Shown here: in pieces, positions 1-39,730 of the stretch
How positions within the stretch are numbered: position 1 is the stretch's first letter
Layout: each line of letters starts with the position of its first letter
NCBI GenBank assembly: GCA_964552715.1
Contig: CAZKHZ010000003.1
Span: 1-39,730, forward strand
Reading direction: 5' to 3'
Length of the DNA stretch: 39,730 bases
Source of the DNA: an uncultured Chitinophagaceae bacterium
GTDB lineage: Bacteria > Bacteroidota > Bacteroidia > Chitinophagales > LD1
The notes under the pieces: model-generated
Told to the model about the DNA's origin: nothing
The model's input: the letters and a program-made list of their open reading frames with translations, nothing else
The model's database searches: none
Made by a program: the position numbers and the translations under genes

Positions 1-13
1 CAGTGGTTAAATG

Positions 14-33
14 ATCCCGATAGCTATCGGGAT
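14..33. repeat. perfect 20-bp palindrome ATCCCGATAGCTATCGGGAT
   Basis: Read directly; self-complementary over all 20 nt. It lies in frame 1 of an open + strand reading frame that enters from the left edge and stops at TAA 91-93, so it may be a gene tail or a downstream hairpin. Confidence 0.6.
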
Positions 34-173
34 TGTGCTTCGTATCAAGTTTTGTGCAAGAAAAAACTCAGAAAACCTTTCATCATTTTTTAACCAAAAA
101 TGGTCAACCTATTTCAGGAAAAACAGATCAACTTCGTAACCCGTGAGACTTCCTTTCAAAAACAAACACAACA

Positions 174-659
174 TTGATAACGAAACAATACAATTACCTC
201 TTTTACTTGACAGTAAGAATACTTAATTGGTGTTCTAATAACCTCATATTTAGACCTTTGATTTCAATATTTAAATTATTTTCAATATCTGAAGAAAGAA
301 TTCTAACGGTTAAAAAACTACATATTAGACCAATAGACTCTTCTGACAGTGGAAGTAATGTGAATTATGCATTCGGACTGATGATGTGGACGCTAACATG
401 TCTTATCTTAACAATTGAATTATTGATACTTAAGAGCTTGAAACACCTTGAATTAGAAAATTGGATTATTATTTTATTTACTGTTGCCGTATTCATTTCA
501 ATTCTGTTCAACAATTTGATATTATGGAAATCTGATAAGTACGAGACGTACTTCAGCAAATTTAAACAAGAACAACAAGCAAAAAACAGATGGATTTTGG
601 CACTAGCATACCATCTGACAATAATGATTATTTGCATTTTGACTGCAGTAAATACATAA
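174..659 (+). CDS. hypothetical small membrane protein; start codon uncertain (TTG at 174; internal ATGs around codon 70)
   Basis: Only long ORF in a visibly AT-richer stretch. Three hydrophobic helix-length segments (FGLMMWTLTCLILTIELLIL, WIIILFTVAVFISILFNNLIL, WILALAYHLTIMIICILTAV). No recognisable family. Confidence 0.35.
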   Translation: MITKQYNYLFYLTVRILNWCSNNLIFRPLISIFKLFSISEERILTVKKLHIRPIDSSDSGSNVNYAFGLMMWTLTCLILTIELLILKSLKHLELENWIIILFTVAVFISILFNNLILWKSDKYETYFSKFKQEQQAKNRWILALAYHLTIMIICILTAVNT

Positions 660-866
660 GAGAAAAAAACTAAGCTTAACACCCAGTGGATTTTACTGAA
701 AAGGTACCGACTGCAATAGGTACAGGTGCTAACAGCACCTACAAGAAATCCTTCGCCCCAATGTCTCCCCCACCCCAAAAAATCCTTCACAGCAACCGTC
801 TCGCTTTGCGGACGTTGCGTTGATAAGAATAGCCCGCTTTCGCTGTTAGCTCACAGAAAATAAAAA

Positions 867-3800
867 CTAAAAATCATACCCAAAAGTAAAATATGCAATC
901 GGGCGTTTTGTTACTTCTCCAGTATCGTATCCCCATGCTAAATCAAGTTTCATAAAGTAGCCTAACAACGAAGTGCGCAAGCCGCCACCAAAACCCATGA
1001 TGATAGGAGTTTTAAATCGTTTGATGCGCACTGTAGAAACTGAATTGGCATAAGTTTCGGTAAAGAGCGGGTTGTTGTCGCTGAAAGGTGAAACGCCCTC
1101 CCAGGCAGTGCCTGCATCCACAAAACCAACAATCGTAAAGTTGCGCAATATTTCGCTGCGCACACGCGCCCTGCGCGTGGCTGCAAAAAGCGGAATGCGC
1201 AATTCAGAGTTCAATACAACATAGCTGTTTCCATTGCGCGCATTTTGCAAAAAGCCGCGCAACGGGGTTGCCAATGTTTGAAATGCGTAGTTGTTGTTTG
1301 TGTTTATTGGTGTGCCTGTGTCAAACCTTTCACCCTTTAAATTAATGAACCAATTGTCCACTGCACCCAAATAATAAATCAGTTTTCTATTGCCTACAGA
1401 TGATGCCCAACTCAGGCGATTCGCCCAAATAATTTGACGAAATATTTTCAGGTAATGGCGTGCATCAATACCGAAAGTAGTGAACCACGCATTGTTCATT
1501 TGCGGCACAGAAAAATCATATTGCTCTCCGGCAGTTTTTGTAGCAAACGGAAATTCCTTATGTATTTCTACAAATGCTTTTACGCGAAAACCGTAGCGGA
1601 TATTTTCTTGCACCACCAAAGTATTATCAAAAACATATTCTCCTTTTAAGTATAGCCAACTGCTCGAAATATTTGGCGCAAAAAGGGAAGCACTGTCCAC
1701 TGCTTTAAAAACAGTTTTGTCGTGGCGATAGGCAACGCCAAAGCCCAATCGCTGCAACACATCCAAGGGATAACGAAAGTCGGCTTCCACAAAATTTGTT
1801 TTGATAGCCACATTGTTTTGCGTAATAGATTGACGATAGTACGTGAACTTTTTATCTAATCGTTTCTTAAGGTTTTCATAAGTTATAAAATACTCACTGT
1901 TGCCGCTGATGCCCGAAAAAGGCAAACGCAGCCCGCCATAAATTTTATGGTTTTCGAGCAAATCGGTGATGCCTAATTTGATGGCAAAACTGACAGGTGG
2001 CGTAAAGAAATTCGGATTGTTGGGATTAAAAGGTTGATAGCGCGTTAGAATCAGATTGTTGTCTAATTGCGTTACAATATCATCTAACGAAAACTTTACA
2101 AAATATGGGCGCACTTTAGTTTGCATAAACTGAAAGCCAGTTTCAACTTGCGCCAAGAAACTTGCACTATTACGAGAACTGTTTAGCGAATCCCAATCGA
2201 ATTGAATTACATCATAATCAAACTCACTTTGAAAGTCATAAGGGCGTGGATCGCGCACAGGGTTTTGAGCCTTTGAAGTGGAAGATTTACTTGTTTGCAC
2301 AGCACTAATGGAATCACTTTTTAAGGTAGAAGCCTTTGTATTAAAACGCTTGCTTTTGCCCCAGTTTGTAACAAATGCAGTTGGTGCTTCCGCATCCGAA
2401 AAGTCAATCGGCATTTTATAAAAAAGTGTTCGGTTGTTTTGTTTTACCAACTCAATTCCAAATCCCTTGGCGGGTTGCAATTGTTGCTCACGCACGTTGT
2501 AAAAGTAGTTGCTATGCTGTTGTGTTTCGCCCTTCAATTTGCGAATGGGCTTTCGTTCAAAGTTGGTAATGCTTACAACAGTTTCATCTAAAAAATCTAA
2601 CACATCATCGGTATCATTGATGGTGATTGAATCTTCTTCTCCGCTTTCTTTGTCCTTGTAGTAAAATGTTCTTTCCCAATGGTCAAAAACATTTTCTATG
2701 GTGCCGGTATGACGATTGTTGATGCCATTTGCATCGCTTAAAAAACTAAATGTGTTTTCAGAAAATTGTTGCGCATACGTTTCATTAGCATAACACGTAT
2801 TCGTTATTTGGTGAAGCTTTCCTGTTTCATTCAAGTTGATGAAAAATAAATCCAATTGTTTGTTGGTGAAACTTTGATTCAGAAAGCGCTCTTCCTTTTT
2901 TTCATCAGTGGGGCGGTTGCTCGAAAACATAATGCCGCGCATGCCATCCACTTCAATGTAGCATGGTTGAAAATCATCAAAATAGTCATTGGTGAGGCGG
3001 GTGACGGTGGTGGATGCAATACGGTAAAGAAAAATATCTGACTGCCCGTTTTGCACTGCGCTGATAGCTAAATTTTTATCGTCACCCATAAAATTGATGT
3101 GCAACACCTTTTGGAATTTATCCATGCGCTTCACTTGTATTTTCTTAGTGCCAAGGTCATATATGCCTAAATATATCACCGCCTTTTTTTCAAACACTAC
3201 AGCCAATTGTTTGCCGCTTGGTGTCCATGCCAAAAGCGGTTGTTTATCATCTGTAAAAATGGTGTTGGTGCGCCAGCCGCCCTTTACAACTGTTTTTTTC
3301 TTGTTCTTTTCGGTATCCAGTAATTTCACTTTGTATCTGCCCAAATCATTTTGCGCAAAAGCTAAAGTTTTACCATCGCTGCTCATGCGTGGTTGATAAT
3401 ACTCAAAACCATTTTTACTTTTTCGCTTAATGATATTTGTGCTGCTACGCTTTTGCGTAAGCTCGCTTTCGGCTTTAAATTTTTCTAAATAATAATTGAA
3501 CCAGTCGGTAAGTGTTTCATCCAAACCCTGCCCCACAACAAACAGAAAACCATTATCCACACTGCGGTTGATGCGCGCCAGATACATCAGGTTTCCTGCG
3601 GCTTGTTTGCCATATTTTTCTTCAACATAATGCCAGATGGAATGCCCTACAAACATAGCTTCTGAGGGATCAAGTTTATTCAACTTAGCATAGCGACCAC
3701 TCATGATGCCATCGCGCAAACGGTCGTCTGCATTACTATTCCAACCTCTTGCGTAATTCTGAATAAATCCATTGCGAAACCAATCGGGCATATTGAGTGC

Positions 3801-4418
3801 CACAGCATTTTGAACAAATTCTAACACCGAACTTCCTGTAAGCAACTTATCTAAATATAATTTACCTAAGCGTTCGCGCAGTTGAATGTCAAGGTCTTCG
3901 TGGCTGCCGTTGAAGTATAAAAATATCTTATTGTCGGGCAGGTTGGTGGTGCCGCCTTCGTTGTTGCCTGCTTCGTAAATGCCTATGTTGGTTTGATTCA
4001 ATTCATTGATAGAATTGTAAACAATGATGTCAATCTTTCTGCGGTATTTAAAATCAAGCACGCGTTGCAAATCCTCATTGATGCCTTCGGCTTGCTTAAT
4101 AACGTATTTACCAACATCCTGCCCACCTTGATAAAAGTAAACCGTGAAGTGATCTGTATCGTAATACGAAAAAATAAAGTCTTTGTATTGAACGCGGTTT
4201 TGTCCGAATTGAATGTTAGTTGCTTGACTATAAGTTGACGTGTGGAGAAAGGAAAAAAGGATAATTGATATTAGAGATAAGAGAGGTGAGATAGGAGAAG
4301 GAATGACCAATGACCAACGACCAATGTACAATGAACACAGCACATTCACTTCTGACTTCTGAATTGAGGCTTCTAACTTTTGATTTCTGGGTTCTTTCAA
4401 CAACATCACTTTCAACAA
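867..4418 (-). CDS. outer-membrane protein: N-terminal globular domain + TolB-like (PD40) beta-propeller repeats + C-terminal Omp85/BamA-type barrel
   Basis: Signal-like segment LLSLISIILFSFLHTSTYSQA. PD40-type repeats (YYQPRMSSDGKTLAFAQNDLGRYKVKLLD; LLAWTPSGKQLAVVFE; SDIFLYRI..TRLTND). Omp85 barrel signature near the C-terminus (LRGFLQNARNGNSYVVLNSELRIPLF ... VGFVDAGTAWEG ... GFGGGLRTSLLGYFMKLDLAWGYD) and terminal aromatic (FGYDF). True start may be GTG at 4343 or TTG at 4331 rather than 4418. Confidence 0.7.
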   Translation of the reverse strand: MLKVMLLKEPRNQKLEASIQKSEVNVLCSLYIGRWSLVIPSPISPLLSLISIILFSFLHTSTYSQATNIQFGQNRVQYKDFIFSYYDTDHFTVYFYQGGQDVGKYVIKQAEGINEDLQRVLDFKYRRKIDIIVYNSINELNQTNIGIYEAGNNEGGTTNLPDNKIFLYFNGSHEDLDIQLRERLGKLYLDKLLTGSSVLEFVQNAVALNMPDWFRNGFIQNYARGWNSNADDRLRDGIMSGRYAKLNKLDPSEAMFVGHSIWHYVEEKYGKQAAGNLMYLARINRSVDNGFLFVVGQGLDETLTDWFNYYLEKFKAESELTQKRSSTNIIKRKSKNGFEYYQPRMSSDGKTLAFAQNDLGRYKVKLLDTEKNKKKTVVKGGWRTNTIFTDDKQPLLAWTPSGKQLAVVFEKKAVIYLGIYDLGTKKIQVKRMDKFQKVLHINFMGDDKNLAISAVQNGQSDIFLYRIASTTVTRLTNDYFDDFQPCYIEVDGMRGIMFSSNRPTDEKKEERFLNQSFTNKQLDLFFINLNETGKLHQITNTCYANETYAQQFSENTFSFLSDANGINNRHTGTIENVFDHWERTFYYKDKESGEEDSITINDTDDVLDFLDETVVSITNFERKPIRKLKGETQQHSNYFYNVREQQLQPAKGFGIELVKQNNRTLFYKMPIDFSDAEAPTAFVTNWGKSKRFNTKASTLKSDSISAVQTSKSSTSKAQNPVRDPRPYDFQSEFDYDVIQFDWDSLNSSRNSASFLAQVETGFQFMQTKVRPYFVKFSLDDIVTQLDNNLILTRYQPFNPNNPNFFTPPVSFAIKLGITDLLENHKIYGGLRLPFSGISGNSEYFITYENLKKRLDKKFTYYRQSITQNNVAIKTNFVEADFRYPLDVLQRLGFGVAYRHDKTVFKAVDSASLFAPNISSSWLYLKGEYVFDNTLVVQENIRYGFRVKAFVEIHKEFPFATKTAGEQYDFSVPQMNNAWFTTFGIDARHYLKIFRQIIWANRLSWASSVGNRKLIYYLGAVDNWFINLKGERFDTGTPINTNNNYAFQTLATPLRGFLQNARNGNSYVVLNSELRIPLFAATRRARVRSEILRNFTIVGFVDAGTAWEGVSPFSDNNPLFTETYANSVSTVRIKRFKTPIIMGFGGGLRTSLLGYFMKLDLAWGYDTGEVTKRPIAYFTFGYDF

Positions 4419-4624
4419 CTTAATTTAAGCACGAACTAAAGTAGAGAAATATTTGAGATTGGTTGCGCTGCTGCATTTTACAACACTTAATTTTCTAAAA
4501 AGATTATGGCTTAAATTTTCGTAAACTCCAATGTTGGCAACTTCTACGTTCAAAATTCCTTTTTAAGTTCAAAAAGATTAATGTTTGCAGCACAATTTTG
4601 TAAAAAAAATCAAAACAAACAGAA

Positions 4625-4825
4625 ATGGCAGATCATTCAATTCGTGCTTACTGCATGAAAACAAAAGAAAAAAATGTAATAATGAACGATGCAGTTATTA
4701 CTAAAACAGCTAAAGGCGGTTTCATGGCTCAAGGCAATGACGGCAAAGGCAACAAGATGACTACAATGCTTAACAAAGAAAACGCTGAAAATGCTGTAAA
4801 AGCAGGCGTTGCTAAATTCGGATAA
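4625..4825 (+). CDS. small (66 aa) Lys/Gly/Asn-rich protein of unknown function
   Basis: Isolated ORF with an ATG start, followed 20 nt later by a strong intrinsic terminator. No overlapping longer ORF except its own antisense. Confidence 0.55.
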   Translation: MADHSIRAYCMKTKEKNVIMNDAVITKTAKGGFMAQGNDGKGNKMTTMLNKENAENAVKAGVAKFG

Positions 4826-4847
4826 GCTTTGCCACTTCACTTATAAA

Positions 4848-4876
4848 GCCCTGCTATATTATAGCGGGGCTTTTTT
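4848..4876 (+). terminator. rho-independent terminator of the 66-aa gene
   Basis: GCCCTGCTAT / ATAGCGGGGC 10-bp stem (one G-U), 3-nt loop, followed by TTTTTT (4871-4876). Confidence 0.8.
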
Positions 4877-5242
4877 ATGTGTGTAAATCTGCTTGTATAT
4901 AACATTCCCCTTCACACAATATCTTCATCCAAAAATCTAAGACAATTATTAATCTTTTTAAATTTTTGTGTTGTGCTTTGAAGGTAGAGAGCCATAAAAT
5001 CATCATTCGTGTTTTGAGGCAATACTTTTATACGCGCCTATCGCAGATACTTTGTTGAGCGCTCTAATGCACAGCCTCTTGTTTTCAAACCCTTGGCTTT
5101 TGAATTTATTGAAGTAATCATCTGCTTATCTACAGGAGTTGGCTAAATAGCCAATTGCAGGATACGTTTTCATAATGCTGCTCTTTCAATTCCCGAATCC
5201 TACATTACATGTCTCATTTTAGGCAATTCTGTGAAAATTCAT

Positions 5243-5272
5243 TTGCATATCACCGCTATTCGCCTACTTTTG
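5243..5272 (+). promoter_or_regulatory. candidate Bacteroidota sigma-A promoter of the atp operon
   Basis: TTG at 5243-5245 and TACTTTTG (matches TAnnTTTG) at 5265-5272 with a 19-nt spacer, ending 23 nt upstream of the atpB GTG start. Confidence 0.4.
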
Positions 5273-5295
5273 CGCGGCATTTTTAAAAAGATACA

Positions 5296-6315
5296 GTGAA
5301 GAACTTTCTACATATACTATTTATTACACTTTTTGCGCTGCCTCTCTTCGCTGAAGAAGTAGTGGCAACCGAAAAAGCGGAGGTTTACAATCCAACGCCT
5401 TCTATTTTGCATCACATAGCCGATGCCAATGAATTTGAAATAGTGCATGGTGTGGCAGTGCCGCTTCCTTGTATCATTTATAACCGCACTACGGGTAAAA
5501 CCGATTTTTTCATGAGCAATAATGAAGCAGCTATGGCTGGTGCTGGCTACCAAATGAGCCGCAGCAGAATTGCTCCCCTTAATGCCGAAGAGAAAATTTT
5601 GGATCTTTCTATCACCAAAAACGTGTTCAGCATGTTGTTGGCTTCGGTGTTGTTGTGTGTAGTTTTCTTTGGCATGAAAAGCGCTTACGTTACCCGCAAG
5701 AATCAAGCACCAAAAGGTCTTCAATCATTAATGGAGCCTATTGTGATTTTTGTGCGCGATGATTTGGCTGGGCAAACTTTGGGTAAAAACGCATCGTATT
5801 ATCTGCCGTACTTATTGACTGTTTTTTTCTTTATTCTTTTTAATAACCTGTTGGGCTTGATTCCAATTTTTCCGGGTAGCGCAAACGTGACAGGAAATAT
5901 TGCCGTGACAATGGTTTTGGCACTTATCACTGGTCTTATTATCAACTTCAAAGCCAACAAATATTACTGGAAACACCTTTTGTTGCCTGAGCCAATTTGG
6001 TTAGCTCCATTGCTTGTGCCGGTTGAGTTGTTGGGTGTTATCACCAAGCCGCTTACTTTGATGATTCGTTTGTTTGCCAACATGGCTGCGGGGCACATCA
6101 TAGTGTTGAGTTTGATTAGTTTGATATTTGTGTTTGGCAGTATGTGGGGAACTATCGGTTCTGCTGTAGGAGCATTTGTGGCAGTTCCTTTCACATTGTT
6201 TATCAACGTTATCGAACTATTAGTAGCTTTTGTTCAAGCGTTTATTTTCACCATGCTTAGTGCAGTGTTTATTTCAATGGCAATTGAAGAGCATCACACA
6301 GCCGAGCATCATTAA
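5296..6315 (+). CDS. atpB: F0F1 ATP synthase subunit a
   Basis: GTG start. Bacteroidota-style N-terminal extension with a signal-like segment. Conserved subunit-a core (LLGLIPIFPGSANVTGNIAVT ... LTLMIRLFANMAAGHII). Followed by atpE/F/H. Confidence 0.93.
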   Translation: MKNFLHILFITLFALPLFAEEVVATEKAEVYNPTPSILHHIADANEFEIVHGVAVPLPCIIYNRTTGKTDFFMSNNEAAMAGAGYQMSRSRIAPLNAEEKILDLSITKNVFSMLLASVLLCVVFFGMKSAYVTRKNQAPKGLQSLMEPIVIFVRDDLAGQTLGKNASYYLPYLLTVFFFILFNNLLGLIPIFPGSANVTGNIAVTMVLALITGLIINFKANKYYWKHLLLPEPIWLAPLLVPVELLGVITKPLTLMIRLFANMAAGHIIVLSLISLIFVFGSMWGTIGSAVGAFVAVPFTLFINVIELLVAFVQAFIFTMLSAVFISMAIEEHHTAEHH

Positions 6316-6339
6316 TTGTATTTTTTCATTTTTCAATAA

Positions 6340-6576
<237 letters not shown>

Positions 6577-6587
6577 TTCAACTTAAA

Positions 6588-6630
6588 CGCTGCCCTGCGA
6601 TGGGGTTGCCACGCAGGCAGTGTTTTTTTT
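6588..6630 (+). terminator. intrinsic-terminator-like hairpin between atpE and atpF
   Basis: CTGCC(C)TGCG (6590-6599) pairs with CGCAGGCAG (6612-6620): 9 bp with one bulge and a 12-nt loop, followed by a T8 run at 6623-6630. Confidence 0.6.
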
Positions 6631-6667
6631 AAATGAAAAGAATAGAAACAGCATAAATAAATTAGAA

Positions 6668-7195
6668 ATGTTCACATTATTATCTGAAGGAAACAGCGCA
6701 TTTAGTTTGATAACACCAGATCCGGGTTTGGCGATTTGGAGTCTTATCATTTTTGTAACACTATGGGTAATCTTAGGAAAGTACGCTTTCAAACCGATAA
6801 TAAATGCTTTGAAAGAGCGTGAGGAAAGCATTGATGCAGCGTTAAGAAGTGCTGAGACTGCAAAAGCTGAAATGGCTGGTTTGACTTCAAAAAACGAGGC
6901 TTTGCTGATTGAAGCTAAAGAAGAGCGCAACAGAATTATTGCAGAAGCAAAAATTGCTGGTGAAAAACTAAAAAATGAAATTGTTTCAAAAGCAGCAAGC
7001 GAAGCAGATGCTAAAATTCAACAAGCATTGCGCGAAATTGAAACGCAGAAAAAAGCAGCTATTGCCGAAGTGAAAAATCAAGTAGCATCTATTTCTTTAG
7101 ACATTGCTGAAAAAATACTGCGTAAGGAATTGAATGGAAGTTTGGAGCAACAAGCTTATGTAGGTGAATTATTGAAAGAGACTAGCCTTAATTAA
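6668..7195 (+). CDS. atpF: F0F1 ATP synthase subunit b
   Basis: Single N-terminal TM (LAIWSLIIFVTLWVILGKYAFKPI) then a long Ala/Glu/Lys-rich helix. I prefer ATG 6668 (MFTLLSEG) over the ORF-track start at 6620, which sits inside the terminator T-run. Confidence 0.9.
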   Translation: MFTLLSEGNSAFSLITPDPGLAIWSLIIFVTLWVILGKYAFKPIINALKEREESIDAALRSAETAKAEMAGLTSKNEALLIEAKEERNRIIAEAKIAGEKLKNEIVSKAASEADAKIQQALREIETQKKAAIAEVKNQVASISLDIAEKILRKELNGSLEQQAYVGELLKETSLN

Positions 7196-7283
7196 ATTTT
7201 ATAGACAAGAGACTTTAGATTTTAGATAAAAGACATACAGTAGTCTCGCATCTCAATTCTTTTTTCTCGCATCTCCACAAATT

Positions 7284-7844
7284 ATGAGTTCATTTAGAAA
7301 TGCTTCCAGATACGCCAAGTCGGTGTTGAGTTTGGCACAAGAGCGCAACGTTTTAGAAACTGTTTACACCGAAATGGTTAGCATAAGTGCGCTTACATCC
7401 TCAAGCAGAGATTTGCGTGCAATGCTAAAAAGTCCTGTTGTTACTTCCGACAAAAAATTGGCGGTGCTTTCAAAATTATTTGATGGCAAAGTGAGTGAAT
7501 TAACATACAAGTTTCTTGAGTTATTGGTTAAAAAAGATCGCGAAGCTTACATTCCTGAAATTTCAGCTTCATTTATAGAACAATACAAAACGCTTAATAA
7601 AATTACCACGGTTACCATCACATCGGCTGTTAAGTTAGATGAGGCAACAATCACCAAATTGTTGGATGGTTTAAAATCAAAAACCGATATCACTAAAGTA
7701 GATTTGAAACTTGAAGTGGATGCTACTTTAATTGGTGGTTATATTCTTCGATATGGCGACAACCAAATAGACACTAGTGTTTCGCGCAAGTTGCAACAGT
7801 TCCGCACTTCGGCTGTGGATGATAGCTACGTGAAGAAATTCTAA
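7284..7844 (+). CDS. atpH: F0F1 ATP synthase subunit delta (OSCP)
   Basis: 186 aa, N-terminal RYAKSVLSLAQE motif and C-terminal LIGGYILRYGDNQIDTSV typical of OSCP/delta. Position after atpF. Confidence 0.9.
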   Translation: MSSFRNASRYAKSVLSLAQERNVLETVYTEMVSISALTSSSRDLRAMLKSPVVTSDKKLAVLSKLFDGKVSELTYKFLELLVKKDREAYIPEISASFIEQYKTLNKITTVTITSAVKLDEATITKLLDGLKSKTDITKVDLKLEVDATLIGGYILRYGDNQIDTSVSRKLQQFRTSAVDDSYVKKF

Positions 7845-7894
7845 ACCAAATACTAGATTTTAGACCTTGGATAGGAGAAGAATACAAGGGTATT

Positions 7895-8665
7895 CTAACT
7901 TATCAATTCCACTTCAAAGCCGCTGTGCTTGCGAATGTTGATTACTGCTCCGCCTTCAAACAAAAAGTATTGCCCGCGAATGCCATTAAGCTTCAGCTTG
8001 ATGGCGGGATTTTTTTCAAAGCCAAAGCTGGTAACTTTGATAGGGTAATTCAGCACCGGATATTTTAATTCCAACACTTCATCGTTTGGCGAAATATATT
8101 GTTTGTATTCCTCGGGTAGCAATGCCGCCACTCTGTTTTTCTCTATCAGCAAATCAACATTTTGACTTGGAACGTTCATCAACATCTTACTCCAGTGTGT
8201 TTTGTCGCTCAGGTATTGTTTTAGAAAAACTTCTATAGCGCCTGCCAGTTGGCGATAAGGTGTTTCAGCCAGAATGATTGCTTTAGCTGCACCTTGGTCA
8301 ATCCATCTAGTAGGAACTTGTGTGTCGCGCGTCACACCCACTTTTACTTCGTTGGTAAGTGCCAAATACACAAAGTGTGGTTTGTTGTGGGTGCGTTCTT
8401 CCCATTCGGGGTCGCGCCCTTCGTGCAGGTGTCCGCGACACAGTTCAGGACGAAGAATACACGCTGCATTTTCGGGTGCGTTGGCAAAACATGGGTAACA
8501 CATTCCTTCACCAAAACTCTTTTTCGTTTTTCTGCCGCAAATGGTGCAGTATATATTCCCCGTCCAACGCAGTTGAATTTCTTTTCCAATCAACTCATTC
8601 ACTACCACATCTTCATTGGCAAACTTTAAATGATACTCCACAGGATTAACGTAGAGGGTTTTCAT
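7895..8665 (-). CDS. DUF2797-family protein (Cys-rich zinc-ribbon-like N-terminal region)
   Basis: CTICGRKTKKSFGEGMCYPCF motif followed by HFVYLALTNEVKVGVTR, as I remember for DUF2797. Start placed at MKTLYV (ATG 8665) rather than 8692. Confidence 0.7.
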   Translation of the reverse strand: MKTLYVNPVEYHLKFANEDVVVNELIGKEIQLRWTGNIYCTICGRKTKKSFGEGMCYPCFANAPENAACILRPELCRGHLHEGRDPEWEERTHNKPHFVYLALTNEVKVGVTRDTQVPTRWIDQGAAKAIILAETPYRQLAGAIEVFLKQYLSDKTHWSKMLMNVPSQNVDLLIEKNRVAALLPEEYKQYISPNDEVLELKYPVLNYPIKVTSFGFEKNPAIKLKLNGIRGQYFLFEGGAVINIRKHSGFEVELIS

Positions 8666-8952
8666 TTTATTTAAGATTCCGAGATGGCGCATGTGCTTTT
8701 GTTTTGGGGCAAAGGAATAAAAAACGGGTAGTTAATTTAGGCGTGTTGCATTTTGTATTGCATTGGCTCGTCATTCAAATTATTGGTGAAATTAATTTGT
8801 GGCGCGACATAAATACCCTCCCTTTTTCGTCAATAAGAAGATGTTCTAACCTGTGGCAAAACGTTAAACAAAAGTTTTAAAAAATAATGGGTTTGCCTTA
8901 GTTGAAGGAGAAATATGCCTTCAGCATTCCTTTACCTTCAATACACTTTCGG

Positions 8953-9426
8953 CTATTGATAGCGAAGTTTACCTTCGGTGATAACAATAGAATCTGCATT
9001 AAAAGGATCATACAAAACCCCTGAAAAATCAACTTCAGGATATTTGACATTTGGAATGCCACTTTCATTAATCGTTTTGAGTGTAACCGAGCCTTTTGTT
9101 TTTGGCTGAGAAGCAGAAAGGGTGTAAATTTTCAAGCTCCCTCCTTTCACATAATTCACAGTGATAGAGCCGCTTGGCATAGTGGATGTTGCATTGAGTG
9201 TAAGTGAATCTCTGTTTAGATTAATAATTTCATTTTCCTTTTGTCCGGTAAGAGAAAGTTTGCCAGTACTTGGGGTGAATAAACCGGTTTGATTTTTTGC
9301 GGCTGTCCACAACACTCCGTCCACCTTCATTTCGAGGGTAAATGATTTTTCGTTGCTATCCTCTTTGTTGCAAGCGTTTATCAGTATAAAACTGAATAAA
9401 ATGGCTGCGAGTGTTACTTTTTTCAT
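8953..9426 (-). CDS. hypothetical lipoprotein
   Basis: MKKVTLAAILFSFILINAC lipobox-type signal peptide. Beta-rich remainder, no family recognised. Start at ATG 9426 rather than 9480. Confidence 0.65.
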   Translation of the reverse strand: MKKVTLAAILFSFILINACNKEDSNEKSFTLEMKVDGVLWTAAKNQTGLFTPSTGKLSLTGQKENEIINLNRDSLTLNATSTMPSGSITVNYVKGGSLKIYTLSASQPKTKGSVTLKTINESGIPNVKYPEVDFSGVLYDPFNADSIVITEGKLRYQ

Positions 9427-9534
9427 GTTGCTATTTTTATATTTTGATGATACAAATATACTTGCTTTATTAAATTTCAAAGGAGGCTTTTGACTTTTAA
9501 TTTACTATCGCCATGCCACGCGGGATGGAGATTT

Positions 9535-9577
9535 CGCAATGACGTTGTCCTTTCACCAAAACGACCACGTCATTGCG
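9535..9577. repeat. 11-bp perfect inverted repeat CGCAATGACGT / ACGTCATTGCG, 21-nt spacer
   Basis: Read directly. Lies between the stop of the reductase gene (9659) and the start of the lipoprotein gene (9426) on the - strand. No adjacent T-run. Confidence 0.5.
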
Positions 9578-9658
9578 CCTTGTTCCGTTCAAAGGAGACG
9601 ATAAACGAGTAAAGCAATTTCAATGGTAATCCCTCCATTTTCCAGCAATAACGAAAAT

Positions 9659-10744
9659 TTAAATATCATAGTTTAATACCAGCGTTGCGCTTTTTGGGTG
9701 GCTTTGGCAAGTAAGCACATAGCCTTTGGCAATTTCGCCATCGGTGAGGCTCTCGCGGTCGTCCATAGTCACATTACCTTCAATCAGTTTGGCGCGGCAA
9801 GTGCAACAGGCAGCTACCATGCAAGAATATGGCGGGTCGTATCCGGCATCAAGGGCAGCGTTCAGCACAGTTTCTTTTTCGTTCATTTCAAACTCCACTT
9901 CGTTGCCATCATAAATCAATTTCACTTTTGCCTTGCCCGTAAAAGGTACAGAGGTAGCAGCAGCCACGCCTACATCGGCAGTGGTTCTGTCTTCTTCGGC
10001 TTTAGCAGTAAAATACTCTATGTGAATTTTTTCTTTTGGAATGGATAAAACAAGCAATGCGTTCTCCGCTTCTTTCATCATAGGCGTAGGTCCGCAGATG
10101 AAAAACTCTGCATTGGCATAGTTTTGACTGGTGTTTTCGCGCAGTAATTTCAATGCTAAATCTTTTACCAAATAACCGCTGTAGGGTGTAAAAGCCGAAG
10201 GTGTATCTAATATATGCACCACCTTTAACCTTGACGGGTTTTGTGCGGCAAGTTCAGCAATGCTGTTTTTGAAAATAATGCTTTGCTCATCGCGGTTGCC
10301 GTAGAACAAAGTAATGGTGCTGTTAGGTTCTTTAGCCAACACGCTTTTTAGTATGCTGAACAAAGGTGTTACGCCCGAGCCACCGCCAAAAAGCACATAC
10401 TCCTTGTTAGCAGTTTCGCTTAAAGGCGAATGAAAATTGCCCATAGGTTCCATCACTTCCACTTCATCACCTGCTTTAAGGTTGCGGTTGACAAAGGTAG
10501 AGCCTTTGCCACCAGTAACTTCCTTTACGGCAATGGTCATCGGCTCGTTTGCAAAAGGAGAACTGCAAAAACTATAGCTGCGGTTTAACTGCTCGCCATT
10601 TACTTGCAATTTTAGGGTAAGGTATTGCCCAGGAATGTAGTTGTAATTGTTTTTCAATTCGGTAGGTACATCAAACACTACGCTTACGCTGTCGTTGGTT
10701 TCGCGATTTACGGCTGCTACTTTTAGTTTATGGAATTTGCTCAT
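9659..10744 (-). CDS. PaaE/PaaK-type oxidoreductase: FNR-like FAD/NAD(P)-binding domains + C-terminal plant-type 2Fe-2S ferredoxin
   Basis: RSYSFCSSP FAD motif, GGGSGVTP NAD(P) motif, C-terminal CMVAACCTCRAKL ... LTCQSHP cluster-binding pattern. Confidence 0.88.
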   Translation of the reverse strand: MSKFHKLKVAAVNRETNDSVSVVFDVPTELKNNYNYIPGQYLTLKLQVNGEQLNRSYSFCSSPFANEPMTIAVKEVTGGKGSTFVNRNLKAGDEVEVMEPMGNFHSPLSETANKEYVLFGGGSGVTPLFSILKSVLAKEPNSTITLFYGNRDEQSIIFKNSIAELAAQNPSRLKVVHILDTPSAFTPYSGYLVKDLALKLLRENTSQNYANAEFFICGPTPMMKEAENALLVLSIPKEKIHIEYFTAKAEEDRTTADVGVAAATSVPFTGKAKVKLIYDGNEVEFEMNEKETVLNAALDAGYDPPYSCMVAACCTCRAKLIEGNVTMDDRESLTDGEIAKGYVLTCQSHPKSATLVLNYDI

Positions 10745-10816
10745 TTGCTTTTTGAAGAAAATTAAAAACCTCCCAAGTTTGTAAAGCTTGGAAGGTTTAT
10801 GAAAGATAAAAGGAGA

Positions 10817-11233
10817 TTAACAGTAGTGTTCAAACACTTTTTGAAGGTGGTCGGCAATGGTTTGTGCATTGTTGCCTTCAATTTGATGGCGCTCTACAAA
10901 ATGCACTAGCTTACCATCTTTGAACAAAGCCATAGAAGGCGATGATGGAGGGTAAGGCAGCGTGTATTCGCGCGCTTTTGCAACTGCCTGGGTATCTACT
11001 CCTGCAAATGCGGTAATAAGATTTGTAGGCTTTTTGGCACTATTCTGTACAGCCATTTTTACTGCCGGACGAGCCGAGCCTGCTGCACAGCCGCATACAG
11101 AGTTGAATACTAAAAAAGTGGTGCCTTCACCTTGTGTAAGCGCGATGTCCACATCGGCTTCACTTTCCAATTGTTTGAAACCAACTTCTGTTAAGTCCGA
11201 TTTCATTGGTGCTACTAATTCTGCTGGATACAT
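10817..11233 (-). CDS. bacilliredoxin (BrxA/BrxB, YphP/YqiW, DUF1094 family)
   Basis: Near-textbook family pattern: MYPAELVAPM..., redox motif NSVCGCAAGSARPA, YPPSSPSMALFKDGKLVHFVERHQIEG. Confidence 0.9.
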   Translation of the reverse strand: MYPAELVAPMKSDLTEVGFKQLESEADVDIALTQGEGTTFLVFNSVCGCAAGSARPAVKMAVQNSAKKPTNLITAFAGVDTQAVAKAREYTLPYPPSSPSMALFKDGKLVHFVERHQIEGNNAQTIADHLQKVFEHYC

Positions 11234-11312
11234 GTTTGATTTATTTTTGATTATTTATTAATGAATTTGTCTGCCAAGCAATTTAAAAATTCCGTATTCT
11301 ATTTTAATTCAA

Positions 11313-11395
11313 CATGGAATATTGGAAGAATGGAATAAACCCATCTGTATTCTTGTATTTTCATCATTCCAATATTCCATGCTTCCATGCTTCCA
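11313..11395. repeat. convergent pentamer arrays (3 x TGGAA, 4 x TTCCA, 8-bp phasing) containing a 15-bp perfect inverted repeat and a TTCCATGC x3 tandem
   Basis: TGGAA at 11315, 11323, 11331. TTCCA at 11367, 11375, 11383, 11391. CATGGAATATTGGAA (11313-11327) is the exact reverse complement of TTCCAATATTCCATG (11367-11381). Confidence 0.7.
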
Positions 11396-11406
11396 TGCTT
11401 TGATTT

Positions 11407-11730
11407 CTATAAAAACCCCAACTCCAACTTCGCTTCCTCACTCATCATTTCCTGATTCCATGCTGGTTCAAAAACCAGTTCTAAAGTTACATCCACTACA
11501 CCGCTCACCGACTTTACTTTATCTTCTACTTCGCCAGGCAAAGTGCCTGCCACGGGGCAGTTGGGTGATGTAAGCGTCATTACAAGTTCTACTTCATAAC
11601 TTGGAAATACATTTACCTCATAGATAAGCCCTAAATCATAAATGTTCACCGGAATTTCCGGGTCGTAAATGGTTTTTAGCACATCAACAATGGCTTCCTT
11701 AACTTGTTCTTGATTTATAGTTTCTGTCAT
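11407..11730 (-). CDS. SUF-associated Fe-S assembly protein (SufT-like, DUF59/PaaD-like fold)
   Basis: VYDPEIPVNIYDLGLIY ... LVMTLTSPNCPVAGTLPGEV ... FEPAWNQEMMSEEAKLELG. Start at MTET (ATG 11730). Confidence 0.88.
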   Translation of the reverse strand: MTETINQEQVKEAIVDVLKTIYDPEIPVNIYDLGLIYEVNVFPSYEVELVMTLTSPNCPVAGTLPGEVEDKVKSVSGVVDVTLELVFEPAWNQEMMSEEAKLELGFL

Positions 11731-12049
11731 TTGAGGTTGCGAAGATATACCTAACAACGAAGAAGGGAAATATGTTGATGACTGAATTTTGACAAATGTA
11801 TTTTAACACGAGTAAAATTTACTGTTGGAAGGGATACCTTGCTAGAATGTTAAGAATATAGGTATTGTATTGTTTTACAATAGATTACGATTTAAATCTC
11901 TTTTACGAGCCGCTCTTGTGTACATGGCAATTGTCACAGAATTGTCATAATATCAGTCCAAACATACACCCGCGCTTAACATTCATTAGCTTTGTATCGC
12001 TACTTTTTTACTTTTGTCGGCTTTTTGTAAAACGCATCATTAAAGAAAG

Positions 12050-15000
12050 ATGAAGAAATTATACTCGTTATTAGGGGTTTTGGCTATAGCCTTCGGAACT
12101 TTCGCCCAGTCAGGTGAGATATTTGGAAAGGTATTGGATGAAACAGGTGAAGGTGCTATTGGTGCTGTAGTTGCAGTAGTAGATGCAAATGGTAAAGTTA
12201 CCGGGCAGGGTGTGCAAACCGACTATGATGGAAACTTTTCCATTAAACCACTTACACCTAGAAAATACAATTTGAAGTTCGTATTGTCGAGCTATGGAAC
12301 CATCATCAAAAATGGTATTGAAGTAGGTGCCGATAAGCAAGTAATTATAAATGTAAAATTGATTCCTTCTGCAACCCTGATTGATGAGGTTGTAATTGAA
12401 GCATATAGAAAACCCTTGATTGACGCATCCAAAACTACAGGGGGAACTACCATCACAAAAGAGGATATTGGAAAATTGGCTACCAGAAACATTACTGACT
12501 TGGTAGCTACTGCATCCGGGGCATTTCAGTCTGATGCTGGGGGAGGAATCAACCTAGGTGGTGCGCGTGCAGATGCCACAGAATATTATGTAGATGGTGT
12601 GAAAGTAATAGGTACCCCAACAATTCCTCAAAACTCAATTGCAGAGGTGAGTGTATTGGCAGGTGGTATTCCTGCTCGTTATGGTGATGTAACTGGAGGT
12701 GTGGTAAACATCACTACTAGCGGGCCTGCTGATAAAATTTCGGGTGGTGTAGAGGTGCTTACTTCTCAGTTTTTGGATGGTTTTGGATATAATCTTGTGA
12801 ACGGAAACCTTAGCGGACCAATTATAAAATCTAAAAAAGGGGATAAAAAACCTATCCTAGGTTTCTATACTGCATTCGAGTATTTGAATCAGAAAGACCG
12901 TTCTCCATCTGCCGTGGGTACTTGGGGAGTTAGAGAAGAAAAATTAGACTCTCTACGTCAATTTCCTTTGATTAAAAATGAAGTGGGTAGCGGATTTAAC
13001 CTTGCTGCAGAAAATCTTACCATGAAGGACATGTATAAGATAAAAGCAAAACCCAACAATGATGAAACTAACTTTAGAGGTGTTGCCAGAATTGACATTC
13101 AACCTTACAAGAATATCAATATTGGAATTGGTGGAACTTTCAACTATCGCAAATACCATGATTGGATAGATAGATATACCTTATTAAACTTTGAAAACAA
13201 TCCACTTTACACTGAGCAAAACTGGAGGGTTTATGGTCGTTTCAACCAAAGATTTGTGTTTGGTACACCAAAAGAAGGGAAGAAAAAGAAAGTAAGTGCT
13301 ATACAATATATTGGTTACACCTTGCAGTTTGACTATGAGAAGAATACTAGAAAGTTTGAAGACGAATCGCACGGAAACAATCCATTTAACTACGGTTACA
13401 TAGGTAAGTTTGATTTGCAAAAATCGCCTGTTTTCCGTCCAACGGCTGATACTTTCCAAGTTGTGGATGGCGATGTAATTCGCACGTTCAATAATATGAT
13501 TATCCAACAGGATATTCAGGATACTGCTGTTGCCTTTACGCCAGGCACGCTGAATCCTTATGGTACAAGATATACGCAACAGTTTTTTGAGTTAGGAGGC
13601 TTAGCAACTGATTTGAATGGTATTCAGTCAAACAAAGCACTAATCAATGGTCAACGTTCAGATTTGGCGTATAATTTATGGTTCAATACTGGTCGCCAAT
13701 TCAATGGTTATGGCTACGATAATTATGACGAACAATACCGCGGTCGGGCGGAGGTTACAATGGATATTGCAAAACCTGGTTCAAATGGCTTAAACCGTCA
13801 CAGCTTGGAGTTTGGTGTGGAAGTTGAGCAACGTGTTCAACGCAGATACCAGTTTAATCCCTTAGAAATTTGGTTTCTATCTCGCCAGTTAATGAACAAA
13901 CATTTACAAGGTTTAGACTTTGCTAACCCTCTTTTTGTGTTAGATGGTTTGCCAGGGCAGCAATTTACTTTTCAGCAATTAAAAGATTTGGGTTTAAATC
14001 CTTATGACTTGGATACCATTTTATTCAAACGCTCAGTAAACGATAGCTTGCAATCAAACTTCGATAAAAATGTTCGTGCTAAACTAAATGCACCTGTTGA
14101 TTCATTTATTAATGTGGATGCACTTGACCCAAGTTTTTTTAGTGTAGGCATGTTTAATGCAGAAGAAATGTTGAACAACAACAGTTCTTACGCATTTTAT
14201 CGCGGCTTTGATTACCAAGGTAACCTTCAAACAGCCCGTCCGAAATTCTTCGACTTCTTTACAAAAGTAGATGCTAACGGTGTGCCGGTTCGTCAGATTG
14301 ATGCTTTCCGCCCGTTCTATACTGCTGGCTACATTTCTGATAAATTTAATTTTAGAGAATTGACTTTTAACGTAGGTGTGCGTGTAGATAGATATGATGC
14401 CAATCAATATGTATTGCGCGATCCATACTCATTATACGATATTAAAACTATTGCTCAAACAGGTTCTCAGTTTGCGCATCCAACAAATTTAGAAGCAGAT
14501 AAAACTTTTGTTTATCTTAAAAATTCCGATGACCCTTCGGCAGGTGTTGCTGGTTACCGTTTAGACAGCAGATGGTATGATGCTTTTGGAAATGAGTTAG
14601 CAACAGGCGCAAATGTCGCAAATGCCTCATCTACAGGAACGATTACACCATATCTTGCAGAGTTAGATAATATTAAAGATATCAACGAAATTAGAGGATT
14701 GATTCAAGACCCTAAGCGATTTAAGCCAGAAGGTACTTTTACAAAATATATACCACAATGGGTTATAATGCCTCGTTTACAATTTTCATTCAATATTGCT
14801 CAAAACGCTTTGTTCTTTGCGCACTACGATGTGTTGAGCCAGCGTCCGCAAGGCAGCCGATCGTTAATGGAGCCAACTGATTATTTGTTTTTTAACCAAA
14901 ACATTAGCACGCCTATCAATAATCCTAATTTACGTCCTGAAAGAACGATAGATTTTGAATTAGGATTTAAACAAAAGTTAGCTGATTTTGCTGCTGTAAC

Positions 15001-15835
15001 TATTTCAGCATATTACCGCGAATTCCGCGACCAAGTTCAAATTAGGTACTTCACTTTTGCCTTCCCTAAAAATTATATTACTTACGACAATATAGATTTT
15101 GGAACAGTTAAGGGTTTTAAATTGGATTTGGAGATGCGCAGAATTAAAAACTTCAAAGCAACTGCCAATTACACTATGCAATTTGCTGAAGGCACTGGTT
15201 CAAGCGACCAAGCGCAATTAAGTTTGGCACAAGGCGGCTTTGATAACTTGCGCACAATTAGCCCTTTGAATTTTGATGCTCGTAATATGATAAACTTGAT
15301 ATTGGATTACAGTTTTGCTTCTGGAAAGGAATATGATGGTCCTGTGAGTAAATCTGGTACTCAGATTTTAGCAAACTCGGGTTTCAACTTTAATATTCGC
15401 GCTCGCTCAGGAACCCCATTTACTTCACAGTCTAATGTTACCCCTGATGCTTTGAATGCTGCACCAAAGCGTTTGTCTCAAGGTTCTATAAACGGGTCTC
15501 GCTTGCCTTGGAACTTCCGTGTAGATTTCAGGATATTCAAAGGATTTGATATAGTTACAAATAAAAATAAGGATAGAGAATTTCAACGCACTTTAAACTT
15601 TCAAGTTTACTTACAAATTCAAAACCTGTTGAATGCAGCAAACCCAATAAATGTGTATCGTTTTACGGGTAATCCAGATGATGATGGTTATTTGAGTTCA
15701 ACATTAAGCGATTCACCAAAAGATGCAGCTTATAATCCTCAGTCTTTTGTGGATTTGTATCGCGCTTTTGTGAACGACCCTAGCAACTATAGTTTACCAC
15801 GTAGAATTTTCCTTGGATTCCAATTTAACTTCTAA
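12050..15835 (+). CDS. very large TonB-dependent-receptor-like outer-membrane protein (CarboxypepD_reg-like domain + plug + long barrel), not SusC-paired
   Basis: Signal peptide ...AFGTFAQ. Beta-sandwich GKVLDETGEGAIGAVVAVVDANGK..TDYDGNFSI. Plug (TITKEDIGKLATRNITDLV; INLGGARADATEYYVDGVKVIG). About 1,000 further residues ending FLGFQFNF. Confidence 0.85.
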   Translation: MKKLYSLLGVLAIAFGTFAQSGEIFGKVLDETGEGAIGAVVAVVDANGKVTGQGVQTDYDGNFSIKPLTPRKYNLKFVLSSYGTIIKNGIEVGADKQVIINVKLIPSATLIDEVVIEAYRKPLIDASKTTGGTTITKEDIGKLATRNITDLVATASGAFQSDAGGGINLGGARADATEYYVDGVKVIGTPTIPQNSIAEVSVLAGGIPARYGDVTGGVVNITTSGPADKISGGVEVLTSQFLDGFGYNLVNGNLSGPIIKSKKGDKKPILGFYTAFEYLNQKDRSPSAVGTWGVREEKLDSLRQFPLIKNEVGSGFNLAAENLTMKDMYKIKAKPNNDETNFRGVARIDIQPYKNINIGIGGTFNYRKYHDWIDRYTLLNFENNPLYTEQNWRVYGRFNQRFVFGTPKEGKKKKVSAIQYIGYTLQFDYEKNTRKFEDESHGNNPFNYGYIGKFDLQKSPVFRPTADTFQVVDGDVIRTFNNMIIQQDIQDTAVAFTPGTLNPYGTRYTQQFFELGGLATDLNGIQSNKALINGQRSDLAYNLWFNTGRQFNGYGYDNYDEQYRGRAEVTMDIAKPGSNGLNRHSLEFGVEVEQRVQRRYQFNPLEIWFLSRQLMNKHLQGLDFANPLFVLDGLPGQQFTFQQLKDLGLNPYDLDTILFKRSVNDSLQSNFDKNVRAKLNAPVDSFINVDALDPSFFSVGMFNAEEMLNNNSSYAFYRGFDYQGNLQTARPKFFDFFTKVDANGVPVRQIDAFRPFYTAGYISDKFNFRELTFNVGVRVDRYDANQYVLRDPYSLYDIKTIAQTGSQFAHPTNLEADKTFVYLKNSDDPSAGVAGYRLDSRWYDAFGNELATGANVANASSTGTITPYLAELDNIKDINEIRGLIQDPKRFKPEGTFTKYIPQWVIMPRLQFSFNIAQNALFFAHYDVLSQRPQGSRSLMEPTDYLFFNQNISTPINNPNLRPERTIDFELGFKQKLADFAAVTISAYYREFRDQVQIRYFTFAFPKNYITYDNIDFGTVKGFKLDLEMRRIKNFKATANYTMQFAEGTGSSDQAQLSLAQGGFDNLRTISPLNFDARNMINLILDYSFASGKEYDGPVSKSGTQILANSGFNFNIRARSGTPFTSQSNVTPDALNAAPKRLSQGSINGSRLPWNFRVDFRIFKGFDIVTNKNKDREFQRTLNFQVYLQIQNLLNAANPINVYRFTGNPDDDGYLSSTLSDSPKDAAYNPQSFVDLYRAFVNDPSNYSLPRRIFLGFQFNF

Positions 15836-15868
15836 ATGAGATATTAACGAAATGATAAAAGCTGAAAT

Positions 15869-18800
15869 ATGAAAAATATAACAAAATTATTAGCGCTTGT
15901 ATTGTTGCTGCCTTTTGCAGTTAATGCAAATATTGATGTTACCGTGGGCAAGAAAAAAGCACAGGTAAAGCCTCAAGGCTATTACAAAACAGAGGCAGGC
16001 GATTGTGCACCTCCGGTTTCGCAAACTGATATGGACATTAACAATGTTCGTACACGCTTGCTAAATGGTGGTGACTTGTGGTGGGATTTATCTGTTGCGC
16101 GATATGAAGTGCCAAAGGCAAATCCTCCGGGTTCAACACAAGCATTGAATATGTTGTTTGCTGGGGCAATTTGGGTTTCTGGTGTAGATGCTGGAGGTAA
16201 CCTAAAAGTAGCTGCAATGCGTTATCGCCAAGTTGGATACGACTATTGGGCTGGACCACTGGATAATAAAGGTGAAGTTACGAAAACTACTTGTGTGAAA
16301 TGGGACAGGCATTTTAATGTTTTAGGTACTGAAATTGAGCAGTTTCAAAAGGCTTTTGAAGCAGCAAATGGTACGCTTGCGGCAAGTGCAATTGCGCCAG
16401 ACGTATTAAGATGGCCAGGCAAAGGAAATCCTGTTTTAGCCGCAGATGGCTTTGAAGTTTCCAGTGTTTTAGCACCGTTTCGCGATGTGGACGGCAATGG
16501 AATTTACGACCCGACTAAAGGTGATTTTCCAACCATTTACGCAAGTGCATTTCCTGCTCCAGATACATTAGGTGCTTATGGCGATCAAATGATTTTTTGG
16601 GTAATGAATGACGCGGGCAATATCCATACTGAATCGAGTGGACAGGGTATTGGTATTCAGGTAAATACTTTGGCTTTTGCGTTTAAGACAACGGATGAGA
16701 TTAACAACATGACTTTTTACCGTTATAACATCACCAATAAATCTTCTCTCGGATTGCGTCAAACTTTTATTTCGCAATGGAGTGACCCTGATTTAGGTAA
16801 TTCTGCTGATGACTATGTAGGTTGTGATGTTGGAAGAAGACTTGCATTTGTTTATAACGGAGATAATTTTGATGAAGCTGCAAATGGTGTAGGAGGTTAT
16901 GGAACTCAGTTGCCATTGGGCGGTATTGTATTTTTTGAAGGACCTAAGGATACATCAGGCAATGAGTTGGGCTTGACCAGTTTCGTTTACTTCAACAATG
17001 AACAATCTGGACCAAGACGCGATCCAGGTTCAGCAGTAGAATATAGAAATTATATGACGGCTAAGTGGTTGGATGGAACACCGTTTACTGAAGGTGGAAA
17101 TGGTTATGCAGGTACAGTAGTAACAAACTATTGTTTCCCGGGCAATCCCATTGACGGCTCTCAATGGAGTGAATGCTATCCTAATGGACCTTCTTCACAA
17201 CCTAACGCAAAGGGTGATAGAAGGATGGTGCAAACTTCTGGTCCGTTTCTACTGCAACCCGGGTTGACTCAGGATGTGACGATTGGAGTAATATTTGTTC
17301 GCCCTCCAGGAGTAGGTGTAGGTACCTGCCCAGACTTGAGTTTTATACGCCCAGCTTCTGATAAAGCACAAGGTTTATTTAATCAAAAGTTCCGTTTGAC
17401 GAATGGTCCTGACGCGCCAACTTTAGATATTCGTGAATTAGATCGCGAAATTATTATCAATCTTCGCAACTTGCCAGGTAGCAATAACTATGGCGAAGCA
17501 TATAAAGAAGTAATTCCTGCGGCAAGTGTATTGTACCCCGGTGATACAACAGATAGAGTGAAGTATGTTTTTCAGGGATACAAATTGTATCAGGTGAGAG
17601 ACAGCCGTGTATCTGCTACTGATGTAGAAGACCCAAATAAATCGTTATTAATTGCCCAAGTGGATATTAAAGATGGAGTTGGAAGAATTATTGAATTCAG
17701 GTTAGATCAATCTTTGAATTTATATGTGCCAGTAGAGCGTGTTGCTTCGGGCGATGGTACCGATAAGGGGATTCAAAATTCTTTCAGACTAACAACCGAT
17801 AAATTTGCACCATCAGTTGATGAAAATCGCTTGGTAAATCACAAGACATATTTCTATACCGCAATTGCTTACGGCTACAACAATTTCGCAACTTTTAATA
17901 TAAACAGACCTGACTCTACACAACCGGAACCATTTAAAGCAGGCAGAAAAAACTTCAAAATTTATTCTGCACTTCCTCACAAAACAGAAGTGCGCAATGA
18001 AGGCACCGTGTTGAATGCTCAGTTTGGAGATGGTGTAGAAGTAAGAAGGATAGAGGGCGCAGGTAATGGAGGTAATGCGGTTGATTTGACTGATGAAACT
18101 ATTGGTAAAATTTTGAGTTCTGCACCTCAGCATTACACAGATACTTTGGTATATAAAAAGGGCAAAGATCCTATCAAATTCAAAGTGGTTGACCCAATGA
18201 AAATTCAGGAGGCAGATTGGGAAGTTCGCTTTAAGTTGATAACCGATTCTACAATTTCAAAAACTTTAATCAGAGACACCAATGGTATAGTGGTGAAAAT
18301 AGATTCTGCGGCAGCAGTTGATACAATCATTACTTGGGTATTGCATAAATTAAATAACGATGGCACTGTAGCGGATGTTATCAATAGCGAAATAGTGCCT
18401 TACTTTAAACGTAAGTTGATTGACTATAAAACTGGTTCACCTGTTGTAACAATTGATGAGCGCACCTCGCGCCCTTATGAGCAATATATCTTCACACAAA
18501 ATGGAGCTGTACAAAATGATTACGGCTTCTCACTCACTTTTGGTTATCCTGTTGCTGTTTATACCAATCGTACTAATGGTAAGCTAATCTTCGATTATTT
18601 GACTAGCAGTGTAGAAAATACAGATCCTACAGACCCATGGTTATCTTTCTTAAAAGATGAGGGTGAAAAGGACGTTGCTAATTGGATTCGTTCAGGTTCA
18701 TTGTTAGGTGATTTGTCAGGTGCATGGAATCCAAATAGATACCGTACAGGAATAGTGGACACAGCGTTTACAGATCCTAATAAAAATTTTGATAAAATGG

Positions 18801-20191
18801 CTGCAGGCTCGTGGGCGCCATACGCATTGACTTCTAACTTTTCTATGGAGAATAATGCTACTTGTCGCAATTATGAGATAGGTAATGACATAGGTCCTAT
18901 CTACATCAACAATCCTGGGTTTAAGTGGAGAAATTATACAAACACATACAGCTATACAGGGCAGCAAGGTCAGTGTAACCAAGCTAATCTGCTCAATCCA
19001 ATGCCTCAAAATAACCTTGAGGAGTTAATAAGTGTGGATATTGTTATTACACCAGACACTAGCAAATGGTCAAGATGTATTGTGTTTGAAACTGGAGAGG
19101 AATCTGGTACAAACCAAGGAGCAGATATTGCACCCAATGGCAGATCACCACGCAAAGGTCAAATTCGCAGAGCACTTTCTAAAAACAAAGATGGTTCTGT
19201 GGCATTCGATTTAAACCAAAATTTCGATTTTGTTGAAGATACGGGTCGTGGTTGGTTTCCAGGTTATGCTATAAATGTGGAAAATGGTGAGCGATTGAAT
19301 ATTGCTTTTGGTGAGGCTTCTGACTATGCTGCCCAAAGAGGTAATGATATGTTTTGGAACCCTACCGCTACTATTTACTCAACCATTGTGTTTAATAATC
19401 GTGTTCCACCGCGCGAGCCGTTTTTTGGTGGTAAACACTTCATTTATGTAATGAATACGAGATATGATGAAGGCAAGGAGGCGCAGGAAATTTTGTTATC
19501 TAATTACAACGTTCCTGGTCCTACCAATGTTATCAATAGTCGCGTTCAGGCTTTGCACCGCAATTTGCTTTATACAGCAATTCCACATTTGAACAAAAAT
19601 TTTGAGTTCAAAGAATTAGCTGGAAACAAAATTGTGCCTCCTTCGGAAGTGAAAGTGAAGATTCGCGTGGAAAGACCATTCACGGAATTTGCTACCCGTG
19701 CCACTTTTATTGATGCAAATAGTACAGGAGGTTTGCCTCGCTACCAATTCAGCACAAAAGGTTTGGCAGCAGTTGATAATCAAAAAGAGGTTGCCAAAAA
19801 TGCTTTGGATTTAATTCGTGTGGTTCCAAATCCTTATTTGGCTTACTCAACTTACGAAACATCGCAATTTGACACACGTGTCAAAATTATCAACCTACCT
19901 AACAAGTGTGAGATTAACATATTTACACTTGATGGAACTTTTATCAGAAGGTACTCGCGCTCAATTGATATTGATCCTTCAACAAATTCTAAGGTGGATA
20001 TATCAGATGGTGCGGCAATAACGGATGGCGTTATTAACTTAGATAGTTCTATAGATTGGGACTTAAAAAATGACAGAGGTATTTCAGTAAGTAGTGGGGT
20101 TTATATTATTCACATAAAATCCCAAGGTTTGGGAGAGCGCACTCAAAAAGTATTTTTAGGTATGCGTCCACCAGATATTTCAAACTTCTAA
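15869..20191 (+). CDS. 1,440-aa secreted/surface protein of unknown function with a C-terminal T9SS-CTD-like beta-sandwich
   Basis: Signal peptide MKNITKLLALVLLLPFAVNA with no lipobox Cys. Motifs DVDGNGIYDP and GDRRMVQTSGPFLLQPGLTQDV. C-terminal VVPNPY...INLPNKCEINIFTLDGTFIRRY...WDLKNDRGISVSSGVYIIHIKS resembles the T9SS type-A sorting domain. Confidence 0.8.
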   Translation: MKNITKLLALVLLLPFAVNANIDVTVGKKKAQVKPQGYYKTEAGDCAPPVSQTDMDINNVRTRLLNGGDLWWDLSVARYEVPKANPPGSTQALNMLFAGAIWVSGVDAGGNLKVAAMRYRQVGYDYWAGPLDNKGEVTKTTCVKWDRHFNVLGTEIEQFQKAFEAANGTLAASAIAPDVLRWPGKGNPVLAADGFEVSSVLAPFRDVDGNGIYDPTKGDFPTIYASAFPAPDTLGAYGDQMIFWVMNDAGNIHTESSGQGIGIQVNTLAFAFKTTDEINNMTFYRYNITNKSSLGLRQTFISQWSDPDLGNSADDYVGCDVGRRLAFVYNGDNFDEAANGVGGYGTQLPLGGIVFFEGPKDTSGNELGLTSFVYFNNEQSGPRRDPGSAVEYRNYMTAKWLDGTPFTEGGNGYAGTVVTNYCFPGNPIDGSQWSECYPNGPSSQPNAKGDRRMVQTSGPFLLQPGLTQDVTIGVIFVRPPGVGVGTCPDLSFIRPASDKAQGLFNQKFRLTNGPDAPTLDIRELDREIIINLRNLPGSNNYGEAYKEVIPAASVLYPGDTTDRVKYVFQGYKLYQVRDSRVSATDVEDPNKSLLIAQVDIKDGVGRIIEFRLDQSLNLYVPVERVASGDGTDKGIQNSFRLTTDKFAPSVDENRLVNHKTYFYTAIAYGYNNFATFNINRPDSTQPEPFKAGRKNFKIYSALPHKTEVRNEGTVLNAQFGDGVEVRRIEGAGNGGNAVDLTDETIGKILSSAPQHYTDTLVYKKGKDPIKFKVVDPMKIQEADWEVRFKLITDSTISKTLIRDTNGIVVKIDSAAAVDTIITWVLHKLNNDGTVADVINSEIVPYFKRKLIDYKTGSPVVTIDERTSRPYEQYIFTQNGAVQNDYGFSLTFGYPVAVYTNRTNGKLIFDYLTSSVENTDPTDPWLSFLKDEGEKDVANWIRSGSLLGDLSGAWNPNRYRTGIVDTAFTDPNKNFDKMAAGSWAPYALTSNFSMENNATCRNYEIGNDIGPIYINNPGFKWRNYTNTYSYTGQQGQCNQANLLNPMPQNNLEELISVDIVITPDTSKWSRCIVFETGEESGTNQGADIAPNGRSPRKGQIRRALSKNKDGSVAFDLNQNFDFVEDTGRGWFPGYAINVENGERLNIAFGEASDYAAQRGNDMFWNPTATIYSTIVFNNRVPPREPFFGGKHFIYVMNTRYDEGKEAQEILLSNYNVPGPTNVINSRVQALHRNLLYTAIPHLNKNFEFKELAGNKIVPPSEVKVKIRVERPFTEFATRATFIDANSTGGLPRYQFSTKGLAAVDNQKEVAKNALDLIRVVPNPYLAYSTYETSQFDTRVKIINLPNKCEINIFTLDGTFIRRYSRSIDIDPSTNSKVDISDGAAITDGVINLDSSIDWDLKNDRGISVSSGVYIIHIKSQGLGERTQKVFLGMRPPDISNF

Positions 20192-20202
20192 AAAATGCAC
20201 GC

Positions 20203-20234
20203 GCATTGCCGATTTTTATCGGCAATGCTTTTTT
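20203..20234 (+). terminator. strong intrinsic-terminator-like hairpin between gene 2 and gene 3 of the module
   Basis: GCATTGCCGAT-TTTT-ATCGGCAATGC, a perfect 11-bp stem (20203-20228) followed by TTTTTT (20229-20234). Confidence 0.8.
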
Positions 20235-20268
20235 CGTAAAATAAGATATTCAGTAAGCAATAATAGAG

Positions 20269-21975
20269 ATGAAAAAAGTTTTACTTATAGCAGCGACCAT
20301 CGGAGCCTTACAAGTTTTTGCGGGTAATCCGGATAGGCGTGGTGAATCAGGGGCAGCAGAATTGGTAATGAACGGCTGGGCGCGCTCAACAGGTATGTGG
20401 GGTATGAACTCTGCGCGTGTGCGTGGCATTGAGTCAGAGCGAATAAACCCTGCTGGTTTGGGATACGTGCGCAAAACAGATGTGCAAGTTGCTTATTCTT
20501 TGTGGATGCAGGGCTCAGGTTTAGGCGTTATTCATGCAGGTTTTGCACAACAAGTAAAATCGAATGTATTTGCATTGACTATCCAATCTTTAAGTTTTGG
20601 GCAAATCATCAGAACCACTGTTGAAGATCCGCAAGGTGGAATAGGCACTTACAGCCCTCGCTTTTTAAATATAGGTGTTTCTTATGCAAAGGTATTTCCA
20701 CTTGGTATTAAAGGGGGTATTACCGTTCGCTTGATAAACGAGGGTATTGATAACATTAATGCGTTCGGCTTTTCGATAGACGCAGGTTTGCTATATACTA
20801 CAGGTAAAAAGAAAAATATTCACTTTGGTGTTGCTTTAAGAAACGTTGGAACGCCAATGACTTTCCGTGGCGATGGTTTTTCATTCACAGGTAATGCTGA
20901 AAGCGGACAATATCAATTGGCTTTTGATCGCAAAACTCAAAAATTTGATTTGCCTGTTCAATTAAACATTGGTGCTGCTTACGACCTTTTATTGGGTAGC
21001 GAATTTGATTTGGAGCCGGGTACAAGAACCCAAAACTACCGCATAACATTTGCTGCAAACTTTACCTCTAATGCTTACGGAAATGACCATTTTGGTGGTG
21101 GTATTGAATTCTCTTATCGCGATGTATTTATGTTGCGTGGGGGCTATCGTGGCGAAGTGGGCATTACAAACAAGACTATAAGCCAAACCAACTATTCAGG
21201 CTTTGCAGGTGGCTTTACAGTAGAAGCGCCTTTCAAAAAAGATGGTACAGGACCTCGCTTGGGTCTTGATTATTCATTCCGTTCCACTAACATTTATCAA
21301 GGTACACACAGCATGGGATTGCACTTTAATTTAGGTGGAAAGGATAAAGTGCAAGCAGAAAGTGTAGTTTCAAAAGCAACATTGGTAGATGAAAAGCCTA
21401 CTAAAAAAGTAAGTTCAAAAAAATCTAAAGCAGAATTACAAGCTGATGCAGATGCAAAAATTGATTCAATAAATAGCGTTACAGAAGCTTTGCGTGTAGA
21501 GTTAGAAGCTGCTAAAAACAAAAAACCTGATACTGTGGTTCAGGTTCAAGTGAAAGAAGTAGAAGTTATAAAAGTTGATACATTGTTCTTTGGTGCTAAG
21601 TCGCATATTGAAGAAGTGAATGGCAAAAAAGTTGAGGTGTTTGATGATTACGACAATCTAGAATTTGAATCAAACTCAGCCGTTATTAGCCCAAGTTCAT
21701 TCCAATACTTAGACTATTTGGTAGCTAAAATTCGTAAGAATGGAGATGCCTTATTGCGGATGAAAGGACATACGGATGACGTAGGTCCACGCGCAAAGAA
21801 TGTGAAACTTTCTCAAGACAGAGTGCTTGCCGTTAAGCAATACCTGGTAAGCAAAGGAGTGGATGATTTTAGAGTGTTAACAGAGGCTTTGGGTCCTGAT
21901 AAACCTCTTGTTCCAAACAACTCTGCTGCCAATCGTCAAAAGAATCGCAGGGTAGAGATTTTCCTCGAATACTAA
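20269..21975 (+). CDS. PorV/PorQ-like outer-membrane barrel fused to a C-terminal OmpA_C peptidoglycan-binding domain
   Basis: N-terminus GNPDRRGESGAAELVMNGWARSTGMWGMNSARVRGIESERINPAGLG (PorV-family opening). Lys-rich coiled linker. OmpA_C motifs FESNSAVISP..., MKGHTDDVGPRAKNVKLSQDRVLAVKQYLVSKGV, NRQKNRRVEIFL. Confidence 0.82.
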   Translation: MKKVLLIAATIGALQVFAGNPDRRGESGAAELVMNGWARSTGMWGMNSARVRGIESERINPAGLGYVRKTDVQVAYSLWMQGSGLGVIHAGFAQQVKSNVFALTIQSLSFGQIIRTTVEDPQGGIGTYSPRFLNIGVSYAKVFPLGIKGGITVRLINEGIDNINAFGFSIDAGLLYTTGKKKNIHFGVALRNVGTPMTFRGDGFSFTGNAESGQYQLAFDRKTQKFDLPVQLNIGAAYDLLLGSEFDLEPGTRTQNYRITFAANFTSNAYGNDHFGGGIEFSYRDVFMLRGGYRGEVGITNKTISQTNYSGFAGGFTVEAPFKKDGTGPRLGLDYSFRSTNIYQGTHSMGLHFNLGGKDKVQAESVVSKATLVDEKPTKKVSSKKSKAELQADADAKIDSINSVTEALRVELEAAKNKKPDTVVQVQVKEVEVIKVDTLFFGAKSHIEEVNGKKVEVFDDYDNLEFESNSAVISPSSFQYLDYLVAKIRKNGDALLRMKGHTDDVGPRAKNVKLSQDRVLAVKQYLVSKGVDDFRVLTEALGPDKPLVPNNSAANRQKNRRVEIFLEY

Positions 21976-21998
21976 AAGAAGTTATATTCGCATAATGG

Positions 21999-22033
21999 AG
22001 ACGCTTCTGCATCGCAGAGGCGTCTTTTATTTT
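21999..22033 (+). terminator. rho-independent terminator ending the three-gene module
   Basis: AGACGCTTCTGC / GCAGAGGCGTCT 12-bp stem (one G-U), 3-nt loop, then TTTTATTTT. Confidence 0.8.
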
Positions 22034-22056
22034 CATAAAAGAACCAATCAATTATT

Positions 22057-22527
22057 ATGTCAATATTTTTTATGACTAAAGAAGGCTACGAAGCCTTAGA
22101 AGCAGAAGTAAAGTATTTGCGTAATGTGCGCAGGCCAGAGGTGTCAAAAGCAATTGGCGAGGCGCGCGAAAAAGGCGACTTGAGCGAGAATGCTGAGTAC
22201 CATGCCGCAAAGGAAGAGCAAGGTCATTTGGAGGCTAAAATTTCTGAAATGGAAACCAAGTTGGCAAGTGCGCGCATTATGGACGAGAGTAAAATTGATA
22301 CATCTAAAGTTGGTATTCTTTCAAAAGTAGAGGTATTGAATAAAAAGCTGAATAAGAAAATGGTTTTTACTGTTGTAAGTGAAGCTGAAGCTAACTTAAA
22401 AGAACGCAAAATATCATCTTCGTCACCAATTGGTGCAGCACTCATGGGCAAAAAAGTAGGGGAGGTGGCTACTGCCAACACACCTGCTGGTGCTATGGAG
22501 TTTGAGGTGCTTTCGATAAGTGTTTAA
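22057..22527 (+). CDS. greA: transcription elongation factor GreA
   Basis: MTKEGYEALEAEVKYLRNVRRPEVSKAIGEAREKGDLSENAEYHAAKEEQ coiled-coil finger and SSSPIGAALMGKKVGE C-terminal domain. The start may be ATG 22072 instead. Confidence 0.93.
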   Translation: MSIFFMTKEGYEALEAEVKYLRNVRRPEVSKAIGEAREKGDLSENAEYHAAKEEQGHLEAKISEMETKLASARIMDESKIDTSKVGILSKVEVLNKKLNKKMVFTVVSEAEANLKERKISSSSPIGAALMGKKVGEVATANTPAGAMEFEVLSISV

Positions 22528-22553
22528 GATAGGGATTGCAGTAGAATGACTGC

Positions 22554-22571
22554 TTGAAGTTTAAACTTCAA
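22554..22571. repeat. 18-bp perfect palindrome TTGAAGTTTAAACTTCAA just after greA (weak terminator candidate)
   Basis: Read directly. A T-run (22582-22587) follows only after a 10-nt gap, so terminator function is uncertain. Confidence 0.4.
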
Positions 22572-22588
22572 CAAATGCACGTTTTTTA

Positions 22589-22745
22589 ATGTTCAAATTA
22601 AAAGTCTGGTAGTTAAAATGTTCAAAGCCTTATTCGGAATATTACGAATGCTACACTGACCGTTCAAAGCCCTATTCTGAATATTGCGAATGCCACACTG
22701 AATGTTCATCGTTCTGATTTGCAATTTTTAGAATGCTATAAGGAA
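22589..22745. repeat. tandem array of a ~42-bp unit (two near-identical copies flanked by degenerate copies)
   Basis: 22620-22659 versus 22662-22701 match at 36 of 40 positions (GTTCAAAGCCYTATTCKGAATATTRCGAATGCYACACTGA). Further GTTCA-initiated degenerate units start at 22591 and 22704. Confidence 0.8.
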
Positions 22746-23088
22746 TTTCACCGCTCTACATTCCAATTTTATAATCGGTTAATGTAAACCATAGCAAGTG
22801 CTGGCTAAATTTTTTACAAGTGAATATACTTCTCCTTGTAATTGAAGCATTTTAGCAAACAAGAATCAAGGGAGCCCTATTAATAATTTTCTTGAAAACA
22901 TGTTGAATTGCCGATAATTTTACAAACTTTTTCCCCTTTCGCGTTTTTTGCGCATTATATTCGCGCCCTCAAATAGAATTCCGTAAAGTTCTAACACTGT
23001 GAAATGCCTTGGTACATTTCATTGCAAAAATGGGGTTAATCCTTTGCGGGCGGTTCCATTTGGGCTTTTTCAAATTAATAATTATAAA

Positions 23089-24138
23089 ATGAAATTATCT
23101 TCTTTCGACTTTGCGCTCCATAAGGACGCTATTGCAGAATACCCTTCCAAAAATCGCGATGAAAGCCGCATGATGGTTGTAAACCGCCAAACAGGAAAAA
23201 TTGAACACAAGCACTTCAAAGATATTCTGAAATATTTTGGTGATGGCGATGTGATGATTTTGAACAATACTAAAGTGTTTCCTGCGCGACTTTATGGTTT
23301 GAAAGAAAAAACTGGAGCAAAGATTGAGGTATTCCTTTTGCGCGAATTGAACCGCGATGCTTTGTTGTGGGATGTGTTGGTTGACCCGGCACGCAAAATT
23401 CGCGTAGGTAATAAATTGTATTTTGGTGAAAACGATGACTTGGTTGCAGAAGTGGTAGATAACACCACCAGCCGAGGCAGAACCATTCGTTTTCTTTTTG
23501 ACGGAGGCTACGACAAATTCAAAAAAATATTGTTTGGCATGGGTGAAACTCCACTGCCTAAATATATCAAGCGCAAACCAGAAGCATCGGATGAAGAGCG
23601 TTACCAAACAGTTTATGCTAAAGAAGAAGGTGCAGTAGCTGCCCCTACCGCAGGTTTGCACTTTAGCCGCGAGCTATTGAAAAAATTAGAAATCAAAGGT
23701 GTGGATTATGCTGAGGTTACTTTGCACGTTGGTTTGGGAACCTTCCGCTCCATTGATGTAGAAGATCTTTCAAAACATAAAATGGATGCCGAGCAGATTG
23801 AAATTTCAGAAAAAGCAGTAAAGATTGTAAACGGAGCTAAAGTTGCTGGTAAAAAAGTTTGTGCTATTGGCACGACCTCCATGCGTACCATCGAAAGCGC
23901 AGTTACAAGCACCGGACAGTTGAAGCCCTACAGTGGTTGGACAAATCTATTTATTCATCCACCTTACAATTTTAATATTGCAAACTCAATGGTTACCAAC
24001 TTTCACTTGCCTAAAAGCAGTTTATTGATTATGGCTGCTGCATTTGGTGGTTATGATTTAATAATGAAAGCCTACGAGCAAGCTGTTAAAGAGAAATATA
24101 AGTTTTTCAGTTATGGTGATGCCATGCTGATCCTCTAA
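23089..24138 (+). CDS. queA: S-adenosylmethionine:tRNA ribosyltransferase-isomerase
   Basis: [31 protein letters not shown]..., [36 protein letters not shown]. The ORF-track start at 22999 looks like a spurious 30-codon extension. Confidence 0.93.
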
Positions 24139-24162
24139 TTCTTTTTTAATAGAATAGAAAAC

Positions 24163-24198
24163 AAAAAAGGAGCGTTGCAAAACGCTCCTTTTGTTTTT
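24163..24198. terminator. bidirectional terminator between convergent queA and the HMG-CoA reductase gene
   Basis: A6-GGAGCGTT-GCAA-AACGCTCC-TTTTGTTTTT: 8-bp GC-rich stem flanked by an A-run and a T-run. Confidence 0.8.
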
Positions 24199-24216
24199 AT
24201 AAAAATGCTGATGTAA

Positions 24217-25584
24217 TTAAAGAGGATTGATATTAAAAGAACTTGAGCGCCTTAAATTCTCCAAGAATTCGCGCACAGCGGAAACACTTACTACACGCTC
24301 AGCAAAAAATGATTTCGCCTCTTTTTCTTCAACTTCATTAGCTTGAAACTGCGCAAGGATATTTGTAAGGTGCATCTTCATGTGTCCCGCTTGAATGCCC
24401 ACAGTAATCAATGAACGAATAGCACCAAAGTTTTGTGCTAAACCAACAGCCGCAATTATTTCCATCAACCCTTTTGCGCTTGGATTGCCTAATAACTCCA
24501 ATGAACGTTTTGCCAACGGATGCAAAGAAGTTAAACCACCAACCGTGCCGATAGCAATTGGAAGTTCAAGCCAAAATTGAAACATGCCGTTTTCTACTTT
24601 TGCCTTTGAAAGACTTCTGTATTTACCATCGCGGCAAGCATAGGTGTGGGCGCAACTTTCTACAGCACGAAAATCGTTGCCCGTAGCCATCACAACACTA
24701 TCCACGCCATTCATTATACCTTTGTTGTGTGTGGTGGCACGATAAGGGTCAATACATGCAATGCGTACAGCGCGTTCAAATTTCCAAGCAAATTCTTCTG
24801 CCGAAATTGTGCCATTGGCAAATGTGCCGAGTTGCTCAACTGGGCATTTTACTTCGGCACGCACGATACAATTGGGTGTGTAGTTAGATAGAATACACAT
24901 CACAATATCTACTTCCTTTTCATCGTGATTAAAAATTACACTGCCAGCAATTTTCTCTTTCAACAGCTTGCCGAATTCCTCTAAGCAAGAGTTGATAAAG
25001 TTTGCACCCATCGAATCAACTGTTTCAAAATAGGCGCGTATTTGATAGTAATCTTTTTCTTCTGGGAACTCAATCAGTTCCATATCTAAAACTCCACCAC
25101 CACGTTTTTCCATGTTGGTAGTAAGTGCTTGAACGCCCGTACGCAAATCATCTTTAATCGAATCGAAAAACTTAAACAGCTTATTGCGATTGCCTTTGTA
25201 AGTAAAATGCACCTGCCCAACTTTTACAGTGGCAGAAACATTGCTTGTAAAGCCACCTCTGTCTAACCAAAACTTTGCGGCATTGGATGCTGCTGCTACC
25301 ACACTGCTTTCCTCCGTAACCATGGGCACAGCAAACACTTTGCCATTTATTAAAAAATTTGGAGCAATACCAAAAGGAACCGGAAAGTTAGTAAGTGTGT
25401 TTTCCGAAAACCCATCCAACAGCTTTTGCGATTCAATATTATCGTGCCAAAATGCGGCAAACTCTTTAAGAACATCAACAGGATTAGCGTAGAGGAAATT
25501 CTTGGCAATCCAAGAAATCTTTTCACTCTTATTCAGTTTTGAAAAGCCCGCTACCTGCTTATTATCTCCCGACTGTTCACTCAT
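24217..25584 (-). CDS. class II hydroxymethylglutaryl-CoA reductase
   Basis: ENTLTNFPVPFGIAPNFLINGKVFAVPMVTEESSVVAAASNAAK, VDSMGANFINS, IGTVGG and GHMKMH motifs typical of class II (bacterial) HMGR. Confidence 0.88.
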   Translation of the reverse strand: MSEQSGDNKQVAGFSKLNKSEKISWIAKNFLYANPVDVLKEFAAFWHDNIESQKLLDGFSENTLTNFPVPFGIAPNFLINGKVFAVPMVTEESSVVAAASNAAKFWLDRGGFTSNVSATVKVGQVHFTYKGNRNKLFKFFDSIKDDLRTGVQALTTNMEKRGGGVLDMELIEFPEEKDYYQIRAYFETVDSMGANFINSCLEEFGKLLKEKIAGSVIFNHDEKEVDIVMCILSNYTPNCIVRAEVKCPVEQLGTFANGTISAEEFAWKFERAVRIACIDPYRATTHNKGIMNGVDSVVMATGNDFRAVESCAHTYACRDGKYRSLSKAKVENGMFQFWLELPIAIGTVGGLTSLHPLAKRSLELLGNPSAKGLMEIIAAVGLAQNFGAIRSLITVGIQAGHMKMHLTNILAQFQANEVEEKEAKSFFAERVVSVSAVREFLENLRRSSSFNINPL

Positions 25585-25748
25585 TACTTTGCGAAATTAA
25601 GATTTAAAGTGTTTTCATACAATTTTCTGAAAATTCAATACAATACATAAAATATGTTTAACGCTAAAAGTGATTGGAATAATTAAAAGCAAAGCGTAAA
25701 TTCGCCATTCCGCAGCCGAGTTTGCTGTAAATTTTTAATTTTTTTATA

Positions 25749-26222
25749 ATGAACAATAGAGATTTGAATGCCTTTGTGCCCCTTGCAACCTTGCTAGTAG
25801 TGATGAGTAGTTTATTTATGATGCACTCTTGCGAAAAAGACACTGAGATAGATAAAATTTATGAACCTATTACTGTTGTGCAGCCGGATTCTGTAGTAGC
25901 AAAGTTGAAGCAAAAAGACGGCTTGGCACTGGAAATTAAATTTGTTACTGACCGACCGATTGTCTATGCGCAAGGCTTATATTCGATTGATTCAACTAAC
26001 TCGGGTCAATTTGATATGGCAGGCAGCGATACCATTTTTGTTTTGTTTGATTCTATACCGAAAACCAACAAAAAAACCTACACAGGTGAATTTAAAGTAG
26101 ATTCAATTAAAGTGGGGCATAAAGTAAGAGTGAAACTGAGTATGCAAGCATTGGGCAATTCTGGTGTTGTTGCGCCATCGCATTACTTTGAAAAATTCCT
26201 GCGATTTGATGTGATAAAATAG
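25749..26222 (+). CDS. hypothetical lipoprotein
   Basis: Signal peptide with lipobox-like ...SLFMMHSC. No recognisable family. Confidence 0.6.
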   Translation: MNNRDLNAFVPLATLLVVMSSLFMMHSCEKDTEIDKIYEPITVVQPDSVVAKLKQKDGLALEIKFVTDRPIVYAQGLYSIDSTNSGQFDMAGSDTIFVLFDSIPKTNKKTYTGEFKVDSIKVGHKVRVKLSMQALGNSGVVAPSHYFEKFLRFDVIK

Positions 26223-26322
26223 TTGCCCCTTGTGCAGTGAACTAAATCGCCCAATTATTTTTTAGTAAAATTCTCCTGTTACTTTCTTTGTCAGCCACAC
26301 AACGTTCATATATTGGTTGCCG

Positions 26323-28569
26323 ATGCTCAAAATATTCAATGATTGGTTGCGAAAATTTTGGCGATTCTTTCCAGTGCAATTGCTGGTAGTATCGCTCAGA
26401 AAGCATCAGGCTTTATTGATTTTTTGGATATTTATTTTCACCATAGTTGTTGGCAGGTTTGCAGCAAGTTATGGTGTGCCTTATCTTTTTCTAGACCCTG
26501 AATATCTCGGTAATGTTGGCTATTTGAGTTTTGCCTTTGTGGGCATGGGCTTTGCTGCCATGTTTGTTACTTGGAATATTGTAAGCTACATGTTGCACAG
26601 CCATCGCTTTGAGTTTTTGGCAAGTTTAGAAAAACCGCTTACAGTTTTCTTCATCAACAACTCTATTGTTCCCATTATTTTTTTATCAGGTTACATCTGG
26701 GCAATCGTACGTTTTCAATCGCAATTTGAATTCCAAAACTGGAAGATTGTTGCATTAATTCTGGTAGGTTTTGCTGCGGGTTTTGTATTTATTCTGCTGG
26801 TGACTTCTATTTATTTTCAACTCACAAACAGCTCGGTTACAAATGTTGCTAAAAGCAACAAGTTGGAACTAAAGAAAAGGAGGATTATAAAAAGGCTACA
26901 ACTAAACGAGGAGCTTGAACCCGCTGCAAAATGGCGTGTGGATTCGTTTATTTCTTCAACACTAACCTTTAGGCACACCCGCTCTGTTGAGCATTATGGT
27001 GACGTGCTATCTAAACTTGTTTTTCGTCAGCATCACCTGAACTCTTTGTTAGCTCAAATTGTTACCATTGCATTGTTGATAGGCTTAGGCTTTTATGTAG
27101 AAAATCCCTTTTTTCAGATTCCTACTGCAGCAAGTGTTTTTCTTGTAAGCTCTGTTTTGATTTCTCTGGTAGGTGTTTTTATTTATTGGACTGGTGGCTG
27201 GGGAACAACGGCTATTGTGGTGTTTATTATTATAGTAAATCAACTTACCAAATATGACTTTTTTGGTTACCAAAGTCGCGCTTTTGGTTTGATGTATGAT
27301 GGCGCGCAAGCCTCCTATACTTTAGATACTTTACGCAGCATGTCATCAGATGAAAATATTGCTGATGACAAAAAATACTTCATCAAAATTCTGAATAACT
27401 GGAAGCAAAATAACATCCGTCCGGGTAAAGGTGAAAAGCCTAAAATGGTTTTTTTGAATAGTAGTGGTGGTGGTTTGCGCGCAAGTGCTTTCACTATGGC
27501 AGTGTTTCAAAAAGCGGATAGTTTATTGAATGGCAGCCTGATGAAAAAAACCTTTTTGATGAGTGGCGCCAGCGGAGGTGCTGTTGCATTTGCCTACATA
27601 CATGAGTTGAATTACAGACAGGCAACAGGCAGCACTTTTAATCTGTGGGATAGAACTTTTTACGACCGACTTTCATTGGATTTGTTGAACCCAATGGGCA
27701 TCAGTATTCTGAGCAATGATTTGTTTTTCCCTATTCATAAATTTAAGATTGGGAAACAAACTTATTTCCGCGACCGTGGATATATGTTTGAAAAATATTT
27801 AGCATTGAATACTGGAATGGATTTTGAAAAGAAGCTCTCCGATTATCGCGCGGCTGAGTATCGCGCACAAATTCCTTTACTCATTTTTCACACAGCTATT
27901 ATCAACGATTCGCGGAATTTTTACATGAGTGCGCATCCCGTACGTTTTCTTATGCGCCCATGCAGCAAACGAAGTTATAACCTTGACTTAAGTATTGATG
28001 GGGTAGATTTCTGTAATCTTTTTAAACAACAGCAGGGTTATGAATTGCGTTTGCTTTCAGCAGCAAGAATGAATGCTTCTTTCCCTTTTATTCTGCCGCA
28101 TACCATTCTGCCAAGCGAGCCTCCTACTTATGTTTTTGATGGAGGTGCTATAGATAATTTTGGTGTAGAAACCACCATTAAATTCCTTACGGTTTTTAAA
28201 GATTGGATAAACGAAAACACAAGTGGTGTGGTGATTTTGCAAACCCGCGATTCACAGAAGGAAGAAGAGCCACAGGAGACACGCCAAAAGACTTTTCTGC
28301 AAAGTGTTTCGCAACCTCTCGGTTCTTTTTATAATAATCTTGAAAACATTCAAGACAACCACAACGACACCAAACTTGCTTATGTAAATGACTTGCTGAA
28401 CGGCAAAATTCAGTTCATTCTTTTTGAATATATACCCGAAAAGAAAACTGAAAAAGCATCTATGAGCTTGAGGCTTACTTCGCGCGAAAAAAGAGAAATA
28501 CTCAATTCTCTTTACCGACCAAACAACACACGCTCGTTTGATTTAATGCGAAAGGCATTGACGGATTAA
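26323..28569 (+). CDS. polytopic membrane protein with a C-terminal patatin-like phospholipase domain
   Basis: About 8 hydrophobic helices in the first ~310 aa. Oxyanion motif SGGGLRAS (GGGLR ~27466-27480), nucleophile elbow GASGG (27565-27579), catalytic Asp motif FDGGAIDNFG (DGG 28138-28146). ATG 26323 preferred to TTG 26317. Confidence 0.85.
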   Translation: MLKIFNDWLRKFWRFFPVQLLVVSLRKHQALLIFWIFIFTIVVGRFAASYGVPYLFLDPEYLGNVGYLSFAFVGMGFAAMFVTWNIVSYMLHSHRFEFLASLEKPLTVFFINNSIVPIIFLSGYIWAIVRFQSQFEFQNWKIVALILVGFAAGFVFILLVTSIYFQLTNSSVTNVAKSNKLELKKRRIIKRLQLNEELEPAAKWRVDSFISSTLTFRHTRSVEHYGDVLSKLVFRQHHLNSLLAQIVTIALLIGLGFYVENPFFQIPTAASVFLVSSVLISLVGVFIYWTGGWGTTAIVVFIIIVNQLTKYDFFGYQSRAFGLMYDGAQASYTLDTLRSMSSDENIADDKKYFIKILNNWKQNNIRPGKGEKPKMVFLNSSGGGLRASAFTMAVFQKADSLLNGSLMKKTFLMSGASGGAVAFAYIHELNYRQATGSTFNLWDRTFYDRLSLDLLNPMGISILSNDLFFPIHKFKIGKQTYFRDRGYMFEKYLALNTGMDFEKKLSDYRAAEYRAQIPLLIFHTAIINDSRNFYMSAHPVRFLMRPCSKRSYNLDLSIDGVDFCNLFKQQQGYELRLLSAARMNASFPFILPHTILPSEPPTYVFDGGAIDNFGVETTIKFLTVFKDWINENTSGVVILQTRDSQKEEEPQETRQKTFLQSVSQPLGSFYNNLENIQDNHNDTKLAYVNDLLNGKIQFILFEYIPEKKTEKASMSLRLTSREKREILNSLYRPNNTRSFDLMRKALTD

Positions 28570-28601
28570 AATAGTTTTTAGTAGCCCTGCATAGATGAAG
28601 T

Positions 28602-30320
28602 TTATACCTCTATTAACCAAACTTGAATACTTGCATTTTTGGTTTCATGATCACATTGTGAATCAAGCATTAGGTGGAACTTGCTTTTCTTAAATGCATC
28701 ATCAATTTTGAAATAGAAGGCACATTGCGAGGCAGCATTTTCATTATTAATCGGTGTGTACATTCTTATATTTCTTTCCTTAACACTATCACTTTTCTCC
28801 AATTTTGCATGTAAAGAACTTCCCCACAAGCCAGTTGAATTTTCACCTTTGAATTCGACTTTCAAAAATTGTTGTTTTACTACACCTGAAGTAAATTTTT
28901 CTAAATCGAATTCAGTTATTAGAAATGATTTTGAATAGTCAACTTTTATTTTTTCAAGACTTAATTCCTTAATCAATATCTTACTTGAAATGTTTTGAGG
29001 TAATACAAATTCATCCGTATCTAAAAGACTAAAATTTTCTGCGTTTGGTGATGGATTTAAGTAAATTGATTGATAGTACTTCCTGTTCATGTGGTCGTGA
29101 TGAATAGTTCCATTTGCAAATTGATATAGCTGAAAAATATTTACTGCAATCAAAAAAGTAAACACAGGAATTACAAAATACTTCCACTTACTATTTAAAA
29201 TATGCTGCACAAGAGCAGTAAGAGCTAAAGCCAATACAGGATAGCTTTGAACCAATGCGCGCGTACTGTAACTGCCTCCATATCGCCAATCAAACCAGGA
29301 AATAATAATCCATGTATTGATTAGAAAAAAAATAATTGTAGCGCGCTTGAATGGAAGATTTTTAATAAAGAAAAAACCCAACACAAAAAAAATGGTTATT
29401 GGCGTGTAAATAAACCAACCTTTTTCCCAACCAAACAATACGCGCCACCAAGGATTCAAAAATACCCATTTTGAGCCTACATCATATACTATATTTCCAG
29501 TGATGTAATACCAGTAAACTATTTGTGGAAGAATGCCCAGAAAGCCACCTACAGCAGCCCAAAGAATATGTTCTCTGTACTGTTTAACCAACGCCCACTT
29601 TTGTTTACTTGAATCACTATTAAATTCACCCCAAAACAGTGGCACAAGCAACATAGTGGCTTCTGTCGGACGACAACACGTAGCTAATCCGATAAGATAT
29701 CCGGAAAGTAAAGCCCATTGAGGCTTTGGCTGTTTATACCAAGCTATAGTTACTAATAACTGAATACAAAAAAGTAAGAAGATATAATTGTGTGTTAGTG
29801 CAGAATCTAAAGAAACATAAATGGGAAAATTTGTGCCTAGCACAACAGCAAGAATGGTAATAGCAGCCGCTGTATCTGTAAAATATTTCAGTAATACTTT
29901 TCTTAGTAGCAATAGAGCAATAAGAGCATAGAAAAGCGCAGCAATACAAATCGCAATTTGATATGGTGCAGAAAAACCATCTGCTGGATAGCCTAAAGCA
30001 GTTGCAAGTGAATGCGCTATTAAAAAGAATGGAAGAAAGAGAAAGGACAAGCCTAAAAAATACTTGCCTACATAATTTCCATTCTTGTGTAGATTTGCCT
30101 GATAAATATGACCTGACAAATTATATTTGGAATTAGCTTCAAAAAGCCAGTCCAACTTCTTCAGGTCTTTGTAAATAAACACACCAGGTAAATAGAAGTA
30201 ATAGCCAAGTGCATCCCATGTGGTAACCTTCACTAGCCTTATATCGCGATTTGGTGCAGAAGTAATTCTGAATGAAATGAGAAAAATAATACTTAAAAGA
30301 ATTACTAAAAAGCTTTTCAT
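28602..30320 (-). CDS. multi-spanning membrane protein, GT-C-fold (GT39/ArnT-like) glycosyltransferase candidate
   Basis: More than 10 hydrophobic helices, an early loop with TWDALGYYFYLPGVFIYKD and a soluble C-terminal ~150 aa. The family call comes from architecture only. Confidence 0.45.
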   Translation of the reverse strand: MKSFLVILLSIIFLISFRITSAPNRDIRLVKVTTWDALGYYFYLPGVFIYKDLKKLDWLFEANSKYNLSGHIYQANLHKNGNYVGKYFLGLSFLFLPFFLIAHSLATALGYPADGFSAPYQIAICIAALFYALIALLLLRKVLLKYFTDTAAAITILAVVLGTNFPIYVSLDSALTHNYIFLLFCIQLLVTIAWYKQPKPQWALLSGYLIGLATCCRPTEATMLLVPLFWGEFNSDSSKQKWALVKQYREHILWAAVGGFLGILPQIVYWYYITGNIVYDVGSKWVFLNPWWRVLFGWEKGWFIYTPITIFFVLGFFFIKNLPFKRATIIFFLINTWIIISWFDWRYGGSYSTRALVQSYPVLALALTALVQHILNSKWKYFVIPVFTFLIAVNIFQLYQFANGTIHHDHMNRKYYQSIYLNPSPNAENFSLLDTDEFVLPQNISSKILIKELSLEKIKVDYSKSFLITEFDLEKFTSGVVKQQFLKVEFKGENSTGLWGSSLHAKLEKSDSVKERNIRMYTPINNENAASQCAFYFKIDDAFKKSKFHLMLDSQCDHETKNASIQVWLIEV

Positions 30321-30352
30321 CTATTTATGGTAAATCGAATAAATAATCTCGT

Positions 30353-31987
30353 TTAGGTCTGTATCACACCCACACTAAACTGCTTGGTTATTGGTGCATG
30401 ATTTGCAGCTTCTATACCCATCGAAATTATTTTGCGTGTATCAAGCGGGTCAATAATTCCATCAGTCCACAATCTTGCTGCGGCATAACGCGGTTCGAGT
30501 GTTTCGGCATATTTTGCTTTTATGGTATCCAGCAAATGTTTTTCGTCTTCGGGCGAAACCTCCTTGCCTTTTGCCTTCATGTTGCTTACCTGAATTTGCA
30601 GCATCACCTTAGCCGCTTGCTCGCCACCCATCACCGCAATTTTTGAATTAGGCCAAGCAAAAATCAGGCGCGGGTCATAAGCCTTTCCGCACATAGCGTA
30701 GTTGCCAGCACCATAGCTGTTGCCAACGATAAAAGTGAATTTTGGCACTACCGAGTTTGCCACTGCTGCCACCAATTTTGCACCATCTTTAATAATGCCA
30801 CCTTGCTCGCTGCGGCTGCCTACCATAAAGCCCGTTACATCCTGCAAAAACACCAAAGGAATTTTCTTTTGATTGCAATTCATGATAAAGCGCGCGGCTT
30901 TGTCGGCACTGTCGCTGTATATCACACCGCCAAATTGCATTTCGCCTTTTTTGCTTTTCACCACCTTGCGTTGGTTGGCTACAATGCCCACGCTCCAGCC
31001 GTCCACGCGCGCATAGCAGCAGATAATGCTTTTGCCATATTCTTCTTTATACTGAATCACTTCGCTTTTATCCACCAAGCGTTTTATCACTTCCAGCATG
31101 TCATATTGCTTAGCAGAATCCGATGGAATGATGCCATAGATTTCAGTTTCATCCAGCTCAGGTTTTTCAGATTCGATGCGGTCGAAACCTGCTTTTTCGT
31201 TATGCCCAAATTTATCTACCAAACCGCGAATGGTTTCTAAGCAGTGCTTATCATCTTTCATTTTATAGTCGGTAACACCGCTTATTTCGCAATGTGTAAC
31301 CGCCCCGCCCAAGGTTTCATTATCAATATCTTCACCTATCGCGCTTTTCACCAAATAGCTTCCTGCTAAAAACACCGAGCCGGTATTTTCAACAATCAAA
31401 GCCTCATCGCTCATAATAGGCAAGTAAGCACCGCCCGCAACACAACTGCCCATGATGGCAGCAATTTGTGGAATGCCTGCCGCGCTCATCACCGCGTTGT
31501 TGCGGAAGATTCTGCCAAAGTGTTCTTTGTCCGGAAACACCTCATCCTGCATGGGTAAAAACGCACCCGCGCTATCCACTAAGTATATTATCGGAATACG
31601 ATTTTCCATCGCAATTTCCTGAATGCGCAAATTCTTTTTTGCCGAAATAGGAAAGTAGGCGCCTGCCTTTACCGTGGCGTCATTTGCAGCCACAATGCAC
31701 AGCCTGCTTTTTACATAACCCATCATGGCAACGGTGCCACCGGCAACGCAGCCACCTTGCTCGGCATACATGTTCCAGCCTGCAAACGAACCAATTTCTA
31801 CAGTTGGTTTGCCTTTGTCAAACAATAAATCCAAACGCTCGCGAGCCGTGAGTTTGCCTTTTGCTTTATGCTTCTCAATTGATTTTTTTCCGCCACCCAA
31901 TTTGATTTGCTCTAACTGTTTTTTCAGTTCGCTCACCATTAGGCGGATGCTATCTTCGTTCTTATTGAATTCTAAATCGTTTGCCAT
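30353..31987 (-). CDS. acyl-CoA carboxylase carboxyltransferase (beta) subunit, MccB/PccB family
   Basis: GGGKKSIEKHKAKGKLTARERLDLLFD opening. Tandem crotonase-like halves (AANDATVKAGAYFP..., IMGSCVAGGAYLP..., FLQDVTGFMVGS, GNSYGAGNYAMCG). Confidence 0.88.
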   Translation of the reverse strand: MANDLEFNKNEDSIRLMVSELKKQLEQIKLGGGKKSIEKHKAKGKLTARERLDLLFDKGKPTVEIGSFAGWNMYAEQGGCVAGGTVAMMGYVKSRLCIVAANDATVKAGAYFPISAKKNLRIQEIAMENRIPIIYLVDSAGAFLPMQDEVFPDKEHFGRIFRNNAVMSAAGIPQIAAIMGSCVAGGAYLPIMSDEALIVENTGSVFLAGSYLVKSAIGEDIDNETLGGAVTHCEISGVTDYKMKDDKHCLETIRGLVDKFGHNEKAGFDRIESEKPELDETEIYGIIPSDSAKQYDMLEVIKRLVDKSEVIQYKEEYGKSIICCYARVDGWSVGIVANQRKVVKSKKGEMQFGGVIYSDSADKAARFIMNCNQKKIPLVFLQDVTGFMVGSRSEQGGIIKDGAKLVAAVANSVVPKFTFIVGNSYGAGNYAMCGKAYDPRLIFAWPNSKIAVMGGEQAAKVMLQIQVSNMKAKGKEVSPEDEKHLLDTIKAKYAETLEPRYAAARLWTDGIIDPLDTRKIISMGIEAANHAPITKQFSVGVIQT

Positions 31988-32092
31988 GTTTTGTAAAGAG
32001 GGCGCAAACTAAACAGAAAAGATTTAGAAGGTGTTTTGATTTCGCTATACTTTTTAAAACTTAAACTGATGCGGTCTTTCTTCTTGTAGTAA

Positions 32093-32213
32093 GGGCGGTA
32101 CTAAAAATTGTCCTTTTATCTCCCTTTTGTTGTAGCCTGCGAAAATCCCGCCAAAGGCGGGAAGGGAGATTTAGAGGGAGGAGTTTTTAAACATTCAATT
32201 TTTAGAACCGTCC
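32093..32213. repeat. 121-nt nested-hairpin element (MITE-like or structured RNA)
   Basis: Outer arms GGGCGGTACTAAAAATTG (32093-32110) / CAATTTTTAGAACCGTCC (32196-32213): 16 WC pairs, 1 G-U and 1 mismatch. Middle stem ATCTCCCTT (32118-32126) / AAGGGAGAT (32162-32170). Inner stem CCCGCC-AAA-GGCGGG (32147-32161). Confidence 0.6.
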
Positions 32214-32417
32214 ATAATTGCCCGCTTTATTAATGCAAGTTTAGCTTAGGCGTATAAGTTTACCTACAAAATGCGTCAGGAAAACCACCGTCAAAGTCTG
32301 CACGCATTGTCGGAGTATTTTGTTTTTAGCTTCCGCTTGAAGCGATTAGAAAAACAAACAGTACAAAAATTACTGTCAAAATAAGGTGCTTAATTTTTCA
32401 ATCACTAACATTGCGCT

Positions 32418-33542
32418 ATGCAGTTCTCGGACATAATAGGGCAGGAAGGCGCAAAGCGAAAACTGATGAATATGATTTCATCGGGCAGAATGCCGCACGC
32501 GCTTTTGATTAGCGGCAGCGAAGGCTCGGGCGGCTTACCATTGGCTTTTGCCATTGCGAAATATTTAAACTGCGAAAACCCAAATGCAAGCGATTCATGT
32601 GGCGAGTGCAATTCATGTTCCAAGGCGAAAAAATTGATTCATCCCGATATATTTTATACCTATCCAACCATTGCTAAAAAGAGTGGCGATAAACCTGTAA
32701 GTGCTGATTTTATTACCGAATGGCGCAAGGCAATTAATGAAAACCCATACATCACTTACAACGAATGGCTGGATGCAATTGGTGCCGAAACAAAACAGGG
32801 CAACATTACCACTCACGAGTGTCACGAAATTGTGAGGCGCATCAGTTTAAAGAGTTACGAAAGCCAGTACAAAGTACAAATTGTGTGGCTGGCTGAGTTG
32901 CTGCGCGAAACCGGAAATGTGTTGCTGAAAAGTATTGAAGAGCCGCCTCCAGGCACGGTGTTTATTTTGGTAACCGAGCAGCCAGATTTAATTCTCACTA
33001 CCATTCTTTCGCGTACACAATTGTTGCGTTTGCCACCAATCGAAACCGAAGCTATTGAGGCAGCTTTGCAGCAAAGGTTAGAATTGGATAAAAGAGAAGC
33101 TGCCCCCGAAATAGCACATCTTTCAAATGGCAGTTGGGTTGCGGCAATGGAACTTGCCCACAACGAACAGATAGAATCCGAAGCTATTTTTCTTGCATGG
33201 TTGCGTTTTTGTGCCGGAAAGTTTTCTGTACAAACGGCTTCGGGTTTAATGAATTGGATTGATGAGTTTCATACCCTTGGCAGAGAGAAACAAAAGTTAC
33301 TGTTGCAATATGGTTTGTTCTTTATTCAAAATTGTTTGGAAGAAAAAACTACAGGCAAAAATCGCCTGCAACAAGGTGCCTTAGAAGCATCCAAGAAAAT
33401 TGCTGCAAGGTATCCTTTGGAAACACTAAAAGAAGTGCACGATGTGCTGAATAAGTTTCATTATCACATTGAGCGCAATGCACATGCCAAGATTGCTGCC
33501 ATGAGTAATTCTCTTTTAATTTCTGAAGCATTTAATGCTTAA
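32418..33542 (+). CDS. holB: DNA polymerase III subunit delta-prime
   Basis: IIGQEGAKRKLMNMISSGRMPHALLISGSEGSGGLPLAFAIAKYLNC, Zn-module CGECNSCSK, SIEEPPPGTVFILV and ILSRTQLLRL (SRC-type) motifs. Confidence 0.9.
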   Translation: MQFSDIIGQEGAKRKLMNMISSGRMPHALLISGSEGSGGLPLAFAIAKYLNCENPNASDSCGECNSCSKAKKLIHPDIFYTYPTIAKKSGDKPVSADFITEWRKAINENPYITYNEWLDAIGAETKQGNITTHECHEIVRRISLKSYESQYKVQIVWLAELLRETGNVLLKSIEEPPPGTVFILVTEQPDLILTTILSRTQLLRLPPIETEAIEAALQQRLELDKREAAPEIAHLSNGSWVAAMELAHNEQIESEAIFLAWLRFCAGKFSVQTASGLMNWIDEFHTLGREKQKLLLQYGLFFIQNCLEEKTTGKNRLQQGALEASKKIAARYPLETLKEVHDVLNKFHYHIERNAHAKIAAMSNSLLISEAFNA

Positions 33543-33565
33543 TTATTCATCAAAATAAATCCACA

Positions 33566-33871
33566 ATGGAAAACAATTTCTTTAGTTCTGCTTTAGGCAG
33601 ATTCAGGTTAGTAGCTATTTTAGAAGGGATCTCTTATTTGGTATTGCTATTTATAGCCATGCCGCTAAAGTATATTTGGCAAATGCCGCTTGCGGTAAAA
33701 TATACGGGCTGGGCGCATGGTGTTTTGTTTGTGTTGTATATGGTTCTACTACTATTGGTTTGGATTGAACTTAAATGGAAGTTCACCAAAGTATTGTGGG
33801 CATTTATTGCTTCATTTATCCCTTTCGGCACATTTATTTTAGACAAACAATTGAAGAACGAAAGCAAATAA
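33566..33871 (+). CDS. DUF3817-family small membrane protein
   Basis: FRLVAILEGISYLVLLFIAMPLKY... GWAHGVLFVLY... IPFGTFILDKQL, three TM helices, as I remember for this family. Confidence 0.78.
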   Translation: MENNFFSSALGRFRLVAILEGISYLVLLFIAMPLKYIWQMPLAVKYTGWAHGVLFVLYMVLLLLVWIELKWKFTKVLWAFIASFIPFGTFILDKQLKNESK

Positions 33872-33891
33872 AGTCGCAAGTTTATACAAAC

Positions 33892-33927
33892 AAAAAAGGC
33901 TGCCTCAAACGAAGCAGCCTTTTTTTA
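33892..33927. terminator. bidirectional terminator between the DUF3817 gene and the convergent T9SS cargo gene
   Basis: A6-GGCTGC-(10 nt)-GCAGCC-T7; the A/T runs can extend the stem. Confidence 0.75.
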
Positions 33928-33944
33928 TTCTTCAAAAAACTTAA

Positions 33945-35756
33945 TTAACGAACTACATTGAATTTGTAAGAAGATGTTTTAGCATCGCTTTTTACACGAG
34001 TAATGTACAGACCACCTTGTAAATCGCGTATATCAACTTTATCAAAGTAACTCTCATTGCTGAAAGTTGAGTTGATTACATTTTTAACCACGCGACCGTT
34101 CAAATCAAGAATGTCAATAGAAACATTGTTTGTTTCATTTACATCAAAACCGAATGTCAACTCGTTAACAGCTGGATTAGGGAACATACGGAATTGCAAA
34201 TCAGATTTTGCAGGATCTGTGATGCTTGAAATAATCGCAGTGTCTTTCAAGAAAACTATTTGTGGGAATGGAGCACTTGGAAGACCAGCGAAAATTCTGA
34301 AAGCTGCTCCGTTTTTGTTTGCAGCAGAATCAATAAATCCTGAAGCAAGAACTGTAACTGCTTTACCATCTAAAGCACCTAGTGGCACGATGTATGATTT
34401 GTAAGTTGTTCCACCTGGAACTTTCAAGTCAACAACTACATTACCTAATGAAGTTGGCAATGAAGTACCAACACCAGTAACATTTGCAACTTGGAATTCA
34501 CCATATTTTAGGTTTGAAATTAAACTTGCTCCACCAAGACCTGGTGCAGTTAAGCTAATTGTAGGAGCATCTGTAGCACCATGGAAAACCGTAACCTGAG
34601 TTGAACCAGTCATTTGCGTAACACGTACAGGTTTTTTGATGAAGAAGTTTAATTTTTTACTTATACCATCAGGGTTATTTGTGAAACCAGTTGTGTCAGA
34701 AAGACCTGAAACAACAGCTACAACGCTATCAGAATCAAATCTTAAGGTAGTGCCGAGTACACTTGAAGAAGAATCTTTTCTGTGTAAATCAATTTCATAA
34801 TCAAAATCTTGGATGAAACCTGCAGATTGGAATCCAGCTCTGAAGTTCAAACCTAATTGTTGCTTCATACCACCAACATATAAGTCAACACTTTTAAGTG
34901 AAGGATCAGCAGCATTGTGATAAACCTGAACCAATCCAGCAACTTTTTCTTTAGGTAATTGAGCTACAGTTAAGTATCCGTTTGCTTGAGCAGGAGCAAC
35001 AACAGCAGCAAATAAACCAAAGCCAGCACCACCTGTTGGAGGCGCTAAAAAGCCTGACGCAAAAACAAATGCTGCTGCACCACCTAAGCCTTTAAGAGCA
35101 TCAGCATTAGCTTGATAAGCTGTAACTGTTGTTCCTGTTGCATAAACGTGCAATCTTCTTGAAGCTGCAGGATATTGGAAAGAAGCTGTAGTCGCTCTAA
35201 AAGGAGCATTGTTAACAGCAGTATCTCTTTTTAATGACTGGATTGTTGTGATGAAAGACTGAACAGTTACCGCAGGAGCATCAACAGCACCATGGTGAAC
35301 TGTTAGACTAACTTGTGCAGGATTTCCAGATGTGAATGAAACGCCTGAAGTAACATCCAAAGCAAAAGCTTTTGGAACACCACTTGGATTTCCACCAGCG
35401 ATGTAATTGGTATCTACTAAACCATTTGCAACGATTGCATAGTTACCTGCTGGAATGCCTGCTGGGAAATTTTTTGTGTAAATCCCTTGTGCAGTTGATG
35501 TACTGGTTTTTGGAGCAACTACTAAGTCAGTATTTCCTGGAACAGCAGGAAAACCTGGGTCATAATAAAAAGCACCGCGAAATGGGAAATTGTCAATGAT
35601 TTTTGATTCGCCACCAGGCAAGGCAGCATTTTTAACGTAAACGTCCACTGTGTCAGCAGCAGGATCGGCACAGTTGTGTACCACAAGAATTTTAATTTGG
35701 GCAGATGCAGACAATAGTCCCATCGTTATACCCATTGAAAGAAGAATTTTTTTCAT
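33945..35756 (-). CDS. secreted DUF4397-repeat protein with a T9SS type-A C-terminal sorting domain
   Basis: Start at MKKILLSMGITMGLLSASAQ (ATG 35756). Repeated VHN/VHHGA-DAP-V-V modules (VVHNCADPAADTVDVYV, VHHGAVDAPAVTV, VYHNAADPSLKSVDLYV, VFHGATDAPTISL). CTD: FRMFPNPAVNELTFGFDV..VSIDILDLNGRVV...LQGGLYITRVKSD..SYKFNVVR. Confidence 0.85.
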   Translation of the reverse strand: MKKILLSMGITMGLLSASAQIKILVVHNCADPAADTVDVYVKNAALPGGESKIIDNFPFRGAFYYDPGFPAVPGNTDLVVAPKTSTSTAQGIYTKNFPAGIPAGNYAIVANGLVDTNYIAGGNPSGVPKAFALDVTSGVSFTSGNPAQVSLTVHHGAVDAPAVTVQSFITTIQSLKRDTAVNNAPFRATTASFQYPAASRRLHVYATGTTVTAYQANADALKGLGGAAAFVFASGFLAPPTGGAGFGLFAAVVAPAQANGYLTVAQLPKEKVAGLVQVYHNAADPSLKSVDLYVGGMKQQLGLNFRAGFQSAGFIQDFDYEIDLHRKDSSSSVLGTTLRFDSDSVVAVVSGLSDTTGFTNNPDGISKKLNFFIKKPVRVTQMTGSTQVTVFHGATDAPTISLTAPGLGGASLISNLKYGEFQVANVTGVGTSLPTSLGNVVVDLKVPGGTTYKSYIVPLGALDGKAVTVLASGFIDSAANKNGAAFRIFAGLPSAPFPQIVFLKDTAIISSITDPAKSDLQFRMFPNPAVNELTFGFDVNETNNVSIDILDLNGRVVKNVINSTFSNESYFDKVDIRDLQGGLYITRVKSDAKTSSYKFNVVR

Positions 35757-35933
35757 AGAACAGAAAATTTTGTTTAAAAAATAATGAATGGCGAAGTAAC
35801 AAATTGCTGCGGTATTTTGTTCTATATCCGCAGTTTTTTTTTCATATAAAAGTTCACTTTCGATTTCTTTAACACTTAGCATGAGTTTATGGGAACTCAT
35901 TAAGTGTAAAATAAGACAGTATAGAATGAAGAT

Positions 35934-38900
35934 TTATCTTACTAAAGTAGCTGTGCCTGTTTTAGTTACCTCTCGGCTATCTAGGTAAGTTACATTTAGC
36001 AGATAGGTATAAACCTCGGGATTTTGCATCACGCCTTTATAGCTTCCATCCCAATAATTAAATTGGTTGGTTGATTCAAAAATTTTTTCGCCCCAGCGAT
36101 TAAATATTCTCAAATCGAAATCACGAATACCAAAACCAAAAATTTCAAATCTATCGTTTGTCCCGTCTCCGTTTGGAGAGAATAAATTTGGAATAAACAA
36201 CTCGGGATTTCCTTCCACATTTACAACAACCGAGGTAGATGCAAAGCAGCCTTGATTATAATAAATGGTAAGAAAATATTCTGTTGATCTGCTGAATGGT
36301 GTTGCAATCGGGTTGGCACAATCCACACAATTTAAGCCTGTAGAAGGTGTCCAAGCATAACTTGTAATATCGCTTTGAGGATATGGTTTCAACAAACTAT
36401 TCAGTTGGATAGATTGACCCATTTGAATGGTTGAATCGTCAGGGAAAATATCAACGCTTGCTGGTAGCGGCTCAGGAACGGTAACAAAGAAAGTAGTATC
36501 GCATCCAAAATTATTCAGTGCATAAATTTTGTGCGGACCCCCAGCAAGGCTTGTGAAGTTTCCAGTTTGGGAAAATACATTACTGTCGTCAATTTTATAT
36601 TGATGTGGTGCATTCACCGCGGTTAAGCCAATTATGCGAATACTTCCATCTTTATACTCAGTGCCAAAGCAAGAGGTAGAATCTATGATAAGATCATAAA
36701 CATCTTTTGGTGGGGTGCCGATATTGACTAATGTCCCTGCTGTGCAATTTTGACCATCGGTAATTACAACTTGATAGGATGCAGGTGAAAGGTTTTTTAT
36801 TGTATCGCTAGCTCCGGGTAAAAAATTTATACCGTCAAATGAATAACTGAAACTGTAAGGTGTAGTTCCACCAATACCTGTAGGAATAATTTTTCCATCC
36901 GCTTTGCTACCACAAGATTCCGGAATGCCTATTGCTGTAACTTGCAATAGACCTGGTTGGCTGACCACTCTGCTAAATGTGTGTGTACATCCATTCGCAT
37001 CTGTTACAGTGCAATCGTAACTGTTGGCAATTAAATTGATTGCAATTTGACTAGTTTGAGTGTTGCTCCAAAGGAAAGTATAAGGTCCAGTTCCCCCTGA
37101 TGGGTTCGCATCAATGCTGCCATCATTATAAAGAAAACAGCTTACATCTTTTACTATTGGGTTTGCTGTTACAGGTAAAGGTTGAGTAACTGAAACTGAA
37201 GTTGAAGCTGAGCAATTGTTCCCATCAGTTACTGTTACAGTATAAGGCGCGGTAGCATTCAAATTCCCTGCAACTACAGTAGCATCTCCATTACTCCATA
37301 TATAAGTAAAATTTCCGGCTCCTCCCGATGCACTTACAGATGCACTTCCATCATTTCCGCCACCACAACGCACATTGCGTATTACGAGAGTAGTAAGTGA
37401 AATTGCTGATGGCTCTGTGATGGTATAGTTATCAGAAATAAAACAGCCGTTAGCATCAGCAACCACTAATTGATAGTTATTAGATGCAAGACCTGTATTG
37501 GTTGGTTGAGAAGGCGCGGAGTTGCTCCATACATAAGTGTAATTTGGTGATCCTCCCGAAACAGTTACCGATATTGAGCCAGTTGCCGCTCCATTACACA
37601 ATACATTTACAATTGTTGCAGGTTGGGCAAAAATCAATTGAGTTGGTTCGGTTATCGTGTATATTGCGGAGGTTGTACAGTTTTTTGAATCGGTTGCAGT
37701 CACGGTATAGCTTCCTGCAATTAGACTTGGATTGGTTTGTCCGATAGCACCAGCAGGGCTGCTCCAAGCATAAGTGTAGCCAGGTGTTCCACCAATAGGA
37801 TTGGCAGTGATACTACCTGTGCCAGTTCCAAAACAAGTAGCATTAATTATGGTAGGTGGCGATAGAGAAAAAGCAGGTTTATTATTTACAACAAATGAAT
37901 TTGTTCCAGTGCAATTATTAGGATTAGTTACTATTACAGCATACGTGTTGGGGGCAAGTCCATTAGGGTTTGCACCTACAGCACCATTTGTCCAAGTGTA
38001 GGTATAACTTCCAACAGGAGTAACATTAGTTGCAATAATTCCATCAACATCACCAAAACAACTTACATCAGAAACTGTTGCTGAAACTAGAATTTGTGTT
38101 GGCTGAGTAACAATTGCGGAGTCGGTAAGTGTACACAAACTATCATCTCTTACTGTTACCCTGTAAGTTCCAGCTAATAAGCTTGTAATTTGGTTTGTGT
38201 TACCCGGCACACTCCATTGGTAAGTGTATGGAGGCAATCCGCCTGATGGGTTAGCAGTTACAGTTCCATTATTTCCGCCAAAGCAGGTAACGTTTGTGAC
38301 TGTAAACGGATTAAACGAAATGCCATTAGCCGGTTGAGTAAGTGTATTAGATTGAGTAAGAGTACAGCTATTGGCATCAGTTACAAGCACAACATAAGTT
38401 GCGGCAGGAAGTGCTGTCGCATTCGGGCTATTCAAATTTGGATTGTGGCTCCATGAATAAGTATATTGTTGAGTACCACCAGATACAGAAACATTCACAA
38501 ATCCATCATTGCCATTCCGACATCTTATATTTTTTGTAACAGCAGTGCCAAAGGCAAGTGCAGTTGGTTGACTTACAACATAAGAACCTGTGGCAGTGCA
38601 ACCGTTAATATCTGTAACAGTTAACGCATAAGTATTTGCTGTAAGTGTTTGAATGGTATCATTGTTTGCAGAAGTAGGTGACCAATTGTAACTATAATTT
38701 GGTGTGCCACCATTCACTACAACCGATACAAACCCGTCATTGCCACCGTTGCACCTTACATTGCGCACGGTTTGTTGACTAACCGTCAGAATCAGTGGTT
38801 GTGTTGCTGTATATGAACCTGTTGCAGAACACCCTTTGCTATCTCTTACAGTAACTGAATAAGTAGCTGCTGATAGATTAGCTATTGAAGCTGTTACAGC

Positions 38901-39730
38901 ATTATTTGACCATAAGTAAGTATATGGCGGAACACCTCCGCCCGGTGTAGCAGTTGCAGAACCTGTTGCACCACCATTACAATTTACATTAGTGCCTGTA
39001 ACCAAAACTGTAGGCGGGGAAATAATCACATTCACTGTATCACGCGCTTGGCAACCGCTACTGGTGGCAATAACAATATATGGAGTTGTTGCCGCTGGCG
39101 TTGCTCGTGGATTAGCAATGCTGGCGTTATTCAAAGTGGGCGTAGGTGTCCAACTATACGTTACTCCACCCAAATTTCCTGTGGCTGTTGCATTTAATTG
39201 TGCTGTTCCTCCCTGGCAAATAACCGTATCAGTCCCTGCATTTACCTTTAATGAAGTATCCACCTGTACAGTAACATTATCAGAGCCTGGACATCCTTTA
39301 TTGAAAACACTTATTGTGTAAGTTTGGGTAAAAATAGGATTGGCTGTTGGACTTAAAGCTGTTCGATTAGAAACAGCGTTCAAACCAACATTAGGTGTCC
39401 ATGATAGTGAATCATAGCCTTGCGTTGCTTTAATAAAACGTGTATTAGGTCTCTGAGTTGATGCTATACCACCTGTAATTCCACATTGATTAGTTGCAGC
39501 ACTTGAGTAAACATAACTGTTGTAGGTTGTAGCTGTAACTCTTGCTTTGTTATTTGCACTGCCTTGAGTTTGATTACTCCAACATACGTCAACTAAAACA
39601 TTGCTTTGCCCGTCCCAGTCAAACCAGTTTGTTAAGTTATGAATGTTCCAAGCATTAACTGGCACGTAGTTTAGGGGACCAAACACAGTTTGCAAACCAT
39701 TATTTTGAAATTGATTGATAACACTATCTG
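35934..39730 (-). CDS. giant SprB-repeat adhesin with a T9SS type-B (gliding-motility-associated, CHU_C) C-terminal domain; 5' end lies beyond the window
   Basis: About 10-11 SprB-type repeats (for example VNCNGGATGSATATPGGGVPPYTYLWSNN, VTCFGGNNGTVTANPSGGLPPYTYQWS). C-terminus IPNLFSPNGDGTNDRFEIFGFGIRDFDLRIFNRWGEKIFES...YWDG. The frame stays open from 39695 to the window edge. Confidence 0.88.
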   Translation of the reverse strand, partial: DSVINQFQNNGLQTVFGPLNYVPVNAWNIHNLTNWFDWDGQSNVLVDVCWSNQTQGSANNKARVTATTYNSYVYSSAATNQCGITGGIASTQRPNTRFIKATQGYDSLSWTPNVGLNAVSNRTALSPTANPIFTQTYTISVFNKGCPGSDNVTVQVDTSLKVNAGTDTVICQGGTAQLNATATGNLGGVTYSWTPTPTLNNASIANPRATPAATTPYIVIATSSGCQARDTVNVIISPPTVLVTGTNVNCNGGATGSATATPGGGVPPYTYLWSNNAVTASIANLSAATYSVTVRDSKGCSATGSYTATQPLILTVSQQTVRNVRCNGGNDGFVSVVVNGGTPNYSYNWSPTSANNDTIQTLTANTYALTVTDINGCTATGSYVVSQPTALAFGTAVTKNIRCRNGNDGFVNVSVSGGTQQYTYSWSHNPNLNSPNATALPAATYVVLVTDANSCTLTQSNTLTQPANGISFNPFTVTNVTCFGGNNGTVTANPSGGLPPYTYQWSVPGNTNQITSLLAGTYRVTVRDDSLCTLTDSAIVTQPTQILVSATVSDVSCFGDVDGIIATNVTPVGSYTYTWTNGAVGANPNGLAPNTYAVIVTNPNNCTGTNSFVVNNKPAFSLSPPTIINATCFGTGTGSITANPIGGTPGYTYAWSSPAGAIGQTNPSLIAGSYTVTATDSKNCTTSAIYTITEPTQLIFAQPATIVNVLCNGAATGSISVTVSGGSPNYTYVWSNSAPSQPTNTGLASNNYQLVVADANGCFISDNYTITEPSAISLTTLVIRNVRCGGGNDGSASVSASGGAGNFTYIWSNGDATVVAGNLNATAPYTVTVTDGNNCSASTSVSVTQPLPVTANPIVKDVSCFLYNDGSIDANPSGGTGPYTFLWSNTQTSQIAINLIANSYDCTVTDANGCTHTFSRVVSQPGLLQVTAIGIPESCGSKADGKIIPTGIGGTTPYSFSYSFDGINFLPGASDTIKNLSPASYQVVITDGQNCTAGTLVNIGTPPKDVYDLIIDSTSCFGTEYKDGSIRIIGLTAVNAPHQYKIDDSNVFSQTGNFTSLAGGPHKIYALNNFGCDTTFFVTVPEPLPASVDIFPDDSTIQMGQSIQLNSLLKPYPQSDITSYAWTPSTGLNCVDCANPIATPFSRSTEYFLTIYYNQGCFASTSVVVNVEGNPELFIPNLFSPNGDGTNDRFEIFGFGIRDFDLRIFNRWGEKIFESTNQFNYWDGSYKGVMQNPEVYTYLLNVTYLDSREVTKTGTATLVR

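Follow-up and report, generated by a model that had tools for sequence, protein, structure and literature searches.

Among the described systems, the closest counterparts of the locus analysed here are the pairs PorZ-PorQ and PorU-PorV of the T9SS attachment complex of Porphyromonas gingivalis, in which a protein with a type A C-terminal domain (CTD) is combined with a cognate barrel of the PorV/PorQ family; the body of PorZ consists of beta-propellers, that of PorU of a C25 peptidase, and retention of the CTD is the published anchoring mode in this complex (PMC10202324). In the transporters SusC-SusD, RagA-RagB and BtuB-BtuG, a TonB-dependent barrel with N-terminal extension is followed by the gene of a large extracellular partner, a lipoprotein of the SusD or BtuG type, and extra partner paralogues may follow. 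The Bacteroidota BAM complex contains a 14-strand FadL/PorV-type barrel, BamG, that sits on BamA and holds the large surface subunit BamH, a lipoprotein, by its extracellular loops (PMC12578637), while in Oar of Myxococcus xanthus a CarboxypepD_reg domain is followed by a Plug with TonB box and then by a barrel (PMC6434023). Genes of type B (CHU_C) CTD cargo adjoin dedicated PorV-like anchoring barrels of the PorP/SprF type, and PorE-type OmpA proteins represent a T9SS-associated OmpA_C wall tether.

The window (the whole stretch of 39,730 nucleotides that was analysed) contains three tandem open reading frames on the plus strand (g1, g2 and g3, encoding proteins of 1261, 1440 and 568 amino acids; the same names are used for the proteins) with gaps of 33 bp (g1-g2) and 77 bp (g2-g3); a divergent gene (11407-11757, minus strand) is located 292 bp 5' of g1. 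The features of the module are:

11758-12049, plus strand: spacer of 292 bp 5' of g1, containing a match to a promoter element
12050-15835, plus strand: g1, TonB-dependent-transporter-like outer-membrane protein
12119-12361, plus strand: g1 N-terminal extension, CarboxypepD_reg Ig-like domain, aa 24-104 (PF13620)
12377-12406, plus strand: g1 TonB-box-like motif LIDEVVIEAY, aa 110-119, between extension and plug
12446-12703, plus strand: g1 Plug domain, aa 133-218 (PF07715)
12704-15832, plus strand: g1 barrel region, ~1,040 aa with C-terminal Phe (weak generic barrel matches)
15869-20191, plus strand: g2, secreted protein, all-beta and multidomain; family without Pfam model
19796-20188, plus strand: CTD of g2 (about aa 1310-1440), T9SS type A of atypical form
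20203-20228, plus strand: hairpin between g2 and g3, stem of 11 bp, with TTTTTT behind it
20269-21975, plus strand: g3, PorV/PorQ-family barrel with fused OmpA_C peptidoglycan-binding domain
20368-21333, plus strand: g3 PorV/PorQ-family barrel, aa 34-355 (NF033709)
21334-21663, plus strand: g3 Lys/Glu-rich linker, aa 356-465 (from the sequence)
21664-21948, plus strand: g3 OmpA_C domain, aa 466-560 (PF00691)
21997-22037, plus strand: terminator-like hairpin with 14-bp stem (21997-22027) and T-run, closing the module

The arrangement agrees with a preliminary description of this DNA, which had listed three co-directional genes with these gaps, a spacer of ~290 bp and a strong terminator behind the third gene. 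The strong hairpin with its T6 run between g2 and g3 had been overlooked there; it may act as a partial terminator or RNA-stability element and was not conserved in the other loci compared. The spacer upstream of g1 contains TACTTTTG (12009-12016), which matches the Bacteroidota -7 element TAnnTTTG, the consensus of which was published for Bacteroides; judged by this Bacteroides consensus, the site is a candidate promoter of g1.

Pfam and the sequence bore out the earlier reading of g1 as a CarboxypepD_reg-like sandwich, a plug and ~1,000 more residues ending in FLGFQFNF: CarboxypepD_reg scored 44 bits (cut-off 32) and Plug 35.3 bits (cut-off 23.9); the profile of the N-terminal extension matched the N-terminal-extension structures of SusC homologues (9hfj, 6ytc), and that of the plug matched the corresponding domains in Cir, PirA and FepA (E 1e-12 to 6e-7). 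The TonB-box-like region is conserved among the orthologues between extension and plug (consensus L.EVE.V..YK.PLID), and the motif of the window protein presumably resembles the 'DEVVV' TonB box of SusC. For the barrel region of the window protein, weak generic TonB-dependent-transporter barrel matches were obtained and no match to the Pfam barrel model PF00593, which is matched by the orthologue of locus L082; the terminal Phe (...RRIFLGFQFNF) is invariant in 24 sequences. With NCBIfam, neither g1 nor any of 23 orthologues matched the SusC/RagA models (E<=0.001). The assignment of g1 as a plug-gated, transporter-like protein, built from N-terminal extension, Plug and a putative barrel and equipped with a TonB-box-like motif, is strongly supported.

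For g3, an opening like PorV/PorQ and a terminal OmpA_C domain had been noted, and both were recovered by the profile searches: the PorV/PorQ-family model NF033709 scored 107.6 bits (cut-off 90; model positions 9-326 of 326) and gave a match at E<=0.001 in every one of the 22 sequences examined (g3 of the window and 21 orthologues), and OmpA_C scored 58.3 bits (cut-off 27.2). The barrel remains below the equivalog cut-offs of PorQ (76.6 versus 220 bits) and PorV (39.7 versus 250 bits); its classification as a paralogue of these CTD-binding barrels is strongly supported by the family score. The OmpA part matches OmpA-like domains in the PDB (E down to 3.5e-18) and, weakly, PorE (39.8 bits); the linker preceding it is presumably periplasmic, since barrels of the FadL/PorV type have an even number of strands. 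Such a fusion is present in 5 of the 77 g3-bearing loci of the best 80 described below, plus locus L081 and the window. The wall anchor that the preliminary description ascribed to the PorV-like barrel is not a defining part of the module.

The giant protein g2 starts with a signal peptide that lacks a Cys lipobox and is predicted to be all-beta and multidomain without repeats. For the window protein no domain was found in Pfam (including SusD), the PDB sequence search gave no match, and Foldseek returned weak supersandwich matches alone for the body (TM about 0.2), with no convincing fold match in the PDB; no recognisable ligand-binding or catalytic domain was seen in the body, no Peptidase_C25 and no similarity to PorZ or PorU beyond the CTD. 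This agrees with the earlier description of a signal-peptide protein with no lipobox, no nameable domain and a T9SS-CTD-like end, the last point being confirmed chiefly via the orthologues and the fold: the CTD of the window protein, which carries ~35 inserted residues and has G.MRP.D.SNF as its conserved tail, is weak on the models (PorZ-CTD E=6.9e-5, model positions 653-743 of 757); among 20 orthologues, 14 matched the type A sorting domain (TIGR04183), 14 the PorZ CTD model (best E 8.7e-9) and four PF18962, and some are named 'T9SS type A sorting domain-containing protein' at NCBI. The modelled CTD superposes on SprA-PorV-bound CTDs (8gl8_D TMt 0.69, 8glk_D 0.66) and also matches the CTD folds of PorZ and PorU. 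We regard it as strongly supported that g2 is a Sec-exported, beta-rich protein with a genuine, if atypical, T9SS type A CTD. Further CTD proteins are encoded in the window at 33945-35900 and 35934-39695, which indicates that the organism has a T9SS. The CTD is the best conserved part of g2 (p-distance 0.465; body 0.573, GreA and HIT 0.424), which is more in keeping with a docking domain that stays on the protein than with a signal to be discarded; over the full length, g2 is 33-50% identical across orders.

The three genes form a conserved unit that is syntenic across Bacteroidota orders and not a chance arrangement. The search of species-representative genomes yielded at least 596 matching places, of which the best 80 were compared. 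In 75 of these, g1 immediately precedes g2, and in 77, g3 immediately follows it; about 75 have the whole trio side by side and in one direction. Contig ends account for three of the exceptions, g3 does not adjoin g2 in locus L055, and the g2 copies of L010 and L023 are orphans. The loci span Chitinophagales, Flavobacteriales, Bacteroidales and Saprospiraceae, and greA together with a HIT gene follows downstream in about 60 of the best 80. The pairing in other genomes that the preliminary description had mentioned is therefore real in Bacteroidota, and the adjacency of g2 homologues to both barrel genes, the absence of which it had named as refutation, is preferential; the two other outcomes that it had named as refuting, an ordinary SusC/RagA score of g1 with a SusD elsewhere and an already characterised system behind the trio, were not observed either. 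In seven loci (L017, L019, L026, L034, L018, L042 and L085), extra g2 copies stand behind one barrel pair in the order g1-g2-g3-g2', which suits exchangeable surface subunits. The distance matrices of g1, g2 and g3 correlate beyond those of housekeeping neighbours (partial r 0.52-0.72); this signal is not specific to the CTD and g3, that pair being the lowest (partial r 0.52). Altogether g2 matches 7,104 clusters at 50% identity; the named sources of its relatives are all metagenome bins, and the annotation reads "hypothetical" or "T9SS sorting domain protein". Genes for TonB/ExbBD, regulators or periplasmic and inner-membrane transport were not linked in the window or the related loci, no SusD-like gene recurred in the latter, and linkage to BamA or BamD was absent from the loci. 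That the trio fits no nameable system still stands: the literature search found neither a paper describing it nor a named system corresponding to it.

Compared with the attachment complex, the trio shares the type A CTD protein with a cognate PorV/PorQ-family barrel, and the CTDs of PorZ and PorU match that of g2 in sequence and fold; in contrast, the g2 body is unrelated to propellers and peptidase, its CTD has the insertion and the extra conserved tail, and a TonB-type barrel is the obligatory third partner. With SusC-SusD, RagA-RagB and BtuB-BtuG it has in common the extended TonB-dependent barrel, the large partner gene behind it and the optional extra copies. Unlike those partners, g2 is neither a lipoprotein nor SusD- or BtuG-like and would arrive via the T9SS to be held by a separate barrel; moreover, linked enzymes or regulators are missing and g1 is unmatched by the SusC/RagA models. 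The likeness of g1 to Oar concerns architecture only, in a different phylum and in a form that is generic in Bacteroidetes (PMC6434023), and the likeness to BamG-BamH, which was compared by description, ends at the lipoprotein nature of BamH, the seat of BamG on BamA and the missing BamA/BamD linkage of the trio. Cargo and dedicated barrel also adjoin in the type B systems, but the CTD of g2 is type A (TIGR04183) and g3 belongs to the PorV/PorQ and not the PorP/SprF family; the OmpA domain of the window, unlike PorE-type proteins, is fused to the barrel itself.

The explanation that we tentatively put forward, and consider plausible though short of probable, is that the three proteins form one outer-membrane complex in which g2 would be the extracellular partner of g1 and be held by g3, the trio being vertically inherited in many Bacteroidota. 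According to this proposal, g2 would cross the outer membrane via the general T9SS of the cell; its CTD would stay uncleaved and be kept by the dedicated barrel g3, after the pattern of PorZ on PorQ and PorU on PorV, so that g2 is tethered at the cell surface. There it would serve as a capture or cap subunit of the neighbouring transporter g1, which would import a conserved substrate using TonB energy, and would thus fill the place of the SusD- or BtuG-type lipoproteins of other Bacteroidota transporters; in the lineage of the window, g3 would additionally be pinned to the peptidoglycan through its OmpA domain. The gene order, transporter then partner, is taken by us to mirror susC-susD. Two precedents have been published: CTDs that stay bound to their cognate PorV-like barrels (PMC10202324), and BamG-BamH, where a surface subunit is held by a barrel of the FadL type (PMC12578637). 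This proposal departs at two points from the preliminary description, which had seen a self-contained device in which g1 helps to hold or export g2. With its type A CTD, g2 must be expected to rely on the general T9SS, and TonB/ExbBD are not encoded alongside; the TonB-box-like motif and the Cir/PirA/FepA-like plug make uptake with g2 as surface partner likelier than holding or export.

However, g2 is conserved to a degree far above what is typical of nutrient-capture proteins like SusD, and it adjoins greA; this would rather point to a housekeeping or envelope function. The proposal is also weakened by the lack of a recognisable ligand-binding or catalytic domain in the g2 body, by the lack of linked genes for TonB/ExbBD, regulators and further transport steps, by the low CTD scores of the window g2, by the unspecific distance-matrix signal of CTD and g3, and by the loci with an incomplete trio (L055, L010 and L023). 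It is conceivable, if rather unlikely, that the trio is a T9SS accessory or envelope-biogenesis module with g2 as an enzyme or carrier staying on a PorQ-like barrel, parallel to the attachment complex or to BamH-BamG and acting on cargo, LPS or another envelope component, while g1 supplies or removes a substrate or is a structural partner. The CTD of g2 is indeed closest to those of PorZ and PorU, the T9SS proteins known to retain it, g3 of the window scores higher as PorQ than as PorV, and full-length conservation and the greA-HIT linkage (60 of 80 loci) suggest a core function; but outside the CTD g2 resembles neither protein and has no Peptidase_C25, the attachment complex lacks a TonB-type barrel, and g3 falls under both equivalog cut-offs. 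Surface display or adhesion without transport, with g3 anchoring g2 for attachment or surface architecture (wall-tethered in some lineages) and g1 merely co-expressed or a scaffold, appears improbable: CTD and PorV-like barrel suit anchoring at the cell surface, the OmpA_C fusion of the window lineage provides a mechanical link to the wall in addition, and many adhesins are likewise all-beta and multidomain, yet g1 is linked and conserved as tightly as g3 and keeps plug and TonB-box-like motif, g2 is free of repeats and slow-evolving, unlike adhesins and S-layer proteins, and the fusion is rare (5 of 77 loci).

An outward-working g1 that secretes or assembles g2, as Oar does for PopC, with g3 then holding the product, is very improbable. 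The architecture shared with Oar, which is the commonest type among the TonB-dependent transporters of Bacteroidetes (PMC6434023), and the unusually long barrel region of g1 would fit; against this, g2 has its own T9SS export signal, and a folded cargo of 1,440 aa seems implausible for a 22-strand barrel. Scarcely credible is an ordinary SusC-type locus (a degenerate polysaccharide-utilisation locus) or a siderophore receptor beside unrelated surface-protein genes, to which the SusC-like extension and the siderophore-receptor-like plug of g1 might point: the SusC/RagA models are unmatched in all 24 g1 proteins, SusD, glycoside hydrolase, regulator and binding protein are missing, and the same neighbours across orders are not attainable by chance adjacency. 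The earlier exclusion of both a polysaccharide-utilisation locus and a classical siderophore locus is upheld.

New here is the recurrence of the trio in hundreds of uncultured Bacteroidota species; it was possibly overlooked because, in the sample, it was found in uncultured lineages only. With more reserve than for the complex as such, we suggest that it may be an unrecognised phylum-wide outer-membrane machine, composed of a TonB-dependent barrel and a T9SS-delivered giant protein that is held permanently by a PorV/PorQ paralogue. If this is true, g2 would represent a third kind of extracellular partner for Bacteroidota transporters, beside the SusD- and BtuG-type lipoproteins, and the trio would be the first functional link of the T9SS with TonB-dependent transport.

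The genes g1 (encoding a TonB-dependent-transporter-like outer-membrane protein), g2 (a secreted all-beta protein) and g3 (a barrel of the PorV/PorQ family, fused to an OmpA_C domain in the window) were shown to form a conserved, vertically inherited unit, the trio. ORF calling confirmed the three reading frames and their layout as put forward in the preliminary description; the block consists of the following elements:

12050-15835 (+): g1, ORF of 1261 aa; Pfam scores exceed the cut-off for CarboxypepD_reg (aa 24-104) and for Plug (aa 133-218)
15869-20191 (+): g2, ORF of 1440 aa
20203-20228: GC-rich hairpin with an 11-bp stem, followed by TTTTTT, in the 77-bp g2-g3 gap (hairpin scan)
20269-21975 (+): g3, ORF of 568 aa
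21997-22027: hairpin of 14 pairs with a T-run, closing the block (hairpin scan)

The distance between g1 and g2 is 33 bp, and upstream of g1 a 292-bp spacer leads to an Fe-S assembly gene of divergent orientation. The strong hairpin of the g2-g3 gap, absent from the preliminary list, might act as an attenuator of g3 or make the g1-g2 transcript more stable; its reading as a conserved regulatory element was rejected, a comparable hairpin being present in 1 of 75 related loci. The genes around the trio are of housekeeping type (ATP synthase a/b/delta, DUF2797, ferredoxin reductase, GreA, QueA, HMG-CoA reductase); two large ORFs of the window, 867-4418 (-) with 1183 aa and 28602-30320 (-) with 572 aa, gave no Pfam match at E<=0.001. 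[quoted passage not shown]

A pattern scan with one genome per species yielded at least 596 sites with a coding region for a g2 relative; the synteny figures rest on the best 80 of these loci, in which g1 and the PorV-like part of g3 were located by tblastn. As the preliminary description had expected, g2 homologues adjoin the two barrel genes elsewhere: g1 was situated directly upstream in 75/80 and the PorV-like part of g3 directly downstream in 77/80 best loci. Three of the misses are contig ends; true exceptions are the orphan g2 copies without barrels in loci L010 and L023, and L055, which has no g3. (L010 originates from the same metagenome-assembled genome, MAG, as L009 with its full trio.) De novo ORF clustering of the 80 loci added two conserved neighbours, greA in 61 loci and a gene of the HIT family in 60, which follow the trio closely and in its orientation. 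The order g1-g2-g3 was found in all four of four further, independently chosen homologue contigs; in three of them both neighbours again follow co-directionally, the fourth contig stopping short of this position. In the window, the position of the HIT-family gene is occupied by a 471-bp stretch 3' of greA (22528-22998) without a credible ORF; within it lie 2.1 copies of a tandem repeat with a 42-bp unit (87% match, 22620-22708), and Rfam and tRNA searches found nothing.

The labels of the loci comprise Chitinophagales, Saprospiraceae, Flavobacteriales, Weeksellaceae, Cryomorphaceae, Bacteroidales and Lentimicrobiaceae. All 80 loci and all NCBI-named proteins matched derive from MAGs, two homologue contigs (7.2 Mb and 6.2 Mb) from long-read metagenome assembly, and no isolate with the trio was found among the best-ranked matches sampled. 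L059 (beginning inside g2, with the PorV-like gene adjoining) and L066 (g1, g2 and a PorV-like gene) are two MAG contigs labelled 'Bifidobacterium sp.' and 'Azovibrio restrictus', labels that are probably binning or labelling errors. In several loci g3 is followed by one or two additional g2 paralogues; full-length copies directly behind g3 or the trio were seen in L017, L019, L026 and L034 (about 15390-19450) and in L018, L042 and L085. In a mirror-tree analysis all members of the trio co-varied beyond the phylogenetic proxy and the pair of g3 and the C-terminal domain (CTD) of g2 was not singled out; the result supports the trio as a unit and is uninformative on a CTD-g3 contact.

A profile built from 24 g1 orthologues matched the plugs of Cir, PirA and FepA as well as structures of the N-terminal extension of SusC homologues. 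Between extension and plug, g1 carries the motif LIDEVVIEAY (orthologue consensus L.EVE.V..YK.PLID), which we take to resemble the DEVVV-type TonB box of Bacteroidota transporters; the C-terminal Phe is invariant among the orthologues aligned. The barrel region of about 1,040 residues is divergent and only weakly matched by generic transporter models; PF00593 was not detected in the window g1 but was matched by one orthologue. SusC/RagA models found no match in any of the 24 g1 proteins, in agreement with the earlier view that g1 is not an ordinary SusC/RagA protein. Among the generic transporter tests the one for the Plug domain was clearly positive, with TonB box and barrel as predicted features, and the SusC/RagA tests were negative; g1 is predicted to have the components of a gated barrel that is energised by TonB. 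The NCBIfam model of the anammox S-layer glycoprotein Kustd1514 gave weak matches in 7/24 g1 orthologues (best E 3.9e-10), presumably via the Ig-like CarboxypepD_reg domain.

The g2 protein possesses a cleavable-looking signal peptide without lipobox. Pfam recognised no domain in the whole protein, in 20 orthologues or in seven domain-sized pieces, and PDB sequence searches by phmmer and by profile yielded no relative. Confident AF2 models of two overlapping halves (mean pLDDT 82 and 79) are almost wholly beta; Foldseek revealed a weak beta-supersandwich likeness of the N-terminal half to GH94, GH116 and lyase N-domains (TM ~0.2), and the matches of the C-terminal half arose via the CTD and one Ig-like domain only, so that the fold search of the half-models provided no assignable function. 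The body of g2 is an unmodelled family. An exhaustive HMMER search with residues 1-1200 retrieved 7,104 50%-identity clusters at E<=1e-3 (2,125 at E<=1e-30). The organism-labelled homologues seen are annotated as hypothetical or as T9SS sorting-domain proteins, and the nearest organism-named relatives are labelled Chitinophagales.

That g2 carries a T9SS type A CTD was shown by several comparisons. TIGR04183 and the PorZ CTD (best E 8.7e-9) were each matched by 14/20 g2 orthologues, some of which bear the NCBI name 'T9SS type A sorting domain-containing protein', and the CTD-bearing half matched PorZ, PorU and the CTDs captured in the SprA-PorV translocon in Foldseek (8gl8_D, TMt 0.69). An identity of g2 as PorU or PorZ was rejected, the alignment being confined to the CTD. 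The domain (19796-20188) is atypical in two features, about 35 inserted residues and an additional conserved C-terminal tail, G.MRP.D.SNF, of which g2 in the window has ...MRPPDISNF; both are missing from the canonical type A CTD of the window protein 33945-35900 used as reference. With mean p-distances of 0.465 for the CTD and 0.573 for the body (GreA+HIT: 0.424), the CTD is the most conserved part of g2.

The g3 protein exceeded the cut-off of the PorV/PorQ family model (107.6 bits, cut-off 90) and scored below the equivalog cut-offs of PorQ (76.6 vs 220 bits) and PorV (39.7 vs 250 bits); judged by these scores, it is a member of the family and neither PorV nor PorQ. The family comprises barrels that bind type A CTDs. 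'PorV2' (NF052325) was rejected as its identity: The matches were weak, and the term has no definition in the literature searched. The barrel is followed by a Lys/Glu-rich linker and the OmpA_C domain, a fusion limited to five of the 80 best loci, L081 and the window. Of the preliminary interpretation, the existence of a real, unnamed unit held, whereas the wall anchor proved lineage-specific.

In the proposed mechanism, g2 would be exported by the general T9SS and its CTD retained on g3; PorZ-PorQ and PorU-PorV are published precedents for a CTD retained on a barrel, and cognate PorV-like barrels have been proposed in a review to shield CTDs from cleavage (PMC10202324). During TonB-dependent uptake the tethered g2 would serve g1 as a partner on the outside of the cell. 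SusD, RagB and BtuG are analogues for such a partner. BamG holding BamH (PMC12578637) offers an analogue for the tethered role. The trio would not be 'self-contained', as had been assumed, but would rely on the T9SS and TonB systems that serve the cell in general.

Uptake is suggested by the order of the genes, by a plug and a TonB-box-like motif that are intact in g1, and by the extra g2 paralogues per barrel pair. Against it stand an unusually well conserved g2, the housekeeping genes nearby and the lack of linked inner-membrane or periplasmic transport genes; these features leave some probability to the alternative of an accessory machine of the envelope or of the T9SS. Outward transport of the Oar type through g1 (PMC6434023) is possible but unnecessary for g2, because g2 has its own export signal. 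A polysaccharide-utilisation or siderophore locus, already doubted in the preliminary description, was rejected, as SusC/RagA, SusD, enzyme, regulator and binding-protein genes are missing. That the trio represents a hitherto unrecognised class of TonB transporter complex coupled to the T9SS is a tentative proposal, conceivable yet short of probable.

Each component is of a known kind; their combination, fixed as an operon across orders, is unfamiliar. Full-text literature searches returned no description of the trio, as anticipated, and no counterpart to an operon of TonB-type barrel, giant T9SS protein and dedicated PorV paralogue. In guts, soils, lakes and oceans the turnover of polymers is dominated by Bacteroidota, whose outer-membrane transport is, to our knowledge, understood almost wholly via the SusCD-type systems of cultured species; the trio is a module unlike SusCD, conserved in hundreds of species at least. 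Even if the mechanism were wrong, the g2 family merits a curated model and a name. If it is true, further proteins would join PorU and PorZ as known cases of a T9SS CTD kept on a cognate barrel, TonB-dependent transport would acquire a link to the T9SS, and a shared function of many cultivation-resistant environmental Bacteroidota would come into view.
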